Shown here: one piece after another, positions 1 through 64,000 of the stretch
How positions within the stretch are numbered: the first letter of the stretch is position 1
How the letters are laid out: every line of letters starts with the position of its first letter
Source: Acidobacteriaceae bacterium
GTDB lineage: Bacteria > Acidobacteriota > Terriglobia > Terriglobales > Acidobacteriaceae
Direction of reading: 5' to 3'
NCBI GenBank assembly: GCA_021323655.1
Contig: JAJPKO010000043.1
Span: 22,337-86,336 of the forward strand
Length of the DNA stretch: 64,000 bases
Translations under genes and position numbers: made by a program
Notes under the pieces: generated by a model
Databases searched by the model: none
Seen by the model: the letters and a program-made list of their open reading frames with translations, nothing else
Told to the model about the DNA's origin: nothing

Positions 1-390
1 GACGAGACGTCCATGCTGCACGCCTTTCAATCCGATCAGATGGCCTGCGAACTCCTCCACCCGTTGGGATTTGCCATGGACGATGAGGACTTCCAGGCAG
101 GAATCACGGTTAAGATGAGCATGGCTGGTCGAAACCACCAGATCGTGGTTTGCGTGCTGCAGTTCGGTCAACTTCTCGGTTACGCCGTGAGCATGATGGT
201 CGTAGATGAGCGTGACGGTTCCTACTACGATCGCGTTAGGAACTGCCGTCCGTTCCGCAACCAGGCGATCGCGAATCAGATCGCGAAATGCCTCGGATCG
301 GTTGGTATAGCCAAGCCGGGAGATGAAATGGTCGAAGCGTTCGAGGAGGTCAGAATCGAGTGCAACTCCGATTCTGCTAAGGACTCCCAT
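1..390 (-). CDS. nikR: Nickel-responsive regulator NikR, C-terminal few residues beyond window edge
   Basis: Own translation from the ATG at 390 gives MGVLSRIGVALDSDLLERFDHFISRLGYTNRSEAFRDLIRDRL, a ribbon-helix-helix N-terminus. Further on, QHANHDLVVSTSHAHLNRDSCLEVLIVHG aligns with the NikR His/Cys nickel-site region. There is no stop in the window, so it is absent from the ORF track. Confidence 0.85.
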   Translation of the reverse strand, partial: MGVLSRIGVALDSDLLERFDHFISRLGYTNRSEAFRDLIRDRLVAERTAVPNAIVVGTVTLIYDHHAHGVTEKLTELQHANHDLVVSTSHAHLNRDSCLEVLIVHGKSQRVEEFAGHLIGLKGVQHGRLV

Positions 391-565
391 GGTCACTCCT
401 TAGAAGAAAATCGCCTCTCCATAGGGAACCGGAGAATAGCACGATTCCAAAATTCGTGGCACAACACTCCATTATTATTGCGAACCCAGATGTGGCATTA
501 TGACGGTCGTCACAAATCGTGTCCCAGATAGAAACAAATTTCATTCCATCAAGTGAGGTGAGTCG

Positions 566-1639
566 ATGAGAAGTGCTGCGCGCCTCAAGATGGGCTACTA
601 TCCGCTGCCTGAAAGCGAAGGGAAAAAGCTTCGCACACTCCTATCATTCGCCGACCAGGCTTCAGTGGTCGATCCCTGCGTCGGACAAGGCACAGCGCTA
701 GAACTTGTGACCAGCGATGCTTTCGTTCGACGCTATGGCATCGAACTTGATGCCGAGCGCGCACGCATCGCCAGTTCAAAAGGCATCGAGACCATCCAGG
801 GAAACACATTCGACGCCATTGCGAAGCCAGAATCGTTTTCTCTTGTCTACTTGAATCCGCCCTATGATTCTGAGATCGGCTCCATCGGCAATCGGCGCAT
901 GGAGGTAGTGTTTCTGGAACATGCCTACCGCTGGCTGCGAATGGAAGGCGTTCTGATTCTGGTGATTCCGTTCGAGCGGCTGCATGACTGCACCGGAATG
1001 CTGAGTTCGCACTTTGCCAACTTGAGCGCCTTTCGCATGACGGAGCTCGATTCGGTTCAGTACCGGCAGACCGCCATCCTCGGCATTCGCCGCGACATCA
1101 GAGGCTCGGCCGTCGAGAACAACAAACGACAATTGCAGAGTCTTGGCCTCTACGGAAGCTTCCAGAAACTGCCTGAGTTGCAGCCAGGTGCCTGCCCGAC
1201 CTATTCCGTGCCGCCCTCGGGCGAAGCGGCCATAAGCTATCGCGGCCTCCCGTACGATCTTCTGGAAGACTTGTTGCCGCATTCTGGAGCATGGAGGCAG
1301 GTAGCTCCTCTGCTGTTGCCGCACGATGATGTGGCAACCGGCCGGCCCATAACCCCGCTGCATGGCGGCCACGTTGGTCTCTTATGCACTGCAGGGCTGC
1401 TTAATGGTGTTTTCGGCGAGGGAGAGAACCGGCACATCGCGCGCTGGCGGTCGGTCAAGCTCGTGACAACCTTTGTTGAAGAGGACGGGGACGCCGAGAT
1501 CATTCATCATCGAGAACGCTGGACCAATGAACTACGCCTGGTTTACGCGGATGGAAGAACACTCAAGTTGACGGAGACTCCGGTGAAGAAGGAGGAGAAC
1601 GCCGATGGAGAATGCACATCTGCGGCTCGGGCTGCTTGA
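566..1639 (+). CDS. N6-adenine DNA methyltransferase-like protein (NPPY motif)
   Basis: VVDPCVGQGTALE looks like an AdoMet-binding motif I. VYLNPPYD is the catalytic motif IV of amino-methyltransferases. A GAGGTGA SD precedes the ATG at 566. Confidence 0.65.
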   Translation: MRSAARLKMGYYPLPESEGKKLRTLLSFADQASVVDPCVGQGTALELVTSDAFVRRYGIELDAERARIASSKGIETIQGNTFDAIAKPESFSLVYLNPPYDSEIGSIGNRRMEVVFLEHAYRWLRMEGVLILVIPFERLHDCTGMLSSHFANLSAFRMTELDSVQYRQTAILGIRRDIRGSAVENNKRQLQSLGLYGSFQKLPELQPGACPTYSVPPSGEAAISYRGLPYDLLEDLLPHSGAWRQVAPLLLPHDDVATGRPITPLHGGHVGLLCTAGLLNGVFGEGENRHIARWRSVKLVTTFVEEDGDAEIIHHRERWTNELRLVYADGRTLKLTETPVKKEENADGECTSAARAA

Positions 1640-2255
1640 GTACGTGCGCATTACAGAAAAGACCTCGACACGCATTCGCCTTCGGGTCGATCGCTATATG
1701 GGGGAGGGCCGGCAGGCGCATCTGCTGAGCGTCTTTGGAAATGATTCGGACGTGGGCACGATTACTGCGGCCGTTCACGAGAAGGCTACATTTAGCCTTA
1801 CCTTTCCCGATGGCACTACAAAAGAGGTCTCGCTCGGCGAGCGCGCTTCTTGCTACAAAGGCGCGGTAACTCTGCCGGGGCGGAAGCATCCTGTCCGTCA
1901 CCTAGTGGCCGTGTCTCAGGAGCTACACACGAACGGAACTTCGGGCAGGACGCTTCTGTTGCGCTACCGAAGGGAAGAGGCGTGGTCAACACTGGTCAGC
2001 TTCCTCGGTCTTCCCGCGGTTCCCGCCTGGTCTGATCATGTCCTGGGAATTGTCGAAGGAAAGAAGCGGATCGAGGAAATTGACGGAATCGGCTGCGAGC
2101 CGGTGCTGGTTTCAGCGGCCACGGAAGAGGTGCTCGAGTGGATCGGCGAGGGGCTGCGCTCAGGAGCTGTGGCCTTTCCGAGCGAACCTGGTGCTGCTGC
2201 CTGGCCGCGGCCGTCGATTGCGGAGTTGCTTGAGGTTTCGTCTGTATCTTACTGA
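1605..2255 (+). CDS. Hypothetical protein (start uncertain, overlaps methylase 3' end)
   Basis: 216 aa ORF with no recognisable motif. It lies co-directionally between the methylase and the DUF433 gene. Confidence 0.4.
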   Translation: MENAHLRLGLLEYVRITEKTSTRIRLRVDRYMGEGRQAHLLSVFGNDSDVGTITAAVHEKATFSLTFPDGTTKEVSLGERASCYKGAVTLPGRKHPVRHLVAVSQELHTNGTSGRTLLLRYRREEAWSTLVSFLGLPAVPAWSDHVLGIVEGKKRIEEIDGIGCEPVLVSAATEEVLEWIGEGLRSGAVAFPSEPGAAAWPRPSIAELLEVSSVSY

Positions 2256-2354
2256 TAGTTTGTTGCTTGACTGGCTATTTTGCTTCTGTGGTCGAATTGC
2301 GTTAATTGTTCTCCTGGAGGAGATGAATTATGATAGAGAGCATGGAGGTCCCCA

Positions 2355-2990
2355 ATGGAAGCCGCTATCGAGAGTCTGACAACCAGCGAGGCAGCCATCG
2401 CGGCAGGCGTGACGGTTGCCAAGATCAACCGGATGATCGACAAACGGATCTTGCCGAAGATGCTTTACAAAGCATCGCAGAACCGAACCGTTCGCAAAGA
2501 TGCTTGCCTCTGGATCGCCTTCTACTTCGAAACCGAAGACGTGTTGACTTCAGGTGCGCGTGTCAAAGCGATGCGGAACGCGCTGGCGCACAACCACTCC
2601 TGGACCGAGCTGCGCCAATGCAAGTTCGAAGAGTCCCGCACGGTGCAGGTTTTGCTGTCCTCCATCTGGGACGACGTGGATCGCCGCCTGAACCAGCTAA
2701 GGCAGGCACAGGAACTCGTCATCGAAGACCCGGAGATACTGCGCGGCACACCCGTCATTCGAGGAACGCGCATCCCGGTGTACGACGTTGCCAGTCTGGT
2801 CGATGCCGGGACGCCACTTGAGGAATTGCGAGAGATTTACCCCAAGCTCACGCCATCGCAGATCGAATTGGCTTCGATGTACGCGAAAGCGAACCCACAA
2901 CGGGGCCGTCCACGGCGTCGGCACCCGTCCAAGAGCCTGTCGGTCTCAATTTCCAAGAAGCGACTTCGTAGCTCCTCATTAGGAGGCTAG
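2355..2990 (+). CDS. DUF433-domain protein with N-terminal HTH-like extension (antitoxin-like)
   Basis: The C-terminal ILRGTPVIRGTRIPVYDVASLVDAGTPLEELREIYPKLTPSQIELASMY is the DUF433 signature. A GGAGG SD lies upstream of the ATG. Confidence 0.7.
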   Translation: MEAAIESLTTSEAAIAAGVTVAKINRMIDKRILPKMLYKASQNRTVRKDACLWIAFYFETEDVLTSGARVKAMRNALAHNHSWTELRQCKFEESRTVQVLLSSIWDDVDRRLNQLRQAQELVIEDPEILRGTPVIRGTRIPVYDVASLVDAGTPLEELREIYPKLTPSQIELASMYAKANPQRGRPRRRHPSKSLSVSISKKRLRSSSLGG

Positions 2991-2994
2991 AAGT

Positions 2995-3426
2995 TTGCCG
3001 AAAATCCTGATCGACGAAAACCTGAGCCCTTAGCTGACGGCCGACGCACAGCAGAGGGGCTTTCTGTGTTCGCACGTCAACCATCTCGGCAAGACAGGCA
3101 CCAAAGACTGGGAACTCAAGCGCGTCATTCTGGAAGGCGACTGGACATTCGTTACCAATAACAGCACCGACTTTCGCGGGCCTGCGAATGAACCAGGCTC
3201 TTCTGGCGAATACGCGGACGTGCGCCTGCACGCCGGCTTGATCTGCATCGATGCGCCATTTGGCTTGAACCTGGACCTGCAGCGGCAGATCTTTGGACTG
3301 ATCCTGGACGAACTCGCGAAGGATGGCGACCTCACCAACCAAGTACTGCAAGTTGATGTGAGGAAAGACGGTCGAGTCGAACTCGAGCGCTTTGCTCTGC
3401 CTGCGGAAGAGGCTGACCGCTCCTAA
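2995..3426 (+). pseudogene. DUF5615 / Mut7-C-like PIN-type toxin homologue interrupted by in-frame TAG (3031-3033)
   Basis: Own translation from the TTG at 2995 gives LPKILIDENLSP*LTADAQQRGFLCSHVNHLGKTGTKDWELKRVILEGDWTFVTNNSTDF... The KILIDENLSP start and the TxDxDF-like segment are typical of DUF5615 partners of DUF433. It is in the same frame as track ORF 3220..3426. Confidence 0.6.
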
Positions 3427-3542
3427 GCAGCCCACTCATCTCCTGGTATCCTCAAAGAGAGAAACTCCCTCCTCATCGTGAGCGATCTCTGACTCGCGCC
3501 TGAATAATCCATCCCAAAAGCCAGCCTGAAGGAGGTGTCCGC

Positions 3543-5849
3543 ATGGAGACGACCTTCGATTACCTGCGCCAGTTTGGCCCTCTTCTGGCCGAGCGCATCC
3601 TCGAAACCTATCCTCCTCTCCAAAGCACAAAAGATCCGGTCGCACCCGGTCTCGCCGGGCTGCTGCGCAAAGCGCTACCCGCGCAGGCGGTGGCCATTAC
3701 CGGCACAGCAAAGTATCTCCGCAACGCCAAGGCTGCACGCATTGTCGCCGAATGTGGGGCGGGGAAGACGTTTATGGCCTTGGGGACGATCCATGTGCTA
3801 TCGGAGGGGCAGCCAACAACGACGCTGGTGATGTGCCCATCGCACATTACACACAAATGGGCGCGCGAGGTCCTCTTCACTATTCCGCGTGCCCGCACTT
3901 TCCTCATCGAAGACATGCGCAATGGCGGCGATCCCAGCCGTCCACACGGCGTGTGCGAGGTGAAGCTGAAGAATGGCAGAACTGTCTACGAGGGCAAGCG
4001 GCTCGCGCTGTCGGATATGCGGCAGATGGGCCGTAAGGAATGGCGGACGCGGTTTCCCGGACCGACGTTCTTCATTACCGGCAAGGACAAAGGCAAGCTC
4101 AGCTACTTCTGGGATCACGTCTACCTCAAAGCAAAGTCCGGTCCCAACCTCGGTGGTGTCATCAATCCCGATTCGGGGCTCGCCGTTCTCGATTCGGAGA
4201 TGGAAAAGCTCACCGCACTCGATTTCAGGGAGAAGGTAAAAGTCTCGGAATCTCTAACTGCCCGAAAAGGCGGAACTACTAGGTTTTCGGCGCTCTGGCA
4301 GGCGGACCGCAACAAGATTCAGCGCATGGCGCCCATCGAGTACATCGGCCGCTACATGGGCGGATGGTTCGACTTCGCGATTGCCGACGAACTGCATCAA
4401 CTGGCCGGCGACACCGCACAGGGCAACGGACTCGGCGTCCTCGGCCGTGCAGCGCAGAGATTAATCGCGCTTACAGGCACATTGATGGGCGGCTATGCCG
4501 ACGACCTCTTCAACGTCTTCTACCGCATGGAACCACGCGCCATGGTGCGCGAAGGTTTCGCCTATGGAGGCCAGGGACGGAGGGACTTTCAGGAACAATA
4601 CGGCGTTCTTGAAACCATCGAGAAGATCGAAAGCACGGACAACGCCTGCTCGCGGGCGACGAAGAAAACGGTGCGCGTCCTCCGCAAGCCGGGTGCCTCG
4701 CCGTTGCTCTTCGGCAAGTTCCTCATGAACACGACGGCCTTCCTGGCTCTCGAAGACATCTCCGACAACTTGCCTCGCTACGACGAGAGCGTGATCTCAG
4801 TCGATATGGACGAGACACTCCAGCAGGCCTACGAAAAGCTCGAAGAGGATATCCGCTCGGCGATGCGAGAGCATCGCGGCAACAAGAGCTTGATGAGCAT
4901 TCTGCTCAATACGCTCCTGTTATATCCCGACTACCCTTACGACTTCGACGAGATCTGGGCACGTGTTTTTGATCCGCAAACGCAGGAGTTCGTAAAGTTT
5001 CTGGTCACCACACCTCAAAACCTCACGCCGGATGCGCTGTACGCAAAAGAGCGCGCCCTCATCGCGGATGTGAAGGAGGAACTGCGCCAAGGGAGGCGGT
5101 GCCAGATTTATGCAACGTACACAGGCGAAAAGGATGTCAACGCACGCCTCGAAGCTGTTCTACGCCGGGAGGGCATCCGGGTTGCGGTACTTCGTTCCTC
5201 GGTGCCCACCGACAAGCGTGAGGATTGGTATGACCGCCAACTCAAGGCCGACACCGAAGTAGTTGTGTGCCATCCGAAACTCGTCGAAACAGGCCTCGAC
5301 CTGCTCGCGTTTCCGACGCTTTACTTCTACGAGACCGGATATTCGTTACACACCCTGCGCCAGGCGAGCAGGCGGTCCTGGCGCATTGGGCAAAGATTTC
5401 CGGTGCGGGTGAAGTTCGTGACCTACTCCGGGACGATGCAGGAAACGTGCCTTCGGCTGATGGGCAAGAAGATGCTGGTGGCCCTAATGATGGAAGGCAA
5501 GTTCTCCGGCGAAGGATTGCAGGCGCTTGACACAGACGAAGATCTGATGAGCGCCATGGCGCGCGAATTGGTAGAGAAGGCTGGTGTAGGTGAGTCCGCC
5601 AATGCTGTATGGAGAGAACTCGATCAGGAGCGCGAAAAGATCCAGCCGCGGCCTGCCGCCATGGAGCCTGAACAGGAAGAGGAGCTAGCCCCGGTGCTCA
5701 ATCTGCCTGAGGCGTCCGAACCGCAGCCAGGGCCCATGGCTTTCGGCATTCATCTGATGGAACCGCCTTCTGCGGCGAAGAAGCGGAAGAAAGCTCCGGT
5801 TTGGCCCACGGCTAAGGAAACCGATGCGCAACTCAGCCTCTTCGACTGA
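3543..5849 (+). CDS. SNF2/DEAD-like superfamily 2 helicase
   Basis: Walker A is ECGAGKTFMALG, motif II is ADELHQLAG, and the helicase C-terminal motif VI-like segment is LRQASRRSWRIGQ. An AAGGAGG SD lies 8 nt before the ATG. Confidence 0.8.
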   Translation: METTFDYLRQFGPLLAERILETYPPLQSTKDPVAPGLAGLLRKALPAQAVAITGTAKYLRNAKAARIVAECGAGKTFMALGTIHVLSEGQPTTTLVMCPSHITHKWAREVLFTIPRARTFLIEDMRNGGDPSRPHGVCEVKLKNGRTVYEGKRLALSDMRQMGRKEWRTRFPGPTFFITGKDKGKLSYFWDHVYLKAKSGPNLGGVINPDSGLAVLDSEMEKLTALDFREKVKVSESLTARKGGTTRFSALWQADRNKIQRMAPIEYIGRYMGGWFDFAIADELHQLAGDTAQGNGLGVLGRAAQRLIALTGTLMGGYADDLFNVFYRMEPRAMVREGFAYGGQGRRDFQEQYGVLETIEKIESTDNACSRATKKTVRVLRKPGASPLLFGKFLMNTTAFLALEDISDNLPRYDESVISVDMDETLQQAYEKLEEDIRSAMREHRGNKSLMSILLNTLLLYPDYPYDFDEIWARVFDPQTQEFVKFLVTTPQNLTPDALYAKERALIADVKEELRQGRRCQIYATYTGEKDVNARLEAVLRREGIRVAVLRSSVPTDKREDWYDRQLKADTEVVVCHPKLVETGLDLLAFPTLYFYETGYSLHTLRQASRRSWRIGQRFPVRVKFVTYSGTMQETCLRLMGKKMLVALMMEGKFSGEGLQALDTDEDLMSAMARELVEKAGVGESANAVWRELDQEREKIQPRPAAMEPEQEEELAPVLNLPEASEPQPGPMAFGIHLMEPPSAAKKRKKAPVWPTAKETDAQLSLFD

Positions 5850-5906
5850 GTTTTCGCAAATTCAACCCAAAGATACAGTTTCAAGATTCAGTCAGGAGGT
5901 GACATC

Positions 5907-6320
5907 GTGAGTGAGCAACAGGAGAAGATTCGCTGCCGAGGTTGTGAACTGGTTCAGTGGAGCGACCGGAAGAATTGCAGGCGTTGCGGCGCCGTGTTGC
6001 CTGAGCAGGTCGTGAAGATCGTCGAGCGGATTGTTGAGAAGGTTGTAATCCGCCAGGACGCTGAATGTCTCGCCACACTTGAGCAGGCTCAGAAGCTGAT
6101 CGCAATGGCATCGGAACGTCTAAGCCTAAAGACATTCGAACCAGTGTCTCCGCCTCAACCAAATACCTCGTTTCCGACGATGGCAGAGGCGGAACGGGCG
6201 CTCATTCTTGCGGCCTTCCAGAAATCGCGCCGTAAACCTCTCGAAGCCGCGCGGCTGCTCGGGATCGGGAAGACAACCATGTACCGGAAGTTGCGTGAAA
6301 TAAAGGGGATGGCAGCGTAA
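5907..6320 (+). CDS. Zinc-ribbon plus Fis-type HTH DNA-binding protein
   Basis: The N-terminal CRGC..x13..CRRC forms a zinc ribbon. The C-terminal LEAARLLGIGKTTMYRKLRE is a Fis-family HTH. The start is a GTG preceded by AGGAGG. Confidence 0.6.
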   Translation: MSEQQEKIRCRGCELVQWSDRKNCRRCGAVLPEQVVKIVERIVEKVVIRQDAECLATLEQAQKLIAMASERLSLKTFEPVSPPQPNTSFPTMAEAERALILAAFQKSRRKPLEAARLLGIGKTTMYRKLREIKGMAA

Positions 6321-6424
6321 TTTTCGTCAGTATTGTCTGGCATCTATGATGCCTCGATAATGGGAGGTGGTTGACCAAGTGGCACTATTAGAGCGATAAT
6401 TAACTTGTCAACTGGAGGCTCACC

Positions 6425-7330
6425 ATGGTCACATATTCTTCCCATCCCAAAACCCTGGATGAGGTTCAGGCCGCCCTCCAAAAGCACCTCGGCGATCCGG
6501 GCAGAAAAAAGCCCAGCTATACGATTGACCGTCCTTCGCCCAACGCGAACCGGCTCTGCTTGGTCTCCCACGCCATGAACGACCTCCGCTACGAGGTGCG
6601 TCCGGATCTGCTGCAGATCGTCGCAAAGTCCTGGCGTCTTCATTTGTATCTCGACCCCTTCCTCGTAAGCTCAGAATTTGCCAAGGACAAATTTTGCCTC
6701 TTCATTGAAACTCATCCAGACGCTGACCACAGGCATTTCAGCTCGGTGTTGCGCGAACTGACCACGACCAAGCATCCGGCGTTCTACTCGCGGGTTCTGC
6801 GGGCATTCCGCCGTCTGGAAAACAATCTTCCCGCCACGCTGATCGATGAAGCGACGGCGGCGCCCACGGATTATCTGGTGGCGGTCGAAGCGCTGAGTTC
6901 AGCTCCCGAAACCACCGAACTGATTGCAGAGGACCCTTTTGTCGCTGCGAAGTTTCGCGGTCTCAAACGGAAGCAGCAGATGCTCGAAGCGTCCGGTGGG
7001 GCGCTGACTTCTGAGCAGGTTGCCGAGATTCTCGGCATCTCGCGGCAGGCTGTCGACAAACGGCGGGCTGCCGATCAACTCCTGGCGTTGACGCAGGGGA
7101 GGAGAGGGTACAGCTATCCCAGCTTCCAGTTCGAAGACGGTAAGACCATCTCGGGGCTCGAAGAGGTTCTCGCGGCACTCAAAGATCTCGATCCGTGGAT
7201 GCAGATGGTGTTCTTCAGCAGTCCGCACGAGCGGCTGGAAGGAAAGACTCCTATCGAAATACTCAAGAGAGGACGGGCGAGCGATGTCAAGGCTGCGGCC
7301 AGCGGATACGGCGAGCAAGGAGCCGTATGA
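6425..7330 (+). CDS. Xre/ParS/MbcA-type antitoxin (C-terminal DUF2384) with about 190 aa N-terminal extension
   Basis: The C-terminus LTSEQVAEILGISRQAVDKRR...PHERLEGKTPIEILKRG matches an HTH plus a DUF2384 toxin-binding domain. Its stop overlaps the RES gene start (ATGA). Confidence 0.65.
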   Translation: MVTYSSHPKTLDEVQAALQKHLGDPGRKKPSYTIDRPSPNANRLCLVSHAMNDLRYEVRPDLLQIVAKSWRLHLYLDPFLVSSEFAKDKFCLFIETHPDADHRHFSSVLRELTTTKHPAFYSRVLRAFRRLENNLPATLIDEATAAPTDYLVAVEALSSAPETTELIAEDPFVAAKFRGLKRKQQMLEASGGALTSEQVAEILGISRQAVDKRRAADQLLALTQGRRGYSYPSFQFEDGKTISGLEEVLAALKDLDPWMQMVFFSSPHERLEGKTPIEILKRGRASDVKAAASGYGEQGAV

Positions 7331-7944
7331 CGGATCAGCCAGGGGATCACCCGCTTCCTCATCGGGAACTCACGTCGCAGACACCGCTAATTTTTACGGT
7401 GAAGAGTAGCGATGTGCTCTATCGCCATCACCGCGCCGACAAGGATCCCATCTATTTCGGAACGAGCGGCAACAACCGCTTTGACGATCCGGATTGCCGA
7501 GCGGGTCACGCCTTCGGCGTGCTCTATTCCGGTGAAGACCCGCAATGTTGCTTCATCGAGTCCTGCGGCGGAACGACGGGAGTGCCTGCGGTCTCAGGGG
7601 CCTACCTCGATGCGCGCGCCATGGCCACGCTCGAGCTGACAGAAGATCTTCACTTCGTCGATCTCTACTCAACTGGAGGACTGACGCGGATTGGCGCCGA
7701 TGGCCGGCTTTTCACAGGCTCGTACAAAATCGCGCAGCGGTGGTCACGAGCATTGCGCGCTCATCCGTCTAAACCCGATGGAATCCGATACCCATCCCGC
7801 CATGACCACACACGCATCGCGTATGCGATCTTTTCGCGCCCTCCGTCAACGTTCAAGACCGGTTCACTTGGTTCCTTGATGGCACCCGGCAACAGAGCGC
7901 TTCTCGACGATATTCTTTCGCTTTATCAAGTCGAGCTGCTTTGA
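7327..7944 (+). CDS. RES-domain toxin (ParT/MbcT-like NAD-targeting family)
   Basis: Candidate RES-domain motifs, recognised by eye only, are NNRFDD (Arg), CFIESCGG (Glu) and IRYPSRHD (Ser). The ATG at 7327 overlaps the antitoxin stop by 4 nt. Confidence 0.7.
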   Translation: MTDQPGDHPLPHRELTSQTPLIFTVKSSDVLYRHHRADKDPIYFGTSGNNRFDDPDCRAGHAFGVLYSGEDPQCCFIESCGGTTGVPAVSGAYLDARAMATLELTEDLHFVDLYSTGGLTRIGADGRLFTGSYKIAQRWSRALRAHPSKPDGIRYPSRHDHTRIAYAIFSRPPSTFKTGSLGSLMAPGNRALLDDILSLYQVELL

Positions 7945-7970
7945 CGCAGTTCGGCTTCATTCCTCTAAAA

Positions 7971-8004
7971 ACATAAGGTCAGCTTCGGCTGGCCTTATGT
8001 TTTG
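7971..8004 (+). terminator. Rho-independent terminator after RES gene
   Basis: ACATAAGGTCAGC-TTCG-GCTGGCCTTATGT forms a 13 bp stem with one G-U pair, followed by TTTTG. Confidence 0.7.
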
Positions 8005-8018
8005 CCTGTGAGGGCGAC

Positions 8019-8549
8019 ATGCCGAAAGGTCCGTTTCTTCCATCCGCGTTTGTTTCGACCAAGTTCTCTTCGACAGCCGATAAGGCAGACTTTGGCAACG
8101 CACTGCTGCACTTCTTGGAAGCCAACTGCTCTCAGGAGTTGTTTACGAAAAGGCTCTACAACCGGCTCTCGATGACGTTTGGGCACATCGCTCATTATGA
8201 TCGCGCAGGGTTCTACGACACCTGGTTCACACGGGCACGGCATAAGGCGGCATTTATTGAGAAGACGCTGCGCTGGCCCTGTCACGGTGACCCGGAGTAC
8301 ACGTTCAGCGATGTTGAACATGCAATCCAGCGGGTGATGCGGGAACGCAACTATCTTGCCCGTTTCGAACTGAGAGCCGCGGACGAATTGCGTACTGCGG
8401 AACTCAAGGACCTTGAGCGACTGGAAGCGAAGTACCGCGCCCAGAGACCGCTTGAGGGTGCCACCGCCGCAAATGAACTTGCAACTCCGACCATGTCTGG
8501 CACAGTGAGCACTCCTCCCGAAGCCCCTATCCAGATCAGCCTGTTCTAA
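8019..8549 (+). CDS. Hypothetical protein
   Basis: 176 aa ORF with no recognised motif. It lies directly upstream of the PRTRC genes. Confidence 0.45.
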   Translation: MPKGPFLPSAFVSTKFSSTADKADFGNALLHFLEANCSQELFTKRLYNRLSMTFGHIAHYDRAGFYDTWFTRARHKAAFIEKTLRWPCHGDPEYTFSDVEHAIQRVMRERNYLARFELRAADELRTAELKDLERLEAKYRAQRPLEGATAANELATPTMSGTVSTPPEAPIQISLF

Positions 8550-8650
8550 CCAGCCCATTCGAGCGTGAGCGAGACAGTGGTAAGCATGCGTTTGCAGTCG
8601 GGGCCTGTTCCTAACCTCACCTCAACCACATCCTCTTAAGGAGATACGCG

Positions 8651-8863
8651 ATGAGCACCCTGAAAGCCGAAGCCCTGGCGCGCGAGTTCAACTACAAGGG
8701 GATCCGCATCCCGGATCCCGGTCCTGACCTGACGGTCGAGCAGGTGCGCGATCTGCTCACCCCAAATTACCCGGAGATTGCCACGGCGACTGTCTCTGGT
8801 CCCGAGGCGACCGGGTCTGTCCTCCGCTACACCTTTAGCCGAGCCATTGGCACCAAGGGCTAA
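8651..8863 (+). CDS. PRTRC system protein C (ubiquitin-like beta-grasp)
   Basis: 70 aa. NYKGIRIPDPGPDLTVEQVRDLLTPNYPEIATATVSGPE...YTFSRAIGTKG matches my recollection of the TIGR03738 family, including the C-terminal GTKG. Confidence 0.75.
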   Translation: MSTLKAEALAREFNYKGIRIPDPGPDLTVEQVRDLLTPNYPEIATATVSGPEATGSVLRYTFSRAIGTKG

Positions 8864-8866
8864 GTC

Positions 8867-9085
8867 ATGCCGCCAGAGATAACGACTGCGGAGGAGTTGA
8901 TTACTTTCTTCGAGAAAAAGGCGACGGCTCCACCTCCGGCCTCCAGCCGTCTGCTCGCGAGGCACCTCCAATGCAAAGCATCTCTCACGGTCGCGCAGCT
9001 CCTCAGCGATGCAATGGAACGACACGCCGGCCGAGACAGCCATCCTCTCGCTGTGCCATCGGACCTGTTGCCTCCTCTGGGGTAG
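8867..9085 (+). CDS. Small hypothetical protein between PRTRC C and F
   Basis: 72 aa ORF that starts 4 nt after the protein C stop and ends 20 nt before the proposed protein F start. Confidence 0.35.
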   Translation: MPPEITTAEELITFFEKKATAPPPASSRLLARHLQCKASLTVAQLLSDAMERHAGRDSHPLAVPSDLLPPLG

Positions 9086-9105
9086 CAACACTCGCGCCCG
9101 CTTTT

Positions 9106-10059
9106 ATGCAGGCGCTGCCTGTGCTCGCAGCGATTCCAACCGCCTACGATCACGAACTCCGCGCTGAACTGCTCTACGATCTTTGTGCTGCGTTGGTGCG
9201 CGAAGGGCTTGCAGGACCGGAACTGTGGCGAAAGTGCGGAGGAAGCTCAGTCGTCTTTGCCGAAAGAGCCATTATGGAATCGATCGGCGAAGATCGATGG
9301 AACCTGCTCCAGCGCAACGTCGAGTACCATCTCTCGGTCAGCGATGTAGCCGAGCAGGATGGCGAAGAAACCCTTGTTGGCCGCGGCCGACTGGCAGTGA
9401 CCATCGAATGTGGCGGCGCTGGATACCTCAAGATCGGTCCGGCGATTGCGGCACTCGAAGAAGAGGTCGCGGGATTGGGAGCAGCTTTCTACTGGACGCT
9501 CATCTATGCGTTGTACCGCGTCATGCGCATCTATGGCCACGACGACGCCCTCCAGTACGAGGAACGAATGCGAGAGTACGCCGAAGAGGACGAGGAAAGC
9601 CGCGGACAGTACGAATTTCCCGAGGTCGAGAAGGCGTTGCCGGAGTGCATTCGGAAGAGTCTCAAGAAGGACGACCACCGCGGTTTCGTCCGGGATGCGC
9701 GGCGTCTTCTCGCACAACATCGGAACGGAAAATACCGTTCTTGGATTGAGCATGTTTTGAAGATCGCTCGACTCTCGCGGGTAAGGATGCGATCGAACTC
9801 TTGCGTCCGAGAAGATGGTGGGTACGACAGTATTCCGTTGCCGTCTCTGCTGGTTGCCTTCAAGGACCACGATGCCGTGGTCGCCTGTTTCGATGAAGAA
9901 AGCCAGTATATGCTTGAAGGCGATGCGGAGCCGAGTCTGAGCCTGACCTTCTCCCCAAGGAAACCTGAAGAGGTCAAGCAGGCGATACAAGCGGTCCGCC
10001 GCTTCGTCGCAGTCAATACCGAGCTGTTTGAGATGGTTGAGGAATTGAAGAGGTCATGA
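9106..10059 (+). CDS. PRTRC system protein F (start chosen at in-frame ATG 9106 rather than track start 8971)
   Basis: The call rests on size, position after protein C and acidic helical content. The 8971 start would overlap the preceding ORF by 115 nt. This is a family call from memory. Confidence 0.5.
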   Translation: MQALPVLAAIPTAYDHELRAELLYDLCAALVREGLAGPELWRKCGGSSVVFAERAIMESIGEDRWNLLQRNVEYHLSVSDVAEQDGEETLVGRGRLAVTIECGGAGYLKIGPAIAALEEEVAGLGAAFYWTLIYALYRVMRIYGHDDALQYEERMREYAEEDEESRGQYEFPEVEKALPECIRKSLKKDDHRGFVRDARRLLAQHRNGKYRSWIEHVLKIARLSRVRMRSNSCVREDGGYDSIPLPSLLVAFKDHDAVVACFDEESQYMLEGDAEPSLSLTFSPRKPEEVKQAIQAVRRFVAVNTELFEMVEELKRS

Positions 10060-10094
10060 TTAAGGCTATGTATGTCTCCCGTGCTCGAGCAAGT

Positions 10095-10838
10095 TCAATC
10101 TCCCATGGGTTCAAACGACCCGAGGAGGGGACTGCGGATCTCTCGTGGAGGTGTAGGTGTCCACCTCAGTGAGGGCGAACGTTCGTTGAGCCACTGTGCC
10201 AGACGCTCAAGCATCAGAACGGAACTTGAGACTAGCATGGGAGCCCCCAACCTCTGACCTAACTGCGCCAGCGGCGATGTATTTTGGTTGAGCGTGAGAA
10301 TAACCTCGAGCGATAACCCCACAATAAATAACAAGGTGATCCCCAGGAAATAGAGCCGTCTATTTCTATTTCCATAGAGAAAGCTAAAGAGGCCCCGGGT
10401 TCCAGCTTTCCATTCTGCGAAGAGAAAACCATCGTTATGGCCACCACCCCGCTCGCGTATCTCACAGTGAGTCAGACTAAGCTTTGGATGTTCTCCGGCA
10501 CCGAACTCGGTGAGAAGATCGACGAGCAGAGCATGGCCGGTGGGAACTAGGAGCCTTAGTTGCGGATTCCGAAGCCGTAGGAGCAGTTCCTTATTGTCGA
10601 GCACGCTCACGGAAGCGACTGTCCCATCTAACGCGTGTCGTGCAACAAATCGTACCGTCCTTTGGAAGCGGTGCAAATCAACCTCGGACATGTCGGCGAT
10701 TAGGGCATCAATTATGTCTGTTCTTTCAGCTGCGTCATCGGTTTCTATGAGGCTGTGCCTAGAAAAGGCAAGGCTCACCTCTCGAGCGACTTGGTCTTGC
10801 CAAGTTTCGGCTGCACGCAGGACGGCGATGATTCTCAT
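10095..10838 (-). CDS. Single-pass membrane protein, candidate effector partner of the TIR protein
   Basis: 247 aa with one hydrophobic helix, LYFLGITLLFIVGLSLEVILTL, near residue 170. Its ATG overlaps the TIR gene stop (ATGA). Confidence 0.55.
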   Translation of the reverse strand: MRIIAVLRAAETWQDQVAREVSLAFSRHSLIETDDAAERTDIIDALIADMSEVDLHRFQRTVRFVARHALDGTVASVSVLDNKELLLRLRNPQLRLLVPTGHALLVDLLTEFGAGEHPKLSLTHCEIRERGGGHNDGFLFAEWKAGTRGLFSFLYGNRNRRLYFLGITLLFIVGLSLEVILTLNQNTSPLAQLGQRLGAPMLVSSSVLMLERLAQWLNERSPSLRWTPTPPREIRSPLLGSFEPMGD

Positions 10839-11575
10839 ATCGTCGTGCCTCCAACTGTCACATGGCGTTGGTGCCTAGCGCCGGCAACATCGTCCCAGCT
10901 CAGGTCAAATTCTTGGCTGTCTGGGGCGGGTTGGCGAAGGAGGGTCCTGCCCTGGCCCGCCTGCAGAGATTGCCCTACGATAGCAACGAGCCACTCAGGT
11001 GTACCACCTGTGGCGGGCACAACGCCCAAATTAGAGATGGGCGTATTCGATGTATTCTTGAACTCCAGTGTGCGGCCGACAGCTTTGACCTCCAACGCAT
11101 CACTAGGAGCCTGGAACTTCTTTGCAAGCTGGAGGAGTGGTTCTTTATCGATCCCGCCACTGTACTCGAGTGAATTGGCGACGGCCTCTGCCAATTGCAG
11201 CCAACCGCTCTCGGTTTCTAGTGCTGGTGCTTGTAGTTCATCGAGACTCCACGGCAATCTCGATGGAGGCATATGAACAGCACACGGTATTATCCGCTTG
11301 TCATAAGCGAATGCAGCACCTATTTCAAAAGCCACCTCTTTGCTTTTGGTCGCTGCTGGCGTGCACCAGAGCACCACCAAGCTCGCATCACGGATTGCTT
11401 CGAGGATTACCTGTCGCCATTTTTCTCCCGCCTGGATCGCAGTGCCGGAAGAAGTGTTGAAGGTGCGCACTCTGTGCGAAAAGGCTTGACGAAGAGCGTA
11501 TGCAAGCGCATTGGCTTCATCTCTGTCCTCAGAGGAGTGGCTGACAAAAATAGGTCCAGTCACAAAGCCTCCCAT
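10835..11575 (-). CDS. TIR-domain protein with about 110 aa C-terminal domain of unknown function
   Basis: IFVSHSSEDRDEANAL begins the TIR domain. LVVLWCTPAATKSKEVAFEIGAAF carries the conserved SxxVxFE segment with the catalytic-position Glu. Confidence 0.7.
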   Translation of the reverse strand: MGGFVTGPIFVSHSSEDRDEANALAYALRQAFSHRVRTFNTSSGTAIQAGEKWRQVILEAIRDASLVVLWCTPAATKSKEVAFEIGAAFAYDKRIIPCAVHMPPSRLPWSLDELQAPALETESGWLQLAEAVANSLEYSGGIDKEPLLQLAKKFQAPSDALEVKAVGRTLEFKNTSNTPISNLGVVPATGGTPEWLVAIVGQSLQAGQGRTLLRQPAPDSQEFDLSWDDVAGARHQRHVTVGGTTI

Positions 11576-11817
11576 GGGTAGGAATGGTGTTTGCCTTTGA
11601 TGAATGCGTAAAAGCCATTGTATGCGAAATCTCCAACTTTGATTCGGAAGAATCAGACTCTCTAAGTCTGATGCGGATGGAGCGCTAGATTAGGTCAATT
11701 TAGGCCCGCTCAAACTGGCGATTTCGATCGGGACGTTTGTGGCACTCTGGCCCAAAAAGGTGAATGCCCGACGCCGGGTTCTCGGAATACTCCACAACTG
11801 CCGTTGGGAGGCACGGT

Positions 11818-12525
11818 ATGCAGGTACACATCTCGATCGGGGAGAACCATCGCTTCGAGTTGCGTGAGGCGCTGCTCGTCTACGGAGACCGCCAGCGGAG
11901 ATTTGTGACCCGGCACTCGGTCGTGCTGCATGACGGTGCGCCGCCAACTCTCGAACCTGCGCAGCCCCTAACCCTCGGCTTCGTCGAGTCGCTTGTTCGC
12001 TCGCTTTCGGGAGGCTCCACGGCCGAAGTGCTTCCCGAGAACGTGCTCGCCAAGGGCGAACGCATGATTGTCTGGTGGACCCCGCGATGCCGCCGCCAGA
12101 TGTTCTACGAAAACTCCGAACAGAAGGCCATACAGCTGAACGGCTGCGTGTTTCCGCAGCCGCCGCTGGTGTGGCGAGTTCAAAACGGCGATCTTAAAAT
12201 TCGTGCACTCGCCGAGAACAAACGACCGTGCGCTGCTACGACGCTCGCCGTCGCACCCTTTTGGAATCTTTCGGAAGACGGCCGTGTCTGCACCGGTTCG
12301 ATGCGCCGTCCCGACAATGACACGGTAGCCTCGATTCCGGAGTGGGAGAGAGGTTTCTATGAGAGTGCTTTCACGCACGCAAATGTCGGCCGATTGACAC
12401 GGCATCGCGGCGGTTTCGAGGGGTTGTGGAACGAACTCATAAACCAGCGCAAGCCGTTTCCCGAACTCACACTGATCCAGTTGCCGCAGACGCTCGCGCA
12501 ATTCGTGCGAGGAGAAAGGAGGTAG
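11818..12525 (+). CDS. PRTRC system protein B (E2/UBC-like, conserved Cys)
   Basis: APFWNLSEDGRVCTGSM resembles the HPN-x-G-x-C catalytic loop of E2 folds. It lies immediately upstream of the ThiF gene. GGGAG lies 7 nt before the ATG at 11818; the track start at 11764 has no SD. Confidence 0.55.
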   Translation: MQVHISIGENHRFELREALLVYGDRQRRFVTRHSVVLHDGAPPTLEPAQPLTLGFVESLVRSLSGGSTAEVLPENVLAKGERMIVWWTPRCRRQMFYENSEQKAIQLNGCVFPQPPLVWRVQNGDLKIRALAENKRPCAATTLAVAPFWNLSEDGRVCTGSMRRPDNDTVASIPEWERGFYESAFTHANVGRLTRHRGGFEGLWNELINQRKPFPELTLIQLPQTLAQFVRGERR

Positions 12526-12526
12526 G

Positions 12527-13345
12527 ATGCGTGTCGAACATACCTTGCCTCCCGATCTTTTGCAGAACCGCGCGGTCCAAATTCTTATCATCGGCGCAGG
12601 TGGGACCGGAAGCGCGATGGTGATGGGACTGCCATACCTCGATCAGGCAATGCGGGTGTGGGGCCACCGCTACGGACTCGCCGTCGCTTTGATGGACGCC
12701 GACATAGTATCGGAGACTAACTGCGTCCGCCAGCCCTTCTCTCTGTCCGACATCGGCCAGAACAAGGCGACAGTTCTGATCAATCGCATTAACCTCTTCT
12801 GGGGCACAAACTGGCAGGCCATCCCGAATCAATTTCATGCGCGCTCCTTCGAGCGACACTACGATCGCTGCCCGGACCTCGTGATCGGCTGCGTGGACAC
12901 CCGCGCCGCGCGGCGGGCGATAGAAGGCTCCTTTTCGCACGCTCTGAACCGCGTTTGCTATTGGCTTGACCTTGGCAACAGCGCGGCCAGCGGTCAATAT
13001 GTCCTCGGCCAGCCGCTCAACGCGCGAAACCGCAGGAGAGCGGAGCGGCTGCGTACGGTGAGTGAGTTATATCCAGAGATTGTGAACGAGAATGCTGGAG
13101 AAGATGCGTTGCCGAGTTGCTCTGCTGTCGAAGCGCTCGAGCGCCAGGAACCGTTCATCAATCAGACGCTCGCCGCAAGCGCACTCGCGATGCTCGCGCA
13201 ACTGTTCCGCTACGGAAAACTGCAACACCATGGCGCCTTTTTCAACGCCAGGACGGGGCAGATGTGCGCCCTGCCGATCGACCCGGCGCTGTGGCGCAAA
13301 ACGAGAAGGCGGACTAAGAGATCGCAGAGCGGCAAATTGACGTGA
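12527..13345 (+). CDS. PRTRC system ThiF-family (E1-like adenylyltransferase) protein
   Basis: ILIIGAGGTGSAMV is a Rossmann GxGxxG loop, and DADIVSETNCVRQ is the ThiF/MoeB-type motif. An AGGAGG SD is present. Confidence 0.75.
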   Translation: MRVEHTLPPDLLQNRAVQILIIGAGGTGSAMVMGLPYLDQAMRVWGHRYGLAVALMDADIVSETNCVRQPFSLSDIGQNKATVLINRINLFWGTNWQAIPNQFHARSFERHYDRCPDLVIGCVDTRAARRAIEGSFSHALNRVCYWLDLGNSAASGQYVLGQPLNARNRRRAERLRTVSELYPEIVNENAGEDALPSCSAVEALERQEPFINQTLAASALAMLAQLFRYGKLQHHGAFFNARTGQMCALPIDPALWRKTRRRTKRSQSGKLT

Positions 13346-13406
13346 TAACTGCATCGGGAATGCAGGATGTGTGCTAAGTATTCGTAGACACGTTTGGAGC
13401 GCTTCT

Positions 13407-13730
13407 ATGAAGATGACTCTCGATCCCGATCTCGCAAATGAAGCAAAAGCTCTCGTCGCCCTAGCCTTTCGGAATGGCCCGATTGAAGAGCTTCATGCAG
13501 GCATTGCCCGCCCCGTCTGCAGCGGCAAGACCGAAATCTTCCACATCTCCGATGAGGAGATGAGGCGCCTGATGAAGTCCGCCGTCAATGCACTCTACCG
13601 GCTTTTGTGGCAGCGAGAGTACGATCCTGCGCATTATCAGGAGAACATGACGCTCGGCCGTCGTTACACCCTGCACTGGGACGATCCAGAGATGAGACAA
13701 ACCTCTCGGAAGAGATCGCGTCCCACGTGA
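13407..13730 (+). CDS. Hypothetical protein
   Basis: The ORF has a GGAG SD 7 nt before the ATG at 13407. No motif is recognised. Confidence 0.4.
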   Translation: MKMTLDPDLANEAKALVALAFRNGPIEELHAGIARPVCSGKTEIFHISDEEMRRLMKSAVNALYRLLWQREYDPAHYQENMTLGRRYTLHWDDPEMRQTSRKRSRPT

Positions 13731-13755
13731 GACACATTCCAAGGAGAGTATCCCA

Positions 13756-14286
13756 ATGTTCAAAGAGCTTGCTCCGTACTTGCGGCAGCGCGCTGTCTTG
13801 CTGACGGTCACCAACGTAGAAGAAGACCAAATTCGTGTCAACGTCATTCCACAAAAGCTGAAAGATGGCGAGAACACTGCGCTGACCACGCCTCTAACCA
13901 TAACCGGGACCGCGGGGGACCTTGACCGCGATCTGCCTGCCACGCTGGTCAACTTTGTTTCCGCACACCTGCAATTGAAGAACACACTCGACCGCGCTAA
14001 GGCGGAGATGGAAGCTGCCGCGAAGACCGCTCAGGCAGAGGCCCGCGCAAAGAGTAAAACGACGGCGATGAAACCTATTCCGAAGGGGGAGCCTGCGAAG
14101 GCTGCGGAGACCGCTACACCAGCACCGCAGGCGAACCCTGTGCCTCCGAGGACTGCGAGCCTCTTCGACGCGGGCGCACATGCCGCAGTTCCTGCTCCTG
14201 AGGAAGTCGAGGAAGAGGAGATTCACGGTGAAACCAACGAAACGGAAGAGGAAGGCGACGACGAAGGGTTTGATGAGGCCGCGTGA
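13756..14286 (+). CDS. PRTRC system protein E
   Basis: MFKELAPYL...LLTVTNVEEDQIRVNVIPQKL..ALTTPLTITGTAGDLDRDLPATL is followed by an Ala/Lys/Glu-rich tail. This matches my recollection of TIGR03741. Confidence 0.6.
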   Translation: MFKELAPYLRQRAVLLTVTNVEEDQIRVNVIPQKLKDGENTALTTPLTITGTAGDLDRDLPATLVNFVSAHLQLKNTLDRAKAEMEAAAKTAQAEARAKSKTTAMKPIPKGEPAKAAETATPAPQANPVPPRTASLFDAGAHAAVPAPEEVEEEEIHGETNETEEEGDDEGFDEAA

Positions 14287-14322
14287 ACTGATGCCCTGAC
14301 CTTCCTCAAAGAGGTGGTTACG

Positions 14323-15400
14323 TCAATCAACCAGCGGTTGCTCCACCTGTGTATCCAAATCAGGTCTTGCGTCGAAGAAGTTGCCAAGCCCGACTTCGAC
14401 CAGACGAAATCTCTCTACGGGATCGAGTGACACTCGATCCCGAAGCGAGAGGGCGATCTCTGTTAATTCCTCACAGGACGCCGGCGGGAGTGGAGGAGTG
14501 AGGCTTCGAGTGAGGATCTGGAACTCGGCCGTCTTGAGCTTCAGAACTACCGTGCGCGCAAATCCTCGTCTCTTTGCGTGAGGCCGCCCACGTCTTCTCG
14601 GCAAGCCTCCGGATCATCGGTTCGGTTTCAGCCAACAACACGTCCTGATCGAAGGTGTCCTCGGCCGAGATGGACTTCGTCGGCCGGTTCGATTGGACCG
14701 GATTCTCATCGATTCCGCGGGCCAACTCATATAGCCGCTGTCCGTAGCGCCCGAACGAGCTCTGCAATTGCTCAAGGGACCGCGCGCGAACCTCCCCCAC
14801 CGTGCGCAGTCCAAGCTTGGCCAGTCTCGCCTCGGCGACCTTCCCCACACCCGGAATACGGCCGACCGGCAGGGGCGTCAGAAACTCTTCCACCTCGGCG
14901 GGCTGGATGACAAAAAGCCCGTTCGGCTTGCGCCAGTCGGAGGCGATCTTTGCCAGGAACTTGTTGGGCGCGACACCGGCAGACGCGGTGAGATTTAGCT
15001 CCTCCCGAATCTGCTGCCGAATTGTGCTTGCAACCTTGGTTGCCGTGGCAAGGCCGCTCTTGTTCTCCGTGACATCGAGATAGGCTTCATCGAGCGATAA
15101 CGGTTCGATCAGATCGGTGTGTCTTAAGAAGATGTCGCGCACCGCGCGGGAGACCGCGCGATAGCGCGCGAAGTCCGGCGGAATGAAGATGGCCTCTGGG
15201 CAAAGGCGCTCCGCGTAGCCCGCGGCCATTGCCGACCGCACACCGAAGCGCCGCGCTTCATAGGGAGCCGCGCAGACGACAGAGCGTTTGCCCTTCCAGG
15301 CCACGTCGACTGGCTTGCCGCGCAGCTCCAGGTTGTCGCGCTGCTCGACCGAAGCATAGAACGCGTCCATGTCGATGTGCACAATCTTCCGTACGCTCAT
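14323..15400 (-). pseudogene. dinB: DNA polymerase IV with a frameshift near 14560-14580
   Basis: IVHIDMDAFYASVEQRD, SLDEAYLDVT and ASAGVAPNKFLAKIASD are Y-family polymerase motifs in ORF 14471..15400. The little-finger segment GFARTVVLKLKTAEFQILTRS continues in another frame (ORF 14323..14604). Confidence 0.8.
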
Positions 15401-15519
15401 CCTGTCTCCATGGTAGGATGGCGAACCCGACGCGAATTGCCTCTTTCGCGATAAAGCAAATCACCTCGAATTCCCCCCAAAAAGCCTATCCACAACTGAA
15501 AACCAGAAGGAGGACGGCG

Positions 15520-15951
15520 ATGAACTTTGTCTTCCACGACGGCGGCCGTGCCGCTGCAGGCTACAGGTGCGCGACCGGCGATTGCGTCACGCGGTCCATT
15601 GCGATTGCGACCGGCAAGCCCTATCAGGAAGTCTACGACGCGCTCAATCGACTTGGGCAGACGGAGCGCATTACCAAACGGAAGAAGAAACGCTCGAGTA
15701 GCCGCACCGGAGTTTTTCGCGCAACGTATCAGCGTTACCTCGAATCGCTCGGCTGGCGTTGGACCTCGACGATGTCGATTGGCACGGGGTGCCGGGTGCA
15801 TCTGCGGGCATCGGAGCTTCCGCAGGGACCACTCCTGGTCAAGGTCTCACGGCATCCGACTGCCGTGATCGACGGCGTTCTCTACGACACGCACAACTGC
15901 TCGCGCAGCGGAATGCGTTGCGTCTACGGTTACTTCTCTCTGAGGCCTTAG
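15520..15951 (+). CDS. Conserved hypothetical protein (MGE-associated type)
   Basis: MNFVFHDGGRAAAGYRCATGDCVTRSIAIATGKPYQEVYDAL follows AGGAGG. The longer track ORF starting at 15229 is Arg-rich read-through. Confidence 0.5.
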   Translation: MNFVFHDGGRAAAGYRCATGDCVTRSIAIATGKPYQEVYDALNRLGQTERITKRKKKRSSSRTGVFRATYQRYLESLGWRWTSTMSIGTGCRVHLRASELPQGPLLVKVSRHPTAVIDGVLYDTHNCSRSGMRCVYGYFSLRP

Positions 15952-16095
15952 CCGCGCACTCCATCCTGGGGTCGCAACTGGCCACTGCCGAGATTCCATT
16001 CGACAATGCATCGGTCTTTGCCGCGCAAGCCTCGTGGCCATGCTGCGCCCCTCACCCTGCAACGAACGACCAACCGGCAGTAATGGAGACCTCAG

Positions 16096-17190
16096 ATGCT
16101 TCTGACGATGGAATCGAAGACGGCCGCAACTCACAAGCTCGAACAGCTGATCGCGCAGGGGCGAAGCAGAGCGGGCGAGGTTGTGGACCATGTGATGAAC
16201 AACCAACCGAGCGACCGCCTCGCCCGGGGCGCAGAACTCAGCTTCACTCCGGATCCAGGAGCGAATGCTGTGCTTATCGAATACCCCGGCGAACACGCGG
16301 GCGGCATCCGGCAGCGGCTTCACCGCCATTCCGTGCAGCAGATGGCGCAGACCACGGACCTGCCCATCAAGTTCATCGACAGCCTGCAGCAGACCGCCGA
16401 GCCGTGGGCACGCGAACTGCTTGCTCACAATCTCAAGACAGTCTTCATCAACCGCTTCGCCAAGAGCCGCTATCTCTTGCGCTCGGTCAATGGCGAGGTC
16501 AGGGGTTTTCTTTCGGACCGATATCGGCGTCTCGACTCGCGGCCGATCATCGAGGCATTCGCGACCGCTGTCCAGCAGAAGGGCGCACTGCCTTACGACG
16601 GCTACGTCACAGACACTAAGGTTGCCTTGCAGGCGGTTATGCCCGAGGTCTACGAGCCGATTCCGGGCGAGATGGTCGCCTACGGCCTGAGCCTCGAAAA
16701 CTCGGACTTCGGCAATGGCGCGCTCTCCGTCCGGGCCTATCTACTGCGGATCTGGTGCTCGAATCTCGCGATCACTCAGGAGGAGATGCGGCAGGTTCAC
16801 CTGGGCCGGAGACTGGACGAATCGGTCCTCTACTCGCAGCGTACTTATGACCTCGATGCGGAGACAACGGTCAGCGCCCTGCGGGACGTGATCGGCTCTC
16901 AATTGAACGCGGACGGGCTTCGCCGGCGGATGGACTCGGTTCGCCGGGCTCAAGAACAGAGTGTGGACGCCGGCTCCGCCAGGGATCTGCTCCGCAAGAC
17001 GCTGCTCAAGACCGAATCGGACGCAGTGATCGAGGCCTACAACTCGCCCGACACGCAGAACCTGCCAGCCGGCAACACGACTTGGCGCCTCTCAAACGCA
17101 ATCTCCTGGGTAGCTGGGAACACCGGCGATCCGGAGCGGAAGCTCGCACTGATGAAGTTCGCCGGCGAAGTGTTGCCGATGGCAGCGTAG
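16096..17190 (+). CDS. DUF932-family protein (phage/plasmid-like)
   Basis: LSLENSDFGNGALSVRAYLLRIWCSNLAI resembles the DUF932 core (NSxDGSxA...R.xCxN). The size and MGE context fit. Confidence 0.55.
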   Translation: MLLTMESKTAATHKLEQLIAQGRSRAGEVVDHVMNNQPSDRLARGAELSFTPDPGANAVLIEYPGEHAGGIRQRLHRHSVQQMAQTTDLPIKFIDSLQQTAEPWARELLAHNLKTVFINRFAKSRYLLRSVNGEVRGFLSDRYRRLDSRPIIEAFATAVQQKGALPYDGYVTDTKVALQAVMPEVYEPIPGEMVAYGLSLENSDFGNGALSVRAYLLRIWCSNLAITQEEMRQVHLGRRLDESVLYSQRTYDLDAETTVSALRDVIGSQLNADGLRRRMDSVRRAQEQSVDAGSARDLLRKTLLKTESDAVIEAYNSPDTQNLPAGNTTWRLSNAISWVAGNTGDPERKLALMKFAGEVLPMAA

Positions 17191-17200
17191 GGCGGTAGTA

Positions 17201-17224
17201 AGGTGGAGGCTTTGGCCTCCACCT
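17201..17224. terminator. Perfect hairpin between convergent genes (possible bidirectional terminator, no clear U-tract)
   Basis: AGGTGGAGGC-TTTG-GCCTCCACCT. Confidence 0.4.
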
Positions 17225-17264
17225 CAAACCTTCTACCTCTTGACGGATTTCTTGGCTGTCTTCT

Positions 17265-17492
17265 TTACGGCCTTTTGGGCAGCTTCTTCGCTGGGGCCTT
17301 CTTAGCCGCTTTCTTTGCAGATTTCTTCGCAGCTTTCTCGGCGAGAGCTCTCTTCACTCCATGTCCCCAGCCGCCAGCAGCTTCTCTCTGGCGAGTGACA
17401 ACGTGGACCTGCGATTCAGCTCGTTCCTGCTTCGTGACTGGGAAGGCGAGCTTCGCCAAAGAGGACAGACTCAGGAATTCCGGCGGATTCAC
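17265..17492 (-). CDS. Small protein with Lys/Ala-rich histone-H1-like tail
   Basis: The GTG start overlaps the upstream stop (GTGA). The tail is AEKAAKKSAKKAAKKAPAKK. A K/A-rich continuation, KAVKKTAKKSVKR, exists in another frame past the stop. Confidence 0.35.
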   Translation of the reverse strand: MNPPEFLSLSSLAKLAFPVTKQERAESQVHVVTRQREAAGGWGHGVKRALAEKAAKKSAKKAAKKAPAKKLPKRP

Positions 17493-18034
17493 TCTCGGCA
17501 GGACGTAACGAGAGGAGAAACGCTGACTTCATCCGGCTCCGTGAGTTCATTGGCAACAGGACCATAGGTGACCACGGGATATGCTTGCGGCTCGAAATAG
17601 TTGATCGAGAAGAGCGGCCAGCCCAGAATCTGCGACTCTGCAATCTTCATCGTCTTGCGCACGTCAGGCCAGATCCAGCGCTTCTTATACTCGAACTCGA
17701 TCGCCTCGTAAGAGTGGAGATAAATATCCCAGCGCCTTGGCCAGTACCGGAGCCGCAGGTTCGCCACCCGCGCTTCGCCGGAGTTCAGGGTAATGGTATG
17801 CGTCCTCTCTTGGCTCTCCGTGAGCTGAAAGGACTTCGTGCCGGTGAGGCTCTCCTCGCTCGTCTCAGTAAACTCGTACTCCGTTTTAGCGAGGAGTTCA
17901 GAGCCAAGTTTGCCTGAGAATCCCGGCGCTTTTACACCAAGTTCCGAAGTGACCTTGGACGAGAGTTGATCGAGCACTCGCTGCGAGACCGCGAAGCGAA
18001 GACCGGCGGTCATCGTGTCTGTGAGAACCGTCAC
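17489..18034 (-). CDS. Hypothetical protein
   Basis: 181 aa ORF that is translationally coupled on both sides by GTGA overlaps. No motif is recognised. Confidence 0.45.
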   Translation of the reverse strand: MTVLTDTMTAGLRFAVSQRVLDQLSSKVTSELGVKAPGFSGKLGSELLAKTEYEFTETSEESLTGTKSFQLTESQERTHTITLNSGEARVANLRLRYWPRRWDIYLHSYEAIEFEYKKRWIWPDVRKTMKIAESQILGWPLFSINYFEPQAYPVVTYGPVANELTEPDEVSVSPLVTSCRE

Positions 18035-18303
18035 TGTCTGTGCGCGGTTTCGATCGAGATGCAGTCAACCGAGACTGGGTGACTCTCCTTGATATTGCCA
18101 TCGCGGTACTCATCGAGCTCGTGATGCACGATCAGAAGTCGAACTCGGACCGCGGAATGACGGTCTCGCACCTTTTCCAGCTCGATTGAACGGTCAGGTC
18201 TTTTGCGGGCAGATCGTCCCATGTCTTGCTGATCGAACTCACAAACCCTCCGAGAACCGATGGCGCCAGTACGAAATATCAAGGCTGCAGTGTGACCTCC
18301 CAA
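18031..18303 (-). CDS. Small hypothetical protein (start uncertain)
   Basis: First ORF of a three-ORF minus-strand string. Confidence 0.3.
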   Translation of the reverse strand: MGGHTAALIFRTGAIGSRRVCEFDQQDMGRSARKRPDRSIELEKVRDRHSAVRVRLLIVHHELDEYRDGNIKESHPVSVDCISIETAHRQ

Positions 18304-18389
18304 CTTTAACTTGTTCGCCGACCTTCAGGCGATATCTCTGAAGGGACGATGCTTGACGCGCACCGCCCCCTCCTAACAGGAGTGCGTCC

Positions 18390-18992
18390 ATGTCCCAAGC
18401 ACCCACACTGTCGCTGTTTGAGATCGACGCCGAACTCAATGACCTCTCCGAAGCAATTCAAGAGGCGTGCGAGCAAGGCAGCGCGATCCCCGATGAGCTT
18501 CAGGAACGTTTCAACCAATTCTGCGCAATGCGGGACGACAAGACTGACCGCATTGGTCGATTTATTCGCATGATGGAAGCGCGCGAACAGTTCTGCCGCG
18601 GCGAGGCGAACAGGCTAACGGAGCGAGCCCGAGATGCGGCCGGCAAGGTCGAGCGGACCAAGAACATGGTCCTTTATTACCTGTTGAGCCGAAACCTGCA
18701 GAAAATCGAGGGGCAGCAGTTCACTCTAAGAGCACAAAAGAACAGTCAGGATTCGGTGAAGATCACCGACCAAGCTGCGATTCCAAGATGTTACTGCAGG
18801 ATTGAGGCGCGGATTGCGGGCGTCATCTGGGAGACGATGTTATCCCTACTGCCGGATGAGCTTGCCAAGACGCTGGAATCCTCCGTTCTGGAGACCCGGC
18901 CGGACAACGACGCGATCAAAGCGGCGGTGGCGCAGAACGCAATCGTCCCGGGAGCGGACGTGCGAAGGGGAACACACCTACGAGTCGCGTGA
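18390..18992 (+). CDS. Siphovirus Gp157-like protein
   Basis: A coiled-coil N-terminus (LFEIDAELNDLSEAIQE..) plus the C-terminal SVKITDQAAIPRCY pattern resembles the Gp157 family. The call is from memory. Confidence 0.4.
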   Translation: MSQAPTLSLFEIDAELNDLSEAIQEACEQGSAIPDELQERFNQFCAMRDDKTDRIGRFIRMMEAREQFCRGEANRLTERARDAAGKVERTKNMVLYYLLSRNLQKIEGQQFTLRAQKNSQDSVKITDQAAIPRCYCRIEARIAGVIWETMLSLLPDELAKTLESSVLETRPDNDAIKAAVAQNAIVPGADVRRGTHLRVA

Positions 18993-19084
18993 TGTAAATC
19001 GAACACCACTATTAGAGGGACATGAGGTGCCCCTGGTTTGGGTCGGGTCGTGAGGGAAGACCGGAATGCTAATGTCGAAGGGGT

Positions 19085-19768
19085 ATGTCCAGCAAGTTAC
19101 CTACGGCGGGTAAAGGCGATCGCGAAGATGCTCGAGACGTCATCAGTGATCTCTTTAGAAGCATGGAATTAATGGTCACTCATTACGACGATCAAGCCAT
19201 CAAGATTGCAAAACGAATCGATGGAACCGCGTTTTATCCCGGCGGCGTTGGCCTTTGGAGAGGACTACACACGAAGGGCCCGATGCCCGACTACTTTCCA
19301 AAAGACCCCGTTATCATGCTGGCCCACAATTTCGATGCCGAGCTTCTATTCAATGATTCGGTAGATCGAGGCATCGAGAAAATGGATAGCGGCACGTGGA
19401 AGGGATTGCTTCAATATTTGTCGATTTCCGGGCTCGCGCCGGAGCGATGTTTCTTTACCAATGTGTTTGTAGGGTTAAAGCCAGGCAGAAAATCACGTGG
19501 CCCATATGGAGGGTCTGGAGAACACAAGAAGCAGTGTCGTGACTTCCTCGAATATCAGTTGCGAAGGACGTGTCCCTGCCTCGTCGCTGTTCTCGGTACA
19601 CCAGCCTGGGAACAGTTCAATATGCTTGAGTGTTCATACCCATACGTGAGCCTTCAACACCCTTCCTATGCCTCAAATTTCGGTTGGGAAAGCGAGCGAG
19701 GGCAAGCCATTATCCGAGAAAACAGTCAGAAGCTAGCCGATGCCATCAAGACCCATGGATGTTTATGA
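19085..19768 (+). CDS. Uracil-DNA glycosylase superfamily-like protein
   Basis: CFFTNVFVG and LVAVLGTPAW resemble UDG-fold motifs. The support is weak. Confidence 0.3.
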   Translation: MSSKLPTAGKGDREDARDVISDLFRSMELMVTHYDDQAIKIAKRIDGTAFYPGGVGLWRGLHTKGPMPDYFPKDPVIMLAHNFDAELLFNDSVDRGIEKMDSGTWKGLLQYLSISGLAPERCFFTNVFVGLKPGRKSRGPYGGSGEHKKQCRDFLEYQLRRTCPCLVAVLGTPAWEQFNMLECSYPYVSLQHPSYASNFGWESERGQAIIRENSQKLADAIKTHGCL

Positions 19769-20593
19769 AACTCGGCAATGGATAACCGCATCGGCCTTGG
19801 ACACTGTTCCATGTTCGAAAAACAACGTGTGTTCTTCGCCGCCTAGCTCGACGCCAACGGCAGACGACTGGCCGCCATGGATTTGTGGGACATAGCCACC
19901 GAACAGGACGGAGGCCAGATGTTGGAAGAGGCCCGCGCCATCGCCTGCCGAATCTTCGCTGCCTGTCCCAGTACCTAGACCGCCGGTGCGACTTCCCCCG
20001 CGCCGCATTTTTTCGGAACGATGTAAATAAACTCAATCGCTCAAACCTCACATATCCAACCACGGCCTCCTCCGCCTGACCTCGTACTTCCCCTAGTGCG
20101 AAACTCAACCAGCGAGTTCTATTCTTGATCGGTGCAGAAGCCGCTGAGTGAACACATCGCCAGACTGGAAGAGAAGATCGTGATTCTCAAGCGGGAATTG
20201 CGAAACCCTGATCTCGCTGAATATGAGAGAACCGAGCGGGAGGTTTCTCTGCTTAATGCAGAGCAAGCTCTCAAGCTCTTTCGCCTCGCCTATGACTTGG
20301 CGCAGCGGCTCTGACTTTCCGACTTGATCAACTAGCCCTCTCGCCACTATGTAGTATTTTTCTTATGTACGGCACCTGCTTCTAGACGCCGACCCTGCCC
20401 AACGCACCCCCGCCCGCCAGGACACTCCTCTCGCCGAAGCCCTCCTCCGGCTCGAAGATCCCCAACCGCCCCCGCCGCCCCTCAGCCGACAGGAAGCCCT
20501 CCTCCGCGAACTGTCTGAAGCAGGCGACTTCCCGCTCCCGCTCCTCAAGCTGGCCGTCGCAGAAATGAACGAACACGATCCCGAGAAGAGAAG

Positions 20594-20941
20594 ATGCCTG
20601 GTATCCCGCCAGATCACGTACTGGCGATCATGCGCCTCAAACAGTGGGCCTTCGAACGAACCTTACTCCGCCAGGGAAACACCGCCCGACTCAAGCGCTC
20701 CGGCTGGCGCGAGCGCCGACTCCGCGAAAGCGACTCCCGCCAGGTCCGAGTCCTAGACTTCGAACGCGCGCTCGCGCAGCTCGATCCCAGAGCAACACTC
20801 CTGGTGCTCACCTATCGCGACAAAGTGCGATACGAAGACATCGCCGCAGTGCTCGGTTGCTGCGTCCGCAAAATCGCCTACCTGCTCCCCGCCACCCGCC
20901 GCCGATTGACCGACATCCTCGACCGTCTCAACCTGCTGTGA
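20594..20941 (+). CDS. Sigma-70 region-4-like HTH protein (possibly 3' part of a frameshifted longer gene)
   Basis: LLVLTYRDKVRYEDIAAVLGCCVRKIAYLLPATRRRL resembles the region 4 HTH of ECF sigma factors. Confidence 0.35.
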   Translation: MPGIPPDHVLAIMRLKQWAFERTLLRQGNTARLKRSGWRERRLRESDSRQVRVLDFERALAQLDPRATLLVLTYRDKVRYEDIAAVLGCCVRKIAYLLPATRRRLTDILDRLNLL

Positions 20942-21581
20942 TTTCGCTCACATCCTGACCCTTACAATCATGAAACCATCGTCTGCATCATGTGGGCGAA
21001 TTCTGGCTATCTGTTCGCGGCCCGCGTGGTGTTTCCAGGCGAAACGCCAGAATCTGACTCGGCCATCTGTCTTGATACCTCTGACCTCCGTCGGCTTCTC
21101 CACTACCGCCTGGAAGTGCTGGAGGCTGCGTTGCGTGAACTCGCAAGGTTACAGCGCAATGCAGCTCAAGGCACCTTCGCAGAGTACAGCCATGCGACCC
21201 GAACTCTCCTTTACCTACGACGTCGATATCCGCCCCATCGCCGGTAAGTGCACCGCATGCGGCGAGCTGATGCCCACACGCCCGTCAGACGCCCGCGACA
21301 ACGTAGACGCCATTTCATGGTTCTCGCAACACTTCATCGTTCATCACCAACTCAAGCACTCGGCGCCGCTCGATCCCGAAGTAGCTGACACACTGCAGGC
21401 GCATGCTCAATGAGCATCCAGCCTGATCACGACCTCCTCCCAACGCTTCGCGGTATGCGTGAGAAGCTTGACGGCGATCCGGCGTCGCGCGGTCCATCGC
21501 TCCAGGAGCTCTACACGCTCATCGTGCGTCGCATCGCCGAGCCCGAAGAAGCGCAAGCTCCTGCCCACGCTGGAACCCACC

Positions 21582-22160
21582 ATGCCTAGGCCGACGCCAA
21601 CTCCAAAGCACGACATCCTGCACCTCTACTCGATCGGCTCGAAGCTCAAGACGCTTCGCAACAACAAAGGCCTCACGCTCTCCCGCCTCAGTGCAGAAAC
21701 CGGACTGTCAACGGCGCTGCTCTCCAAGCTCGAAACGGACCGCATGCTTCCAACCCTGCAGACACTCGCGAAGATCTGCCGTGTCTACGGAGTTGACTTC
21801 GGCCATTTCTTCGTCGGTGCCACTCACCACTCGCTGGCGATCACGCGCAACGCCTACGTCATCGCCGAACGCCGAGAGCAGCCCACAGCAAGGCAAACCC
21901 CATTGCACGCTGTCACCTCGGGCAGCAAACAACTTTCCAAGCTCATCGATATTCCGGTTGAGGCCACGTTCCAACTGGCTGAAGGCAGAGCCAGGACTCA
22001 GCTCACCGCTTATGTTCTGGACGGCATGCTCCACATGCGCGTCGCAGGATCAGATGAAGTGCTTCACACTGGCGATTGCTTCGTGCTGGACACCGACGCG
22101 GCGGTGACGTGGAGCGCCCCCGCCTCTCGCTGCCGCGTCCTCGCCGTCTTCGCGCAGTAG
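21582..22160 (+). CDS. XRE-family HTH regulator with C-terminal cupin domain
   Basis: IGSKLKTLRNNKGLTLSRLSAETGLSTALLSKLETDRMLPTLQTLAKICRVYGV is a classic HTH_3 domain. The C-terminal beta-rich segment fits a cupin. The start is set at the internal ATG at 21582. Confidence 0.7.
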   Translation: MPRPTPTPKHDILHLYSIGSKLKTLRNNKGLTLSRLSAETGLSTALLSKLETDRMLPTLQTLAKICRVYGVDFGHFFVGATHHSLAITRNAYVIAERREQPTARQTPLHAVTSGSKQLSKLIDIPVEATFQLAEGRARTQLTAYVLDGMLHMRVAGSDEVLHTGDCFVLDTDAAVTWSAPASRCRVLAVFAQ

Positions 22161-22761
22161 TCAGGATGCTACCGTTCATGCCGCTTCTCTGGTGGAGCGG
22201 CCGCCCTCGGAGATTTCCTGAGCGTCGATATCGATTTCCTCATCTCTCTTACCACGATCTTGCAATTCTTGGATCTCTTCACTGATCATTCCCACGAATG
22301 CTCCTACAGGAAACCGTTCCTCACCGAGTCCTGCGGCGGTTCTTAGTGCTCGCTTTGGCGAAGTGCCAAAAGGAGCCATCCGTGACGCCTGTTTTCTGTT
22401 AGTTACGACTTTCCTGTGCGCCGTCACGGCAGAGATCGCGGGTTCGAGGCCGTCGCCCCGCGATAAATCTAAAAGAGTTGTGGAATGATTTTGACCAGCG
22501 AAAACTAGCGAAATTAGGTACAAGTTGCACCCGATTGCACCCAAGAATCCGTTGCATCCTTATATAAATCTCTGACGTCATTGAGACGAAAAGACCAATG
22601 ACATGACCGTACGCGCAGCAACTCCACGAGTTGGCTTCTCTGTAGAAGAGCTTTGTGGCAGCATCCTTCTTTCACTCACGGTTGTCATCGGGTGCAAGCC
22701 GAGTCAAGAAGCTGTCGATTCTGCCCGGGCTTCACGTGGTTCCACTTGAGGTTCCGGCGTC

Positions 22762-23232
22762 TCAGTCCTCTTCAGTCTGAGTGATCAGGTAGCGCTCGTA
22801 TCCGATCTCACCGATCTGATGGACCTGCGCTTCGAGCCAGTCGACGTGGCCCTCTTCATCACGAAGCAGCTTCACGAACAGGTCGCGGGACCCGTTGTCG
22901 CCGCTTTCTACGCACACTTTGATGGATTCGTTGTAGGAGGCCACAGCTTCGTGCTCGAGGCCAAGATCCGACTCAATCATCTCTTTGACGGATTTGCCAA
23001 TGGTCAGCGACATCGGCTCCATCTTGGGAATGCCATCGAGGAACAGGATGCGCTCCATCAGCATTTCCGCATGCTTCATCTCGTCAATCGACTGCTTCTT
23101 AATGTATTTCGAGTACTTCTTATAGCCCCAGTTCTCCGCCATTTCAGCGTGGAGAAAATACTGGTTGATTGCTGTCAATTCGTCGCGGAGAGCCTGATTC
23201 AGATGCTCGATGACCTTTGAGTTTCCTTTCAT
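22762..23232 (-). CDS. bfr: Bacterioferritin
   Basis: MKGNSKVIEHLNQALRDELTAINQYFLHAEMAENWGY...DEMKHAEMLMERILFLDG is a near-consensus Bfr sequence with the ferroxidase-site Glu/His pattern. Confidence 0.9.
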   Translation of the reverse strand: MKGNSKVIEHLNQALRDELTAINQYFLHAEMAENWGYKKYSKYIKKQSIDEMKHAEMLMERILFLDGIPKMEPMSLTIGKSVKEMIESDLGLEHEAVASYNESIKVCVESGDNGSRDLFVKLLRDEEGHVDWLEAQVHQIGEIGYERYLITQTEED

Positions 23233-23482
23233 AGGAGCCCATCCTTAAAGAGAGGAGTTGAATACCAACGTTTGCGTTTGCTCCATAGCCTATCACCGTT
23301 GACCGACGGGTCGCTTCCCTGTGATTTGTGCTTTCTGAGCGGGGCGGTGTCCGCATTCCTCCGAGGCAAACAATGGTTTGGTGCTGAGGCGCAATTCAGG
23401 GACATGCGTGTCATGGGACATATAATCGGATGAGGAAAAAGCCCTGAGAAAAGCTCCCCAAAAGCGCGTCGACGATGCACCA

Positions 23483-23947
23483 GTGACCGGCAACGATCTG
23501 CTCAGTGTTGCGGAACACGTTCTCGCCGGGTATCTCCGCGAGAAGGGCCTGAAGCAGAGTGGCAAACGCGATAAGGTGCTCGACGTGTTCCTCAAAACGC
23601 GCGACCACTTGAGTACGGAAGAACTGCACCAACTCGTCAAGGAGAAGGATCCGAGCATCGGGTACACCACGGTCTACCGCACTCTTAAGCTGCTTGCCCA
23701 GTGCGGACTTGCGTTCGAAGTCGATTTTCAGGACGGGGTCGTCCGCTACGAACATAGCCTGAACCGCCGCACACATCACCACATGGTCTGCACATCGTGC
23801 GGCGACTCGGTTGAGTTCTTTGCCTCCGAACTCGACAACGTGCAGCGTCGAATCGGCAAAGAATTCCGGTTCCGGCCTTTGCGCCACACATTCCAGATCC
23901 TTGGAACCTGTCAGACCTGTCTCAAGAAGAATCGGTCTGCAACCTAG
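23483..23947 (+). CDS. fur: Fur-family metalloregulator
   Basis: A winged-helix segment (ELHQLVKEKDPSIGYTTVYRTLKLL) is followed by HHHMVCTSCG and a C-terminal CQTC zinc site. Confidence 0.85.
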   Translation: MTGNDLLSVAEHVLAGYLREKGLKQSGKRDKVLDVFLKTRDHLSTEELHQLVKEKDPSIGYTTVYRTLKLLAQCGLAFEVDFQDGVVRYEHSLNRRTHHHMVCTSCGDSVEFFASELDNVQRRIGKEFRFRPLRHTFQILGTCQTCLKKNRSAT

Positions 23948-26900
23948 AATGTGAACTTCGCAGCTACTTGTATCTGTCGCGGAGCGTCGGCGTTCACGAT
24001 CCGGCCGAAGTTCGTGCTGTCTGGGTTTCCGTTTACCGCTTCAGGGCCAAAGAACTGCGCGTGATTGAAAACGTTGAACGACTCGGCGCGCAGCAGCAGT
24101 GCGCGCGATTCACCGATCGTGATCTTCTTCTCCAGAGCCATGTCGAAGTTCTCCATTCCGGGACCGTAGAAGAAACGCCGATGCGCATTGCCGACCTCGC
24201 CCAGCGCAGGCATTGCGAAACGCGAAGTATCGAAGGCCGGATGTCCGTCGCGCGGATTCATATGAAGGCCGAGATTGCCTCCAAGGTAGTTCGGCGTGTC
24301 GACTCCATTGTTATTGATTCCGTTGGGCATTGAACCGATCAGCGACGTGTCGTCATTGTTGAAGAGTGTCACCGGCATTCCCGTAGTAATTCGCGTAATT
24401 CCCGAGACCGACCATCCCTGGAAAAGCGCGCGCGGGCCTGCGACTATCTTGTCGAGTGGAAGGGGCGCAATATAGATGATCGCGAAATTGTGGCGCACAT
24501 CGAAGGCCGAAATCGCCTTGATGCTTGGCTCAATCGGATTCACTTCCTCGGACAGGCTGGAGGAATTGTCGAGCGACTTGGCATAGGTATAGGAGCCCAA
24601 CACCTCGCCGATGCGGCTGCGGTGCTTTACGGTAATGTCCATCGCGTTGTAATTGCTCCAGCCGATCGTCTTCTGATACGTGATGCCATCGAATTCGGGA
24701 CCAAACGGTCCGCGAGCTTCGACTGTGGTCCCATCCTGTCTGGTGAACAAGCCGCCTTCGCTGAAGGGGCCGCAGGTATTGGAGCCGGACGCGACCTGAC
24801 TGGGGTCGCTCACGCTTAAGCAGCGCTCGGCATTGCCGGGTGAAGCCGGGGTGAGAACAAGCAGGTGATGTGCGCGGGCGCCGACATAGCCAAAAGTGAG
24901 TGTGCTTCCGGGGCCGATTTCACGCTCAATCGAAGCGTTGTAGCTCTCGGTGTAAGGCGAGGCGTTGCGGTAATAAAAAGCAGGGTCGCCGGTGATCGGG
25001 GAATACTTCGACCAATCGACAGTCGTGTTCGAATGCTGCCGCGATGCGCCGAAGGCAGGAATCGGCGATGGGAAAGGCTGCCCATTCGTGGCTCCGGTAC
25101 TCGCCGAGACAAATGGTTCCTCAAACAAGGGATGCCCAACCGTGCTGTCGTAGTCGTATCCATAAGGCGGACACGCGCTCATGATCCCCGCCGATAATCC
25201 TTCGAATGCCGTGTAGAAAACACCATAACCGACGCGCAAGTTGGTTCGTCCTGGTCCACCAAACAAGCGCTTGGCCCACTCCCTCGTCCAGGTTGGCGCG
25301 TAAGCGATTCCAAATCGCGGAGAGAAGTTGGACCAATTCGTGGGCGAGAGCGTGCTCGGTACGCCTTGATCGCCGGGGAAGACCATGCCGCTGGGGGCGC
25401 CCGGATACACCTCCGATTGCTGGTCGAGCACGAAAGTCTGCAACTGGTTGTACTTCTCGCGCCAGGGCGGCAGCATGTCCCACCGCACGCCATAGTTGAA
25501 TGTCAAGTTGCTGCGGGCCTGCCAAGTATCCTGTGCAAACACGCCGGTATACTTGTTGCGGATGTAGAAGCCGCTTGCATCGCCCTGCTCATACGTGCTG
25601 GCCACGCCAATCAGATAGTCCGCGAAGTCTAGACCTGTTTCCGATCCCTGGAACACAAACGATCCGTTGTTAATTGAATTCGAGTCGATGTTCACCTGAT
25701 CGATATGCCAGTTTGTGCCCGCCTTGAGTGTGTGGTTCCCAATCGCTTTCGACAGAGATTCGGTCACTTGGTAAGTGTTGTTCACTTGGCGCTCCCCGGT
25801 CACATCCACGCCGATGGTGAAGTCATTGAAAGCGACGTTCTCGATTCCTTCAACCGATGGGTTGAGGGGAACTATACCCAGCGTTCCGTTGCCTTCTACA
25901 AATCCTTGCGACGCCAACGATGGTCCCACGCCACCCACTGGCTGGCCAATCTTGTTTGCGTTTCTCATGTAGCTGAAGTGCAGCTCATTGACAAGCGATG
26001 CGCCAACAGCCTTCGTCCAACCGAGATTTGCAAGCTGAGCGCGACCCCGCGAGATGGCATTGAAGCCAGGAACATTGGCGCCGCCTTGCGCTGTCGGATA
26101 GGGATTATTCAGCTGATATGCATCGCGAAAATAGTAGGCGGAAAAGTTGCCCGATTTCGTCGTCGAGTCCAATCGGAGCGCAGCTTTGTTATCTGTGAGG
26201 GTCTGGTTTTCGCGCGAGGTCGAGAACACGTTGCTTCCGATGTTTGGCGCAGGAATGTATTGGAGCAAAGCCTTCGCCGGAGCCGACCAGGCTCGATCCG
26301 GAACAACACCGTTTGGAAAGACGCAGGTCGCATTGGATTGGGTACAGGTTGCCGTGTAGTACGGCTCGCCCGTGGTGATCGTCCGTCCCAGACGCTGGCT
26401 TAGGAGAGTCGCGAGATAGTCGCCGCTTACCTTGCCGGTGAGTTGGGTCAACTGATCACCAAGATCTCCATTGCGGTTGGCAAGGGAGGGAACTGCAATG
26501 TGTCCGTTCTCGACTCCTTGCGTCATTCTCGTTCCCTGGTAATCACCGAAGAAAAAGAGTCGGTCACGGAGGATGGGTCCACCTAATGTCCCGCCGAACT
26601 GGTTTCGATCATACGCAGCACGTTCGCGCGCAAGGAAGTTCGTTGCATCGAAATTTGTATTCCGAAAGAACTCGAATGCGCTGCCATGCAGATTATCTGT
26701 TCCAGTCTTGGTAGTGACGAGCACTTGTCCGCCGCTGAAATTCCCATACTCGGCACCGAAGTTGCTTGTTAGAACCCGGAATTCTGCGATCGAATCCAGA
26801 TTGGGGATCACACTCGCGATGTTGTTGAAGTCTTCTTCGACGGAGCTACCATTGACGGCAAATCCGTTTGCTGTCTCTCGTTGGCCGCTGACAGAAACAT

Positions 26901-27489
26901 CGCCCGGATTCAGATCCCCGGAAGGAGGAGTGGTCGTGCAGCCGGACATCACGACGGCATTCGATTGCTTGGAACTTTGAGGAATCACGCCAGCCTGCAG
27001 GCCGAGAAGATCGGTGAAACTTCTTCCATTCAAGGGAACTGCCACCAGCTTCTCCTGTGCCATCCCGCCCCCCACTTCAGTTGAGGAAAGGTCCAACTGG
27101 GTTCCGGCAGCGCTGACTTCGACGCTTTCCCGGTGCGATTCAACCTGTAGCAAAACGTCGAGATGAACTGGTGTCGACGAATCCAGAGCGATGCCTTCCT
27201 GGGTATACGGCCCGAAGCCAGCAGCCTCAACATCAATCCGATACGCGCCGGGAACCAGCTTGAATTCGAATCCGCCGGTTTGGTCGGTTTTGGTCGTTTG
27301 CGCTTTGAACGCGCCAGTCTTCTGAATGCTCACCAAAGCGCCCGGAACGAGCGCTCCGCTAGGATCGGAAACGGTACCGGAAAGCTGTTGCAAATCACCG
27401 GCGAGAACGGCCCTCGAAGCGAGCGCCAGAATTGCCATGGTGGCCAGGATACGAAGCAGAAAGAAAGGAGACCGGAAGTCACTCATCAT
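23944..27489 (-). CDS. TonB-dependent receptor with N-terminal carboxypeptidase-regulatory-like domain
   Basis: A signal peptide is followed by GTVSDPSGALVPGALVSIQKTG...GAYRIDVEAAGF (CarboxypepD_reg). The plug contains LNGRSFTDLL, and the protein ends with an aromatic residue (KFTF). Confidence 0.85.
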   Translation of the reverse strand: MMSDFRSPFFLLRILATMAILALASRAVLAGDLQQLSGTVSDPSGALVPGALVSIQKTGAFKAQTTKTDQTGGFEFKLVPGAYRIDVEAAGFGPYTQEGIALDSSTPVHLDVLLQVESHRESVEVSAAGTQLDLSSTEVGGGMAQEKLVAVPLNGRSFTDLLGLQAGVIPQSSKQSNAVVMSGCTTTPPSGDLNPGDVSVSGQRETANGFAVNGSSVEEDFNNIASVIPNLDSIAEFRVLTSNFGAEYGNFSGGQVLVTTKTGTDNLHGSAFEFFRNTNFDATNFLARERAAYDRNQFGGTLGGPILRDRLFFFGDYQGTRMTQGVENGHIAVPSLANRNGDLGDQLTQLTGKVSGDYLATLLSQRLGRTITTGEPYYTATCTQSNATCVFPNGVVPDRAWSAPAKALLQYIPAPNIGSNVFSTSRENQTLTDNKAALRLDSTTKSGNFSAYYFRDAYQLNNPYPTAQGGANVPGFNAISRGRAQLANLGWTKAVGASLVNELHFSYMRNANKIGQPVGGVGPSLASQGFVEGNGTLGIVPLNPSVEGIENVAFNDFTIGVDVTGERQVNNTYQVTESLSKAIGNHTLKAGTNWHIDQVNIDSNSINNGSFVFQGSETGLDFADYLIGVASTYEQGDASGFYIRNKYTGVFAQDTWQARSNLTFNYGVRWDMLPPWREKYNQLQTFVLDQQSEVYPGAPSGMVFPGDQGVPSTLSPTNWSNFSPRFGIAYAPTWTREWAKRLFGGPGRTNLRVGYGVFYTAFEGLSAGIMSACPPYGYDYDSTVGHPLFEEPFVSASTGATNGQPFPSPIPAFGASRQHSNTTVDWSKYSPITGDPAFYYRNASPYTESYNASIEREIGPGSTLTFGYVGARAHHLLVLTPASPGNAERCLSVSDPSQVASGSNTCGPFSEGGLFTRQDGTTVEARGPFGPEFDGITYQKTIGWSNYNAMDITVKHRSRIGEVLGSYTYAKSLDNSSSLSEEVNPIEPSIKAISAFDVRHNFAIIYIAPLPLDKIVAGPRALFQGWSVSGITRITTGMPVTLFNNDDTSLIGSMPNGINNNGVDTPNYLGGNLGLHMNPRDGHPAFDTSRFAMPALGEVGNAHRRFFYGPGMENFDMALEKKITIGESRALLLRAESFNVFNHAQFFGPEAVNGNPDSTNFGRIVNADAPRQIQVAAKFTF

Positions 27490-27519
27490 GAAGCAGCTCT
27501 CTTGACTCTCTTATGAAAG

Positions 27520-27534
27520 TGAAAATCATTTTCA
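27520..27534. promoter_or_regulatory. Fur-box-like perfect palindrome upstream of the TonB-dependent receptor
   Basis: TGAAAATCATTTTCA lies 31-45 nt upstream of the ATG at 27489. It shares the AATCATT core of the Fur consensus. Confidence 0.4.
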
Positions 27535-27935
27535 AGATAGTCTTTGACTGACCATGTGGCAGTGACAGGGGTCACAATGCCGATCATTTCGGTCCGGATT
27601 GTGAGAGGTCGCGCGGCTCGGGGTCCGACGAGACAGATAATCACGTCGAGAGAGAAGCTTGGCCTACGCTGGATGAAGGGCGATAACCTTACGGGAAGTT
27701 GAGTTCAGAATGGCTTGCACGCCATCCTTGGAGTTTGCCAGTGGTGACTCGAAGCTTTGGATCTCTGAGTTTCCAATCTGTCGAGGCCAGCGACACTATA
27801 TCTCTGCCTAAGCGGCGAAGCAGATTGTGGCAGATGCACGTCAATTGCACTCCGATGGGATTTCCCGGCGATTCCTTTGCCGTTGAAATGCTGTAGAGAG
27901 AACGTGGAAAAGGGCTCGGTCGCTATCGGCTCGGA

Positions 27936-29611
27936 TCATGTGGTGACTACAAAAGGTCGCATCATGTCGTTGTCCTCATGCTCGAGCATATGGCAGTGGA
28001 ATACAAACTTGCCGGTGTAGCCCTCGAACTTGACGAGGATGGAGAGGATCTCGTTCGGTGTGACAATTGCTGTATCTTTCCAGCCTGATTCTCCGGATGA
28101 TGGAGGGCGTACCAAACCAACCGGCTGGATGTTCCCTTTGGCGAATTGCATATAGTCAAAACCCTGCCGGTGCAGAACCTGAAACTGAACCAGATGAAGG
28201 TGCATGGGATGCGCGTCTTCCGTCGTGTTGATAAAGCGCCACTTCTCAAGTGTTCCAATCTTCACGATCTCGGTCACGGGGTCGTCATACCCCCTTTCAT
28301 TGATCTTCACGCCGAGAGATCGCCCGTGCTCGTCCATGTGTTCCACCAGCACGAAATCTCTCGTTTTGATTGCGTCCTTTTCCGAATACTTAGCAAAAGG
28401 CAAAGGTGACGAGCCCACGCTGAACACTTTCAAAGGTGCCTTACTCGGTTTTCGTGGAAGTATGACTCGGAATTGCATCAGCTCGTCCATACGCGGTGCA
28501 TTCATCGCCATTGAAGCCCACCCAGGGTATGGCGCTGGTGCATTGTTCATCATGGTCACTGTCTGGTTATCGAGGCCCGTGAAGTCAACTAGAAGGTCGG
28601 CGCGTTCTGCAGGCCCGAGCAAGATGGATTGCATGGTCGCTGGTTTCGGCAGTGTGCCGCCGTCAGAGCCGAACTGAATGAACGTTAACAAGATGCAATG
28701 TCGGTGGCTCGCCTGGCAAGATTGAAACGCAAATCGAAGAAGCGCGTATTCGCCGCATTCAGAACGCGCAACCGATAAAGACGCGGCTCGACATCTAAAT
28801 ACGGGCATATCCTTCCATTCACGACGGGATATTTACCCAGGAATTCAGGTCCCCATATGCCCGGAGCCAAGGGAATGCCGTCGTCGTTCACCGGCGCATA
28901 GACAAGCTGCCCTTTACCATCCAATGTGCGGTCCTGGACGATGAGCGGGACTTCATATTCGTCTGCGGGCAAGGAAAGAGACCGTTCTTCCTCGTCACGC
29001 AGAAGGTAGAGGCCGGAGAGTCCTGCGTAGACGTTCAACCTCGTGATGCCAACTGCATGATCGTGATACCAGAGCGTCGCGGCCCGTTGTTCGTTGGGGT
29101 ACGTGTAACGAACCTTATTGCCAGGTGTGAACCAATTCTCTGGGAGCCCATCGCTTTCCGAAGACGTACGAGCTCCGTGCAGATGTGGAACGGTTCGAAC
29201 CTCAGGCGCAGGGGGCATAGCGCCATGGATATGCGGATCCACCTTGAACAGATGGTGTGTGGGCAGCCGGTTCTCCCAAACAACCTCTACGCGTTCGCCT
29301 CGGATCGCTTCGATTGTCGGTCCGGGGTACCGCCCTTCGAACCCCCAGATCCTTGTAGGCGGGAGTGAGGAGTGGATGGTCTGCATCTTCTCTTCCATGC
29401 GCACTCTGTAGACCGTTCTTGACCTATGCCGCTCCATCGGCGCGAGGCGCGCTGGGATCGGAAGAGGATCTACAAAACCAAAGAGAGACGGACCATCGGG
29501 ATCTGCTTGCTGTTTCTGAGTATTCGACTGTGATCCGAAGTACCGAGGGGCTAAAAGGGAACAGGCTGCCGTAGTTTGCTTTAGGAATTCTCGCCGACTA
29601 AGTAAAGACAT
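27936..29611 (-). pseudogene. Tat-exported multicopper oxidase (CotA/bilirubin-oxidase-like) split by one frameshift between about 28683 and 28720
   Basis: SRREFLK is a Tat signal. Copper motifs are HLHG, WYHDHA, HPMHLH and HCHMLEHEDNDMM. The N-terminal part is ORF 28685..29611, and FIQFGSDGG continues in ORF 27936..28808. Confidence 0.8.
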
Positions 29612-29682
29612 GTCACCTCAAAGCAGTTGATGCACAACATTTGCAATCGCGAACTAACATCCGGAGCATGAGAAATCGCTGA

Positions 29683-30363
29683 TCACATCTCAGCCCAACG
29701 CCGAAGCAGGTTGTGATAAACGCCGGTTAGCTGCACCCCGATCGGATTGCGATGAGATTCTTTTGCTAACCGCTGAATTGCCGTGTCGAGATCATAGAGA
29801 AGAGTTCGATCGCCATCGGCCCGGATCATGCTCTGAATCCAGAAGAACGAGGACACTCGCTCGCCGCGCGTCACGGGGGTGACGTGATGAAGACTGGTCG
29901 CTGGATAGAGCACCATATGCCCAGCAGGCAATTTGACGCTGTGCATCCCATAGGTGTCTTCCACAATCAATTCGCCACCATCGTATCGATCGGGAGCCGT
30001 CAGGAAGAGAGTTGCTGAGACGTCGGTTCGGATGCGCTGGCCCGTTGAGGCGAGCGAGCGAATCGCGGTGTCGACATGCGTTCCGAAATGTCCGCCTCCG
30101 GTGTAGCGATTGAACATCGGTGGAAAGACCTTGAGTGGCAGCGCAGCCGACATAAACAGGGGCGACCGCGCCAAGGCCGCCAGCACCATTTCGCCAAGCT
30201 TCACGGCTGCCGGATGGGACTCCGGGAGCTGGAGGTTTTCTTTGACTGCTTGAGCCTGGTAGCCGGCAGTCAATTTGCCGTCAACCCACTCGGCAGCATC
30301 GAGAATCGCGCGTGCCTGCGTCAGTTCTTCGCTGGTCAAAACATCGGGAATCGTAATCAACAT
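29683..30363 (-). CDS. Fe(II)/2-oxoglutarate PKHD-type hydroxylase (PiuC/YbiX-like)
   Basis: [10 protein letters not shown]...[15 protein letters not shown]...[11 protein letters not shown]...[19 protein letters not shown] carries the HxD...H facial triad. The start is set at the ATG at 30363. Confidence 0.8.
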
Positions 30364-30427
30364 GAATTTGGAACTCCAAGAACCTTTGCCGTCGAAACGC
30401 TTCATGAATTGCTTGAAATGGTCAGAG

Positions 30428-33046
30428 TCATTTGAAACGGAAGTTAATGCCGAACAGAGCACTGGCTCCCGCACCGGGAATCAGATGGCTGGGGTGAGGC
30501 AAATCGATGTAGAAGCGATTCAGGATGTTGTTGACGTTGGCCTGAAACTCGAACTTTTCGCCGATCGGGCGCTTGAGCATCGCGCTGAAAACCCAGTAGC
30601 CGGGGACCTGCCTCATTGCCACGCTGGTCACCACATATCCGGGTCCGTTCGGATTGGGCACGAAACCGGTCGACACATAAGGAACGGTGGAACTTGCCGT
30701 TCGGCTTCCGACGTAGTTACTCCCAACGCCGCCGTTCAGCCGCCATGGCAGGCGATGGGTGACGAATAGATTGAAAGTCTGCTTCGGCACGTTTGCCAGT
30801 GGGTACCCTACCGCAGCCGGAAAGAATCTAGAGAAGATGACATCGCTATCGAGATAGGCGTATCCAGCAACAAGGTCCATGCCATGAGGAAGCCTGCCCA
30901 CAAGGCTGACCTGCGCACCATTCACAACCTGGTTTCCGGCCGCCACGATGTTGTTCGAGTTGGTCGGATCAGTTTCGCGAGCGTTGTCCTTCTCGGTTCG
31001 AAACCAGGCACCCTCAAGCAACAAGCGTTGATTCAGAAATCCCCACTTGGCTCCCGCTTCATAGGATTCGTTCTCTTCGGGAACGGCCGTGTCCTGACTG
31101 AGCGCCACGCTGAGGCTGATCGATTCAGCCGCTGGGTTAAAGCTGGTGCCGTAATCGAAGTAAATGCTGCCATGTGATGAAGGCTTGTACACGATTGCGG
31201 CTCGATAGCTCGGCTGCTGGTCCAGTCTGCTGATCGGGGGCACGGCCGCGGTCGCTGTCCCCCCAGCTGGTGGCGTGGGCTGGTAGAGGTTGTAGTCGGT
31301 ATCAAAGCGGTCCCAGCGCACACCGCCGGTGAGTTCAAATAGGCGCCCAAGCTTCATCGCGTCGATGAAGTAGAGTCCCACGCTCTTCGATTTGGTATGA
31401 ACGATGGAAGTGATATAGCCGGTTCCCGAAAATGGCTGTTCTTCATTTGGGTTGAGGAGCGTTGTGTCGGGCACCGTGTTTTTCTTGTTAATCGTGTAGC
31501 TGTAGCGGATTGGATTTGAAATCTCCTGCCCACCCTCAGCGCCGGCCACGAAATCGTTGTGAATCCCGGCGATCTTGAACCGGGAACTCATCTCCACCTG
31601 ATCCCACAGTATTCCCTCAACGCTCTTGACCTGAATCTGATTCCGATTGACTTGGGTAATCTGATCCGCAGCTGTCTGCGGTGTGTAGGGACAGGAAAGC
31701 GCTGAGTTGTAGGACAGCGTGGGCAGGGAGGAGACCACGCCCCCTACGGGAACGCTGAGCGATGCGTTGGAACAAATCTGCGGCTCAGTGATCTGCGCCT
31801 TTCGTGGATAGTTGGCGGCGCGCGCAATAGTGTGAACGTTGAGGTTTGGCTTGAAGTCGTGTTCGACTCTAAAGGTGAGAATATCGTCGTTGGTCTTCAG
31901 GTAATTCTCGTCGGCAAAACCGAAGTAGCTATGCCGATTCGCCGGTGCGACGCTGTTGAAGAGCCAGGGCAATCCATAGTCCGGCGTGTCGTCTTCCGAG
32001 AGGTGCTCGTAACTCAACGTTGCGGGCGTTCTAGTTCCCAATCCGATCGAAATCGATGGCGCGATGCCGAACCGCCGCACTTCAGCCGCATCGCGCCCAG
32101 CCACTCCCGCTTCTTCCGCCATGAAATTGGCGCGAAATGCGGTACCGCCCAGCACGTCCTCAAGCGGGCTGTTGAGATCCGCTGTAAGGCGCCGCGTCAG
32201 ATCTGTCCCGAACTGAGTTTGCACATTGACGAACTTCTCGGAACCTGGGACTTTGCTCTCCTGGTTGACGACACCGCCTGTTGAGCCTCTTCCGAACTGG
32301 ATTCCTGCCGGGCCTTCCAGCGCCTCAACCTGCTCGAAGTTGAACGAGTCCCGATAGTAGCTACCGAAATCGCGAATCCCATCGAGGAAGATGTCATTTC
32401 TGGCGGTAAAGCCGCGGATGGTTAGATTGTCGCCCTGCGCGCCAGCTTCTCCCGCGGCGAGACTGATGCCGGGCACATTTCTGAGCGTGTCGCGCAACGT
32501 GGACAAGCCTTGATCCTGCATGACGAACTGAGGGACCACGGTCACACTCTGGGGAGTGTCGATGAGAGGTTCGGGAAACTTCTGCATGGATACGAAATCA
32601 GCAATGGAGGCATTGACTGAAACCGTGTCATTCGCCTGGACGCCGATGATAAATGTGTCTTGACCTTCAAGGCGGAAGTTCAATCCTGTGCCATTGAGGA
32701 GAAGCCTAAGAGCATCTTCTTCGCGGTAAAGACCGATGACCCCCGGGGAGTTGAACCCGGCCAGCGTCCCAGCGGGCAAGACGACCTTAACCTTCAATCC
32801 GGTTGTTTTCTGGTAAGAATCGATCGCTTGTTCCAGCGGTCCCGCATTGATATCAAATCGTTTCAGAGGCAATGTGGAAGGAGGGGCGCCGTCGATTCTT
32901 GGAAGTACTTTTTCAGCAGCAATGGCAGATTTGCCAGTGCCAAACGCGGCGTAGGTTGCCAGGGTTCCCATCGCGATCCAACTGCGGCGAAATGCCTGCG
33001 ATCGGATATTCCGTCCAGGATTCTTCTTGCGAGTCTTTGCCTTCAT
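30428..33046 (-). CDS. TonB-dependent siderophore receptor with N-terminal STN (signalling) domain
   Basis: The STN-like segment is [28 protein letters not shown]. Plug and barrel motifs follow, and the protein ends in FRFK. The ATG at 33046 is preceded by GGAGGAGG; the track start at 33181 is unlikely. Confidence 0.85.
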
Positions 33047-33566
33047 GGTCCTCCTCCAATTCCCTCTGATCACTGCTGGTTCCGCACACGGTCGACCGCT
33101 CACGAGCTCAAGCGAGCGTCGGGTACGCGAACATTCGGCAATTCGGTTCGGTGTGGAGGACCATTGGGCCGAAAAGCCCAACTTTATAATTCAGACAGCC
33201 TGCGGCCCACTCGGTCGCAGTCGCCAGGGTCTTCGCGGTCTCCGCCGAGAGATAAACCCGCTGGGACCCTGGTCCCTCCATCCAGTCCTGCCGATCTTCA
33301 TATACGACCAATTCGGTCGGCCTTGTTTGAATATATACGACAGTTTTAGTCCTATATCAACCCATCAATGTGAATTGCAAGAATAGAGTGGTGAACCGAA
33401 CCCGAGACGACCCCTACTTGATGGCTATGGGAGTTTGCGCCTTCAGCCACGGTGCAATGCGCAAGATTTTGAGAATCTGATCAGCCCGCGCACTTCCCGT
33501 GAAGCTCTGCCTGGTTACCGACTCACCGGCCAAGCCGCAAAGTGGCATCTAAAGGTTCTTCTGGTC

Positions 33567-34253
33567 TCACGAGCAAAAATGCGATTTCAGGGCCCCTGAG
33601 GGTTGCGATGGAGTCTGAGTCTCAAGCGCGTCTATGACCAGTTGATTCCCATCGGTCTCGACAAAGATCGCGGTAGAATCATCCACCACATAGAAATCCA
33701 GATCGAATGCGCCGATCATGGAATTGCCGCTTGTCTGCAACTCTGGGAACGAGGGGGTACCGCTGCCGTTCGAACGAAGGATCGGGCGATCCTCCAGTTC
33801 CTTCGCGCCAATGGTTCCCTGTGTCCCCGAGTCGGCAATCCCGGTGAGGTCATCCTCGCGGCCCTCGATTTTGAGGGTGGTGCTCATGCCGCCTACTGCG
33901 AGCGATATACGCAGTTGTGCTTCCGTTGTCGCTGCGGCATTGACTGTCACCTGCACTTCTTTGCTCTCGAAGTCGTGATTTACCACGAGAAGCCGATAGT
34001 GTCCTGGCGCCAGCCCTGGAACAACAAAAAAGCCATTCCGGTCAGAGTAGGTCGCTTTTTCGATTGCTCCATTCGCGTCACGGATCTCTACCGTTGCGCC
34101 GACAATTGCCGCGCCGGACGAGTCGACCACGGTTCCCGTGACCTGACACGGTGCCCCTTTGTCAGAGATCTTGCTTCGCAGAAGAGGCGCACATGTGAGT
34201 GCGGTGAGTATTACAAACCTCAAAATCGTGTTCTTGGTTGAAGCAGGGACCAT
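33567..34253 (-). pseudogene. Truncated TonB-dependent receptor N-terminal fragment
   Basis: A signal peptide and a CarboxypepD_reg domain (GTVVDSSGAAIVGATVEIRD..GHYRLLV) are present. The plug starts at GTIGAKELEDRPILR and then diverges. No barrel is present. Confidence 0.45.
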
Positions 34254-34275
34254 CGTTTCTCTCGGCCAGAATCAC

Positions 34276-35193
34276 GTCACGCATGCGAAGATTGCGACGC
34301 CGACCGTTAAGGCTGCTGACATTGTTCGTGATCCCAGCGATCTGCCATCTCCGATCGGCGATCGCGCGCCAGTCGGGATTCGCGTAACCCTCACTTCAAA
34401 GGAGTTGGTCGGAGTGCTTGATCCCACAAGTGGAACGACCTATCGCTATTGGACCTTCAATGGAAAAGTGCCGGGACCGTTCATTCGCGTTCGACAGGGT
34501 GACACAATCGAAATATCTCTCGCGAACCCTAAAGACAGCCTCATGGTCCACTCGATCGATTTCCACGCGGTGATCGGGCCAGGCGGCGGGGCAGCTCTGT
34601 TGCAAGTCCCGCCAGGACAGTCGAAGACCTTCACGTTCGGAGACACGACGCCAAAGGCTGTTCGTTTACCACTGCGGCAGCCCGATGATCGCGCAACACA
34701 TCGCGAACGGAATGTATGGATTGATTCTTGTCGAGCCGGCCAGCGGGCCTGCCCCGCGTCGATCACGAATACTACGTGATGCAGAGCGAGTTCTACACTA
34801 CTGCTCCGAAAGGCAAGTCCGGATTGCAGCAGTTCAGCGGGGAAACCTTTCGACGGAGGATGCGCAGTACTACCTCTTCAATGGAACCGTGGATTCACTA
34901 ACTAGGAGTACCCACTCCACGCCAATGAGGGCGAGACGGTGCGCATCTTTTTCGGCAATGCCGGGCCGAATGCCACTGCCTCTATGCACAAGGTCGGCGA
35001 AATCTTTACCCGCTACTACGAGTTCGGTTCGCTGAGCTCTCCGCCCCTGGAGGGAATTCAGACTGCGACGATTCCGCCGGGCTATGCGGGAAACTTCGAA
35101 GTGAAGGCCAGCGTACCTGGGCAATTCACGTTCATGGATCACGCGATGTCACGAATGGAGAAAGGCGACATGGCTTTCCTCGAAGTGAACACC
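34276..35193 (+). pseudogene. nirK: Copper-containing nitrite reductase, decayed by at least four frameshifts; N-terminal signal region missing
   Basis: NirK-like segments lie in alternating frames: HSIDFHAVIGPGGG; [27 protein letters not shown]; [17 protein letters not shown]; [16 protein letters not shown]; PLHANEGETVRIFFGNAGPN. The frame switches fall near 34650, 34748, 34845 and 34904. Confidence 0.8.
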
Positions 35194-35812
35194 CGGAAAA
35201 CACCGCCTTGGTGCATGCGGGATCACCGGGGAATTGTCACGTCCGGCCCCATTTATCGGAGAACTCTCACTACCGCTGGACTAAATCAAAGGATACAGCT
35301 CAGGTTATTAACCGTCATGACCGATGGGAGTCAGCTTGATCACCGAGGAGCAACATTTGTGAGCCAGATCGAGGCTACGTCGACCAGTGCGTCCTTCTCA
35401 CCATATTTCCGGTCGCGGCAGTCATAGATCACGTCGTTGCCTGTCTGAACGCGAGCCAGTGTGAACGCGCTCTTAAGGTCGCGGCTGTAGTCAAACATGA
35501 GGGTCATGTCTGCCACTATCCCGCTTTCTGAAGGGTTTCGATCAGTTCTTGTTTCGGTTGGTATGTACCGTCTCGTGCTTGACGAGATACGAGAAGACAG
35601 TCCTCAAAAGCGAAGGGCATCCGTTCGGCCATGATGAGTCCCATGAACAACCGGACGCCCTCCTGCGAAGGCCTCTGCCAGCGGTCATCCTTGTCACGAA
35701 GCGCGGTGGTCCAGGCAGGAAGCGGCGATCGAGCTGAGACGCCCATCGTTTCTTCGACGCGACACACCACCTTCGCAGAGCGGGATACCGTTTTTGCGGT
35801 ACCCTCCTTACA

Positions 35813-36307
35813 ATGGCGCAGCGACTGGATAGCATCACACAATTTCGAGTCGATCCGAAGGTACTGAGGGAAACGCTTCTCGTTCTACGGGAGTTCGGCA
35901 AACATTACTGTGAAGGACTTGTTCTCTGGGTTGGCAACATCAGTCGAGATTGCGTAGAAATCAGAGGGATTGCGGTACCGGATCAAACGCCACTGAAAAG
36001 CGAACACGGGGTCGGATATTTTGTAGAGGCAGACGTTCTCTTTACTTTGAACCGCCGGCTGTCCCAGGCGCAGCTCCAGCTGATTGCGCAAGTTCACAGC
36101 CATCCTAGCGATGCCTATCACTCCGAGACGGATGATCGCTATGCGATAGTCACAGCAAACGGCGGCCTATCTCTCGTAGTTCCAAACTTCGGCAACGCTC
36201 CGCCTGACCCCACGCAATGGGCAGTGTATCGACTTTTTAGTGGGGTTTGGAAAGAGCTTCAGCCAGATGAAGTTCGATCGACCATCATCGTTTCGCCCAT
36301 CGAATGA
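35813..36307 (+). CDS. JAB/MPN (JAMM) metalloprotease, candidate deubiquitinase/Ubl-processing enzyme (BilC-like)
   Basis: A Glu in CEGLVLWVG plus QVHSHPSDAYHSETD gives the E...HxHx7Sx2D JAMM motif. It is convergent with the E1 gene, with a 13 nt gap. Confidence 0.75.
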   Translation: MAQRLDSITQFRVDPKVLRETLLVLREFGKHYCEGLVLWVGNISRDCVEIRGIAVPDQTPLKSEHGVGYFVEADVLFTLNRRLSQAQLQLIAQVHSHPSDAYHSETDDRYAIVTANGGLSLVVPNFGNAPPDPTQWAVYRLFSGVWKELQPDEVRSTIIVSPIE

Positions 36308-36320
36308 TCGGTGTGTACGT

Positions 36321-37835
36321 TCATTTGTGTGACCACTTATCTCGGAAGGCGATTTGGTAGTCTTCGTCCAAGCAGATGCACCCGGGTTCTTTCGCTCTCG
36401 GAACAACCCAGACAGACGGCGGAGGAAACAGCACATCCCCCCACGTCACTAGCGTTTCGCGCTGCGATAGGTCCGCCAACTCCGGGTTGGTTCCTTTGAC
36501 CAGTTCCGCGGCCATTAGAACCCCGGCGAGCGCAGATTGATGAGCTAACGGCACGGTTTCAACTCGGTTTACGACCGGAAGTCTAATGGGAGCCGCTCCG
36601 CAGATTACATCCGTATAAAGTTCACCGAGTGGCCTTCCCTGCCATCCGGCTAGTTCAGCAGGATCGACTCCTAGCGTTCGAGCCGCCGTGGAAATATCCT
36701 GTTGCGACAGCGGCGTTCGTGTCACCCATAACGCAGCGGCCCGTTCTGGGGTAAGACCCAGCGCCCGTGCAGCTTGTTCGGTTTGCGAAAGAGAGCGTCC
36801 TTGAGGATGATACAAGCATGCGAGACAAGCCCTTTCATCTGAAGAGTGATGGCTCGACGCTCCCAAGGCGAGATCTCCCGTCCATCCATTGACAACGAGC
36901 CTTGGAAGCAACGCCTGGGCTGCTCGGCGAGTTTCTACGTTGTCCACTGAGATGCATATTGTCGGGCAGGCAATTCCGTTATGTTTATCCGCGTACTCCT
37001 CTAGGGATAATGCTGCCTTCTCCACTTTGATTGCGGAATATCGCAGCTCGCGAGCAGCAATCCAGGTTTTAGGCTTCGTGTGCTCGGCATCCTTGAACAA
37101 TCCGAGGACGTATCTCTGAAGATTAGATGCTTCGACGTGCTCCGGATCGAGCGCAATCAGGCGTCCACGGCGACCGGCATCGCGAGCAAGTGTCCACAGG
37201 GCGGAATTGGCAACGGCTCCGATTCCTGCAAGTAGAACCTCACCGAAGTCGCCTTCAGGCAAGCCTACATTATCCCTTTCCGTTTTCCCGAAGGTGAGCA
37301 AAGAGACGGAAACTTCCGCATCTGAGAAACGGTTTAAGAAGACTCGCCGAAATATTTCCGCGACTGCAAAGCACGCTGAAGCCCCCGCAGCGTATGGATT
37401 GGTTGCGCCATGCTCAGATTTGGGCGCAAACCAAAGTCGAGAGAACCACCCGTTGGCGGATGGCCAGATCCCAGCGGGCGAGGTCGTATGACCGATGCCT
37501 ATTGTTAGCTCCGCAGGTGCTGTATTGCAGAATTCAATTGCCGGGTTGATCCGAACTGCAAGTCTCCTCAATCGCTCTAGATCCTTCTGGGATCCATTTA
37601 TAGACAAGCTCGGATACAGTCGTGCAAGCAGATTCGTGGCAAGCTCGGCTGTCCACCACTCGTTTTCTGAAAGAGTTGCGCCGCACGCAAGGCCTACGCG
37701 GACATCTTTCAAGGATGCAGTTAGATCTTCGCGTCCAACGGACAGGTGACCACCAATCGCTGAATAGACACGATCGAAAAAGGGAGCGAGGGCCAATTTT
37801 AGGGCTTCTCCTCTGCCGCCCAAGTAAACTGGCAT
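36321..37835 (-). CDS. E1-like ThiF-family adenylyltransferase with N-terminal extra domain (BilD-like)
   Basis: LLAGIGAVANSALW is a nucleotide loop and ALDPEHVEASNLQRY is the ThiF motif. It also has CLACLY and a C-terminal CIC. The N-terminal 190 aa are consistent with an inactive adenylation-like domain. The start is uncertain because it overlaps the E2 gene by 37 nt. Confidence 0.7.
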   Translation of the reverse strand: MPVYLGGRGEALKLALAPFFDRVYSAIGGHLSVGREDLTASLKDVRVGLACGATLSENEWWTAELATNLLARLYPSLSINGSQKDLERLRRLAVRINPAIEFCNTAPAELTIGIGHTTSPAGIWPSANGWFSRLWFAPKSEHGATNPYAAGASACFAVAEIFRRVFLNRFSDAEVSVSLLTFGKTERDNVGLPEGDFGEVLLAGIGAVANSALWTLARDAGRRGRLIALDPEHVEASNLQRYVLGLFKDAEHTKPKTWIAARELRYSAIKVEKAALSLEEYADKHNGIACPTICISVDNVETRRAAQALLPRLVVNGWTGDLALGASSHHSSDERACLACLYHPQGRSLSQTEQAARALGLTPERAAALWVTRTPLSQQDISTAARTLGVDPAELAGWQGRPLGELYTDVICGAAPIRLPVVNRVETVPLAHQSALAGVLMAAELVKGTNPELADLSQRETLVTWGDVLFPPPSVWVVPRAKEPGCICLDEDYQIAFRDKWSHK

Positions 37836-38425
37836 CCGGACTCAGTGATGGAACACTGGAGGCTGGGAAGGTCCACGCACACGCGCCAGACAGAAAGAAT
37901 TATCGAGAAAAGATTCATACTCGGCCGATAAAGAAGCCATTCGTCTCCAGAGTGCTGAGGGTGGGAGTGGTACTCGCGAATACCGCGGACACAGAGAAAT
38001 GGCATGTGAGTCAGCGGATGATCAGCAATTAGGACTTCATGCGGACCACGACCTACGTTGTACTCCAGAGCTCGAAACATCGTATTGAACGACAATGGAG
38101 TTCCTGTCCAAGGGTTCAAAAACACCAGCGACGGCGGCTCGAGATCATAATCCGAGAGATCAAATCGCGCCGTGAAAGCAGACGGGGCAAGCGCTTCTAT
38201 ATCCTGCGCAACCAGAACAGGCGCCCCGAGGAATAAATTCCCCTGTCGTAACTGGGTTGTCCAGATGCGCAAGGGGTGATGAGCCACAAACAACAGATCA
38301 AGAAGGGGGTAGGCAGAGGAGCCTAGAAGGTATACACCGCGACGCTCGAGGTCAGCTCGCCTCTCTTGAAGTCGGGAGAGCTCTCGGTCGTATTTGGATC
38401 GATTGACCTTGGGATCAATCCTCAT
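37799..38425 (-). CDS. Prokaryotic E2-like protein (BilB-like)
   Basis: It lies between the Ubl and E1 genes. PFLCVRGIREYHSHPQH carries a conserved-looking Cys in an E2-like loop. Its ATG overlaps the Ubl stop (ATGA). Confidence 0.55.
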   Translation of the reverse strand: MRIDPKVNRSKYDRELSRLQERRADLERRGVYLLGSSAYPLLDLLFVAHHPLRIWTTQLRQGNLFLGAPVLVAQDIEALAPSAFTARFDLSDYDLEPPSLVFLNPWTGTPLSFNTMFRALEYNVGRGPHEVLIADHPLTHMPFLCVRGIREYHSHPQHSGDEWLLYRPSMNLFSIILSVWRVCVDLPSLQCSITESGCQFTWAAEEKP

Positions 38426-38703
38426 GGCCTGTGTTTCGCGCCACCTGCTCCAACGGCCAAGTTCAGATAAAGTTTTGTTCCGTTCAAAAATCCAAAATCG
38501 CTGATCTTACGGTTCACGTCCAGCAAATTTCCGCTTTCATCCCGCACCTGCCACTCTGACGCAGGCCGGCCCGTATTGCCGCTTTCTGCGAGGGCACGCG
38601 CCACTGCTTCTTTCAGAGGTGGATTTGTATTGGTCTCAACTGCGAAGCTCGCGCCATTGATTATGAACGCGAGCGTAATCTTCTGTTCAGTGTGTGCCAC
38701 CAC
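38422..38703 (-). CDS. Ubiquitin-like beta-grasp protein with internal C-terminal GG (BilA-like)
   Basis: 93 aa. It is the first gene of the operon and ends ...LYLNLAVGAGGAKHRP, a Gly-Gly followed by a 5-residue tail that a JAB protease could remove. Confidence 0.6.
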   Translation of the reverse strand: MVAHTEQKITLAFIINGASFAVETNTNPPLKEAVARALAESGNTGRPASEWQVRDESGNLLDVNRKISDFGFLNGTKLYLNLAVGAGGAKHRP

Positions 38704-38815
38704 GACCCTCCGAAGAAAAAATAAGCGGCGTTAAGGCAAAATTCTGACCCTCAGCCTTTCGTGCTCCTCATGTGATGCAAAGCCCGTATCAAAAGGAGTA
38801 CATTAACAATATACT

Positions 38816-38846
38816 TTGCTTCATTATGAGTCAAATGTGCTATATT
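38816..38846 (+). promoter_or_regulatory. Candidate MerR-type promoter (19 nt spacer) for the MerR-like gene
   Basis: TTGCTT, then 19 nt, then TATATT, with the -10 box ending 9 nt before the GTG at 38856. It lies in an AT-rich divergent intergenic region. Confidence 0.3.
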
Positions 38847-38855
38847 TAATGACCT

Positions 38856-39383
38856 GTGGAAATTGGGTTCACTGCGCGGCAAGTGATTAAGTTAACAGGG
38901 GTTCCGTATTCTACCCTCAACCTTTGGGCGAAGAACGGTCTGGTGCAGCCGAGTGTGGCCTCGGGCAGCGGAACGGGGACGGAACGCATTTATAACTTCA
39001 GCGATCTCGTCGCATTGAAGGTCGCGTTTGGATTGAGAAGATCGGGTGTTTCCACATCGGCACTCAAGAAGGTTGTGGAGTTTCTCCGTCACGACGAAAG
39101 CATGAATAAGCCCCTAGCTGAGGCTCGGCTCATCGTGAGCGGACGCGACGTCGCCATGGTGCGCGAGGGAGAACTTGTCAGTGTGCTTTCGAGGCCAGGG
39201 CAGGGTTACCTGAAGTTCGTCGTTGACCTCCCGCAAGTGCTCGGAGACCTGGTGAACGTCGCCGATGCGGCAAGGACATTTGCCCATGGAATCGCATCAG
39301 GCGAACCGATTGCAAAGACAAGCAAGAAAGGGCCGACATCCGTTCTGAGCTCAGCTTCACGCGCAAAAATCAGTAGGCGATAG
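38856..39383 (+). CDS. MerR-family HTH regulator
   Basis: FTARQVIKLTGVPYSTLNLWAKNGLV....RIYNFSDLVALKV is the MerR N-terminal HTH pattern. It is divergent from the Ubl operon. Confidence 0.7.
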   Translation: MEIGFTARQVIKLTGVPYSTLNLWAKNGLVQPSVASGSGTGTERIYNFSDLVALKVAFGLRRSGVSTSALKKVVEFLRHDESMNKPLAEARLIVSGRDVAMVREGELVSVLSRPGQGYLKFVVDLPQVLGDLVNVADAARTFAHGIASGEPIAKTSKKGPTSVLSSASRAKISRR

Positions 39384-39642
39384 GATGGCGGGAACTCCCA
39401 CAAGGTCATGTCCCGCGTCTTGCCGGGCCGTTCACAGCTTGCAGATCATGCGGGGTCGGTTCCGGCGCTTGTATGACGGGCGTGGGTTGGAGCCGCAAAT
39501 TGGACGGACTAACATTTGCTTGACTGTGCCTTAATCGGTGAGGAGACGAGTATCGCAGTCGAGGAGTGGACGCGGGAAGAGTTCCGCAAACGATGGTCGT
39601 TACGCCTTCATTGGGGTGCGGTGCGCAGAACAGGGGTTATGA

Positions 39643-40527
39643 GTGGATCAACTGGAGCAATTGAAAGAGCTGTTATCTGAGCCGAAACAGAGAATCAAAC
39701 TGCACGATTTCATTGCAGATGTTACGAGGAAACTGGTTGCCGACGTCGGCCAGGACAGGCTTCCGGTGCAAGTGTCCTCGGATGGCAATTCATTCATCGT
39801 TCGTCTTCAAGAGTATGAGCATGCCCTTCACACGGTCATTCCGCTCCAAATGCTTCTGGGCCGATGGGGATTGCAGGAACATGTCGATATCGCGGCTCTT
39901 CCATTGCGGAGACTTGCAGGCGGTATTGCGGCTACGGGCGGCAATACTTATTTGATAGAAGCGCGCTGGTATCCGATCTTTTTACTGCTTTACGCGAGCT
40001 CTATCGGCGCTATCTCTGGAAACAACTGCCAGGTTGTTTACAAACTTGCCCACGCTCCCGTGCCCAACCCCTATGGCAGAGAAAATCATGACATTCTCCT
40101 CTCTGCGGCATTTAAGGCAATGGCAGAAATCCAGGATGGATTCAAGCTTTTTCCCGGATTAGACCGCAAATACACCCCGCGAAGCGAACATGTCTACACG
40201 CTGCTTGAACCGTGCGCCGATAAGACCCTCTATCTCGGTCCCGAATATGAAGAACTCTTCGACAGGGTCGAAATCCTGTTGGCCATCGAGTACATGCATA
40301 TCGAACATCCCGAGCCAATTGCCAAGGAGGAGAGTCCCTGGGGCCCGGTCGGAAGGTTTGGGTGGAAGAGATCGTCCCGCAATCCCTTGGACCGATTGAT
40401 CGCTGAAGCTTCTGCCGCCGGGAAGAGTTGGGAACCCGCCCGCGCCGGTCTGTTCGGGAGTTCCAGCGCGAGGTTCGTCGAACTTGCAGAGGGACTTGCT
40501 CGCATGGTGCGTCGTGCTTCCTGGTGA
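39643..40527 (+). CDS. Hypothetical protein (GTG start, no motif recognised)
   Basis: 294 aa ORF, convergent with the TIR gene. Confidence 0.4.
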   Translation: MDQLEQLKELLSEPKQRIKLHDFIADVTRKLVADVGQDRLPVQVSSDGNSFIVRLQEYEHALHTVIPLQMLLGRWGLQEHVDIAALPLRRLAGGIAATGGNTYLIEARWYPIFLLLYASSIGAISGNNCQVVYKLAHAPVPNPYGRENHDILLSAAFKAMAEIQDGFKLFPGLDRKYTPRSEHVYTLLEPCADKTLYLGPEYEELFDRVEILLAIEYMHIEHPEPIAKEESPWGPVGRFGWKRSSRNPLDRLIAEASAAGKSWEPARAGLFGSSSARFVELAEGLARMVRRASW

Positions 40528-40603
40528 GTGGGGACCTGAGGTCCTTCGAATACGGTCAGTCTGGCTGGACCCAGAGAGAGTTCGCCTAAATCCAAGACTC
40601 ACC

Positions 40604-41575
40604 TCATTGAAGTGGTTGGATGAACAAATCCCAAAAGAGCTCTGCCGCGCCCTGCGGCGACAGCTTTTCTTTGTCGCGCCGTCCGTAGGACTGCATACCT
40701 AGCGACTGAAAATAGAGCGTCTGATCGTCGGCTTTTACAGAAACCGCCTCGTTCATTCCGCCGTGTCGTGGATTGTCATCCATGACATATTCAATGCTCT
40801 CAGAACTGAAGCTTCCACCAGCAATGGAGGCCGAACCCTTGCAGACCTTTTGCCCATGCTGGTACAGCGCAGCTGTGAAGTGGGTCGCATCTACCCTCTG
40901 AAAACGTTGATCGATACCTGGATTTCTCTTCACAAGCTCCTGCATCGAGTTTTCAAAGAAACGTGCGATGAATTCAAAGCCGTCGTGCCGGAATCGATCC
41001 CGGTCGAGGTCCGTAAACTCTTTTTTAACGCGGAGATTGCTCGAGCGCTGGCCGCCGAGCGACTCCGAGACATCGTCCATCCACACCGGCTTGGAAAGCA
41101 CTGCGGACGGGGAAAGCGCCAATTTGTGCTCTTCCCCAAGCTCCTTCACTGCCGCCTTTATGGCGCGCTCCACATCGAGGAATGCTTCATCGATGTTTGC
41201 CCAAGTCGTGATCGGCTTGCCGTCGCGTGGGACAGCCAGTAGTTTACCGAAGGGCAGATCGTGCCAGTCGCAAGGCCGAAGAATGATCGGGATCACACGC
41301 GCGTCCCCCTTTTCGTGTCGCTCGATGGCACGCGCCATCTCGCGCTCATAGCAGTAGTCCGAGGCGATGAAGTCTGAACTCACCAGAAGTAGAATTATCT
41401 GCGAGGCATTGAGGTTCCGGTCGATTGCATCCCCGACCGGAGTGCCGGCAGTGATCCGGCGATCGTGCCAAGTCGCGATCAAATCCTGCCGCTTGAGTGT
41501 TGCAAGATGGACTTCCAATTGATTTCGAAGCGTCTCATCCACATGCGAATAGGAAAAAAATAGGTTGGGAGCCAT
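40604..41575 (-). CDS. TIR-domain protein with about 180 aa uncharacterised C-terminal domain
   Basis: LFFSYSHVDETLRNQLEVHL...IILLLVSSDFIASDYCYEREMARAIERH...VIPIILRPCDW is a near-consensus TIR_2 domain with the catalytic-position Glu. Confidence 0.8.
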   Translation of the reverse strand: MAPNLFFSYSHVDETLRNQLEVHLATLKRQDLIATWHDRRITAGTPVGDAIDRNLNASQIILLLVSSDFIASDYCYEREMARAIERHEKGDARVIPIILRPCDWHDLPFGKLLAVPRDGKPITTWANIDEAFLDVERAIKAAVKELGEEHKLALSPSAVLSKPVWMDDVSESLGGQRSSNLRVKKEFTDLDRDRFRHDGFEFIARFFENSMQELVKRNPGIDQRFQRVDATHFTAALYQHGQKVCKGSASIAGGSFSSESIEYVMDDNPRHGGMNEAVSVKADDQTLYFQSLGMQSYGRRDKEKLSPQGAAELFWDLFIQPLQ

Positions 41576-41913
41576 TTTCGTATTTCCACACTTAGGTCGT
41601 ACCTAGATTTTTGATCGTTCCTGACGTTATGCATCAGAATGACTAGTGCTCAGAGATACTCTTGCAGATCGTGTTCTTGCGAAAGGCAGATTTTGATCGG
41701 CTTGGTCATGTTGGGTCCCTTCAAAGGCCGTGTTCTCCGAGCCATATTTCAAGCAGTTGCTATGGCCTCGAGACTTCACAGTCTCTTCCTGCGCGGGTCC
41801 GTTTCTTCTACAGCCAAGGGCCGTGCAAACGTAGTAGTAGTTGGCCACAACTCTCCGCCTGAGTGAGACCAGGTGAGCCCACTCGTTGCGTTCTCCAGCA
41901 ACGATCCGAAACT

Positions 41914-42075
41914 CTACTTGCCAGAGGTCTTGGCTTTGAACTTCACGTGCACCGTTTTCTTTACGGGCTTGCGGGCGTCGAAATCGACGCGCTTGCCGGA
42001 CTTAGTCCGGAATTTGACTTCCACCGGAACATTCACCTTCTTTTGAGCATCAAATTCGACCGTTTTCTTCACCAT
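41914..42075 (-). CDS. Small basic protein with internal repeat (below ORF-track length cutoff)
   Basis: Own translation gives MVKKTVEFDAQKKVNVPVEVKFRTKSGKRVDFDARKPVKKTVHVKFKAKTSGK. A GGAGG SD lies 6 nt upstream. It starts 14 nt after the XRE gene. Confidence 0.35.
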   Translation of the reverse strand: MVKKTVEFDAQKKVNVPVEVKFRTKSGKRVDFDARKPVKKTVHVKFKAKTSGK

Positions 42076-42088
42076 TTTTGCCTCCTCA

Positions 42089-42313
42089 TTAGACCTTCAG
42101 CCTACCTGCCTTTTCGACTCCGCCATCGGTCCGGTCCGTCCGCGTTCGCATGCGATTGATTGTCGCCAGTGCTTCGTCCACCGCTCGCGGCTTCTCTCCC
42201 CGTTCGATCGCGGAATACGATCCTTGGCTGATCCTCATTTTCGCCGCTACTTCCGCCTGCGTTAATCTCTTGTTGAGTCGCAGCTCTCGAACCAAGCCTC
42301 TCTTTGTAGCCAT
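42089..42313 (-). CDS. XRE-family HTH protein
   Basis: LRLNKRLTQAEVAAKMRISQGSYSAIERGEKP is a helix-turn-helix. The start is set at the internal ATG at 42313. Confidence 0.65.
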   Translation of the reverse strand: MATKRGLVRELRLNKRLTQAEVAAKMRISQGSYSAIERGEKPRAVDEALATINRMRTRTDRTDGGVEKAGRLKV

Positions 42314-43051
42314 GCAACCCTCTTTAATACAAACTGATGCTAATTGATGCAGAATAATCCAAGTGATGTCGAGCGTCAAACTTCATTGGTGTTGGCGATT
42401 GACTACGACTATCCTCTAACGGAAGCGATGGGAGTTCGGCGGCCAATGATGCAAGCTCGGTAAACTTTCCGTACTACAAATGAACCGGCTCCGCTATACG
42501 TACAGAGTGCAATCGATCTGTTGCGGACCGAGCCCCGACGAGATATGCCCACAATCTCCTGCCAAGCTCAGAGCCCCGTAGCAGATTGCGCCTCAATCGA
42601 GAGGATGACACGCGAGTCGATTAGCTCGGTAGCTGGCTGGTGCTAGGGCAGCTTGGAGACTGGTTTGCGAACCACTTCCACATACGGGAGGGAAGGATGC
42701 GGTGGAGTTGGTTTGTCGCGAAAGATTTCGGAGGGAAGATAGTGTCTGATCTCTCCGCAGAGCGGACACCGAACCACAATCCAGGAATCCGGCTGGGTGC
42801 GCACCGGCGCCGGGATATTCTCATTACCGGCTGAGGCGCGCTCTCCACCACAAATCCCGGCATCCTCCTCAGCGTGGATGGACGCGAGATCGTGGCTCCA
42901 GAGCATCCACTATTTCCGATGGGAAGGCAGACCGCGTCCAGCAACTGCTCTCCGGTGGTGTGCTTTGGCGAAAAGCAACACTGGATGTTGGCCTCAAATA
43001 GCGTGTGGTGGACGAGCGTCAGTCGTCTTTGCGAACAAGGACGATGATCAG

Positions 43052-43737
43052 ATGGTTTTTGAAAAGCTTCAAGCGCACGTCCTCGAAAAGTATCCAAATC
43101 CCGACAGGATCGGTTGCATCGATCACGAGACCTTGGAGACCTGGGTCTACTCTCCGGAAAAGCTCGATCTCTCGGATCCAAAATACCTTCACGTTCTGAA
43201 ATGCGCCGAGTGCACACGCGAGCTTATCGAACTCCGGAAGCAGCGAGACGCGAATATCGGGCGAGCTGCAATTCCGGCAGTCTCCAAGGAGAGCGAACGG
43301 GCGAGTCGGCGATGGATAGGGGTCGCCGCAGTTCTTTTTTGTTGCTTTGTAGTCGGCAGTCTGGGGTATTGGCAGATCCATTCCCGGATGGTGCCAGCCA
43401 CTCCAGTAGCGCAGACCATCGATTTAAGCCAGGACGGAACGACTCGGGGGGGATATCTCGACCGTTCCGCCGGTATTCCTTCCCCGACGTGTCGTTTACA
43501 GCGCACATTCTATTGCCGTTTTTCAATCCAGGCAGCAGCTACGTTGTCGCTGTCACATGAGACCACTATGTAGGGCCCGCAAAGGCCGCAGGGCAGGCTA
43601 CAGCCAATGTCAACGGCTTCCATGCCGACCTGACGGTGACACTTGACCTTCGTAGTTTGGGCTTAGGAACCTACTTCCTCGCTACAGTCCACGAGAGCGA
43701 TAAAGCCTCGTATTACTACCCTCTGACGGTACGGTGA
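43052..43737 (+). pseudogene. zf-HC2 anti-sigma-like single-pass membrane protein, disrupted by a frameshift at a G7 tract and an in-frame TGA
   Basis: LHVLKCAEC gives the Hx3Cx2C motif and WIGVAAVLFCCFVVGSLGYW is a TM helix. The frame changes at GGGGGGG (43446-43452). A TGA at 43558-43560 is followed in frame by DHYVGPAKAAG...LDLRSLGLGTYFLATVHESDKASYYYPLTVR. Confidence 0.55.
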
Positions 43738-43835
43738 GCGGAATCGGGGCCGGTGAAGCTCAGGGCCTTGATCCACATGTGACAGCGTTCACTTCGCTTG
43801 ACTGTCGTCGTATGCGATCATAAACTTGTTTCAGT

Positions 43836-43915
43836 GGTGACGGAGTTCACCCTTAACCGCTGTCCCCAATAGGCCGGACAGATGATGACTCCTGACAGGG
43901 AATACTGTCACGGAG
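43836..43915 (+). promoter_or_regulatory. Fluoride riboswitch (crcB motif) A plus expression-platform hairpin
   Basis: The sequence is GGTGACGGAGTTCACC CTTAACCG CTGTCC-CCAATAGGCC-GGACAG ATGATGACTCCTGAC. It has P1 GGUGA/UCACC, a loop GGAGU that can pseudoknot with the ACUCC tail, and a P3 hairpin. The tail CTCCTGACAG can instead pair with CTGTCACGGAG, which contains the GGAG SD. Confidence 0.8.
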
Positions 43916-43917
43916 CC

Positions 43918-45662
<1,745 letters not shown>

Positions 45663-45674
45663 CGAATTTGCACG

Positions 45675-45748
45675 CGGTGTTGGAGTCCACCGGAACAGCT
45701 CACACGGGCAAATGACTCCTCGAAGCGCGAAAACTTGGAGGAGTCATG
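45675..45748 (+). promoter_or_regulatory. Fluoride riboswitch (crcB motif) B with SD/start-codon-sequestering hairpin
   Basis: The sequence is CGGTG TTGGAGTC CACCG GAACA GCTC-ACAC-GGGC AAATGACTCCTC. The tail ATGACTCCTC (45712-45721) is perfectly complementary to GAGGAGTCAT (45738-45747), which covers the SD and the AT of the ATG at 45746. Confidence 0.8.
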
Positions 45749-47851
45749 CCCGAAATTGGCCCGGAGGCTACTCAAACTCGGAACCAGGGGGAACTAAACG
45801 AAGCTCAGCAGCGGCGTCTCTACGTCACTTGCTCGTACATCGATAAGCTGCTCGTAGAGATAGAACAGGTACTCCACGAGACGGCTTCGCCGTCCCCTTT
45901 CCCGCGTCACGTCATCGACATCACACCCGCGCAAGCGCGCGTGCTCGAAGATCACATTCGCCGTATTCGCGAACAGCTCTTGCGAACGCTTGACTGGCAA
46001 CAAATGAAGCCCGAATCACCGGAAATTCCGGCTACGCGGTCGGTCCTAACGCATCTCGAGTTCATCGACATTGCGGTTGAGGAACTCAAGCCAAGCTACA
46101 TGCGCGGTTCGGGAACAGTTCCCACAGACGCTGTCGATGAACTGACCGGTGTGGCCCACGAACTCCGATCAGTTGTGCAGAGCATGCAGCGCTATATCCG
46201 CCAGGAGTTTGGAACCAACCTTCAATCCCGCTTGGAATCGCTGGAGCAGACTGGCCATGATGTGGCTCTCCTGCGTGAACTCGAAGAGATCATTACTCGG
46301 CACGGTCTGGTTGAGTTCCGCTCTCGGATTGGTTCTCTCGCTCATCGCCTGGAGGACAACAATCTCGAAGTAGCGCTTTTTGGACGGGTCAGCTGCGGAA
46401 AATCCTCACTCCTGAATGCGCTTCTGGGAACGGCTGTCTTACCGGTGGGTGTCAATCCGATCACAGCCGTCCCAACGAAGTTGCGTTTTGGAAATGCCTT
46501 GCGAGCCGAAGTGACCTTTGGTACCGGCCGCGCGGAGGAGGTTTCCCTTGAGGAATTCGCGCAGCTGATCAGTGAGCAGGGAAACCCCGGAAATGCCCGG
46601 AGCGTTGTCCGCGCGATGGCGGAAGTACCATCGCCACGCCTGAAGAAAGGCATCCTTCTGGTCGATACGCCAGGTCTCGGCTCGCTCGCACGCCGTGGTG
46701 CTGCAGAGACTCTGGCCTATTTGCCGGCCTGCGATCTTGCCTTGGTGCTAATCGATGCCGGTGTGTCACTTAATGATGAAGACATCGGGACACTCCGCTT
46801 GCTTTACGAAGGCGGCATTCCGTCGATTGTGCTCCTCAGCAAGGCCGATCTTTTGCGAGAAGGCGATCTGCACCGGGTTACCGAGTACGTCCATGCGCAA
46901 TTGAAACGCGAACTCGGGATCAATACCCAAATCCATCCTGTCAGTTCCTTGCCGGAGTACTCTCTCCTGCTCGATCAGTTCTTTGAACGTGAGTTGTACC
47001 CGAGATTTGAGCAGGCCCGTAGTCTGCGCGAGGCTTCAGTCGCCAGAAAGATTGGGTCGCTTCGAGATTCCGTGAGTGCGGCTCTTGAGACCTCGCTGAA
47101 CCGCGAGAAGCGAGGGCGAGAGGTTATAAGTGCACTCGATGCTCATGACATAGAAGCACGGCTTCGCCACATCAACGGAGAAATCGGAGAACAGCGAACC
47201 CTGCTCAGTCAGGCGTTTTTTGAGCTTGGCGAACGCCCGGACGTGATCGTGGCAGAGCTTGCCGAGATGGTCACTCTGCGAATTGCTTCAGGCGAAAAGA
47301 GGCACTTCACTCCATTTGAGATATCCGAGTGGACCCACGATACAGTGCAGAGACGAATAGACGAGGCGATTGCAGGGGCCAGGAGCAGGCTGATGAGATC
47401 CATCGAGACATTAACAGAAATCGCCAGGGAAATGTCACGCTCCGACGTGCCTTCGAATGAAGACGCGGAACTACTTTTGCGTGAGGTGCCGCGGTTTGAG
47501 ATTGAAATCATCCCAGTAAAAATTGAGGCCGCCCGCTGGAAGTGGTTAGGAAAACGCATTGTGCGAGCGTTGGTGAAGAGCAACTTGCGGGAATGCCTTG
47601 GACCCTTGCTCAAGGACGAACTGCATCGCTACGAACGTGCGCTCGATCTGTGGACGGAGCAGGCGAGCAGAAAAATGGTAGCTCTTGTGAATTCATATGC
47701 GGACGCTTATCGCGCGCAGCTCAATCGTGTACGGGGGCTATCAGGAGGTGGCGAGACATCACCGGAGCTGGCTCAAGACCTTGCTCGGCTTCTGCGTTGG
47801 AATTCTAGTGAGCGCTCCGACAGCAAAACGCGCCTAGCGATGAACGAATAG
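45746..47851 (+). CDS. Bacterial dynamin-like GTPase
   Basis: G1 is GRVSCGKSSLLNALLG, G3 is LVDTPGLGS and G4 is LLSKADLL. Long helical regions flank the GTPase domain. Confidence 0.75.
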   Translation: MPEIGPEATQTRNQGELNEAQQRRLYVTCSYIDKLLVEIEQVLHETASPSPFPRHVIDITPAQARVLEDHIRRIREQLLRTLDWQQMKPESPEIPATRSVLTHLEFIDIAVEELKPSYMRGSGTVPTDAVDELTGVAHELRSVVQSMQRYIRQEFGTNLQSRLESLEQTGHDVALLRELEEIITRHGLVEFRSRIGSLAHRLEDNNLEVALFGRVSCGKSSLLNALLGTAVLPVGVNPITAVPTKLRFGNALRAEVTFGTGRAEEVSLEEFAQLISEQGNPGNARSVVRAMAEVPSPRLKKGILLVDTPGLGSLARRGAAETLAYLPACDLALVLIDAGVSLNDEDIGTLRLLYEGGIPSIVLLSKADLLREGDLHRVTEYVHAQLKRELGINTQIHPVSSLPEYSLLLDQFFERELYPRFEQARSLREASVARKIGSLRDSVSAALETSLNREKRGREVISALDAHDIEARLRHINGEIGEQRTLLSQAFFELGERPDVIVAELAEMVTLRIASGEKRHFTPFEISEWTHDTVQRRIDEAIAGARSRLMRSIETLTEIAREMSRSDVPSNEDAELLLREVPRFEIEIIPVKIEAARWKWLGKRIVRALVKSNLRECLGPLLKDELHRYERALDLWTEQASRKMVALVNSYADAYRAQLNRVRGLSGGGETSPELAQDLARLLRWNSSERSDSKTRLAMNE

Positions 47852-47863
47852 GGAGACAAGCAC

Positions 47864-48241
47864 TTGGAGAAATATTTCTATATCGCGATTGGAGGTTCGC
47901 TCGGGTCGATCGCCCGATACTGGGTCGGTACAACTGTGTCCGACCGCCTTGGTTCTAAGTTCCCTTATGGAACTTTCATCATCAACATTTCGGCCTGCAT
48001 CATTATCGGATTTGCGATCACGTGTTTGGGAAAGCACGTCGAATTGAATCCCGCATGGCGTTTCTTAATCCCGGTAGGATTCGTGGGCGCATACAGCACG
48101 TTTTCAACCTACGAATGGGAGACGCTATCGTCGATTCGGACAGGTGCATTCGCTCTCGCGGTTCTCTATTCGTTAACGAGCGTGGTTTTGGGAATTCTGG
48201 CCGCATGGGCCGGCGCCATTCTCGCGGAGGTGATCACGTGA
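47864..48241 (+). CDS. crcB: Fluoride ion channel CrcB/FluC
   Basis: IAIGGSLGSIARYWV, YGTFIINISACIIIGF and GFVGAYSTFSTYEWE are canonical CrcB motifs. The protein is 125 aa. Confidence 0.9.
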   Translation: MEKYFYIAIGGSLGSIARYWVGTTVSDRLGSKFPYGTFIINISACIIIGFAITCLGKHVELNPAWRFLIPVGFVGAYSTFSTYEWETLSSIRTGAFALAVLYSLTSVVLGILAAWAGAILAEVIT

Positions 48242-48804
48242 GAGCACATCGCCAAATCGTGCTTCATCAGTCCATCGAGGAACTCTTGCACGAGCCGGGA
48301 TGCCCGTTCTGCCGCTTTCTGAAGGATTTCCAGGCAGTTCATCTGCAGGGAGATTCCGCCAAGGAAATCCGTCGGCTCTGTAACTTTCACGCTTGGGGTG
48401 TGGCGGCGGTACAAGATGCCCAGGCGGCAGCGGACGTCTTCCTGACCCTGGTCAATGATGACGGATCAGTCCCGGGGCAACGGCCGGACTGCGACGTCTG
48501 CCGCAAGGTCATAGAGGAAGAGGATCGGAGAATTCGGGAGTTGGTCACCATGCTGGGAAAGCCTGATGTGGTGAGGTGGCTGCGAATGGAGGCCGTCTTC
48601 TGCATTCCGCACGCCGTCAAACTACGTCAAAAAGTGCCACTGACACTTACGGCGCGAATCGACGTGATCATTCGGAATTATCGTGAACAACTGAAGGACG
48701 AACTGATCCAATTGCGGAATGATCCGAGCCCTGATCGGTCAGGGTGGGGCGCACTTGGACGGGCTGCGGAGTTTTTAGTTGCGCAACGGGGACTCAGGAT
48801 ATAA
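48238..48804 (+). CDS. Cys-rich (CxxC / CxxH x2) protein of unknown function
   Basis: The GTG at 48238 overlaps the crcB stop (GTGA). Motifs are CPFC...CNFH...CDVC...CIPH. The track start at 48022 lies inside crcB. Confidence 0.5.
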   Translation: MRAHRQIVLHQSIEELLHEPGCPFCRFLKDFQAVHLQGDSAKEIRRLCNFHAWGVAAVQDAQAAADVFLTLVNDDGSVPGQRPDCDVCRKVIEEEDRRIRELVTMLGKPDVVRWLRMEAVFCIPHAVKLRQKVPLTLTARIDVIIRNYREQLKDELIQLRNDPSPDRSGWGALGRAAEFLVAQRGLRI

Positions 48805-48813
48805 GGAGGAAGA

Positions 48814-49581
48814 ATGCTGAACGTGGGGAAGGCTCTTAAAGTAGCCATCTACATCAGTGAAGGATCAACTCATCATGGGGTCGCGACATACTCCAGCATT
48901 CTCGATTTTCTATTCTATCGGGGCGTGTCGGGAGCAACGGTGACAAAGGGCATCGCAGGATTCGGCGCTGACCACCATATTCACACTTCGAGATCTGTTG
49001 AAATATCTGATCGTCTTCCATTGAAGATTGAGTTCATCGAGTCGCGTGAAAAGGTGAATGAGTTGCTTGGCAAGCTGGAAGAACTGGTCGGTACCGGAAT
49101 GATCGAGGTACAAGAGACAACGGTAGCCAAACCCGCCCAGAAAACCAAACCGAAAAGTGATACTGCTCCAGCTCACCTAAAGATCGAGGGCAAGGCCAAG
49201 ATGATGCGGATCTACATTGGCGAAGCAGACCGCTGGAGAGACAAACCGCTCCACACGGCCCTTATGGAAGCTATGCGCGCAAACGACATTGCCGGGGTTA
49301 CCGTTTATCGCGGCATCCTCGGGTATGGAGCGCATCGCAGGCTGCACAAGGACCGCGCACTTCATCTTTCCCACGATTGCTCAATCATGCTGTCAGCCAT
49401 TGATACAGAGGAGAAGCTCCAGGCATTTATGCCAATCGTGGAGCAGATGGTAGAGGAGGGCTTGATCGTTCTCTCTAACGTCGACATCATCAAGTACGCC
49501 TATCGTGCCGAAGGGTTAGATCAGCCAGAAGTAGTTCCTTCTTCTTCCCACACACCTGTGCAAGGAGATCAAACGCCATGA
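48814..49581 (+). CDS. Tandem DUF190 (PII-like, crcB-associated) protein
   Basis: There are two repeats of the pattern [LKVAIYISEG...GVSGATVTKGIAGFG] and [MRIYIGEADRW..KPLHTALMEAMRANDIAGVTVYRGILGYG]. Confidence 0.7.
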   Translation: MLNVGKALKVAIYISEGSTHHGVATYSSILDFLFYRGVSGATVTKGIAGFGADHHIHTSRSVEISDRLPLKIEFIESREKVNELLGKLEELVGTGMIEVQETTVAKPAQKTKPKSDTAPAHLKIEGKAKMMRIYIGEADRWRDKPLHTALMEAMRANDIAGVTVYRGILGYGAHRRLHKDRALHLSHDCSIMLSAIDTEEKLQAFMPIVEQMVEEGLIVLSNVDIIKYAYRAEGLDQPEVVPSSSHTPVQGDQTP

Positions 49582-49940
49582 AAGAGCAATTTGAGGCGAG
49601 GATGTTGCGTATTCATTTTGGTGAAGGAGATAAATGGCAGGGCAAACCACTGCATGAAGCGATTGTTGCCAAGTGTCAGGAACTTGGCTTGTCGGGCGCA
49701 ATCGTCTACCGGGGGATTGAAGGCTACGGAACGAGCACGCGAATTCATCATGCGAGTCATTGGAAGTTCTCAAAAGACGCTCCCATTATGGTGAGCATCA
49801 TTGATCAGGAGGAGCAGATTGACAAGCTGCTCCCTCACCTGGATGCCATGGTTGAAGAGGGACTGATCGCGATGTCCCGCGTGGAGGTGATCCGCTTCTC
49901 AAGAGGCCCGGTGAAAGAGGCGCCTGCTAAGTCACAGTGA
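49578..49940 (+). CDS. DUF190 (PII-like, crcB-associated) protein
   Basis: LRIHFGEGDKWQGKPLHEAIVAKCQELGLSGAIVYRGIEGYG. It overlaps the previous gene through ATGA. Confidence 0.7.
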   Translation: MKEQFEARMLRIHFGEGDKWQGKPLHEAIVAKCQELGLSGAIVYRGIEGYGTSTRIHHASHWKFSKDAPIMVSIIDQEEQIDKLLPHLDAMVEEGLIAMSRVEVIRFSRGPVKEAPAKSQ

Positions 49941-50175
49941 AGCAGTACAGCAACAGCGGAGCGGCCGAAGCGATTGAGCTGAGCTACGACTCGGCTGATC
50001 TATGTGATGTGTTCTTCGAGCTAACCTGCAGGGCATCAGCATAAGCGATATCACAAACTGGCAAAAGTGGAGTCGGCTGGATACTTGGGAGACGTGAGGA
50101 TCCAAATCAGCTCCTACACGAAGGTAGTCGTTACAAATTGGCGACCACAAGACTGTTGGAATCTACTGAAGGAGC

Positions 50176-50637
50176 ATGGACATAATGACAAAGGCCTTTT
50201 TTCAACGGGCTCTTGTAGGGGCCGATGGAACAGATGCCTCTCAACTGGCAATTGACGTAGCGATCGCACTTGCGAAGCGATTTGGTTCAGAGCTTCACTG
50301 CATCGGCGTCATCAGGCCCCCCAGTCCCGAAACGGAAGCAGAAGGGGTCGGATTTGAGCAGCTTGAACGAGATCACAAAGCGATTCGGGACCAAGTAGGT
50401 AGTTGTGCAGACAGAGCACGCGGCGAGGGAGTCCAAGCGATCACAGTCGAGCTTGACGGTGATCCGGAATCAGTCATTGAGAATTACGGTCTCGAGAACG
50501 AATTCGACATTATCATCGTTGGGCACCATCATCTGAACCGCTTCCGGCGCTTCCTCGAAGGATCTACCTCCGACAGCCTGGTCGAGCATTCTTCAGCTTC
50601 TGTTCTCGTTGTACGAGCCCCATCTCAAGAATCGTAA
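50176..50637 (+). CDS. Universal stress protein (UspA family)
   Basis: The C-terminal DIIIVGHHHLNRFRRFLEGSTSDSLVEHSSASVLVVR is the Usp ATP-binding-type motif G-x2-G-x9-GS. Confidence 0.8.
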   Translation: MDIMTKAFFQRALVGADGTDASQLAIDVAIALAKRFGSELHCIGVIRPPSPETEAEGVGFEQLERDHKAIRDQVGSCADRARGEGVQAITVELDGDPESVIENYGLENEFDIIIVGHHHLNRFRRFLEGSTSDSLVEHSSASVLVVRAPSQES

Positions 50638-51061
50638 ATGAACAGCGGTGGTGCGAGTTCTGATCCGAAGCCAGTGGTACAGCCAATGCGATGATCGGTC
50701 CCCTAGGAACTCGCACTCGGGATAATGCGCGATGCGCCCTTCAATCTTGCTTCTGGAATGGCTGGTGGACCGTGGCGTGTGTCGAGTTTCCGTTCGCAGC
50801 GATGGGATCGCTGAGGCGATTCATCCTTTTCTCGGGACGAGAAACCTTGGCAGGTCAGGCGGTCTTGATAGGTTGGAAAGCTACTGCGCTGGAACCCGAA
50901 GGGGAACTCTAAGGATATAGTTCGTTGCAGTAAGGGTAAATGCACCAAGGTGCTTGGATAGAAAACTGGAAAGCCACGCGCGATTATCCGGACTGTCCAT
51001 GCCTTTGCGATCACGTGCTCGAGAAGGAAGTGAACTCCCGGAGGGGCAAGTTGAATTATTA

Positions 51062-53203
51062 CTATGTTGCTCTGTAGACAAACAGTACCAGGAGAAGGAA
51101 TACAAGTACGTAAACGACGTAAGCGTTAAGTTTGCCGTGATGCATACCGGCAAGGAAATCGGCGATTCCTCGCGCTGCAGCCCCCACAGGTTGCAGGATG
51201 AGCCGGTCCACGACATGGATCTCCTCGCGTTGTCTGTGAATGGCCGTCCGAAAATGTACCGCAACCGTTTGACGCGTGTCCTCGACGATGTTTGGCCGAA
51301 AGATGGCCTGAAAGACTACACGGACGGGATTGGAGAAGCCGGTTGGCGTGTATGTCAAGAGCGGAAGAAGCCGCGGAATGCCCCCCGCCCAGACTGGGCG
51401 TTTCACCAGGGTACGTTGCCGCGTCAAGCGCCGGAATACGAACCATGCGGCGGCGAACAATATCACCAATGCGATGATGCTGTAGGAAGGCGACATGGCG
51501 AAGACTACCGGATTCGTTTCACCTCCACGGAGAAGCACGACCAATCCACGGCCTGGAACCAAGCCCCTGCCGGTCTGCGCACCTAGATTGTGGAAGTCTG
51601 CGAGGAATGCGGGAGGCAATTGTGCATTCTCGGGAGTCGCCGTAAAGAACGGCTGCACAAGTGCCGTGGTAACGCTGGCTCCGGCAAGAGATTCCACGCT
51701 CTGGTTGAGGATCGGCAGGACGTAGGTTGGAAGGATTCCCAGCAGTAGGCAGATAACGGCCAGAAAGGCTAAAGGAAACTTGCTCGTTGCCTGCGCTTTG
51801 ACGTGAAGCTCCCAACTGCCTCTGCGGATGCCAAGAAAGTTCATGGCGTAGGTCTTTACAAAACAGGTCACAGCCAGTGCCGCGGTCAGTGCCAGAGCGG
51901 CGCCGCAAAGTGCAAAGACGATTCTCACGGAGGTGGACGCGAGGACCGCGCTGCGCAACAGCGATTGCAGGGTCATCCACTCACTGACAAATCCATTGAA
52001 TGGGGGCACTGCGGAAATTGCCAGGCAGCCGATAAGAAAGATGGCAGATAATTCCGGCAGAAATCTGGCTAGGCCGCCGAGTTGGTCCATTTCGCGTGTA
52101 CCTGTTGCGGCTTCTACATGTCCTGCGCCCTCGAAAAGCAGTGTCTTGTAGATCGAATGATTCACCATGTGATAAAGCACCGCGGAAAGCGCGAGTGCTG
52201 CGGCAACTGGTTGACTGAAAGCCCGAAAGACCAGAAAGGCACCCAGGGCGGCGACAATAATGCCCGCATTCTCGATCGAGCTGTGAGCGAGCATCGTTTT
52301 CATGTCGCCGTCCGTTGTTGCATATAGAATCCCCACGAGCGCGGTGATGCTGCCGGTGATCAACGCCACCAGGCCCGTCCCGTAGCCCGCGTGCATGAGA
52401 TCGGCATTGAGGCGCAGGATTCCATAAAACCCGAGATTGAGTGTGATGCCAGCGAAGACAGGTATGAAGATAGGCGGGGCGGCGGTATAAGACCGCGGCA
52501 ACCAGAAATTGACCGGGACGAGGCCGGCCTTCACTCCGAAGCCAAAGAACCCCAGTAGGAACGGCAACCAAAGCGTGTCTGGCGAGAGCGTTGCACATGC
52601 CGAGCGCAAGGCCGTAAACGAGAAGTCCGTCGCGGAACGGGCAAGTAACAAAAATGCCACCGCAACCGCAAGAAATCCCGCTTCACTCATTGCCAGCATG
52701 ATGTAACCGGCAGACTTGTCCAGTTGTCCTTTTGGATCGTAGTTGATCAGCAAAAAGCAGAGACTGGACATGCATTCCCAGCTAATCAGGAAGAGGACAA
52801 TGTCGCCGGCCACGAGAATCAAGACCACCGCAGCCATGAGCGCAAAATAGAGAATCGCGTAATAGAGGTGGGGATGCGCTTCGTCCGTCTGATGTTTGAG
52901 GAAGCTCCCTGCGAATAACGAAACTGAAAAATAGACGACTCCGGAAACGAGAAGAAAAATGGACGAAACGGAATCGAGATGAATGGTGAAGCGCCCAAAT
53001 CCATCGAGCGTCCAAAGCGCAGCTTCGAAGGGCTGGCCCATCAGCAGCACAGATGCTGATGTCAGGACCATAAGGATCGACGACAGCGCACCGGCAATAG
53101 ACAGCACCGTTGGAACCTGCTTGTGGCCAAGCAACGCCGAAGCGAAAACTCCTGCTGCGCAAGCGACGAAGATCGCAACCAGGAATGAGCCGGTAATGGT
53201 CAT
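51062..53203 (-). CDS. HyfB/NuoL-like antiporter-type membrane subunit
   Basis: 713 aa polytopic protein. GFFGFGVKAGLVPVNFWLPRSYTAAP and HSSIENAGII are characteristic of NuoL/M/N-Mrp-type subunits. Confidence 0.8.
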   Translation of the reverse strand: MTITGSFLVAIFVACAAGVFASALLGHKQVPTVLSIAGALSSILMVLTSASVLLMGQPFEAALWTLDGFGRFTIHLDSVSSIFLLVSGVVYFSVSLFAGSFLKHQTDEAHPHLYYAILYFALMAAVVLILVAGDIVLFLISWECMSSLCFLLINYDPKGQLDKSAGYIMLAMSEAGFLAVAVAFLLLARSATDFSFTALRSACATLSPDTLWLPFLLGFFGFGVKAGLVPVNFWLPRSYTAAPPIFIPVFAGITLNLGFYGILRLNADLMHAGYGTGLVALITGSITALVGILYATTDGDMKTMLAHSSIENAGIIVAALGAFLVFRAFSQPVAAALALSAVLYHMVNHSIYKTLLFEGAGHVEAATGTREMDQLGGLARFLPELSAIFLIGCLAISAVPPFNGFVSEWMTLQSLLRSAVLASTSVRIVFALCGAALALTAALAVTCFVKTYAMNFLGIRRGSWELHVKAQATSKFPLAFLAVICLLLGILPTYVLPILNQSVESLAGASVTTALVQPFFTATPENAQLPPAFLADFHNLGAQTGRGLVPGRGLVVLLRGGETNPVVFAMSPSYSIIALVILFAAAWFVFRRLTRQRTLVKRPVWAGGIPRLLPLLTYTPTGFSNPVRVVFQAIFRPNIVEDTRQTVAVHFRTAIHRQREEIHVVDRLILQPVGAAARGIADFLAGMHHGKLNAYVVYVLVFLLLVLFVYRAT

Positions 53204-53206
53204 GAA

Positions 53207-53962
53207 TCAGGGTCTCCCTTCGGAGATTGGTCTCGGACTGTTCAACGATTTCCTTCCTGCAACCACCAGAAGCCCATGCAGTATTGCCAGAGGAGGCGGC
53301 GGGTTGCCTGGAACTTCAAAATCGACCGGCAAGACCGCGCTCACTCCACACGCGCACATGAAGCTTTTGCCGAAGACCCCGCCTGCTATAGCGCAGCCGC
53401 CGACGGCCATCACCTTTCTGGTGGTTGGCATGGCTTCCCAGGTCTTGAGCAGTGGTCCGCGCATGTTCTCGCTTACCGGCCCCACGACAAGCAGAAGGTC
53501 TGCGGTGCGAGGAGTGGCGGTCAAAAAGAACCCAAGGCGATGCATGTTGTAGAGAGGGTTGTTGAGCTGCTTCACCTCATGAAGGCAAGCGCCGCAGTCT
53601 CCGGCATCCACGACCATGATGTGCATCGACTTCGCAAAGGACGCTGGGAAGGGGAGCGCCTCCTTTCCATCTGCAGGCAAGCGGGTCCATTCATAGCCAG
53701 TTTCCCAGTTCATGGGGGATTGCAAGGAGTGCAGACAGAGTTGGCAATGCACGCATTTCCCGGGATTCACGTAGGTTGATTTCCCATGGGCGACGATCGC
53801 ATCGGTCGGACAAATTTCAGCGGCGAGTTGGGCCTCTTCAACTGTCGAAAAATCGGTGTTCACCGGACGTCCTGGTGAGACTCCGGGCGTGTTTTCCGCT
53901 CGCGCGGGGTAGCGAGTCGATTGAATGCCTTTGCGCAATCCGTGCCAGAACCAGAAGCTCAT
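53207..53962 (-). CDS. NuoB/HycG-like small subunit fused to a single-cluster ferredoxin-like N-terminus
   Basis: ICPTDAI plus CVHCQLC form the ferredoxin-like part. VVDAGDCGACLHE and AVGGCAIAGG are NuoB-type. The usual PGCPP is PGNPPPP here, so the fourth Cys is absent. Confidence 0.7.
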   Translation of the reverse strand: MSFWFWHGLRKGIQSTRYPARAENTPGVSPGRPVNTDFSTVEEAQLAAEICPTDAIVAHGKSTYVNPGKCVHCQLCLHSLQSPMNWETGYEWTRLPADGKEALPFPASFAKSMHIMVVDAGDCGACLHEVKQLNNPLYNMHRLGFFLTATPRTADLLLVVGPVSENMRGPLLKTWEAMPTTRKVMAVGGCAIAGGVFGKSFMCACGVSAVLPVDFEVPGNPPPPLAILHGLLVVAGRKSLNSPRPISEGRP

Positions 53963-53974
53963 CGTGAGCCACCT

Positions 53975-55600
53975 CTACCGATCACATTCGGTTGCGGACA
54001 GCCCGAAAGTTGCAAGAATGATCGGGAAATCCTGAAACGCGAAATTCTCTGCCGCAACGTGAAACCCGAGCCAATTGTTGAAGGACGGCGTAATTGCCCG
54101 ATATCGCTCGACAATCCCTCTTTCGTCCACTCGCAGCCAGTGAAGGGCGGCGCCTCTTGGGGCTTCTGTCCATCCAAGTGCAGCACCCGCGTGATTTACT
54201 TCATAGGCAACACGAACGGGACCCCCCTCCAACGTGTCGGCAACTTGATGGATCAGTCTCGCCGACTGTGTCGCTTCCGCAAAAAGGATGCGCAGTCTGG
54301 CATAGCCATCGCCCTCTGTCTCGCAGGGAACATCAAACGCAAGTCGTCCGTAGCCAGAATAGGAGCACGCCCGCCGCAAGTCGCAGTGCTGAGCGGAAGC
54401 ACGACCAATTGGGCCCACGAGATTCAGATCCCGGGCGCTCTCTCCAATGACGACCCCCACGTCCTCAAGACGGTCAAGGAAACTGCTGCTCAAGCGAAGC
54501 CGTCTCTCCAGGATGCGAAGATCGCTCTCCGCCTTATCGACTGTGGCGAGCAACGTTTTGCATTGCTCCAATTCGAAATCGCGATTCAGTCCGCCTGGAG
54601 TGTTCAGCCCGAACAGGTAGCGGTGATCCGTGAACACACAGGAGGCGCGGAGCAACTGCTCTTCGATGATCGACGCTTGTGCGGCAGCGACGGCCAGCGC
54701 GGTGGACTCACATATCGCCGCGATCGCACCTGCGTGGTGTCTCAATCGTTCCAGTTCAGCAAGCAGAACCCGAAGAGCCGCGGCTCGTGGCGGCGCCTCG
54801 ACCGCTGCAATTCTCTCGGCAGCGAGACAGAAGGCGAGCGAATGGGCAAATGCGGAGGTGGCAGCAAATCTTTCTGCCAGGAGGAGCGCATCCGGAATGC
54901 TGCGGCCCTCTGCGATCTTTTCGACGGCCCGGTAGTTGTAGAAAAGTCGGGGAGCCGCACGGATCACATCTTCACCGACCGTCTCGAGCAAAAAGTGCAA
55001 GGATTCCCCAATGCCGCCCTCGTATACGGGGCCAACCGGCATCGCGAACGAGCCGGGGTCTCCGACAACCAACAATGGCTGCCACTCCAGGTCCACTTTG
55101 CGCTCGAGTTGTGGACGTTCGGCCGAAAAGGTCTTGCGCATCGGATCGATGCCCTCGTGCCAGATCTGGTCGTGCAAGACAAAATCGCCGAGCCGCGGGT
55201 GGTTCTCGAAATGGATTCCAAACAGATCCTCTATTTCGCGTTCATGCCAATCTGCGGCGTGTACCTCGGTGACAATGCTGGGCAGGGTCTTTGTCTCAAG
55301 CGCCATCGAGAACTCTACATCGATCCATCCCGACCCAGGCAGGAGAAACGTGTAGTGGATCTGCCAATGGTTTGAATGCTCCTCGGCCGTGATTCCACCG
55401 AACAGGCAGCCGTGTTCCCAAAAAAGAAATTGAGCCAGGGTCGGCAGCGCACTTGGCTGACCAACTGAAAGCGTCAGAATAAAATTCGCGCCCGCTCTCA
55501 GTTGGGCAACCTGGTCTCCGAATCGCTCTACGATCATGCCTGTCAGATCGGCCAAGCCTGCTATATTCCCTCCGGCAATGGGTGAGGAATGCGTTGCCAT
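53975..55600 (-). CDS. NuoC-NuoD/HycE-like large subunit lacking the NiFe-binding cysteines
   Basis: The NuoC-like part contains WHEREIEDLFGI. The NuoD/HycE-like part has ERFAATSAFAH where hydrogenases have RxCGxCxxxH, and a C-terminus GLSATECDR instead of DPCxxCxxR. The ATG at 55600 is preceded by GGGAGGA. Confidence 0.75.
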   Translation of the reverse strand: MATHSSPIAGGNIAGLADLTGMIVERFGDQVAQLRAGANFILTLSVGQPSALPTLAQFLFWEHGCLFGGITAEEHSNHWQIHYTFLLPGSGWIDVEFSMALETKTLPSIVTEVHAADWHEREIEDLFGIHFENHPRLGDFVLHDQIWHEGIDPMRKTFSAERPQLERKVDLEWQPLLVVGDPGSFAMPVGPVYEGGIGESLHFLLETVGEDVIRAAPRLFYNYRAVEKIAEGRSIPDALLLAERFAATSAFAHSLAFCLAAERIAAVEAPPRAAALRVLLAELERLRHHAGAIAAICESTALAVAAAQASIIEEQLLRASCVFTDHRYLFGLNTPGGLNRDFELEQCKTLLATVDKAESDLRILERRLRLSSSFLDRLEDVGVVIGESARDLNLVGPIGRASAQHCDLRRACSYSGYGRLAFDVPCETEGDGYARLRILFAEATQSARLIHQVADTLEGGPVRVAYEVNHAGAALGWTEAPRGAALHWLRVDERGIVERYRAITPSFNNWLGFHVAAENFAFQDFPIILATFGLSATECDR

Positions 55601-55601
55601 C

Positions 55602-57047
55602 TCAATGTCCTCCCAATTGCTGCGCCGCAAGTGTCATGAGCGAATGAACAGGTCCAGGAATGTATACCCCGAGAAGTAGGACTGGCGCGACAGCAATAAG
55701 GACCGCCGTTCGGCAACTTCTGGGCGCCAATGCTGGAGTTGCAACATGCGAGGGTTCGCCGAACAACATGCTGTTCACCTGCAGGAAAATGGCTATGAAT
55801 GCGATGACAATTAGGACAGCAAGAATGATGACAGCGGCACTATGCCCTGATCTGAGGCCAGCAGACAAGATTGAAAACTCACTGAGAAAGATCGGAAATG
55901 GCGGCGCACCGGCGATCGCGAGCGAACAAAGCAGTAGCGCGCCGCCCGCAAACGGGGATATACGGAACAGCCCCCGCACCTGGCTGATATCGCGCGTCTC
56001 GAGTGCCAGCAAAACCATCCCTGCTGCGTAGAAACACAGGGACTTGGTAATCGAGTGATTCAACATCTGAGCAACAGCCCCATAGGCCGCAGCGTGCGTT
56101 GCGAAGCCGGTCGCGGTGAGAATGATTCCCATGTGTTCTACAGTGGAGTAGGCGAACATGCGCTTGTAGTCGCGCACCTGCAAGAGCAGGAATGCCGCGA
56201 TCCCCACAGAGAAGAGGCCCACGATCACCATCCACTCGCCGATACGCGCCTCGGGCGAGCGCAGAACGATGGAGAGCAGCCGCAAGACAGCGTACAGAGG
56301 AATCGTGGTCTTCATCCCCGAGAGCACAGCGCATATCGGAGTGGGCGCCTGACTATGAGCATCTGGGAGCCAGGTGTGCATGGGTGCAAGCCCGGACTTG
56401 GCACCGAACCCCACAAAGACCAGCAGAAATGACAATTTCAATAAATTGGGCGACATGGTTGAGGCCATCACATAGAGGCTTTGCCAGGTCTCGGCTGTCC
56501 CCCCGCCGCTGGTGCGAAATGCCCAATAGAGGGTCAAAAATCCAAAGAGCGAAATTGGCGCTCCCATGATGGTCAAGATTGCCATCTTCCAGGCGGCCTC
56601 GAGAGCGCCTGGGGTGCTTTCATACCCGACCAACAACGTCGCAAACAACGTGACCAACTCCACGGCCACCCAAACGAGATTGACCCGAGCCAACGAGGGA
56701 ACCGCCACCAGCGAAAAGACGAACAGATTGTAGTTCGAATAAAACCACCACAAGCGTTCCTTGGACTCGGTTTCGTGCTGCATATAGCCGCCAGAATAGA
56801 TAGCGGCAACGATGCAGACAAAAGTGACCATGACGAGGAGAAGAGCGCTCAGGCCATCCGCCTCAAACCATCCAGCAATCGCGATGAAGCGTCCGTTCAA
56901 GAGAACCTGCCACGCAGTAACACACGCGGCTGAAAGGGTAAGCGCAAGAATGACTATCGTTATAACCCAAGCCATGCGGCGCAACGGCGGGAGCCAACAC
57001 AAGAATGCGGCAAGGAGCGGCAGCGACACAGCAAACATTAGTGCCAT
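55602..57047 (-). CDS. HyfF/NuoN-like antiporter-type membrane subunit
   Basis: 481 aa polytopic protein. GFGAKSGLAPMHTWLPDAHSQAP and STVEHMGII are present. Confidence 0.8.
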   Translation of the reverse strand: MALMFAVSLPLLAAFLCWLPPLRRMAWVITIVILALTLSAACVTAWQVLLNGRFIAIAGWFEADGLSALLLVMVTFVCIVAAIYSGGYMQHETESKERLWWFYSNYNLFVFSLVAVPSLARVNLVWVAVELVTLFATLLVGYESTPGALEAAWKMAILTIMGAPISLFGFLTLYWAFRTSGGGTAETWQSLYVMASTMSPNLLKLSFLLVFVGFGAKSGLAPMHTWLPDAHSQAPTPICAVLSGMKTTIPLYAVLRLLSIVLRSPEARIGEWMVIVGLFSVGIAAFLLLQVRDYKRMFAYSTVEHMGIILTATGFATHAAAYGAVAQMLNHSITKSLCFYAAGMVLLALETRDISQVRGLFRISPFAGGALLLCSLAIAGAPPFPIFLSEFSILSAGLRSGHSAAVIILAVLIVIAFIAIFLQVNSMLFGEPSHVATPALAPRSCRTAVLIAVAPVLLLGVYIPGPVHSLMTLAAQQLGGH

Positions 57048-57730
57048 GTCCGGGGCTCCTCTCGCAGTTCACTCATGGCAGCGGCTTCGGTCGTCCCGAC
57101 CGTTCTGGTGATGTTCCTGGTTAATACACCAACAACCACAACAATCAGAATTACGTCGATCGCAATGGCGAGTTCGGCAATCAATGGAAGATCCGGAGCA
57201 ATCGCGATGCCGGCGAAAAAGGCGCCGTTCTCCATTGCGAGAATGCCAATGAGTTGGGGAATAGCTTCGCGGCGTGCGACCAGCGAATATGCACCGATCA
57301 ATAGTCCCGCCATGCCAATGGGCAAATTCGCCTGTACAACCGGGTCCTTTGCGGCCGTCACAAGAGGGCCGACCAGGAACTCTGCAGCAATTGCAAGCGA
57401 TAGTGCAATCAATAGTGACGTGGGAATGTTGATGAGTTGGTCGATCTCGCGGCGCTCATAGAGATCCGCCGGCAGCATCCGTCTGAGAACCCACGGGATC
57501 GTGATTACTTTTGATGCGATCATGATGCAGCCAAGAGCCAAGAGGTCGATTGAACCGCGATTGAACCCGATTAAGAAGGCAGACGCTGCCACGAAGAGCG
57601 ATTGAACAACGAGAAATCTTAAAACACCCTGTACCTGACGGGTCGTCACCATCGCAAAGGCTGCTAATAGGACAAGTCCCGCGGCCAAGGCGTTGAGTCC
57701 CTGAATAAGCTGTGTGTGAGCGCTTACCAC
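57038..57730 (-). CDS. HyfE-like membrane subunit
   Basis: 230 aa. IGILAMENGAFFAGIAIAPDLPLIAELAIAIDVIL matches the HyfE/NuoK-like pattern. Confidence 0.7.
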   Translation of the reverse strand: MVSAHTQLIQGLNALAAGLVLLAAFAMVTTRQVQGVLRFLVVQSLFVAASAFLIGFNRGSIDLLALGCIMIASKVITIPWVLRRMLPADLYERREIDQLINIPTSLLIALSLAIAAEFLVGPLVTAAKDPVVQANLPIGMAGLLIGAYSLVARREAIPQLIGILAMENGAFFAGIAIAPDLPLIAELAIAIDVILIVVVVGVLTRNITRTVGTTEAAAMSELREEPRTWH

Positions 57731-57743
57731 CGGCGACTCCTTT

Positions 57744-58703
57744 CTAAGCAGCCGAAGCTGAAAAGATGCTCGCGATCATCGCTGCCACAGAGATGATGAA
57801 TGCGGCTCCAAGAAACTCGCTAATGCGAAAGAGGCGCAACTTCGCGAGAGAGGACTCGATCATGACGAGGACGATCGTGAACAAAAGAATCTTGAGCAGT
57901 ATCAAAGGAATCGCGAGCAGCACGTGGACAGGCTGCACATCCCCGGCCAGGCCCCAAGGCGCCAGAAGGACGTTGAGGAAGATACAAGTGAGCACCAGAA
58001 ATTTCATTTGGCCGCCCCACTTCATCAAGGCGGCGCCGCGACCCGAGTATTCAAGCCCTTTCGACTCATCGATCATGGCGAGTTCAAAATGCCCCGTGGG
58101 GTTGTCGACGGGGACCTTTCCACCTTCGGCAAGGATCAGCATCAGGAAGGCAATCAGCAACAGAATGTGCGCAGGAGAAAAGAATGCGGCTGGGCTCGCG
58201 ACCCATTTCTGCTGAACAATGTACGGAATCGTGGATTGGGCTACGAACGAGACGGTGAAAAAGACAATCATGAACACCGGCTCGGCGAGGAACCCCACCA
58301 TTCGCGTTCTGCTCGCTCCCATAGGACCGTATGGGTTTCCGGTATCGACGGCCGCAAGGGCGGCAAAGAAACCGCCAAGTCCGAGAAAGAAGCCGCCGGC
58401 GAGCATATCGCCCATAAACGCAAAAGCTAGGGGATAATCCGTGAGGACCGGTATCAGGCTCGCGACGAACAGCGGCACGATGAAAACCAGGTAAGGCGTC
58501 ACGCAAAAGATCCACGTGGTTTCCGAGGAGACAACCTCGTCTTTATGAAAAAGCTTCCAGAGATCCCGATAGGGCTGAATGATGCTGGGACCGCGCCTGC
58601 TCTGAACCATTTCTTTGAACCGGCTGAGCATGCCAGAGTACAAGGGCGCGAAGCCAAGTACGAAGAGAAGCTGAACGAGGTTATACAGAATTGTCCGTGC
58701 CAT
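57744..58703 (-). CDS. HycD/HyfC/NuoH-like membrane subunit
   Basis: APLYSGMLSRFKEMVQSRRGPSIIQPYRDLWKLFHKDEV is the typical HycD/NuoH N-terminal motif. It is the first gene of the operon. Confidence 0.8.
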   Translation of the reverse strand: MARTILYNLVQLLFVLGFAPLYSGMLSRFKEMVQSRRGPSIIQPYRDLWKLFHKDEVVSSETTWIFCVTPYLVFIVPLFVASLIPVLTDYPLAFAFMGDMLAGGFFLGLGGFFAALAAVDTGNPYGPMGASRTRMVGFLAEPVFMIVFFTVSFVAQSTIPYIVQQKWVASPAAFFSPAHILLLIAFLMLILAEGGKVPVDNPTGHFELAMIDESKGLEYSGRGAALMKWGGQMKFLVLTCIFLNVLLAPWGLAGDVQPVHVLLAIPLILLKILLFTIVLVMIESSLAKLRLFRISEFLGAAFIISVAAMIASIFSASAA

Positions 58704-58903
58704 CGGAACTCCCCTGAGTTTTGCAGTTGGACTGACCGCTGAGGTTCGAGAAATCCGCTCGTTTCTTGCATTCAGCAGCGGCGTACTGCGATTAGAAGCG
58801 CCAATGGACCAAGACGCCCCCGAGTCGGCGGAGGTGTCTCGAAGAGAAAATCTGATTTGGAAGGTTTGAATCTTGGGGTGGACTTTTGGACTCTTCTCTT
58901 CAC

Positions 58904-58970
58904 GGCGCGACTCCTATGAGGTAGGAATCATCAGCCGTGAAGGCGGTTATCGGTGGAGTTCCATCACCGT
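58904..58970 (-). promoter_or_regulatory. Fluoride riboswitch (crcB motif) C, minus strand, about 215 nt upstream of the Hyf-like operon
   Basis: The minus strand reads ACGGTGATGGAACTCCACC GATAAC CGCCTTCACGGC TGATGATTCCTACC. The tail TCCTA can pair with the downstream TAGGA of a TAGGAG SD that precedes the GTG at 58903. Confidence 0.75.
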
Positions 58971-59140
58971 CCCGACATGTGCTGCCAACATATTGAACCG
59001 CAAGAACCTACTTGTCAAGGCGACCACCGCCGCCACGGCATATCGCATCCAGCGTCAGCGCGATCGGAGCAGTGCGCCCCGGACGTGATTCGGCGCGTCA
59101 TTGACAGTCCACCACACCGGTCACGATACTGACTGGGAGC

Positions 59141-59212
59141 GGGTGTTGGAGTCCACTCTGATACGCCCCTCCCACGAGGGGAAGATGACTCCTGCGAGTA
59201 GGACAGCAGGAG
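59141..59212 (+). promoter_or_regulatory. Fluoride riboswitch (crcB motif) D with SD-sequestering hairpin, upstream of the MutS-related pair
   Basis: The sequence is GGGTG TTGGAGTC CACTC TGATACG CCCCTC-CCAC-GAGGGG AAGATGACTCCTGC. The tail ACTCCTGC is perfectly complementary to GCAGGAGT (59205-59212), which contains the AGGAG SD. Confidence 0.8.
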
Positions 59213-59218
59213 TTGACT

Positions 59219-60877
59219 GTGCCAACGAACCCCGCCAATCGCCCAGCCCCGGAGCCCCGGCTACAAAGCAACCCTCCAGCAATCACTCCAGGCAACGAGA
59301 CAAACCCTGATGCTTCAGCCTTTCACAGCATCCTGACCGAGTGTCAGGATGTCGACGGGCAGTCTGAGATCCAGGAAGCTCCTGGATTCTTTAGCGATCT
59401 CAATCTCGATCAGATCGTCGGCACGATCACGGCCGGACGAGAACAGTACGATTTGAAGCCACTCTTCTATACGCCCCTAAAGACCGTTGAGGCTGTTCAC
59501 TATCGGCAGGACGTCTTCCGCGATCTTTCAGGGAATTTCCGCCTATTGGAACTGGTTCGTTCATTTGCGGAAAGAATGCGGGAGATGCGAACTCTTCTCG
59601 CGATTTCCGAAAAGCGATACTACAAACGTCAAAAGCAAGCCGCCTTTCTCGATGCCGTTGAAACATACTGCAATACTGTCACGGTGCTTAAGGAAGGCCT
59701 GCTCTCCACAGGTCCTGCGTCGCGAGGATTCCAGGCGCTTCGCGGTTTTCTTGTCCGCTACACCGGCTCAGAAGAGTTCACCAGCCTGAAGAAGGAAACG
59801 GAGCGGGTCAGAGCAGAGCTCGCGAAGGTCCGATATTCGCTTCACATCCATCAGGGGCGTGTCACGGTCAACCGCACTGACACGGAAGGCGACTACAGCG
59901 AGGAAGTTCTCAGAACCTTCGAAAAATTCCGGCAGACGGATCCGCGAAGCCATCGCTTCAAGGTTCCCCTATCGATTGAGATGAATCACATTGAGGCACG
60001 AATCCTCGATCTGGTCTCCGCATTGCATTCGGAAGCATTTGCCCGCCTAGACGCGTATTGCGACCGATACCGCAACTACTGTCATCAGCTGATTGCCAGA
60101 TTCGATCGCGAAGTACAGTTCTACATCGCCTATCTCGAACAACTGGAACAGTTGAAGAAGGCAGCGCTTCCGTTCTGTTTCCCAGGCGTGAGCAGCCATT
60201 CGAAGGAAGTGCAGGCGCTCGACACCTACGATGTTGCGCTTGCGAATCAGCTGATTCATGCCCGGAAAGATGTGGTTAAAAACAGCTTTTGCTTGAACGA
60301 ACCCGAGCGCACTTTAGTCGTCTCTGGGCCCAATCAAGGCGGGAAGACCACGTTTGCGCGCACCTTTGGACAGCTACATTATCTGGCGGCTCTGGGCTGT
60401 CCGGTGGCGGGCATCTCAACAAAATTATTCCTATTTGATCGACTCTTTACGCACTTCGAGAAGGAAGAGGACATTCAAAATCTACGCGGGAAGCTTGAAG
60501 ACGAGCTGATCCGCATCAACGAGATTCTTGAGAATGCGACAGCGAACAGCATCCTCATAACGAACGAGAGCTTTTTGTCGACGACGATGAACGACGCTCT
60601 CTTTCTCAGCCGCGAGGTGATGAAGCGGATCGCCGCTCTCGATATGCTTTGCGTGACTGTTACGTTTCTCGATGAATTGGCTTCATTCAACGAAACGACT
60701 GTAAGCATGGTCAGCACGGTGAATCCCACGGATCCGCAGCAGCGGACATTCAAAGTGATCCGGAGACCGGCTGATGGCCTTGCTTACGCAGCAGCGATCG
60801 CCGAGAAATATCACCTGACCTACGAGGCAGTGAAGACGCGGGTAGGTGCGAGGGAAAGCGAGGTGAACGAGTCATGA
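59219..60877 (+). CDS. MutS-related ATPase (domain V type, no mismatch-binding domain recognised) 1
   Basis: Walker A is VVSGPNQGGKTTFARTFGQL. The Walker B-like segment is SILITNESFLSTT. The GTG at 59219 lies 6 nt after AGGAG; the track start TTG at 59213 has no spacing. Confidence 0.7.
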   Translation: MPTNPANRPAPEPRLQSNPPAITPGNETNPDASAFHSILTECQDVDGQSEIQEAPGFFSDLNLDQIVGTITAGREQYDLKPLFYTPLKTVEAVHYRQDVFRDLSGNFRLLELVRSFAERMREMRTLLAISEKRYYKRQKQAAFLDAVETYCNTVTVLKEGLLSTGPASRGFQALRGFLVRYTGSEEFTSLKKETERVRAELAKVRYSLHIHQGRVTVNRTDTEGDYSEEVLRTFEKFRQTDPRSHRFKVPLSIEMNHIEARILDLVSALHSEAFARLDAYCDRYRNYCHQLIARFDREVQFYIAYLEQLEQLKKAALPFCFPGVSSHSKEVQALDTYDVALANQLIHARKDVVKNSFCLNEPERTLVVSGPNQGGKTTFARTFGQLHYLAALGCPVAGISTKLFLFDRLFTHFEKEEDIQNLRGKLEDELIRINEILENATANSILITNESFLSTTMNDALFLSREVMKRIAALDMLCVTVTFLDELASFNETTVSMVSTVNPTDPQQRTFKVIRRPADGLAYAAAIAEKYHLTYEAVKTRVGARESEVNES

Positions 60878-62418
60878 AAGTCTTCCTCATGTTTCGGGAC
60901 CACGACTTTGTCCTCGACGAGGGTATCCCGGAAAATGCGCAAGAAACGATTCAGGATCTTGAGTTGAACACCCTGTTTCGGGCCGTGGCTGGCGGCGATG
61001 ATTTTCTACTGCAAGTTGCGAAAGGTGCCGTGCTCGCAAGCCTCAAGAATCGAGAATCCATCCTTTATCGGCAGGAGGTGCTTGCGGACTGCCTGGCATT
61101 CCCCGACATTGCGCGAGATCTCTACGCTCTCGCAGTTGATGCCATTGAACGCGAGAGCCGGATCTGGGGTTGGTTCGCGCTTTCTTCTCCGGACTCGCTG
61201 CTGCACCGATCGGTCGAAGCTTTGGGACTTCTTATTGGGTTGCTTGAGCGCCTAAGAAAACTGGCTGATGAACACAGTTCCAAATTCCGCTCAGAAGGCT
61301 TCCGGTGGTTCTTTGGCATGGCCACTCAGGAACTGTCCGATAGCTACCTGCAAGCTGTGAAGGACCACCTGGTAAGACTGGAGTTCCGCGGCGGCGTTCA
61401 AATGAGCGCCGATCTGGGGCGCGATTTTCGAGGCTCCAATTACACTCTCCACAGCCTTGAGGTAGAGGCACTGGGTTGGTTCGAACAGGTCCGGGAATGG
61501 GTCGGCCAGATCACGCGCAAAGATGACTCGGGGCTGTCATTCGACGTTGACCCACGCGACGAGGCGGGCTTCCGTGCATTGGAAGCGCTCAGAACGGAGG
61601 GGATCGCCAATGTCGCTATTGCGTTGGCGCAATCGAGCGATCACATTCTTAGTTTCTTTAAGGCGCTGCGATTGGAATTGGGATTCTATATAGGATGCCT
61701 AAATCTGCGGGACAAACTCGCCGCGAAACAGGAGCCCTTCTGCATTCCAAATCCACTGCCAGAGAAAGACGAAGTACTTCGGTGCCAGGGAATCTACGAC
61801 GTTTGCTTGACCCTGAACACAGCCGAGCGGGTGGTCGGCAACGACGTCTGCGGGGAGAAAAAAGCCTTGGTTGTGATTACGGGCGCCAACCGCGGCGGCA
61901 AGTCGACACTCTTACGGAGCTTTGGCGTGGCTCAGCTGATGATGCAGTGCGGCATGTTCGTACCGGCGCGCGAATTCCATGCGAATGTCTGCCAGGGCAT
62001 CTTTACCCATTTCAAGCGAGAAGAAGATGCCAGCATGAAAAGTGGCAAACTGGACGAAGAACTCAGCAGAATGAATGCCATTGTAGAGCGAATTACACCT
62101 CGTTGCGTGCTTCTTCTAAATGAGTCGTTTGCTTCAACCAATGAGCGGGAGGGGTCGGAAATCGCCAGACAGATCGTTCGCGCTCTCCTTGAAAAACAGG
62201 TAAAGATTCTCTATGTCACGCACATGTTCGATCTGGCGGATGGGTTTCATCGGCAGCACATGGAGTCTGCACTCTTTCTTCGTGCCGAGCGCCTCGAGGA
62301 CGGCACGCGTACTTTCCGCCTTTTGGAAGGGGTGCCTGAGAGAACCAGCTATGGGGAAGATCTGTTCCGGCGCATTTTTCAGGCTGAACCTGAGAGCCTT
62401 CAGCCCACCGCGCAGTGA
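60874..62418 (+). CDS. MutS-related ATPase (domain V type) 2
   Basis: Walker A is VVITGANRGGKSTLLRSFGVAQLMMQCGMFVPA. The Walker B-like segment is VLLLNESFASTNEREG. Its ATG overlaps the upstream stop. Confidence 0.7.
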   Translation: MKVFLMFRDHDFVLDEGIPENAQETIQDLELNTLFRAVAGGDDFLLQVAKGAVLASLKNRESILYRQEVLADCLAFPDIARDLYALAVDAIERESRIWGWFALSSPDSLLHRSVEALGLLIGLLERLRKLADEHSSKFRSEGFRWFFGMATQELSDSYLQAVKDHLVRLEFRGGVQMSADLGRDFRGSNYTLHSLEVEALGWFEQVREWVGQITRKDDSGLSFDVDPRDEAGFRALEALRTEGIANVAIALAQSSDHILSFFKALRLELGFYIGCLNLRDKLAAKQEPFCIPNPLPEKDEVLRCQGIYDVCLTLNTAERVVGNDVCGEKKALVVITGANRGGKSTLLRSFGVAQLMMQCGMFVPAREFHANVCQGIFTHFKREEDASMKSGKLDEELSRMNAIVERITPRCVLLLNESFASTNEREGSEIARQIVRALLEKQVKILYVTHMFDLADGFHRQHMESALFLRAERLEDGTRTFRLLEGVPERTSYGEDLFRRIFQAEPESLQPTAQ

Positions 62419-62477
62419 TGATCCGACAAGGAGTAATGAAATAAGAATTCAAACTGCGGTCACGATGGATACCGGGA

Positions 62478-63689
62478 ATGGACCTTGTCGACAAAAACAT
62501 CGACCGACATAACAACCGGCCGCCGAACCCGAACCACAATGCGGCTCTCAGATTCGTTCTGCTCATTGGTGTGCTGAGCTTCTTTGCCGATTTCACCTAT
62601 GAGGGCGCTCGCAGCGTATATGGCCCGTTTCTCGCTAGTTTGGCAGCGAGCGCGACGGTGGTCAGCATTGTCGCAGGTTTCGGCGAACTGGTTGGATACG
62701 GTTTCCGCCTAGTATCGGGACGGTGGGCAGACCGGACCGGAAACTTCTGGCCCATCGCAATCTTCGGCTATTTTGTGCAGTTGCTCGCAGTACCGGCTCT
62801 GGCCCTGGCGCACAACTGGCCGACCGCTGCGGTACTGATCATCCTGGAACGGTTTGGGAGAGCAACTCGTAATCCGCCTCGTGATGCGATGCTTTCGCAC
62901 GCCGGCAGCGAGATCGGCTTTGGCTGGGCCTTCGGCGTACATGAGGCCCTCGACCAGTTTGGTGCTCTTTTTGGGCCGTTGCTGGTGGCTGCGATCCTGG
63001 CATGGCGGGGAAGCTATCGTCTCGCTTTTGCAGCCTTGCTTATCCCAATGACCATTTGCTTGAGCATGGTTTTGATCGCGCGGCATATCTACCCGAGGCC
63101 GCACGACCTAGAGGTCCAGGCCGGAAACGTGAAGACGAAGGGGCTTCCGGGCACCTTCTGGACGTACTTGGCTGGCGCAGCGTTGGTCGCGACAGGATTC
63201 GCCGATTTTCCGCTAATTGCCTACCACTTCACTCGGGCATCGACTGTGCCGAAAGACATCGTGCCGGTTGCATATGCAATTGCGATGGGCGTGAGCGGAA
63301 CTGGATCACTCGTGTTCGGCAGGTGGTTCGATCGTTTTGGAGTTGTTATTCTTATCCCTCTGACACTCATCGCTTCAGCTTTCGCTCCCCTGGTCTTCCT
63401 GGGAGGCTTTTGGCCTGCCTTGATTGGCGCAGCAGTGTGGGGGCTTGGCATGGGTGTGCACGAGTCGATCATTCCCGCGGTCGTTGCGCCAATGGTCTCT
63501 TCGGATCGGCGCGCTTCCGCATACGGACTCTTTACCGCGGGATACGGGATCTTCTGGTTTATCGGCAGCGCCATTATGGGGGTTCTTTATGACCGCTCGG
63601 TGTCAGGAACGGTCATCTTCTGTGTGGCAACCCAACTGGCTGCGATTCCATTGTTTCTCGCCGTTAGACGGCGGACAATTCCGGGGTAA
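62478..63689 (+). CDS. MFS transporter
   Basis: 403 aa with about 12 hydrophobic segments. SGRWADRTG is the MFS loop 2-3 type motif. Confidence 0.75.
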   Translation: MDLVDKNIDRHNNRPPNPNHNAALRFVLLIGVLSFFADFTYEGARSVYGPFLASLAASATVVSIVAGFGELVGYGFRLVSGRWADRTGNFWPIAIFGYFVQLLAVPALALAHNWPTAAVLIILERFGRATRNPPRDAMLSHAGSEIGFGWAFGVHEALDQFGALFGPLLVAAILAWRGSYRLAFAALLIPMTICLSMVLIARHIYPRPHDLEVQAGNVKTKGLPGTFWTYLAGAALVATGFADFPLIAYHFTRASTVPKDIVPVAYAIAMGVSGTGSLVFGRWFDRFGVVILIPLTLIASAFAPLVFLGGFWPALIGAAVWGLGMGVHESIIPAVVAPMVSSDRRASAYGLFTAGYGIFWFIGSAIMGVLYDRSVSGTVIFCVATQLAAIPLFLAVRRRTIPG

Positions 63690-64000
63690 AAACCACTTCG
63701 GCCATTCATCGACTTTAATCATTCCTCGAAGGACGAGGCTTGAGGCCGAGCGCAGAGCAGTAATCCAGGCCGAAACCGTTTATCCGAGCAAGAAATTCCA
63801 AAACCCCAATAGCAGGTCATTTTTGGCGTCAATACCAAGCGTCCGATTGTGGCAGGAAGTACAAAGGAGCGGCCGCAACGTGCTTTTAACCACGCCCAGA
63901 AATCAATGCTCGGTTTGAAAGTCGTGTTCGAATGGAAGCGGGGATGAGCCGCTCGCCGGCGGCGTGGATCTTTAGTTGACGATCCAAGCACGTCGAATGC

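Follow-up and report, generated by a model that had tools for sequence, protein, structure and literature searches.

Results

Two minus-strand genes lie within an acidobacterial PRTRC cassette

The window analysed here, the whole stretch of 64,000 nucleotides, harbors a PRTRC (ParB-related, ThiF-related) cassette, whose proteins are covered by the models TIGR03734-03742. PRTRC_C, PRTRC_B, PRTRC_ThiF and PRTRC_E all score above the NCBIfam thresholds and follow each other in conserved order (Table 1). The ORF between C and B scores 11.8-12.4 bits against TIGR03742 (cut-off 58.4), although this model is its top match. Its 36 homologues (52-78% identity) are all placed between C and B, and the ORF is F-like by position only. 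The arrangement corresponds to an acidobacterial PRTRC variant of the order C-F-B-ThiF-(119 aa)-E, in which F is highly divergent and no protein A is detected between B and ThiF. A first-pass annotation of the DNA had protein F ending at 10059 and protein B starting at 11818. Both coordinates hold, and the start codon of B (ATG 11818, MQVHISIGENHRFE) is conserved in relatives according to the junction alignment, but F falls short of the TIGR03742 threshold.

The same annotation had described two minus-strand genes between F and B that are joined by an ATGA overlap. Indeed, ORFs of 246 aa (TIR) and 247 aa (partner) are present and overlap at 10835-10838. Homologues of both occur in other genomes at 37-92% identity, and both ORFs are real genes. 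While the TIR reading frame exists as described, the gene probably starts further downstream, at GTG 11563, giving a protein of 242 aa: the homologues all begin with M-T/N-G-P at this codon, which is preceded by GGGAGG.

Table 1. Features of the PRTRC cassette and of the inserted segment (positions in the window).
Feature	Position	Strand	Evidence or remark
PRTRC protein C (prokaryotic ubiquitin-like)	8651..8863	+	TIGR03738 4.6e-25, PF14454
PRTRC F-like gene	8971..10059	+	36 homologues in same place between C and B; weak TIGR03742
Inserted cargo segment, 1,752 bp	10053..11804	-	two-gene operon, ~230 bp upstream non-coding, ~40 bp downstream
Partner, putative membrane effector	10095..10838	-	247 aa; AF2; family alignment; topology analysis
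TIR protein (ThsB-like)	10835..11575	-	Pfam TIR_2, ThsB_TIR; AF2; Foldseek; E84
Non-coding leader of inserted operon	11576..11804	-	presumed promoter region; GC 0.49
Orphaned 3' tail of F gene, WEARYAGTHLDRGEPSLRVA and stop	11805..11867	+	overlaps start of B
PRTRC protein B (Prok-E2_D)	11818..12525	+	TIGR03737 9.6e-55, PF14460 2e-40; junction alignment
PRTRC ThiF-family E1-like protein	12527..13345	+	TIGR03736 6.7e-81
PRTRC protein E	13756..14286	+	TIGR03741 3.2e-18

The gene pair is cargo inserted into the F|B junction

The first-pass annotation had described F and B as normally adjacent and co-oriented, and had therefore taken the pair for inserted cargo. Comparison with other PRTRC loci bears this out. 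In annotated proteobacterial PRTRC plasmids B follows F directly with a gap of 10-14 nt, and F abuts B in most of the 36 related acidobacterial cassettes (32 have a gap of 17 bp or less, taken from tblastn alignment ends). The TIR-partner pair is absent from these plasmids and from all 36 related C-F-B-ThiF-E cassettes. When the junction was aligned with four related loci (L007, L008, L010 and L023), homology was lost after GAGGAATTGAAGAGG and regained at TGGGAGGCACGGTATG, and each breakpoint is resolved to a few bases. The inserted segment severs the last ~20 codons of F. The truncated F-like gene now ends in EELKRS with a stop codon provided by the insert, and the orphan tail survives downstream, where its translation matches in frame the F C-terminus of L008 (WEKRHAGTNLDRGEPS). 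These data demonstrate that the pair was inserted between F and B and confirm the insertion point. In two further lineages this junction is occupied by other cargo.

The segment had also appeared AT-rich by eye. Its GC content is 0.534 as compared to 0.586 and 0.588 in the flanks, with the leader as the lowest-GC part, and GC3 is 0.53-0.54 in the insert versus 0.62-0.76 in the cassette. The dip is nevertheless modest, since the insert lies only at the 7.5th percentile of GC among all equal-sized segments of the 64 kb. We looked for transposon-like terminal repeats and target-site duplications at the insertion ends and found no direct or inverted repeats above chance; the sole repeats are 11-nt, chance-level matches (TGAAGAGGTCA at 9966 and 10046; CTCCCATGGGT at 10100 and 11569). 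The insert holds no IS or integrase gene. Scans for sigma-70 consensus sites and terminators gave no convincing site in its leader or tail, so the promoter assigned to the leader is presumptive.

We wondered whether the pair might be an integral or ancestral PRTRC component after all, working together with the E1/E2/ubiquitin-like proteins in the way that some ThsB proteins cooperate with Cap2/Cap3. Its position between E2-like and ubiquitin-like genes would fit this idea, as would the existence of Thoeris operons with Cap2/Cap3. However, the pair is missing from every related cassette and from the canonical plasmids, it lies on the opposite strand, its insertion truncated F, the C-terminus of the TIR protein is not conserved, and none of the 11 other loci at which we found the pair contains PRTRC genes. 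We therefore consider this explanation extremely improbable; as a general statement it is refuted. A functional link to PRTRC analogous to Cap2/Cap3 was rejected on the same evidence. With respect to the cassette, the pair is foreign cargo and not a member.

The first gene encodes a TIR protein predicted to cleave NAD

The product of the upstream gene matches Pfam TIR_2 (PF13676) over residues 9-115 with E=4e-15 and 56.8 bits (cut-off 28). It also passes the ThsB_TIR model, albeit marginally (5e-5, 24.0 bits versus a cut-off of 21.2). PADLOC returned weak matches throughout, with ThsB models at 3.5e-4 to 6e-3 and a SAVED-TIR effector model as the best match at 1e-4. From these PADLOC matches, signalling TIRs cannot be told apart from effector TIRs that deplete NAD.

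The AF2 model (pLDDT 84.5) comprises a TIR domain of flavodoxin-like fold (~6-120), a helical linker (122-151) and a C-terminal seven-stranded β-sandwich (160-241). The first-pass annotation had left a C-terminal domain of 110 aa unassigned. Pfam indeed assigns nothing to the C-terminal ~125 aa, and the model now suggests a β-sandwich in this region. It is variable across the family (conservation 0.50) and lacks any invariant residue, in contrast to the conserved TIR domain (0.76). Foldseek matched the model with a probability of 1.00 to the SPARTA TIR, SpbK (TMt 0.72), MAL (TMt 0.71) and RUN1. Glu84 is invariant in all 16 members of the TIR family and aligns with the catalytic glutamate of AbTIR (in WTNYEL) and of BtTIR (in WTEYEL), part of a WxxxE-equivalent motif. 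The proposed TIR identity thus withstands the profile, fold and catalytic-residue checks. Judged by these comparisons, the gene encodes a genuine TIR protein with Glu84 as its catalytic residue, and NAD cleavage is predicted.

The partner is predicted to form a C-terminal membrane hairpin

The partner had been described as lacking Macro and SIR2 features. We agree: neither domain was found by Pfam, NCBIfam or PADLOC, nor among the Foldseek matches. More generally, scans with Pfam (at E≤0.01), NCBIfam, PADLOC and PHROG gave no match, a profile search against PDB sequences found nothing and Foldseek against PDB and BFVD returned no match at E<1e-3. Its top-ranking folds (spermine synthase N-domain, Roco COR and TBP-like) were considered as functional leads and dismissed, as they align at a TM of about 0.3 and reflect a generic two-layer α/β sandwich. 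An exhaustive HMMER search with the partner profile against 1.84 billion representatives retrieved 20 proteins, all of them from the partner's own family, and no remote relatives.

The AF2 model of the partner is confident (pLDDT 89.2). Its N-terminal α/β domain (1-148) carries the invariant motifs DMS, RLR, CExRERG and GFLxGxW, and the invariant residues R88, R90, R128 and R130 are located on two predicted strands (84-90 and 120-128). A single TM helix had been reported for the protein, and one helix is strongly hydrophobic (residues ~162-183, KD 2.3). AF2, however, gives two helices packed against each other as a hairpin. TM1 (158-183) displays the invariant residues I167, F171, G174 and E178 on one helical face, and TM2 (189-219, LRLGAPMLVSSxVLxLER) is the most conserved segment of the whole protein (0.80). 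The short loop between them is devoid of K/R, the flanks are Arg-rich and a strand (223-227) follows TM2. The model thus shows the partner as a predicted cytosolic domain followed by a C-terminal two-helix membrane hairpin of N-in/C-in topology, rather than a protein with one TM helix.

TIR and partner form a strictly linked module that is found near defence genes at several loci

The TIR gene lies directly upstream of the partner gene in 12 of 12 loci whose contexts are otherwise unrelated. These loci range from 55% to 70% GC and belong to at least two phyla, including Acidobacteriota and Solirubrobacterales. Sequence identities of the two proteins run in parallel (72/72, 70/70, 48/46 and so on), and the TIR family is found only together with this partner family. 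The pair is hence shown to be a strictly linked two-gene module. More distant TIR relatives (P0063, P0064) are part of other operons without the partner and offer no mechanistic clue.

At one locus (L001), PD-Lambda-5 is encoded directly downstream of the pair. Elsewhere the pair is found near Mrr and a type I RM system (L002), near GmrSD, Dam, EcoRV and an integrase (L050), near a GAP1/DO-GTPase/GASH conflict system (L006), or with S_4TM and a STAND-like ATPase nearby. Altogether, RM, PD-Lambda-5, GmrSD, conflict-system or mobile-element genes occur in 6-7 of the 12 contexts, a sample too small for statistics, and ~5 of 12 are housekeeping-like or uninformative.

The mobile island in the window also carries a RES-Xre toxin-antitoxin pair. 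One may therefore ask whether our pair is itself a toxin-antitoxin or addiction-type module, or has some other accessory role at the membrane by which its host mobile elements and islands are stabilised, rather than acting against phages. Its genes are small and tightly coupled, they are found near integrases, Fic and VapBC, and several contexts have no recognisable defence genes, all of which would suit such a role. Yet neither protein resembles known toxin-antitoxin families in Pfam, NCBIfam or PADLOC, the immediate neighbours are repeatedly RM, PD-Lambda-5 and GmrSD systems, and operons of a TIR and an effector in defence islands have a strong record as immune systems. We regard this explanation as improbable.

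Discussion

We asked which known system the pair resembles most. Thoeris type II combines a ThsB TIR protein with a Macro-TM effector that responds to His-ADPR. As in our pair, a TIR protein and a protein with a cytosolic domain and two helices are encoded in a two-gene operon, and abortive infection through membrane disruption is predicted for both. In contrast to type II, the partner has no Macro domain by Pfam, PADLOC or Foldseek and its domain order is reversed, with the sensor-like domain at the N-terminus and the TM hairpin at the C-terminus. It also differs from the SIR2-SLOG effector of type I, as Pfam, NCBIfam, PADLOC and Foldseek find neither SIR2 nor SLOG. Types V, VI, VII and X (DUF2270, DUF6650-TM, SLATT and ion-channel effectors) likewise join a TIR protein to a small membrane-spanning protein in defence islands. 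According to a recent preprint, operons of a TIR and a TM effector are experimentally validated for types II, V, VI, VII and X, and the effectors of the latter four types are predicted to oligomerise and to form positively charged inter-protomer pockets (Yirmiya et al., 2025; bioRxiv 10.64898/2025.12.03.692087). The partner, however, has another predicted fold and no match to PF10028, PF20355, SLATT or ion-channel models at E≤0.01. Thoeris has recently been widened to 11 validated and ~29 predicted types. The preprint has 18 effector classes as unverified, and the TIR motifs VAFEIGA, FNTSSG and AFEIG are absent from those rows of its Table S1 that were examined. The partner thus fits no known Thoeris effector type, which sets it apart from the named types and not from the 18 unverified classes.

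Beyond Thoeris, the membrane effectors of CBASS and Pycsar (Cap14, Cap15, S-2TMbeta, PycTM) share the concept of a cytosolic domain that senses a small molecule, about two TM helices and killing by membrane disruption. They show no sequence or fold similarity to the partner, and the enzyme upstream of the partner is a TIR protein instead of a CD-NTase or cyclase. Among solved structures, effector TIRs (SPARTA TIR-APAZ, SpbK, TIR-SAVED) come nearest to the TIR domain in fold and have the catalytic glutamate in common with it, but the pair is devoid of APAZ, Argonaute, SAVED or a phage-portal-sensing context, and its TIR protein has a β-sandwich and a membrane partner instead.

A Thoeris-II-like logic without Macro or SIR2, as suggested by the first-pass annotation, would agree with the conserved module, its defence-island neighbours and the lack of a known effector domain. 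We lean, at somewhat better than an even chance, towards 10053-11804 being a two-gene module of the Thoeris kind that acts against phages and was taken up by horizontal transfer into the F|B junction of this PRTRC cassette, itself part of a mobile island in a soil acidobacterium. As for its candidate function, abortive infection by a Thoeris-like system that uses a new effector is the most likely reading. The chain of events that we infer, from signal production through ligand binding by the N-terminal domain and membrane disruption to an anti-phage outcome, would begin with the TIR protein as sensor and signal generator. Its variable C-terminal β-sandwich may detect an infection cue, upon which the TIR domain with Glu84 would turn NAD+ into an ADP-ribose-derived messenger. 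This messenger may bind to the partner, at its conserved cytosolic domain rich in Arg and aromatic residues, and cause oligomerisation or gating of the C-terminal helical hairpin, which would breach or depolarise the inner membrane and abort the infection. Because the partner matches no known signal-receptor domain (none of SLOG, Macro, SAVED, CARF, DUF2270, DUF6650 or SLATT), the ligand binding in this scheme is purely what we infer. Moreover, the TIR family occurs only with this one partner and is less modular than typical ThsB clusters, so direct protein-protein control could take the place of a diffusible signal.

The roles of the two proteins might also be reversed. The TIR protein would then be the toxic, NAD+-depleting NADase effector and the membrane protein a sensor or regulator. 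On sensing a perturbed envelope or the entry of a phage genome, the membrane protein would release or activate the TIR protein; alternatively, it would keep the TIR protein inactive at the membrane. Many bacterial TIRs are NAD-depleting effectors, and a caution has been raised that TIR operons still to be verified may belong to this group (Yirmiya et al., 2025; 10.64898/2025.12.03.692087). A SAVED-TIR effector as best PADLOC match and the effector TIRs of SPARTA and SpbK as nearest structural matches point the same way, and translational coupling by ATGA together with the exclusive one-to-one co-occurrence of the families fits a physical complex. On the other hand, sensors normally diversify, whereas the strong conservation of TM2 is more typical of a pore or channel that executes; it is the variable β-sandwich of the TIR protein that looks like a sensing module. 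In addition, the TM protein is always the effector in the validated two-gene operons of a TIR and a TM protein. We therefore judge a reversal of roles unlikely, though less so than an addiction module.

In the boldest form of this reading, the unprecedented α/β domain of the partner would be the receptor for a messenger derived from ADPR, possibly a novel one, and would gate the conserved helical hairpin as a pore. The location of the module may matter as well. The F|B and neighbouring PRTRC junctions carry different cargo by lineage, among it a PADLOC candidate system and a gene for superinfection immunity, which suggests that ubiquitin-like cassettes on mobile elements serve as hotspots for defence cargo; our literature search for such a role of PRTRC gave nothing relevant. 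That the partner belongs to a new class of proteins, receptors of a TIR signal and effectors at once, which would define a new Thoeris type, and that F|B and other intergenic junctions of acidobacterial PRTRC cassettes are recurrent landing sites for defence cargo is, as a joint proposal, tentative and to our minds a little short of evenly balanced. If true, defence cargo on conjugative or mobile islands would repeatedly land at PRTRC junctions, and such hotspots would help in the search for new systems in non-model bacteria.

Several of the expanded Thoeris types are still without a known signal. The module described here would add a Thoeris effector for whose putative ligand-sensing domain Pfam, PDB and BFVD reveal no relative. 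This effector is found in soil phyla that have been sampled poorly (Acidobacteriota, Actinomycetota), and it is extremely rare: 1.84 billion representative proteins include ~20 clusters of it at 50% identity. Taken together, these properties make the compact module of ~1.5 kb a candidate in which a new receptor fold, and perhaps a new TIR product, might be found.

Insertion of a TIR gene pair into a PRTRC cassette

Two minus-strand genes, encoding a TIR protein and a putative membrane partner, separate the F-like gene from B in the PRTRC (ParB-related, ThiF-related) cassette. Both ORFs, and the ATGA stop/start overlap that joins them (10835-10838), were found as the first-pass annotation had described them. 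They are real genes, since homologues with 37-92% identity occur in other assemblies; the partner itself is listed in an Alloacidobacterium sp. MAG as a hypothetical protein. For the TIR gene, GTG 11563 is the most likely start, because every homologue begins M-T/N-G-P there and GGGAGG lies just upstream.

Features of the window and of related PRTRC cassettes
Feature	Location	Position	Strand	Remarks
Partner ORF	window	10095-10838	-	247 aa
TIR ORF	window	10835-11575	-	246 aa as first called
PRTRC C	window	8651-8863		NCBIfam and Pfam
F-like ORF	window	8971-10059		top NCBIfam match TIGR03742, 12 bits (cut-off 58.4)
PRTRC B	window	start ATG 11818		NCBIfam and Pfam
PRTRC ThiF	window	12527-13345		NCBIfam and Pfam
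PRTRC E	window	13756-14286		NCBIfam and Pfam
RES-domain toxin and preceding HTH gene	window	6425-7944	+	toxin PF08808, 4.5e-16
176-aa ORF	window	8019-8549		no assignment
F/B insert	L021/L022	7090-8506		1.4 kb
F/B insert	L031	7081-8974		1.9 kb
DUF5131 and partner	L016	9002-10714		match PADLOC candidate systems PDC-M41/M30, 5.6e-102
448-aa protein	L015	8938-10284		no assignment
Superinfection-immunity protein	L019	8897-9229		Imm_superinfect
RibD_C reductase	L007	9056-9589		
Second TIR gene	window	40604-41575	-	323 aa; Pfam TIR_2 1e-12, TIR 1.4e-7
294-aa ORF	window	39643-40527		no assignment
Prok-JAB	window	35813-36307	+	second ubiquitin-like cluster
Prok-E2_C and ThiF fusion	window	36321-37835	-	second ubiquitin-like cluster
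Metal_CEHH protein	window	37799-38425	-	second ubiquitin-like cluster
Dynamin-family GTPase	window	45746-47851		701 aa
Two tandem MutS_V-domain paralogues	window	59213-62418		
DUF6094 methyltransferase	window	566-1639		
SNF2/DpdE-like helicase	window	3543-5849		left end of island

The label 'protein F' given earlier to ORF 8971-10059 did not hold at the profile level, and this ORF is F-like by position only. The proposed start of B was retained, its ATG start MQVHISIGENHRFE being kept in relatives. The canonical order in annotated proteobacterial plasmids is ParB-E-C-F-B-A-ThiF; F and B share an orientation there and are separated by 10-14 nt. Scanning the F-like protein against one genome per species yielded 36 acidobacterial loci, all ordered C-F-B-ThiF-(119 aa)-E; tblastn alignments place the end of F and the start of B at most 17 nt apart in 32 of them. 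F and B are normally adjacent and co-oriented, as the first-pass annotation had proposed. Neither the TIR gene nor the partner occurs in any of the 36, and PRTRC genes are absent from all 11 other loci that carry the pair, which refutes the idea that the pair is a component of the PRTRC cassette.

Junction alignments located both breakpoints. The relatives' homology extends through ...GAGGAATTGAAGAGG (about 10052) on the F side and restarts at TGGGAGGCACGGTATG (11805) on the B side. In relatives the F frame continues ...EEL-x-E-WEKRHAGTNLDRGEPS... and extends across the start of B; in the window it terminates ...EELKRS at a stop codon supplied by the insert, and the cut-off F tail, WEARYAGTHLDRGEPSLRVA plus stop, is still present at 11805-11867. 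The breakpoints and the severed tail define an insert of 1,752 bp (10053-11804), and we regard the suspected cargo insertion as demonstrated. GC content is 0.534 in the insert and 0.586 and 0.588 in the cassette flanks, while GC3 is 0.53-0.54 in the TIR and partner genes and 0.62-0.76 in the PRTRC genes. The impression that the segment is more AT-rich than its flanks holds; within the 64 kb as a whole, the insert lies only at the 7.5th percentile of all equal-sized windows. Neither terminal repeats nor a target duplication nor a mobility gene were found at or in the insert.

Such use of PRTRC junctions recurs. Among the related cassettes, L021/L022 carry an unrelated F/B insert with a 202-aa ORF, and L031 one with two TM proteins of 177 and 189 aa; none of these proteins matched Pfam, PADLOC or PHROG. 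The F-side homology break is at the identical point in both inserts, as is the B-side restart in L031; the L021 stretch aligned began inside B. Variable cargo also occupies the junctions ThiF/119-aa gene and 119-aa gene/E (L016, L015, L019, L007). A literature search found nothing on repeated cargo at PRTRC intergenic junctions, and this secondary observation may be new.

The cassette has further peculiarities. ThiF directly follows B (12525-13345), leaving no space for a protein A gene, and gene spacing indicates the same in 36/36 relatives. E stands after ThiF in acidobacterial cassettes, compared with before C in the canonical order (L043/L044, proteobacterial loci). In the intact cassette of L008 the F frame continues at least ~40 nt beyond B's ATG (region 7080-7140); this ATG and the sequence after it are also kept in other relatives. 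The long overlap suggests translational coupling of B to F, which the insertion would have broken in the window, where B's ATG now has GGGAGG 8 nt upstream. Just upstream of C lies a RES-domain toxin. The gene before it encodes a 301-aa HTH protein whose Pfam matches all fall below threshold, the Xre/MbcA/ParS antitoxin middle domain scoring best (18.7 bits; cut-off 27.8). The toxin is followed by a 176-aa ORF that tblastn also placed upstream of C in 14/36 related loci. The last four rows of the table list further genes of possible conflict-system interest. No tRNA gene was found anywhere in the 64-kb window.

The pair is a strictly linked module

The pair forms an autonomous module whose linkage is strict: in 12/12 examinable loci, including the window, the TIR gene directly precedes a co-oriented partner gene. 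Two gene-caller omissions were settled by tblastn. The hosts, among them Acidobacteriota and Solirubrobacterales, span 55% to 70% GC. Identities to the window's TIR and partner proteins track each other across loci (72/72, 70/70, 48/46 and 50/44 among others). Both families are very small. A set of 1.84 billion proteins holds 20 representatives of the partner family at 50% identity, each ~240 aa long, and the TIR family comprises ~25 clusters; the next TIR appears only at E~1e-14, and these more distant relatives belong to different operons.

The pair often has defence or mobility genes as neighbours: PD-Lambda-5 directly downstream of the pair (L001; subunit A, 6.5e-130, and a D12 methylase), an Mrr-like nuclease and type I RM (L002), integrase, GmrSD, Dam and EcoRV (L050), a GAP1/DO-GTPase/GASH/GAAD conflict system (L006), S_4TM and a STAND-like ATPase (a JGI contig), and integrase and Fic genes (L045). 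About five of the 12 contexts are housekeeping-like or uninformative. A defence function is plausible, and a non-defence addiction module is less likely.

A TIR protein with a variable domain and a putative hairpin partner

The first protein is a TIR protein, as proposed: its Pfam TIR_2 score of 56.8 bits is a pass, and ThsB_TIR is cleared by a narrow margin (24 against a cut-off of 21.2). In its AF2 model (pLDDT 84.5) a helical linker (122-151) joins the TIR domain to a seven-strand beta-sandwich (160-241). Foldseek matched the N-terminal domain to SPARTA TIR, SpbK, MAL and plant TIRs, and the C-terminal domain to Fn3/Ig-like modules of glycosidases. E84 in S-K-E-V-A-F-E-I-G is invariant in the family; in the alignment it corresponds to the WxxYEL-motif glutamate of AbTIR and BtTIR, their catalytic residue. 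Mean majority fraction is 0.76 in the TIR domain (31 invariant positions) and 0.50 in the beta-sandwich (none), as would be expected if a fast-evolving recognition module were attached to a conserved catalytic one.

The window encodes a second, unrelated TIR protein with a ~200-aa C-terminal region lacking assignment. Its gene appears solitary, convergent with a 294-aa ORF, and ~3 kb from the Cap2/Cap3-like machinery of a second ubiquitin-like conjugation cluster (35813-38425) outside the PRTRC island.

Searches of the partner against Pfam, NCBIfam, PADLOC, PHROG and PDB sequences gave no match. Its AF2 model is confident (pLDDT 89.2, pTM 0.78): an alpha/beta domain (1-148), a short amphipathic helix, helix 1 (158-183), a 5-residue loop, helix 2 (189-219) and a strand (223-227). 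Foldseek found nothing at E<1e-3 in PDB and BFVD, the best matches being generic two-layer sandwiches (TM ~0.3). Strong hydrophobicity is confined to helix 1 (KD up to 2.36), and a single TM helix had been predicted. The K/R-poor loop (no K/R in 18/20 sequences, never more than one), the Arg-rich flanks on both sides and the conserved strand after helix 2, which may return to the N-domain, argue instead for an N-in/C-in hairpin. Conservation is highest in helix 2 (LRLGAPMLVSSxVLxLER; 0.80), and the conserved helix 1 positions I167, F171, G174 and E178 share one face. In the soluble domain, R88 and R90 (one predicted strand), E126, R128 and R130 (another), F58, F138 and W143 are among the invariant positions. 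Judged from sequence and secondary structure, this domain may carry a basic and aromatic patch, as is usual in nucleotide-signal receptors.

A candidate Thoeris type

The best-supported reading is a Thoeris-like abortive-infection system, in which the beta-sandwich would sense infection, the TIR protein would make an NAD-derived messenger, the partner's cytosolic domain would bind it and the hairpin would then disrupt the membrane. Precedent for a TIR with a membrane effector is strong: TIRs are paired with membrane-spanning effectors in Thoeris types II, V, VI (in part), VII and X. TM proteins or DUFs make up many of the 29 effector classes predicted in a recent survey (Yirmiya et al., 2025, bioRxiv 10.64898/2025.12.03.692087). 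In the main rival reading, NAD depletion by the TIR would be the effector step, and the membrane partner would act as sensor or regulator of the TIR. Exclusive one-to-one pairing and translational coupling fit this rival equally well, and the survey's authors voice the same caveat for unverified TIR operons (Yirmiya et al., 2025).

The logic of the Thoeris-like reading is closest to types II, V and VII. The partner matches none of the named effector types (SIR2-SLOG, Macro, DUF2270, DUF6650, SLATT, ion channel), in agreement with the earlier remark that it lacks Macro and SIR2 features. Motifs of the TIR protein were not found in the available part of the survey's Table S1 (Yirmiya et al., 2025). 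The pair is a candidate for a new Thoeris type; it has a receptor-like domain of unrecognised kind and comes from under-sampled soil phyla.

Follow-up and report, generated by a model that had tools for sequence, protein, structure and literature searches.

A probable Type II Bil ubiquitin-like conjugation locus with a convergent deubiquitinase gene in a soil acidobacterium

The closest described relatives of the locus reported here are the Type II BilABCD operons, for which the Ensifer aridi TW10 system was characterised by Chambers et al. (2023 preprint, PMC10557695; PDB 8TYX, 8TYY, 8TYZ and 8TZ0). In all 162 described Type II operons the gene order is bilA-bilB-bilC-bilD (PMC10557695), on one strand; the described members are mostly from Rhizobiaceae and are accompanied by CapH/CapP regulators. 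The Type II BilA protein has a universally conserved C-terminal glycine followed by at most about nine non-conserved residues (PMC10557695). The residues essential in E. aridi are G97 of the ubiquitin-like protein (Ubl), R9, R246, C417 and the zinc ligands C340, C343, C491 and C493 of the E1, C138 and H151 of the E2, and E33 and D106 of the deubiquitinase (DUB; PMC10557695). Antiviral defence is put forward in the preprint on the grounds of genomic context, with no phage challenge reported (PMC10557695), and a later paper on Type II Bil calls the targets and biological consequences unknown. Among bacterial systems, Type II Bil is nevertheless the one that most clearly parallels eukaryotic E1-E2-Ubl-DUB chemistry. 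The Type I BilABCD systems (ISG15-like; Collimonas; Millman 2022, Hör 2023) follow the same component logic of Ubl, E2, JAB protease and E1, with the order A-B-C-D and a Ubl of two β-grasp domains. E1/E2-type adenylation and transfer chemistry is also shared by Type II CBASS (Cap2/Cap3), which has a JAB protease and in which Cap2 is an E1-E2 fusion conjugating the CD-NTase, and by the Bub operons, which are described as using a DUF6527 protease and oxyester intermediates, with Ser replacing the catalytic Cys.

A Bil-type module for Ubl conjugation, with four components, was proposed in the initial annotation of a 64-kb stretch of genomic DNA (the window) from an uncultured Alloacidobacterium-like acidobacterium. 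The open reading frame list contains all four of its genes where it had placed them (Table 1), and the motifs that it quoted (AGIGAVAN, NLQRY, CLAC, PFLC...REYHSHPQH and E...HSHPSDAYHSETD) were all found, as was the Ubl C-terminus ...LAVGAGG-AKHRP. The ATGA in which the Ubl stop codon overlaps the E2 start codon is visible as ccATGAgg. Read directly from the sequence, bilA and bilB overlap by 4 nt and bilB and bilD are separated by 2 nt, and the three genes are predicted to form one tightly coupled operon. As had been described, the JAB gene lies outside this operon on the opposite strand; it converges on bilD, and the spacer between the two stop codons has the length first given, which is too short for a terminator hairpin.

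Table 1. Coordinates, in the window, of the Bil genes and neighbouring features.
Feature	Position	Strand	Size and remarks
bilC, JAB/JAMM Zn-metalloprotease (DUB)	35813..36307	+	164 aa
bilC-bilD spacer between convergent stop codons	36308..36320		13 nt
bilD, E1	36321..37796	-	491 aa from TTG 37796; ORF as first called 36321-37835
bilB, CEHH-type E2	37799..38425	-	208 aa
bilA, single β-grasp Ubl precursor	38422..38703	-	93 aa (92 aa from GTG 38700)
bilA-merR divergent intergenic region	38704..38855		sigma70-like site; imperfect inverted repeat
MerR-family HTH regulator, candidate local regulator	38856..39383	+	175 aa; divergent from bilA
multicopper-oxidase/NirK-like gene, pseudogene	34159-35427		split over three frames

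Each of the four proteins matches its counterpart in the Type II Bil structures, with E-values from 4e-66 to 3e-18, and the resemblance is therefore far beyond chance. The bilA product is a single DUF2604 domain (Pfam, 1e-24) and matches the Ubl chains 8TYX_A and 8TYZ_B at 3e-18, with G88|A89 aligned with Gly97|Ala98, which upholds the β-grasp assignment made earlier. The predicted processing site, G88|AKHRP, consists of the conserved glycine and a five-residue tail, in keeping with Type II BilA proteins. Across BilA proteins of the clade the sequence VGAGG is invariant, and the tails that follow it are 0-11 residues long. Translation of bilA may begin at the alternative GTG codon, because this is better spaced from a GGAGG sequence.

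The bilB product is labelled Metal_CEHH in Pfam (2e-20; 'predicted metal binding domain'). Despite this label it is an E2, as had been proposed: it matches the BilB chain 8TYZ_C (5.8e-19) with the Cys/Glu/His/His residues aligned as C145, E151, H153 and H158, all four of which are invariant in 31 homologues. Moreover, Foldseek comparison of an AF2 model returned 8TZ0_C (7e-6) and 8TYZ_C first and then eukaryotic E2s (Ubc7p/UBE2G2), although this fold evidence is moderate because the model pLDDT is only 72. C145 is predicted to be catalytic together with H158, and E151 and H153 to be structural, as befits a CEHH-type E2. The bilC product matches Pfam Prok-JAB (9e-07) and the DUB chain 8TYX_B (1.9e-23), with the equivalents of E33 and D106 conserved; its predicted catalytic residues, E34, H95, H97, S104 and D107, make up the E...HxH...S..D site of a JAMM protease.

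The E1 had been given as 504 aa from ATG 37835. Its start is almost certainly the TTG codon that lies 2 nt past the E2 stop, giving a protein that begins MALAPFFDR..., since more than 100 homologues and one NCBI call begin there. The match to the BilD chain 8TYZ_A is full length (4e-66), and Pfam places Prok-E2_C and ThiF (4e-07) domains in the protein. The N-terminal domain described initially as 'extra' is present, as Prok-E2_C, but it is the inactive adenylation domain (IAD), bearing the Arg9 finger, and not an addition. The remainder comprises an active adenylation domain (AAD) with its G-loop at residues 190-197, R228 and D285, a zinc site of C324, C327, C473 and C475, and a helical CYS insertion carrying the catalytic C399. 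All adenylation, zinc and catalytic-Cys residues are thus retained, consistent with the earlier view that the enzyme looks active. Together, these matches indicate a Type II Bil (CEHH/6C) Ubl conjugation system that is complete and apparently intact, a reading to which a probability of about 0.85 is attached. It shares with the published systems the same four protein families, the IAD+AAD+CYS+Zn architecture of the E1, the CEHH-type E2, the JAMM DUB, the single β-grasp DUF2604 Ubl with its glycine and short tail, and the lack of an E3.

The Bil part of the initial assignment therefore stands, whereas its 'ISG15-like' part does not. PADLOC profiles gave weak matches for BilC (9e-14) and BilD (1e-08) and none for BilA or BilB, and the Ubl has one DUF2604 domain rather than the two β-grasp domains of Type I, so that membership of Type I was rejected. 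Type II CBASS was set aside as well: PADLOC E1-E2 matches are at about 1e-3, the E1 N-terminus is an IAD and not an E2, and no CD-NTase was found by Pfam or PADLOC among the neighbours scanned. Bub membership was likewise discounted, since both E1 and E2 have a catalytic Cys, the protease is a JAB enzyme and Pfam gave no DUF6527 match.

Every catalytic residue published as essential in E. aridi is conserved here, and homology to that system allows the conjugation mechanism to be inferred with high confidence. BilC would remove the tail AKHRP from the BilA precursor, exposing Gly88, which would be adenylated by the active adenylation domain of BilD (R228 and D285, with the Arg9 finger of the inactive domain). 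The Ubl would then be thioester-linked to Cys399, on the mobile helical CYS domain, and passed to Cys145 of BilB, which would dock on BilD at its C-terminal, zinc-stabilised region. BilB is predicted to place the Ubl on target lysines with no dedicated E3, and BilC may also reverse conjugation. With bilC on the other strand and joined to bilD stop-to-stop, protease dosage would be uncoupled from that of the conjugation enzymes. That the JAB gene has its own promoter, as first suggested, may reasonably be supposed. A promoter and terminator scan, whose results were at shuffle expectation, found no promoter-like site upstream of bilC, and no Shine-Dalgarno sequence is obvious in front of the gene. 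A search on either side of bilC for inverted or direct repeats, whether as the scar of an inversion or deletion or as an operator in common with the bilA promoter, gave short matches at chance level only.

The gene arrangement had been called unusual, which is correct with respect to the published order, but not as a peculiarity of this locus. In a census of related loci, which is biased towards this clade because it was seeded with motifs of the clade's own E1, 59 of the 64 informative loci have bilA-bilB-bilD converging on an operon of bilC, an ABC-type ATPase and a further gene, X. (A scan of genome contigs with peptide patterns from a single E1 returned one locus only, the patterns being too specific.) These six-gene relatives (e.g. 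L067, L007, L083) contain the nearest homologues of all four window proteins, with E1 identities of 50-60%, and, like the window locus, they have their genes in bilABD order, a convergent bilC and closely spaced stop codons at the junction. The window E1 is about 34-35% identical to those of canonical Type II members, compared with 50-76% within its own clade. The convergent layout is inherited and typical of the clade. It is common to a large group of relatives and absent from descriptions in the searchable literature; the conjugation locus type is known already, and what is new is the rearranged layout. The y4j-region operon of pNGR234a has the canonical A-B-C-D order. A recurrent TIR link through this plasmid (TIR/Y4lF) was considered and rejected, since the Bil operon there has no TIR gene within 9 kb.

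In the relatives the ATPase (AAA_15/AAA_21, NsnB-like at about 1e-48, also resembling AriA and GajA) and X are translationally coupled to bilC, and the stop of X, in the position taken in the window by the bilC stop, lies -36 to +24 nt from the bilD stop. The window locus differs from them in having neither gene, and no homologue of the ATPase or of X was found anywhere in the 64 kb. Convergent bilC without ATPase-X occurs in two other minimal loci, L029 and L061. In a neighbour-joining tree of E1 sequences, L061 is basal (99/100 bootstraps), whereas the window falls inside the crown group with a sister group made up of six-gene loci only (71/100 bootstraps). From this placement, the minimal form of the window most likely arose by secondary loss of ATPase-X.

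Protein X, of about 300 aa, forms 207 clusters at 50% identity and occurs only in the bilC-ATPase context in the loci and contigs examined so far. It matched no Pfam or PADLOC family and no PDB sequence in a profile search, a Foldseek search of the PDB with a model of pLDDT 91 gave nothing better than E = 0.4, and no fusions or longer relatives were present among 1.84 billion representatives. X may act as a toxin of a nuclease-like kind, as weak PIN-like and colicin-E3/Ntox37-like signals suggest. It is tentatively proposed, at odds a little short of even, that in this clade, undescribed in the searchable literature, six genes arranged as two convergent operons (bilABD and bilC-ATPase-X) make up the functional unit, with ATPase-X as the sensor or effector arm. 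If so, ATPase-X would be the arm missing from canonical four-gene Type II Bil, the inverted bilC would serve to couple the deubiquitinase to that arm and not to the conjugation enzymes, and the window locus would be a natural 'core-only' derivative in which the conjugation core persists without it.

The locus probably has a defence or conflict-related function, since it adjoins a gene for a ThsB-like TIR protein (PADLOC, 2.7e-124). The same conjugation chemistry could instead belong to a stress-response or housekeeping modifier. The Type II Bil authors themselves say that such pathways may be stress-response pathways, and the gene divergent from bilA, as first described, encodes a MerR-type regulator (Pfam MerR_1, 9e-10) of a typically stress-responsive family, where described Type II systems have CapH/CapP. 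In addition, the GC content gives no clear sign of foreign origin: the locus had been thought AT-rich, but its GC of 0.540 against 0.559 for the window is not significant, because 12% of same-size windows are equally low. A modifier of this kind is nonetheless unlikely given that a PDC-S65-like gene (PADLOC) as well as the TIR gene adjoins the locus, that relatives adjoin a full Thoeris system (L067), integrases and CapH/CapP-like regulators, that their partner ATPase resembles defence ATPases, and that the distribution is patchy and cross-phylum (Acidobacteriota, Gemmatimonadota). MerR as a conserved regulator was rejected: no MerR homologue was found beside the Bil loci of relatives, which have XRE-HTH, Peptidase_M78 (CapH/CapP-like) or nothing recognisable in its place, and the gene is specific to the window locus. 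The bilA-merR intergenic region contains a sigma70-like site, TTGACT-17-TATTGT (minus strand, 38834-38806), in a scan at shuffle expectation, and an imperfect inverted repeat seen by eye around 38801-38853 is a putative operator. Among about 40 relatives, k-mer enrichment gave no clade-wide motif upstream of bilA or bilC.

Loss of ATPase-X raises the question of whether the four genes are a decaying remnant, non-functional or undergoing pseudogenisation. The window is nested in a clade in which almost all members carry ATPase-X, and its E1, on the longest branch of its subclade, alone departs from four otherwise invariant positions (G174R, G196A, W315S and R435G), substitutions that could reflect relaxed constraint after that loss. 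None of the four is catalytic, and GxGxxA also occurs in the active E. aridi E1. The locus had been described as flanked by decayed genes, which is true of one flank, where the frameshifted multicopper-oxidase/NirK-like gene lies, and not of the other; the neighbouring PDC-S65-like ORF spans only the C-terminal part of its profile. Set against this, none of the four bil ORFs is truncated and no catalytic residue has been lost, identical copies occur on nine contigs from independent assemblies, the gene set is that of canonical four-gene Type II Bil, which suffices biochemically, and the same minimal form exists in L029 and L061. Decay is accordingly very unlikely, and an intact conjugation system remains the preferred reading. 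That the genes are a ThiF/MoeB-ThiS/MoaD-type sulfur-carrier or cofactor-biosynthesis cluster beside an unrelated JAB gene, as the ThiF domain of the E1 and weak NCBIfam MoeB/ThiF matches might suggest, is scarcely credible, as those matches score 16-29 bits against family cut-offs of 266-510, the locus encodes an E2 that has a catalytic Cys, the E1 is a eukaryote-like IAD+AAD+CYS pseudo-dimer where sulfur-carrier E1s are homodimeric, single-domain and without an E2, the Ubl tail needs a protease, and JAB accompanies bilABD in essentially every relative.

The locus brings the Type II Bil family to soil Acidobacteria, and the gene order reported as 'invariant' for that family is not universal. 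The sister clade, with its deubiquitinase coupled to an ATPase and X, offers a way to approach the step still missing for these systems (sensor, effector or target selection), and the minimal forms (the window locus, L029 and L061) are natural comparison cases. Current annotation names in Pfam and NCBI are misleading for these genes, 'E2 ligase fold family C' being the E1 and 'predicted metal-binding protein' the E2. On this contig, bilC was overlooked by two gene callers.

The four genes of the locus, together with the 175-aa gene divergent from bilA that had been read as a MerR-type regulator, were all recovered from the ORF list as the initial annotation described them. The bilA stop and bilB start codons share an ATGA, read as ccATGAgg in the sequence, and 13 nt separate the convergent bilC and bilD stops. 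The proposed 504-aa E1, starting at ATG 37835, has been revised. This ORF would overlap the upstream gene by 37 nt, and the alignment of the E1 homologues (>100, 487-500 aa long) to it begins only at residue 14. An identical, NCBI-derived E1 protein is 491 aa in length, and TTG 37796, 2 nt past the bilB stop, yields MALAPFFDR, which agrees with the family consensus MALAPFFERVYGA. The E1 was therefore taken as the 491-aa product of this TTG. For bilA there are two adjacent GTG codons, the second of which (38700) is better spaced from a GGAGG and is also the start called by JGI.

Coordinates of features in the window and in related loci collected for comparison (L handles)
Locus	Feature	Coordinates	Strand	Basis or remark
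Window	multicopper-oxidase/NirK-like gene	34159-35427	+	split over three overlapping frames; first fragment only matches Cu-oxidase_3
Window	ORFs of 58 and 108 aa	35340-35842	-	both JGI-called
Window	bilC (JAB), 164-aa ORF	35813-36307	+	ORF list
Window	bilD (E1), 491 aa	36321-37796	-	ORF list and homologues
Window	bilB (E2), 208-aa ORF	37799-38425	-	ORF list
Window	bilA (Ubl), 93-aa ORF ending LAVGAGGAKHRP	38422-38703	-	ORF list
Window	imperfect inverted repeat	38801-38853		by eye
Window	MerR gene, 175-aa ORF	38856-39383	+	ORF list
Window	294-aa protein	39643-40527	+	C-terminal ~285 positions of PADLOC PDC-S65 profiles only
Window	323-aa TIR protein	40604-41575	-	PADLOC ThsB, 2.7e-124, full length
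L067	example six-gene relative	8471-11374	-	
L007	example six-gene relative	8470-11389	-	
L083	example six-gene relative	5017-7975	+	
L060	split E1 gene	4186-8197		E1 residues 1-91 at 4186-4458, 95-489 at 7022-8197
L007	XRE-type HTH gene	5535-5897	-	
L060	XRE-type HTH gene	2522-3067	-	
L029	Peptidase_M78 gene	1599-2538	-	
L002/L003	bilC	9532-10023		Logan and NCBI call Mov34/MPN/PAD-1
L067	conserved non-coding stretch	~5985-6060		
L005	conserved non-coding stretch	~3375-3450		

Pfam assigns Prok-JAB to the 164-aa protein, an N-terminal Prok-E2_C and a ThiF domain to the E1, Metal_CEHH ('predicted metal binding domain') to the 208-aa protein and DUF2604 to the 93-aa protein. At face value these labels oppose the initial annotation, placing an E2 inside the E1 and making the 208-aa protein something else. 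The conflict was settled by a PDB sequence search, in which all four proteins matched the Ensifer aridi structures 8TYX, 8TYY, 8TYZ and 8TZ0: the E1 with E1(BilD) over its full length (4e-66), the 208-aa protein with E2(BilB) (5.8e-19), the 93-aa protein with Ubl(BilA) (3e-18) and the JAB protein with DUB(BilC) (1.9e-23). Chambers et al. (preprint, PMC10557695), who renamed the CEHH/6C operons Type II BilABCD, report that the CEHH protein has an E2 fold whose catalytic Cys is the cysteine of the CEHH motif, and that what Pfam labels 'Prok-E2_C' in the E1 corresponds to an inactive adenylation domain (IAD), pairing with the active domain as a pseudo-dimer like that of eukaryotic E1s. The extra N-terminal domain ascribed to the E1 is thus present, and its identity is that of an IAD.

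The 208-aa protein was also modelled with 30 homologues (pLDDT 72) and the model run with Foldseek against the PDB. The top matches were 8TZ0_C, 8TZ0_D and 8TYZ_C (E = 7e-6 to 9e-5, probability 1.00), followed by eukaryotic E2s (Ubc7p at 5e-3, then UBE2G2, UbcA1, Ubc1 and E2Q). Given these PDB and Foldseek matches, the beta-grasp Ubl, the E2-like protein and the E1 with adenylation residues all stand as first annotated. The names Prok-E2_C and, at NCBI, 'E2 ligase fold family C protein' are misleading, as they attach to the E1; the true E2 is the protein labelled Metal_CEHH or 'putative metal-binding protein' (now Y4jH-like).

Residues important in E. aridi by mutation or structure were all found in the window proteins, and those of the E1 and E2 are invariant across the homologue alignments. 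In the E1 they comprise R9 of the IAD finger (Arg9 in E. aridi), the adenylation residue R228 in SNLQRY (Arg246), the zinc site C324/C327/C473/C475 (Cys340/343/491/493) and the catalytic C399 (Cys417). The adenylation residues R9, R228 and D285 are kept, the last being the Asp of an SVDN motif and not cited for E. aridi; the GxGxxA glycine loop is also found in the active E. aridi E1. The CEHH motif of the E2 is C145/E151/H153/H158 (Cys138/Glu144/His146/His151), and the catalytic DUB residues are E34/D107 (Glu33/Asp106), with H95, H97 and S104. The Ubl processing site, Gly97-Ala98 in E. aridi, corresponds to G88-A89. Clade-wide, VGAGG near the Ubl C-terminus is invariant and a variable tail of 0-11 residues comes after it, and with its AKHRP tail the window Ubl would need processing by the DUB before adenylation. 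The window copy alone differs at otherwise invariant columns of the E1 (G174R, G196A, W315S and R435G), the E2 (D104N) and the JAB protein (A48V and G87Q), none of which is a catalytic position.

The published Type II gene order is Ubl-E2-DUB-E1 (PMC10557695), so the layout of the window, with the JAB gene on the opposite strand and convergent with the E1 gene, truly departs from described systems; of the features that define the Type II BilABCD family, gene order is the only one in which this copy differs. Scanning metagenome contigs with the E1 homologue alignment gave 77 related loci, in a sample seeded with E1 motifs of the window's clade, and a genome scan added one in a MAG; all were annotated by phmmer with the window proteins as queries. 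In 37 complete loci bilA-bilB-bilD is followed by ~2.3 kb and then an opposite-strand bilC, a layout also seen in the MAG, from a Gemmatimonadaceae (L001), and a further 21 share it up to a contig end within the intervening genes. A directly convergent, window-like bilC was found in two loci (L029 and L061), A-B-D-C on one strand in two (L059/L060, apparently the same sequence) and the canonical A-B-C-D only in L075, which is the furthest removed of the loci (34% identity). In L060 ~2.5 kb is inserted between two pieces of the E1 gene, and bilC lies downstream of bilD in the same orientation.

The intervening ~2.3 kb comprises two genes on the bilC strand, coding for an ABC-type ATPase of ~480 aa (Pfam AAA_15 and AAA_21; PADLOC NsnB at ~1e-48, also AriA and GajA) and a ~300-aa protein termed X. 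Junctions were measured in 29 non-redundant loci. In 20 of them the ATPase start shares 4 or 1 nt with the bilC stop, and in none is the gap >7 nt; in 22, X starts with a 4-nt overlap on the ATPase stop. Relative to the stop of bilD, that of X is placed at -36 to +24 nt. These tight junctions indicate a bilC-ATPase-X operon that meets bilABD head-on, and in most relatives bilC is predicted to lead it with translational coupling. The 13-nt junction of the window is the same kind of junction, minus two genes: no ATPase or X homologue was detected in the 64-kb window, even at E <= 10. In lengths, contigs with X homologues from a profile search match those with E1 homologues, and two distant X homologues (P0416 and P0385) sit in the same six-gene layout. 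In a neighbour-joining E1 tree, rooted on L075 and moderately supported, L061 is basal in 99/100 bootstraps, the window E1 falls within the crown group with a sister group solely of six-gene loci in 71/100, and L029 branches apart from it. From these positions the more parsimonious reading is that ATPase-X would have been lost secondarily in two independent events, one in the window and one in L029.

Protein X carries strongly conserved motifs (WRxPQI, DxDPWD, CxLPxP, WRxGxAF and VWxWD...ERHWDVQ) and was modelled confidently by AF2 (pLDDT 91.3). Foldseek against the PDB gave no match better than E = 0.4, and no family assignment was obtained. The N-terminal ~80 residues show weak PIN-like matches (VapC20, HARP), the C-terminal beta-domain has a weak colicin-E3-like match (56 columns, probability 0.47), and Pfam Ntox37 is touched by 2/21 members at E = 0.05. 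The family forms 207 clusters at 50% identity, each of <= 330 aa and none with a fusion, and X was observed only in the bilC-ATPase-X context. A nuclease-like effector is offered here purely as a hypothesis.

As all four proteins are homologous to the crystallised Type II Bil system, the Bil-type four-component set holds, and by analogy the Type II Bil mechanism is the most likely one for the locus. The DUB would trim the Ubl and the E1 adenylate it; an E1~Ubl and then an E2~Ubl thioester would form, and the Ubl would be conjugated to lysine, a step that the DUB could reverse. Homology, catalytic-residue conservation and operon structure are seen directly; on sequence grounds the window proteins are presumably active, and targets of conjugation are presumed. 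A non-defence role with the same conjugation chemistry is plausible. That the locus is a decaying remnant left by the loss of ATPase-X is possible but disfavoured, because its genes are intact. A sulfur-carrier system was rejected, as NCBIfam scores are far under cut-offs and an E2 is present. A Type II Bil system is of a kind already known and structurally characterised; the searchable literature holds no description of a convergent bilC or a bilC-ATPase-X operon. Interest is moderate overall, and comes mostly from the six-gene clade reached via the window, less from its own four genes.

The MerR gene is confined to the window among the loci examined. Relatives carry instead a divergent XRE-type HTH gene (L007, L005 and L060) or, in L029, a Peptidase_M78 gene divergent from bilA, which look like CapH/CapP, a pair present in 15% of canonical Type II operons according to PMC10557695. 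The regulatory module therefore appears exchangeable among Bil loci, and MerR is a candidate regulator of the window locus. A promoter scan found a sigma70-like TTGACT-17-TATTGT upstream of bilA. No promoter-like site appeared upstream of bilC, a negative of little weight because scan totals equal the shuffle expectation, and bilC is presumably expressed independently. The inverted repeat between merR and bilA, ACATTAACAATATA ... TATATTTAATGA, brackets promoter-like hexamers, which makes it a candidate operator for MerR. Its arms differ by an indel, so that it went unreported by the repeat finder. A stretch shared upstream of bilA by L067 and L005 and absent from the window, GAGGCGATGAGAAAGCGAA...GTTGCGCTCG...CCAAAGTGTA, may be a promoter, operator or leader element.

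The suggestion that the locus is AT-rich was not borne out, its GC of 0.540 against 0.559 for the window being inside the normal spread. No tRNA gene or ThsA was found in the window. The N-terminal part of the PDC-S65 profiles is matched by the SIR2-domain ThsA protein of L067, where a full Thoeris adjoins the Bil locus, and the window's TIR gene has a homologue beside the Bil locus of L033; the 294-aa and TIR genes may form a Thoeris-like pair that is truncated or non-canonical. The multicopper-oxidase/NirK-like gene, which precedes bilC by ~400 nt and has the same orientation, is probably a pseudogene.

Nine contigs, drawn from JGI, ENA, Logan and NCBI assemblies, have the locus sequence; among them is a MAG labelled Alloacidobacterium sp. 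On the contig of L002/L003, whose sequence is that of the window, bilC is absent from the JGI and ENA gene calls, which have opposite-strand ORFs instead; Logan and NCBI call it correctly. NCBI also lists a 313-aa 'hypothetical protein' within the 90% cluster of the E1. The 58- and 108-aa minus-strand ORFs upstream of bilC gave no family match. The larger shares 30 nt with the start of bilC, and a strong AAGGAGGG is located on the minus strand right at the bilC start codon.

Follow-up and report, generated by a model that had tools for sequence, protein, structure and literature searches.

A putative variant fluoride riboswitch precedes a dynamin-like GTPase gene and crcB in Acidobacteriaceae

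The window analysed here, a 64-kb stretch from the genome of a soil Alloacidobacterium, carries a run of genes and RNA elements, all on the forward strand, flanked by a promoter-like site (TTGACT, 17 nt, TAAACT; 43798..43826) and by a terminator-like hairpin followed by a T-run (50805..50822). Both are pattern matches from a consensus scan in which the number of promoter-like sites did not exceed shuffled expectation; they are the likely start and the likely end of the whole operon. Directly 3′ of the promoter-like site lies riboswitch A (43827..43901), a canonical fluoride aptamer with A6/U38 that scores 39.1 bits with Rfam RF01734 (gathering score 34) and whose tail faces the SD and ATG of the following gene (GGAGCCATG, 43910-43920). 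This gene (43918..44433, 171 aa) encodes a truncated remnant of the Na+/H+ exchanger NhaP. The remnant has no Pfam match, although tblastn aligns it at 42% identity with residues 3-91 of the NhaP of a related locus (L085), as well as with NhaP genes of other relatives, in which a full nhaP-usp pair takes its place. It overlaps the start of eno (44358..45662; Pfam Enolase_N and Enolase_C; stop 45660-45662), which encodes enolase; this enzyme is inhibited by fluoride and is known to belong to the fluoride riboswitch regulon (PMC11139923).

A second element, riboswitch B (45675..45721), starts 13 nt past the eno stop, as stated in a preliminary description of this DNA, and is intercistronic, since riboswitch A and the promoter-like site lie upstream of both the truncated nhaP and eno. 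It is followed by the gene of a 701 aa dynamin-like GTPase (45746..47851; stop TAG 47849-51) and, after only 12 nt, by crcB (47864..48241; TTG start), which encodes the Fluc fluoride channel and is recognised by both Pfam CRCB (PF02537, 94.8 bits, cut-off 32.9) and TIGR00494 (102 bits, cut-off 80.45); the short gap contains an SD-like GGGAG overlapping the GTPase stop. Next comes orfX (48238..48804; 188 aa), whose GTG start overlaps the crcB stop (GTGA) and whose product carries CxxC motifs and matches DUF6062 at 16.4 bits, below the Pfam cut-off. This gene is kept in 51 of 72 orthologous Acidobacteriaceae loci, and at locus L088 a Dynamin_N+DUF6062 fusion occurs. A tandem, PII-like DUF190 protein (48814..49581; two stretches, 202 bits) and a single DUF190 protein (49578..49940; 119 bits), whose start overlaps the preceding stop, precede the last gene of the block, a universal stress protein gene, usp (50176..50637; Pfam Usp 93 bits). 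The successive distances from the GTPase gene through the second DUF190 gene (12 nt, a 4-nt overlap, 9 nt and a 4-nt overlap) make translational coupling possible. The preliminary description had placed the GTPase at the head of the crcB operon; this does not apply in the window, where riboswitch A, the truncated nhaP and eno come before it, but it does in relatives that lack eno, where the GTPase gene is the first gene and a single leader contains two aptamers separated by 130-340 nt.

Riboswitch B has the anatomy of the fluoride riboswitch (crcB motif, RF01734; Thermotoga petrophila structure 4ENC), with its 4-5 bp P1, its short P2 and a 6-bp pseudoknot that joins the P1 loop to the 3′ tail. 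Its P1 is formed by 45675-79/45688-92, its P2 by 45698-701/45706-09 and its pseudoknot by 45682-87 with 45714-19. The tertiary pairs of the known aptamer, A6•U38 (reversed Watson-Crick) and A40•U48 (reversed Hoogsteen) (PMC11586693), have their equivalents in U45680•A45710 and A45712•U45720, respectively. The A40•U48 pair and the conserved U7-G8 and U41-G42 are thus shared, whereas the other tertiary pair departs from the consensus by a compensatory swap to U6•A38, accompanied in this copy by G39A, a change also present in a 56-bit canonical match (L061). These differences account for scores of 16-32 bits for the B type, below the gathering score: the copy in the window reaches 16.4 bits (E 0.021) and its orthologues 20.6-31.6 bits, and Rfam at the gathering score did not report the element in the window or in 11 related loci. 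For this reason, a covariance model (R1) was built for the B element, with which the present copy scores 69.2 bits. One variant copy in Bryobacteraceae, directly 5′ of a dynamin-like protein (DLP) gene, does reach the Rfam gathering score (36.1 bits). The identification of riboswitch B as a fluoride aptamer is accordingly founded on comparative evidence and not on the Rfam threshold; what was initially described as a dedicated fluoride riboswitch retains a conserved aptamer structure, and is a sub-threshold variant instead of a standard RF01734 hit.

The comparative evidence comes from a survey of 80 Acidobacteriaceae genomes that started from orthologues of the GTPase protein. The B element lies upstream of the orthologous GTPase gene in 62 of 79 loci, and in its 59 distinct copies, the pairing of P1, P2, the pseudoknot and the two tertiary pairs is intact in 99.4% of cells, compared with 40-50% in slid controls. 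The B set alone is too conserved for double-sided covariation, and none was detected within it; in both the aptamer and the platform tests, shuffles did equally well. The decisive alignment for covariation combines canonical and variant forms: among 138 distinct aptamers, counted as sequences and not as evolutionary events, the structure is 95.8% paired, 10 pairs have changed at both partners, and none of 500 shuffles attains any of the measures. Nucleotides 6 and 38 are AU in 68 of these aptamers, UA in 68, GC in one and UG in one, and are never left unpaired, and 137 of the 138 have A•U at 40-48. The U•A swap itself may stem from few evolutionary events.

The company kept by the U6/A38 variant bears on its ligand. 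In 10 metagenome contigs this type lies 136-204 nt 5′ of crcB, and in six it lies upstream of MutS_V genes, as it does in the window itself, where a MutS_V gene follows a variant aptamer (59140-60877); wherever found, the variant sits among fluoride-regulon genes. The neighbourhood of riboswitch B likewise repeats that of RF01734, with crcB, eno, nhaP, usp, DUF190, mutS-like and formate-hydrogenlyase-like genes. Because the same variant occurs directly 5′ of crcB in those 10 contigs, riboswitch B most likely senses fluoride.

Two other readings of riboswitch B compete with this one. Riboswitch B might have decayed, with the GTPase gene and crcB expressed by read-through from riboswitch A and the complementarity between the tail and the SD arising as a by-product of a tail that contains CUCC. 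The low Rfam scores extend across the whole family, fluoride-aptamer 3′ tails are inherently anti-SD-like, and some orthologous loci (L006, L015, L039, L056 and others) have A only. However, the aptamer positions are invariant among genomes whose GTPases are 55-87% identical, whereas free drift is seen in the P2 loop and in the spacer that separates the tail from the SD; none of the 138 aptamers has A at both position 6 and position 38, or U at both; and elsewhere the variant type, judged by its position upstream, directly controls crcB. Decay is therefore very improbable. A change in specificity or affinity is somewhat easier to entertain and still unlikely: the variant would bind another ligand or respond at a different fluoride threshold, giving a two-threshold operon in which eno responds before GTPase-crcB, or the reverse. 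The base change is systematic and adjoins the ligand-binding phosphates of nt 6-8, and in many genomes A and B are found together on a transcript or leader (as at L079, 5721-5798 and 5926-5977), an arrangement that would be redundant if the two were identical. Nonetheless, fluoride is held through Mg2+ by backbone phosphates, not by bases, the phosphate ligands being those of A6, U7, G8, U41 and G42, as described together with the A6•U38 and A40•U48 pairs (PMC11586693; bioRxiv 10.1101/2022.05.19.492696). The change is moreover a compensatory pair swap, and the downstream genes are the classic fluoride set, crcB included. On these three grounds a different ligand is unlikely; the KD may be shifted.

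The expression platform of riboswitch B follows from its tail. As the preliminary description pointed out, the tail ATGACTCCTC (45712-45721) has its exact reverse complement, GAGGAGTCAT, at 45738-45747, which spans the SD (GGAGG) and reaches two bases into the ATG that starts at 45746. This 10-bp core (45712-21/45738-47) is extended by pairing of GGGC (45706-09) with GCCC (45748-51), so that the resulting OFF-state helix (45706..45751) competes with both P2 and the pseudoknot. The minimum free energy fold of the 89-nt leader reaches -38.6 kcal/mol (z -4.16; 0 of 200 shuffles fold as well), and in 59 distinct orthologous leaders the core is 96.4% paired, against 32-67% in slid controls. The consensus scan detected neither a terminator-like nor a promoter-like site in the 83-nt spacer between eno and the GTPase gene, and transcription attenuation at B was dropped as a candidate mechanism, given that the spacer has no intrinsic terminator. 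With its 10+4 bp, the OFF helix greatly exceeds the 6-bp pseudoknot in stability, and it begins only 17 nt past the aptamer; for fluoride to switch against such a helix, kinetic trapping or strong stabilisation by the ligand would be needed.

As a whole, the locus is best explained, with a probability of about 0.72, as a two-tier operon with a variant aptamer and an SD-sequestering switch. The segment 45675-50637 would form the second tier of regulation in a single long operon responding to fluoride, which reads in order promoter-like site, riboswitch A, nhaP remnant, eno, riboswitch B, GTPase, crcB, orfX, tandem DUF190, DUF190 and usp. When fluoride is absent, the aptamer 3′ tail and the 3′ strand of P2 would pair across the SD and the AUG into the codon that follows, blocking initiation at the GTPase gene; when fluoride is present, a functional aptamer of the variant type, occupied by its Mg-F cluster, would keep the tail in the pseudoknot and leave the ribosome binding site free. 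Expression of crcB and of the genes after it, up to the second DUF190 gene, would follow that of the GTPase, and the 2.1-kb GTPase gene, when untranslated, would probably exert polarity. The predicted regulation of the GTPase by riboswitch B is well supported by the conserved aptamer and platform; from the arrangement of the sequence we infer fluoride as the ligand, the translational mechanism, the coupling and the polarity.

The GTPase itself belongs to the dynamin superfamily, as first described, with a Dynamin_N match (PF00350) of 82.5 bits against a cut-off of 27 and the motifs G1 GRVSCGKS (213-220), G3 DTPG (307-310) and G4 SKAD (365-368). Helices precede its G domain (207-400) in an N-terminal region (19-203) and follow it as C-terminal bundles (403-700). 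All of 64 homologues, the most distant at 30% identity, retain G213, K219, S220, T240, D307-G310, K366 and D368. A profile search of the PDB retrieved Cj-DLP1/2 (5OWV) at 5e-26 and IniA at 3e-18. For the AF2 model (pLDDT 87.7, pTM 0.70), the best Foldseek matches were IniA, BDLP and Cj-DLP1/2, with a probability of 1.0 over 570-760 aligned columns and TM-scores of only 0.24-0.34, as expected for hinged multi-domain proteins. The protein has no transmembrane-like segment, its highest 19-residue hydropathy (1.6) lying inside the G domain, and a conserved non-helical loop of hydrophobic or aromatic and basic residues at 578-612 is a candidate membrane-binding element only. Against NCBIfam, it falls short of the cut-offs of DynA (55 against 1600), CrfC (22.6 against 1146) and the LeoA family (17.9 against 325), which indicates a separate DLP family. 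A reading as an anti-phage "Dynamins" system (LeoA/LeoBC) was also rejected, as PADLOC gave only weak matches at the level of the P-loop and the context is not a defence island.

The linkage of this family to fluoride genes extends well beyond the window. Among the 76 Acidobacteriaceae orthologues with at least 400 nt of upstream sequence, 74 are preceded by a same-strand fluoride aptamer no more than 2.7 kb away; crcB directly follows the GTPase gene in 63 of 75 loci and is missing from that position in 12, and a paralogous second DLP (DLP2) is encoded downstream in 48 of 61. The window contains no such second paralogue in its 64 kb. More distant homologues (about 30-41% identity) tell the same story: all 12 examined adjoin fluoride-regulon genes, and the 11 loci for which DNA was available all carry fluoride aptamers; in nine of these, one aptamer or more attains the Rfam gathering score. 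At least six distant loci have an aptamer 5′ of the DLP-encoding operon, and further Dynamin_N genes occur in eight, several with an aptamer of their own. Some of the protein clusters bear source names from Planctomycetota, Verrucomicrobiota and Proteobacteria; for the last four homologues these names are Pirellulales, Burkholderiales, Limisphaerales and Dongiaceae. Ten of the 12 distant loci have no crcB call adjoining the GTPase gene, and nine have none at all; at L081 the crcB start overlaps the GTPase stop. The recurrence of dynamin genes beside fluoride riboswitches or crcB in relatives, set in advance as a check on the original proposal, is strongly borne out by both the orthologues and the distant homologues, and the link between this GTPase family and the fluoride riboswitch is general and spans several phyla. 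Searches of the literature for the fluoride riboswitch or crcB together with dynamin, GTPase or DUF190 returned nothing relevant, and no paper joining riboswitch, dynamin and fluoride was found in the library searched, in agreement with the preliminary description; a 2012 supplementary gene table might name a GTPase. A link between fluoride stress and bacterial dynamins is thus apparently undescribed.

Several known systems help to place the locus. With the Campylobacter jejuni DLP1/DLP2 pair (5OWV) and the Nostoc BDLP (2J68), which are among its best sequence and fold matches, the GTPase shares a mitofusin/BDLP-type G domain set between helical bundles, and the clusters of most relatives encode a second paralogous DLP, as in other bacterial pairs of DLPs, that this window lacks. 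It differs from these proteins in being only 14-18% identical over the fold, in its 200-aa N-terminal helical region and in having no predicted transmembrane or paddle hairpin; to our knowledge, fluoride is not an inducer of either. Mycobacterial IniA (6J72), the top Foldseek match and the third-best PDB sequence match, is a stress-induced, operon-encoded bacterial DLP that is expressed on demand after envelope stress, and the GTPase described here is likewise predicted to be made only on a stress signal. Induction of ini is transcriptional and responds to cell-wall inhibitors, whereas the GTPase would respond to an ion sensed directly by an RNA element within its own mRNA. Riboswitches that share one ligand and stand in tandem or in series, such as the tandem glycine and TPP arrangements, resemble the predicted presence of two same-ligand aptamers on one transcript. 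In the present locus, the second fluoride aptamer is not in a 5′ UTR, as in the usual fluoride riboswitch, but follows eno, so that a complete gene separates two aptamers of different sequence subtypes, each of which would gate another block of cistrons.

The function of the GTPase is less clear than its regulation. Our leading suggestion, which remains tentative, is a peripheral membrane protein of the BDLP/IniA type, usually working with a paralogous partner, that would maintain or remodel the cytoplasmic membrane under fluoride and acid stress. It draws on the membrane activity of the closest solved relatives, the hydrophobic and basic loop at 578-612, the second DLP in most relatives and neighbouring genes for membrane transporters (crcB, nhaP, MFS). 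Counted against it are the missing transmembrane segment, the missing DLP2 partner in the window and the frequent partners in other phyla, which are cytosolic NTPases and phosphoesterases (MutS_V, AAA_16, Metallophos). These same partners lend some weight to a rather less probable view in which the GTPase remodels no membrane; together with MutS_V, AAA_16, Metallophos, ppa and eno, it would be one of several phosphoryl-transfer enzymes over-produced, or replaced by tolerant paralogues, since MgF3- and AlF4- trap NTPases and phosphatases. Shared riboswitch-headed operons with two MutS_V genes, AAA_16 and Metallophos occur in the Pirellulales, Burkholderiales, Limisphaerales and Dongiaceae contigs, and dynamin-family G domains are trapped by GDP-AlF4-. 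Yet these DLPs are specialised paralogues and not housekeeping enzymes in need of replacement, the sequence bears no sign of fluoride tolerance, and a stoichiometric sink would be unable to buffer millimolar fluoride.

Recurrent adjacency to MutS_V pairs and Metallophos genes, together with the MutS_V gene behind a variant aptamer in this very window, could also be read as fluoride-induced genome maintenance, with a CrfC-like GTPase acting on DNA or the replisome alongside MutS-like and Mre11/SbcD-like proteins; the original paper on the motif had itself speculated on DNA damage (PMC2864571). This role is improbable, as the CrfC match is negligible, the best sequence and fold relatives are membrane DLPs, and the immediate partners in Acidobacteriaceae are crcB and DUF190, not MutS. 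Least probable of all is that the GTPase helps the Fluc (CrcB) channel to insert, to assemble in dual topology or to cluster, a kind of role that had been proposed initially. Near-contiguous junctions, of 12 nt in the window and overlapping at L081, and the prevalence of crcB as the next gene in Acidobacteriaceae speak for it, but the 12 Acidobacteriaceae loci that depart from this order and, above all, the lack of an adjoining crcB at most distant riboswitch-linked homologues disfavour it strongly.

Bacterial DLPs are widespread, and their physiological triggers are mostly unknown; a whole family with a defined single-ion ON signal written in its mRNA would offer a clean experimental handle. 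Somewhat speculatively, this distinct family may form a core and unrecognised arm of the fluoride response in at least four phyla, usually with two or three paralogues and often with DUF6062, MutS_V, AAA_16 and Metallophos companions, and may be expressed only when a fluoride riboswitch opens; in acidobacteria it would be gated preferentially by the U6•A38 subtype that Rfam misses, perhaps at a different fluoride threshold that would make the operon a two-step one. Part of fluoride toxicity would then act on membranes, or by poisoning NTPases, and be countered by dynamins. The fluoride regulon, so far explained by exporters, pH homeostasis and fluoride-inhibited enzymes, gains a large GTPase and its companions. 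For RNA annotation, the compensatory swap of one tertiary pair is sufficient to drop a common aptamer subtype below the Rfam threshold, and fluoride riboswitches in Acidobacteriota, intercistronic ones especially, are consequently under-counted.

A promoter-like site (43798-43826) abuts riboswitch A, a canonical fluoride aptamer on the forward strand (43827-43901; 39.1 bits with RF01734, the Rfam fluoride riboswitch model), whose tail faces its own Shine-Dalgarno (SD) sequence and ATG (GGAGCCATG at 43910-20). The first ORF behind it (43918-44433, +) is what remains of the N-terminal part of a Na+/H+ exchanger; no more than about its first 110 residues match NhaP, and it overlaps by 76 nt the start of eno (44358-45662, +, by direct sequence reading). 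In relatives, a riboswitch, nhaP, usp and eno stand in place of this segment; nhaP-usp is intact there, and the truncation is therefore attributed to a deletion suffered by the lineage of the window. Riboswitch B starts at 45675 (+), 13 bases past the eno stop, and precedes the 701-aa dynamin-like GTPase (45746-47851, +), with its motifs GRVSCGKS, DTPG and SKAD and a Pfam Dynamin_N match of 82.5 bits (cut-off 27). The protein has the accession HLH36194.1 ('dynamin family protein'; Alloacidobacterium sp. MAG). crcB follows from a TTG at 47864 (+), 12 nt past the GTPase TAG, with a GGGAG that overlaps the GTPase stop. orfX (48238-48804, +), which carries CxxC motifs and a weak DUF6062 match, begins at a GTG (48238) overlapping the crcB stop; a tandem-DUF190 gene, a single-DUF190 gene (4-nt overlap) and usp come next, and a terminator-like hairpin (50805-50822) lies beyond usp. 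The spacings and motifs of the preliminary description were thus all confirmed; its placing of the GTPase at the head of the operon needs correction. With riboswitch A, the exchanger remnant and eno upstream, B is intercistronic and follows another fluoride aptamer on a single predicted transcript.

From 45675, B runs through a P1 hairpin (CGGUG-UUGGAGUC-CACCG), AACA and a second, short hairpin (GCUC-ACAC-GGGC) into AAAUGACUCCUC. At its gathering score of 34 bits, RF01734 found two other aptamers in the window and did not call B, which reached 16.4 bits (E 0.021) in a permissive scan and fails Rfam's own criterion. In the orthologue set, 80 genome loci encoding GTPase relatives, all Acidobacteriaceae, the element GGUGUUGGAGUYCACC...GCUC...GGGCARAUGACUCCUC...CUUGGAGGAGUCAUGCCC lies directly upstream of the GTPase orthologue in 62/79 loci, and no orthologous B copy reaches the Rfam threshold (20.6-31.6 bits). 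Pairing in 59 distinct copies amounts to 99.4% over P1, P2, the pseudoknot and the two tertiary contacts, and to 40-50% with the partner slid; variation is free in the P2 loop and the pre-SD spacer. Double-sided covariation is absent inside this set, which, taken alone, is therefore evidence of conservation rather than structure.

The T. petrophila structure shows a reversed Watson-Crick tertiary contact between A6 and U38 and a reversed Hoogsteen pair between A40 and U48; its fluoride is held by Mg2+ ions on the phosphates of A6, U7, G8, U41 and G42 (PMC11586693; bioRxiv 10.1101/2022.05.19.492696). By this numbering, nt 6 is U in all B copies (consensus A6) and nt 38 is A in 58/59 (consensus U38), the remaining copy having G and hence U•G. 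A covariance model (R1) built on 50 B and 8 canonical sequences was searched against the window and 91 loci, giving a combined alignment of 147 aptamers (E up to 1e-5; 138 distinct rows). The 6-38 pair is AU in 68 rows, UA in 68, GC in one, UG in one and unpaired in none; the whole aptamer structure is 95.8% paired with both-side changes at ten pairs, and 0/500 shuffles of the alignment reach any measure, these counts tallying sequences, not evolutionary events, in an alignment fitted to the covariance model itself. An additional change in the B of the window, G39A, is present too in a 56-bit canonical match (L061). Intact pairing across canonical and variant aptamers, together with this shared change, indicates that B is a structurally intact aptamer of a U6•A38 variant subtype. 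Its earlier description as a fluoride riboswitch holds as regards aptamer structure and needs amending in that B is a variant below the RF01734 threshold. The tertiary pair can also be G6/C38 (GCGGUGGAG...GGCCAAUGACUCC), as in aptamers ahead of a second DLP (dynamin-like protein) paralogue (L083:11877-11927, -), a DUF190 operon (L085:4034-4088, -) and an AAA_16 gene (L082:6503-6552, -); these are further fluoride-aptamer variants below the Rfam threshold.

The complementarity reported earlier between the aptamer tail and the start of the GTPase gene is exact: ATGACTCCTC (45712-45721) is the reverse complement of GAGGAGTCAT (45738-45747), a decamer that spans the SD and runs two bases into the ATG at 45746. 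In a fold of 45672-45760 by itself, P1 forms together with a long helix in which 45712-21 pairs with 45738-47, extended by GGGC at 45706-09 (the P2 3' strand) pairing with GCCC at 45748-51 (-38.6 kcal/mol, z -4.16; 0/200 shuffles equal). The 10-bp core of this OFF helix is 96.4% paired across 59 leaders, and the 83-nt eno-GTPase spacer lacks a U-run and, by consensus scan, shows neither a terminator-like nor a promoter-like site. The predicted platform has the design of a classic translational ON switch, in which the ligand would stabilise the pseudoknot and the anti-SD tail would be withdrawn from the ribosome binding site. The OFF helix is far stabler than the pseudoknot and its start is only 17 nt past the aptamer, so that the model has to assume some trapping, kinetic or ligand-driven. 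Two leaders (L023:5900-6000 and L025:5745-5845) have lost the aptamer and kept a covarying SD-sequestering hairpin (GAUGGCUCCUC...GGAGGAGCCAUC); their site could be constitutively closed, or regulated some other way.

As to the ligand, a scan of metagenomes for the U6/A38 pattern matched at least 119 stretches. In the 80 inspected, the downstream gene belonged to the GTPase family 54 times (two further, truncated contigs share the leader), was crcB 10 times and a MutS_V gene 6 times, and AAA_16, DUF6062 and others made up the rest, proportions that are biased because the pattern derives from GTPase leaders. A ligand other than fluoride would be hard to reconcile with a variant aptamer directly controlling crcB.

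Dynamin-like genes near fluoride riboswitches recur in relatives. In the 80 Acidobacteriaceae loci (denominators vary by feature), a same-strand aptamer lies within 2.7 kb upstream of the GTPase in 74/76 and crcB directly after it in 63/75; DUF190 occurs within 2.5 kb downstream in 65/68, orfX in 51/72, a preceding eno in 50/73 and a downstream second paralogue, DLP2 (~35% identity), in 48/61. DLP2 sits ~150-400 nt past the last DUF190 gene (L003, L008, L026 and 45 others), with a third DLP in some loci; in the window, usp occupies this position and no other DLP was found within the 64 kb.

Inherited synteny could explain the Acidobacteriaceae pattern, and distant homologues were therefore examined: a representative library gave 556 clusters (E below 1e-30), with twelve look-ups at ~30-41% identity. 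All twelve lie in fluoride-regulon neighbourhoods, under protein-cluster source names including Bryobacteraceae, Pirellulales, Burkholderiales, Verrucomicrobia/Limisphaerales and Dongiaceae. Gene order varies, examples being eno-DLP-crcB-DUF190 beside ppa and a CLC (L081), nhaP-usp-DLP (L085, L086), DUF6062-DLP (L084), MutS_V-MutS_V-(AAA_16)-DLP (L088-L090) and AAA_16-DLP-Metallophos-MFS-DLP2 (L091). DNA was available for 11/12, and 9/11 have at least one RF01734 match at or above the gathering score; the two loci counted outside these nine also hold aptamers: L082 has four Rfam matches, all sub-threshold (25-33 bits), and in L083 the DLP2 leader scores 24.5 bits and the main DLP leader 36.1 bits. 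Aptamers also precede second-paralogue genes, for example in L089 (4609-4671) and L087 (6188-6250). An association that crosses phyla with varied gene order argues for function over hitch-hiking.

In one locus (L088:1-1247, +; cluster named Pirellulales), Dynamin_N and DUF6062 are fused in one gene; DUF6062 stands directly ahead of the DLP in L084 and has its own riboswitch in L089. Together with the weak orfX match, this suggests DUF6062 as a functional partner of fluoride-linked GTPases. L088-L091 (clusters named Pirellulales, Burkholderiales, Limisphaerales and Dongiaceae) share a recurrent riboswitch-headed set of two MutS_V genes, a small AAA_16 ATPase, Metallophos(+dUTPase_2) phosphoesterases and two or three dynamin-like GTPases, which looks like a conserved fluoride-induced module of unassigned function.

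A profile of 64 homologues retrieved from the PDB C. jejuni DLP1/DLP2 (5OWV; 5e-26 and 3e-25), IniA (3e-18), mitofusin-1 and Nostoc BDLP. In the AlphaFold model (pLDDT 87.7), a G domain (207-400) lies between N-terminal helices and long C-terminal bundles; Foldseek ranked IniA, BDLP, Cj-DLP1/2, SynDLP and mitofusins at the top (probability 1.0, 570-760 columns), with low TM-scores (0.24-0.34) as expected of hinged proteins. The G1-G4 residues are invariant among homologues down to 30% identity. The GTPase falls far under the cut-offs of the named DLP models DynA, CrfC and LeoA, and a Leo (PADLOC) identity was rejected, the match covering the P-loop only. No transmembrane segment was found in the protein; the conserved loop 578-612, with many hydrophobic and basic residues, may be a membrane-binding tip.

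Membrane maintenance or remodelling, like that by IniA or DynA, ranks highest among the possible roles, at a probability of roughly 35%, on account of its relatives by fold, the pairing of paralogues, the candidate membrane loop and the transporters encoded nearby. The GTPase might instead be one of several phosphoryl-transfer enzymes that are poisoned by metal fluorides and, for that reason, made in excess or replaced; on this less probable proposal the other members would be eno, ppa, Metallophos, MutS_V and AAA_16; a DNA-linked role alongside MutS-like proteins is more doubtful still. Service to the Fluc channel, also suggested in the preliminary description, is unlikely, as 10/12 distant loci have no crcB beside the GTPase gene and 9/12 have none at all. 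Corrected on three points (an intercistronic position, a sub-threshold variant and an unlikely channel role), the earlier interpretation as a whole is supported.

Neither the riboswitch class nor the protein superfamily is new; what appears to be new is that the two are linked, that two aptamers are laid out with one of them intercistronic, and that a U6•A38 subtype escapes Rfam. The literature search, in agreement with the earlier statement that no dynamin-fluoride link had been described, found in the library searched no paper joining riboswitch, dynamin and fluoride, or 'fluoride riboswitch' with dynamin; the papers found to combine fluoride with 'bacterial dynamin', or dynamin with crcB, were not relevant. 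Regulon lists in the 2010 motif paper (PMC2864571) and a 2024 review (PMC11139923) include mutS, transporters, formate hydrogenlyase, Na+/H+ antiporters, pyrophosphatase, HAD, enolase and chorismate mutase. Neither list has a GTPase; an earlier tabulation in Baker et al. 2012 is conceivable.

The operon is part of a fluoride island with four aptamers (43.8-60.9 kb). A canonical aptamer (58915-58977, -; RF01734 53.8 bits) heads a six-gene formate-hydrogenlyase/hydrogenase-4-like operon (51062-58977, -) of NADHdh, Oxidored_q2, Proton_antipo_M, Complex1_49kDa+30kDa, Oxidored_q6 and Proton_antipo_M. Divergent from it, the fourth aptamer, a U6/A38 variant (59140-59197, +; 34.1 bits with R1) missed by Rfam at the gathering score, closely precedes the gene for a 554-aa protein with a MutS_V domain (59213-60877). 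In about a dozen relatives lacking eno, A and B stand 130-340 nt apart in one leader with the GTPase as first gene, as in L079 (5721-5798 and 5926-5977). This mixed-subtype tandem, canonical plus U6/A38, is seen in L004, L005, L016, L043, L051, L055, L060, L072, L074, L076 and L079 (5500-6000).

Follow-up and report, generated by a model that had tools for sequence, protein, structure and literature searches.

Complexes of the Ehr family (energy-converting hydrogenase-related) are defined by their relationship to group 4 hydrogenases, the lack of the CxxC motifs and the presence of Mrp-like subunits, and their function is stated in the literature as unknown (PMC6349859, PMC10284858, PMC6728331). 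Modular, complex-I-like ion-translocating membrane arms are also found in MBS/MBX and MBH of Thermococcales and in Mrp; of these, MBS/MBX is likewise described in the literature as being without Ni-Fe ligands, and MBS reduces polysulfide. Furthermore, crcB (fluoride) riboswitches have been paired with "formate hydrogen lyase" genes since 2010 (Weinberg 2010, PMC2864571), a pairing that is also credited to Baker 2012 in the relevant passage of PMC11139923. In the passages considered here, riboswitch papers accept the formate hydrogenlyase (FHL) annotation at face value (e.g. 'oxidizes formic acid' in a 2024 review). The operon described below is almost certainly of the same gene class; unlike what this name implies, however, its sequences point to a cargo that cannot be a hydrogenase. 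The preliminary description of this locus was silent on the 2010-2012 literature pairing crcB riboswitches with "formate hydrogen lyase" genes. Because that pairing had already been published and the Ehr family is established, the present instance is ordinary, and less novel than the preliminary description implied.

Within the window, i.e. the whole 64,000-nucleotide stretch of Acidobacteriaceae DNA that was analysed, six contiguous open reading frames on the minus strand run from 58703 to 51062, occupying 51062-58703 exactly. Gene A (57744..58703) encodes a NuoH/HycD-like membrane subunit of 319 aa (Pfam NADHdh, 3.3e-31; PDB 7z0s_D, HycD, 1.2e-39), and gene B (57038..57730) a HyfE-like small membrane subunit of 230 aa with a NuoK-like C-terminus (NCBIfam hydrogenase 4 membrane subunit, 5.8e-19; the Pfam Oxidored_q2 match is weak). 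They are followed by gene C (55602..57047), a HyfF/NuoN-like antiporter-like subunit of 481 aa (NCBIfam hydrogenase 4 subunit F, 3e-96; Pfam Proton_antipo_M, 5e-47), and gene D (53975..55600), a fused NuoC-NuoD/HycE-like large subunit of 541 aa identified by Pfam and PDB matches, in which the Pfam domains Complex1_30kDa and Complex1_49kDa (2e-36) precede a NiFeSe_Hases tail (1.3e-9). Two starts are possible for gene D, at 55630 and 55600, with the end at 53975; the ATG at 55600 is probably the true one, as it would give the length of 541 aa common to all database homologues. Gene E (53207..53962) encodes a NuoB/HycG-like small subunit of 251 aa (Pfam Oxidored_q6, 1.8e-20), and gene F (51062..53203) a HyfB/NuoL-like antiporter-like subunit of 713 aa (NCBIfam hydrogenase 4 subunit B, 2.5e-138; PDB HycC, 7z0s_C, 1.1e-54), which has a long extension at its C-terminus and also matches MBH subunit H and the MrpA/MrpD structures in PDB. 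The order HycD/NuoH, HyfE, HyfF/NuoN, NuoC-NuoD/HycE, NuoB/HycG, HyfB/NuoL, as read in the preliminary description, was thus confirmed by Pfam and NCBIfam. The same description placed a fluoride riboswitch ahead of the operon. The aptamer is real, but it lies outside the interval 51062-58703 given there, at 58977-58915 on the minus strand.

This aptamer (crcB motif, RF01734; 58915..58977) belongs to the 5' leader of the operon and lies on its coding strand, 212 nt upstream of the start codon. Rfam cmscan found it as a full-length match whose 53.8 bits (E=4e-12) are well above the gathering score of 34; with R1, a covariance model built for this analysis, it scores 70.7 bits. An alternative hairpin, CUUCACGGC...GCCGUGAAG (58898..58942, minus strand), appears in the minimum free energy fold of the leader, where it is predicted to sequester the 3' half of the aptamer, and presumably represents the OFF state of the expression platform. 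No U-tract follows in the window leader, and a terminator scan of this leader gave no match; leaders of relatives carry the same kind of hairpin, often with a U-run typical of intrinsic terminators.

Of 66 related GTDB loci that could be tested, at least 62 show the gene order behind a fluoride aptamer placed as in the window; they come from Acidobacteriota, Binatota, Desulfobacterota-type deltaproteobacteria, Verrucomicrobiota, Planctomycetota, NC10, Nitrospira and others. Likewise, all six of the more distant relatives (35-43% identity) possess both the order and the aptamer. The sister clade, which is also Cys-less and has a HyfB-first order, yielded aptamers at none of 80 loci (807 kb). 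In the single annotated example of that clade (L092/L093), an ArsR-type regulator lies upstream. Across the genomes compared, the arrangement of aptamer and gene order is a lineage trait, and aptamer score, placement and cross-genome pairing argue for counting the operon among the RF01734 cis-regulated genes. Neighbouring genes are those of the classic fluoride regulon, namely enolase, CrcB, DUF190, USP, MutS-like, pyrophosphatase and a dynamin-like GTPase. At locus L083, an H+-pumping pyrophosphatase has an aptamer of its own ahead of it, in keeping with a demand for proton export.

The best PDB match of the large subunit is E. coli HycE (7z0s_E, E=1.7e-52). In the HycE alignment, the first ligand motif RvCGiCgfaH faces RfaatsafaH of the window protein, with CGxC opposite AATS, and in a MAFFT alignment with Cys-complete relatives the second, LDPCYSCTDR, faces FGLSATECDR, so that none of the four canonical Ni-Fe ligand positions is a Cys. 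The preliminary description had read both motifs as degenerate (ERFAATSAFAH and GLSATECDR) and had allowed at most one remaining ligand Cys; the loss stands, whereas the option of a retained ligand does not, as the Cys of ECDR lies one position beyond ligand 4 and is C, N or S among relatives, hence not conserved. The loss is kept across 80 related loci: Cys occupies the ligand 1 position in only about 7 of the 80 and the ligand 2 position in none, while ligand 3 is always Ser and ligand 4 always Glu, in the window as in the relatives. Alignment against HycE and HycG, which the preliminary description had proposed as a check, showed that the ligand losses are real and that the CxxC pairs had not been mis-registered; its view that the complex is not a NiFe hydrogenase is borne out by the four non-Cys positions. 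To our knowledge, all characterised [NiFe] hydrogenases require four Cys/Sec ligands. With the Ni-Fe site lost, no H2 production by the complex is expected, and on these alignments it would be able neither to evolve nor to oxidise H2. The quinone-site residues are lost as well. In alignments to Nqo4 and NDUFS2, RLDY of NuoD lies opposite RFAA and HPSTHG opposite YEGGIG, placing Ala and Ile/Gly at the positions of the quinone-ligating Tyr and His (Nqo4 Y87 and H38). A pocket with neither NiFe ligands nor the NuoD Tyr/His leaves a redox reaction without an obvious site.

The small subunit, NuoB/HycG-like with an N-terminal single-cluster ferredoxin remnant, retains the CxxC and the third Cys of HycG (7z0s_G), but PGCPP is replaced by PGNPP, making the proximal cluster site three Cys plus Asn; its N-terminus (ICP...CVHCQLC) corresponds in alignment to that half of 7Fe ferredoxins which holds the [4Fe-4S] cluster (E=0.003). 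Both features, the substitution and the extra single-cluster N-terminus, had been recognised in the preliminary description. In relatives, the CP, CxxCxxC, CxxC and third Cys are all conserved, and the fourth proximal-cluster ligand is N, D, S, C, Q, H, F or A. Deeper members possess a full NuoI-like two-cluster domain and PGCPP, i.e. a complete three-cluster chain, and the subclade of the window has lost the distal ferredoxin cluster and varies at the proximal fourth ligand, including Phe and Ala. From the sequences, this pattern looks like relaxed selection on electron transfer, which favours a redox-independent machine and counts against a redox-driven pump.

The residues of the presumed ion path are near-invariant. 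Conservation among relatives is highest for gene A (mean identity 0.80), whose E141, E193, D200, E213, E218 and E283 are kept in at least 97%. In gene B, E167 and E186 are 100% and D192 96% conserved; in gene C, E130, K217, K295, H331, K335 and E390 reach 97-100%; in gene F, E143, K225, H349, K353 and E408 are 100% and K302 98% conserved. Taken over the four membrane subunits, the ion-translocation residues are 96-100% conserved against an overall identity of 0.62-0.80.

Judged by its subunits, the complex is of Ehr type, as previously proposed and in line with the published definition: the large subunit is homologous to group 4 enzymes and NuoD and has lost CxxC, its partners are NuoB-like, NuoH-like and Mrp/antiporter-like, and no maturation genes lay among the window ORFs scanned. 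Unlike other Ehr complexes, it has a fixed NuoH-first, HyfB-last order, almost all genomes examined show a fluoride riboswitch in front of it, and the subclade of the window has lost the distal ferredoxin cluster and the proximal fourth ligand. E. coli FHL (Hyc, PDB 7z0s) provides the best structural homologues of the four subunits searched (HycD, HycE, HycG, HycC), and E. coli hydrogenase-4/FHL-2 (Hyf) shares the HyfE-, HyfF- and HyfB-type membrane subunits. In contrast to both, the window operon has no Ni-Fe site, FdhF or HycB, follows another gene order and, in place of a separate HycF, carries just a remnant with one cluster that is fused to the small subunit; moreover, it is predicted to be controlled by a riboswitch, whereas E. 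coli FHL responds to FhlA and formate. Identity with a group 4a [NiFe] hydrogenase/FHL was rejected on the missing Cys ligands (0/4) and because no FdhF, HycB or separate two-cluster HycF was found among the window ORFs scanned or the conserved neighbour families. Complex I (Nuo/NDH-1) was rejected on the missing quinone Tyr/His and on six genes versus at least 11 core subunits (NuoA, NuoJ and full NuoI included), whether or not the N-module is counted. An Mrp (CPA3) antiporter was rejected as well, with only MrpA/D-like and NuoK-like parts instead of an MrpA-G set and a NuoB/NuoD-like peripheral arm that Mrp does not have. MBS and MBH differ by their 13-14 subunits, full Mrp module and two-cluster NuoI-like subunit, compared with six genes only here. 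Our literature search found neither papers tying Ehr to fluoride nor reports of activity, expression or phenotype for any family member.

According to the literature, the cytoplasm turns acidic and proton-motive force is drained under fluoride stress, and ion transporters are common cargo of fluoride riboswitches, Na+/H+ antiporters being the second most common. We consider it an even call that the operon encodes a fluoride-inducible Ehr-type ion pump, with electron input favoured, that would serve pH and proton-motive force under fluoride. On this model, F- would bind the leader aptamer as cytoplasmic fluoride rises and hold its 3' strand out of the competing hairpin, and the six-gene mRNA would therefore be made; sequence, conservation and known riboswitch behaviour all point to such induction. 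By homology, the products would assemble as a minimal complex-I/FHL-like machine, in which NuoH-like, HyfE-like and two antiporter-like subunits form a membrane arm with intact chains of charged residues, and NuoC-NuoD-like plus NuoB-like subunits form a small peripheral arm with two Fe-S cluster sites only. HF diffusing in and F- leaving via Fluc/CrcB would import one H+ per turn while phosphoryl-transfer enzymes are inhibited by fluoride; by exporting protons, or exchanging cations for protons, outward ion movement through the complex would restore cytoplasmic pH and proton-motive force. The favoured energy source, which is the weakest step, would be a soluble ferredoxin-type donor feeding the retained N6b-like to N2-like cluster pair, and this input would drive a conformational pump as in MBH and FHL. 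A role in keeping ions or protons in balance under fluoride, and not in H2 metabolism, already suggested in the preliminary description, stays conditional and is strengthened by the pairing across phyla, its absence from the sister Ehr clade and the near-invariant ion residues.

An unlikely, though sizeable, alternative is a secondary transporter that works independently of redox chemistry by Mrp-type cation/proton antiport driven by existing ion gradients, in which the NuoB/NuoCD-like arm with structural Fe-S clusters would be a vestigial cap or regulatory plug. It would explain why no electron donor or acceptor genes were found in or near the operon at about 90 loci, and it agrees with the absent NiFe and quinone-site residues, with the Fe-S chain shrinking in the lineage of the window (distal cluster lost; fourth ligand N/D/S/Q/H/F/A), with the NuoH-like membrane subunit being the most conserved protein beside invariant antiporter residues, and with the rank of Na+/H+ antiporters among riboswitch cargo. 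However, purifying selection across phyla maintains some 790 residues of peripheral arm together with two sets of cluster Cys, and true Mrp complexes can do without either; a chain of all three clusters persists in deeper members; and no operon gene matched MrpB/E/F/G in Pfam or NCBIfam.

Improbable is a fluoride-hardened respiratory substitute, namely a ferredoxin (or other donor):quinone oxidoreductase whose quinone site is non-canonical and which is switched on once fluoride cripples normal energy conservation. Many riboswitch-controlled genes do duplicate functions that are sensitive to fluoride, enolase and pyrophosphatase among them, the architecture fits minimal complex-I relatives and Fe-S ligands are retained; yet Ala and Ile/Gly occupy the NuoD quinone-ligand positions, and NuoA and NuoJ genes are absent from an operon of six genes whose order is fixed across loci. 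Moreover, we know of no evidence for complex I as a fluoride target. Finally, an FHL/hydrogenase-4 type [NiFe] hydrogenase consuming protons as H2 under fluoride or acid stress is barely credible, as the database names ('formate hydrogenlyase subunit 5', 'Ni,Fe-hydrogenase III large subunit'), the passages treating riboswitch cargo as FHL and the best PDB matches stand against a conserved loss of all four metal ligands and the absence of FdhF, HycB, Hyp and HycI from the window ORFs scanned and the conserved neighbourhood. The preliminary description had reported formate dehydrogenase, hyp and endopeptidase genes to be missing from the window, which holds for every ORF scanned, a set that takes in only part of the small ORFs; nor did the conserved neighbour families at 80 loci include FdhF, HycB, a separate two-cluster HycF, Hyp, HycI or NuoEFG.

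Returning to the fluoride-inducible pump, we tentatively suggest, at somewhat less than even confidence, that the NuoH-first Ehr lineage is dedicated to fluoride resistance, as a complex-I-like pump that has been repurposed to sustain pH and proton-motive force during HF/F- cycling. A bolder version, which assigns the handling of fluoride itself to the altered pocket or to the three-Cys cluster, has no support. If the former is true, deletion of the operon would render acid-soil bacteria hypersensitive to fluoride, the complex would join Fluc and CLC-F as a fluoride-resistance determinant of a new class, and this would be the first physiological function of any Ehr complex. Reading it as a non-hydrogenase ion machine dedicated to fluoride offers a testable role for the Ehr family.

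Six back-to-back open reading frames on the minus strand fill the interval 51062-58703, and Pfam and NCBIfam assignments agree with the six-subunit operon, in the same order, that the preliminary description had proposed. Transcription would begin with gene A, encoding a NuoH/HycD-like subunit (NADHdh in Pfam, 3e-31), and continue through gene B (HyfE-like; hydrogenase 4 membrane subunit in NCBIfam, 6e-19), gene C (HyfF-like and antiporter-like; 3e-96 in the Pfam/NCBIfam search), gene D (a fused NuoC-NuoD/HycE-like large subunit with Complex1_30kDa, Complex1_49kDa and a NiFeSe_Hases tail), gene E (NuoB/HycG-like small subunit; Oxidored_q6, 2e-20) and gene F (HyfB-like and antiporter-like; 2.5e-138). 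Since all homologues of the large subunit start at the ATG at 55600, this protein should comprise 541 aa. One database match is exact and belongs to an Alloacidobacterium sp. MAG (Acidobacteriota). For each of the four subunits searched (large, small, HyfB-like and NuoH-like), the top PDB hit is a chain of 7z0s, the formate hydrogenlyase (FHL) of E. coli, and the complex, as judged from its sequence, shares homology with FHL and with complex I. Relatives in the plasmid collection reached at most 35% identity.

The large subunit has lost the ligands of its catalytic metal site. In the phmmer alignment, "RvCGiCgfaH" of HycE stands opposite "RfaatsafaH" of the window, and MAFFT alignment of 107 diverse representatives, including HycE-like (DRVCGICGFAHS...LDPCYSCTDR) and other Cys-complete sequences, sets "PCYSCT" opposite "LSATEC". 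All four NiFe ligand positions are thus non-Cys, being occupied by Ala, Ser, Ser and Glu. A mere misalignment of the CxxC pairs is ruled out, as phmmer against HycE and MAFFT with the 107 representatives agree, independently of each other, on their absence. It had been suggested that at most one of the four ligand cysteines remains; the loss stands, but not the role of the remaining cysteine, which lies one residue past ligand 4 and, varying between C, N and S among 80 related loci, is not a conserved ligand. The same alignments place Ala and Ile/Gly at the NuoD quinone-site positions, where Nqo4 has RLDY and HPSTHG. The predicted complex is therefore one without any Ni-Fe site or canonical quinone site.

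In the small subunit, alignment to HycG confirms the PGNPP in place of PGCPP noted before, with the CxxC and the third Cys kept, and the supposed single-cluster ferredoxin-like N-terminus (ICP...CVHCQLC) can indeed be aligned with the CP...CxxCxxC half of ferredoxins of the 7Fe and 8Fe types, whose four Cys bind one [4Fe-4S] cluster. By topology, this cluster presumably equals the N2-proximal cluster (N6b) of NuoI. Within the window's subclade, the ferredoxin-remnant Cys and three proximal-cluster Cys are conserved, and the fourth proximal ligand is N (27), D (30), S, C, Q, H, F or A. Deeper fluoride-associated members possess PGCPP and two complete CxxCxxCxxxCP motifs, the latter in a separate gene in one locus (L086), which implies that the lineage started with the usual three-cluster chain and that the window's branch was pared down. 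Ligand loss across this lineage is graded (window 53207-53962 and the small subunits of related loci L081-L088): two full ferredoxin motifs with PGCPP in L083, L085, L086 and L088, one remnant cluster with PGCPP in L081, one remnant cluster with PG[N/D]PP in the window's subclade, and no ferredoxin domain at all in L084.

In the membrane arm, the canonical pump residues are 96-100% conserved across 65-67 relatives, as against an overall identity of 0.62-0.80 to the window proteins: E143, K225, K302, H349, K353 and E408 in the HyfB-like subunit, E130, K217, K295, H331, K335 and E390 in the HyfF-like subunit, the acidic E141, E193, D200, E213, E218 and E283 in the NuoH-like subunit, which is the most conserved protein of the six, and E167, E186 and D192 in the HyfE-like subunit. 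The residues predicted to translocate ions are under strong constraint. A degenerate locus can be dismissed, as the six frames are intact and functional residues are strongly conserved across phyla.

Upstream, a full-length fluoride aptamer (crcB motif, RF01734) lies at 58977-58915 on the minus strand (Rfam 53.8 bits against a gathering score of 34, E=4e-12), 212 nt before the operon's first start codon. The minimum-energy fold of the leader contains a long hairpin (58942-58898) that takes in the 3' half of the aptamer; no U-tract follows it in the window, where a terminator scan was empty. A U-run often comes after the corresponding hairpin of relatives (CUCCUAC...GUAGGAG), an arrangement that reads as a textbook ON-switch terminator.

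How general is this pairing? One genome per GTDB species was scanned, and among the best 80 of 221 relatives (54-87% identity), drawn from Acidobacteriota, Binataceae, deltaproteobacterial lineages, Verrucomicrobiia, Planctomycetota, NC10, Nitrospira, a Firmicutes-labelled MAG and Stellaceae, the gene order A-B-C-D-E-F is constant wherever the contig allows. A covariance model (R1), for which 13 aptamers served as input, replaced a hand-written regular expression that had found only 14/80 loci, and returned 169 matches in 81 sources. With R1, an aptamer on the same strand and no more than 600 nt from gene A, mostly at 100-250 nt, is present in 61/66 loci with enough upstream sequence. R1 under-scores aptamers with long P2 inserts, several of which were rescued by Rfam; Rfam placed three weak R1 matches above its gathering score and added one aptamer that R1 had missed, bringing the total to at least 62/66; of the other loci, two carry aptamers 1.3-2.3 kb upstream. 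For deeper relatives, cluster representatives at 50% identity were searched exhaustively with HMMER. Usable contigs came with six Cys-less proteins at 35-43% identity; each of these belongs to the same NuoH-first operon, and in 6/6 an aptamer that passes the Rfam cutoff stands 100-210 nt before gene A. For P0146, P0189, P0171 and P0155, the contigs were too short to reveal the gene context. Placement of a predicted aptamer before the operon is thus conserved.

As a control, we used 80 metagenome loci (807 kb) of another clade (HAGIIEPGH...NKSFNLSYAG type) with a HyfB-first gene order. By alignment, 68 of the loci are Cys-less and 9 Cys-complete, and in 31 the sequence before the operon extends for at least 500 nt. 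R1 found no credible aptamer in the 807 kb (best E-values 0.13 and 0.65). Both clades separate in a crude neighbour-joining tree, which serves as a sketch only. The fluoride switch is therefore a trait of one lineage of Ehr complexes (relatives of energy-converting hydrogenases), not of Ehr generally, and the comparison indicates a pairing that is near-obligate across phyla and specific to that lineage. In the one control example inspected (L092/L093), the HyfB-first Cys-less Ehr operon stands between an ArsR-type HTH regulator gene on its upstream side and, downstream, genes for a DEAD/Hrq1-like helicase and cation efflux (CDF), which hints at a different, possibly metal-related, control.

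Conserved neighbours of the operon include enolase, CrcB, DUF190, universal stress proteins (USP), MutS-like pairs, soluble pyrophosphatase, metallophosphoesterase, DUF6062 and dynamin-like GTPases. Neither these nor the window frames scanned include FdhF, HycB, NuoEFG or Hyp genes, in line with the earlier remark on missing formate dehydrogenase and hyp genes. Convergent with the Ehr operon, a second fluoride aptamer (43827-43901, plus strand; Rfam 39.1 bits) heads an operon (43827-50637) encoding, all on the plus strand, enolase (44358-45662), a dynamin-like GTPase (45746-47851), CrcB (47864-48241), a weak DUF6062-like frame (~48250-48804), two DUF190 proteins (48814-49940) and a USP (50176-50637); together the two operons make a fluoride-response island of ~20 kb. 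A further candidate aptamer between the enolase and GTPase genes (45665-45730, plus; R1 23.5 bits) is doubtful, being silent in Rfam at E<=1, and is probably spurious or a decayed copy.

The region 59101-63689 (plus) is divergent from the Ehr leader and holds a degenerate aptamer-like element (59133-59201), which scores 20.7 bits in Rfam against the cutoff of 34 (R1 22.4 bits) and deviates at conserved nucleotides. It is preceded by a TTGACA-18-GATACT promoter-like site and followed, on the plus strand, by two MutS-domain-V genes (59213-62418) and an MFS transporter (62478-63689). The divergent position holds an aptamer passing the Rfam cutoff in several relatives (e.g. L023, L055, L081). Related loci L001-L088 (e.g. 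L054, L057, L065, L074, L078) hold up to five fluoride aptamers in ~21 kb, including one directly after the HyfB-like gene (~14.5 kb, locus coordinates) and divergent pairs, and such dense "fluoride islands" seem typical of related MAGs, several labelled bog or palsa samples. In L083 (13277-15484), the gene for a membrane H+-translocating pyrophosphatase (PF03030) directly follows a fluoride aptamer that scores 40.5 bits in Rfam, next to USP and enolase genes and downstream of the Ehr operon; on the upstream side, another aptamer precedes genes for chorismate mutase and a dynamin-like GTPase. Just downstream of the fluoride-associated Ehr operon of L086 (13111-14395), a HEARO RNA (RF02033, 107.8 bits) adjoins an RRXRR-domain frame, an IscB/HNH-type mobile element. 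Upstream of the window's own island, a frame with Prok-E2 and ThiF (E1-like) domains (36321-37835) and another with an N-terminus TIR-like by eye ("FFSYSHVD..."; 40604-41575) could represent a defence-type gene cluster (36321-41575).

HF/F- stress entails acidification and loss of proton-motive force (PMC11139923). We propose that fluoride binding to the leader aptamer would let transcription proceed, and that the complex would translocate protons or exchange cations, countering the acidification and proton-motive force loss that arise as HF enters and F- leaves through Fluc. The least certain step is the energy source. Electron input from a soluble donor is a tentative candidate, as cluster ligands are conserved and the large peripheral arm is retained, although active site and partners are missing and the cluster chain is eroding. 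Those same losses would suit a gradient-driven antiporter, which we rate as somewhat less probable.

Ehr complexes, related to group 4 hydrogenases, without CxxC motifs and with Mrp-like subunits, are widespread and of unknown function (PMC6349859, PMC10284858, PMC6728331). The window operon has all the defining features of this family that were tested and lacks defining features of [NiFe] hydrogenase/FHL, of complex I and of Mrp. Its earlier reading as an Ehr-type, non-hydrogenase complex with a presumed role in ion or proton homeostasis under fluoride is supported. "Genes encoding formate hydrogen lyase" were reported downstream of crcB motifs (Weinberg 2010, PMC2864571), and a 2024 review citing Baker 2012 (PMC11139923) counts FHL among the commonest riboswitch-associated enzymes and explains it by formate oxidation; where the fluoride literature addresses this cargo, the explanation is formate and H2 metabolism (PMC2864571, PMC11139923). 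Our literature search, which was not exhaustive, found no paper linking fluoride-riboswitch FHL cargo to Ehr or noting the ligand loss.

The window operon itself is a further example of an Ehr complex and of a fluoride regulon, both already known. The data point to the riboswitch cargo being an Ehr lineage, and one that cannot be a hydrogenase; the literature's "FHL" cargo would then be a non-hydrogenase, joining fluoride biology with bioenergetics, two literatures so far kept apart, and thousands of database entries ("formate hydrogenlyase subunit 5", "NADH-quinone oxidoreductase subunit C") would be systematically mis-annotated. The pairing provides the first testable physiological context for Ehr complexes, in induction by fluoride and in a phenotype under fluoride at low pH, and suggests that, in acidic soils, repair of proton-motive force and pH is central to how bacteria defend themselves against fluoride.
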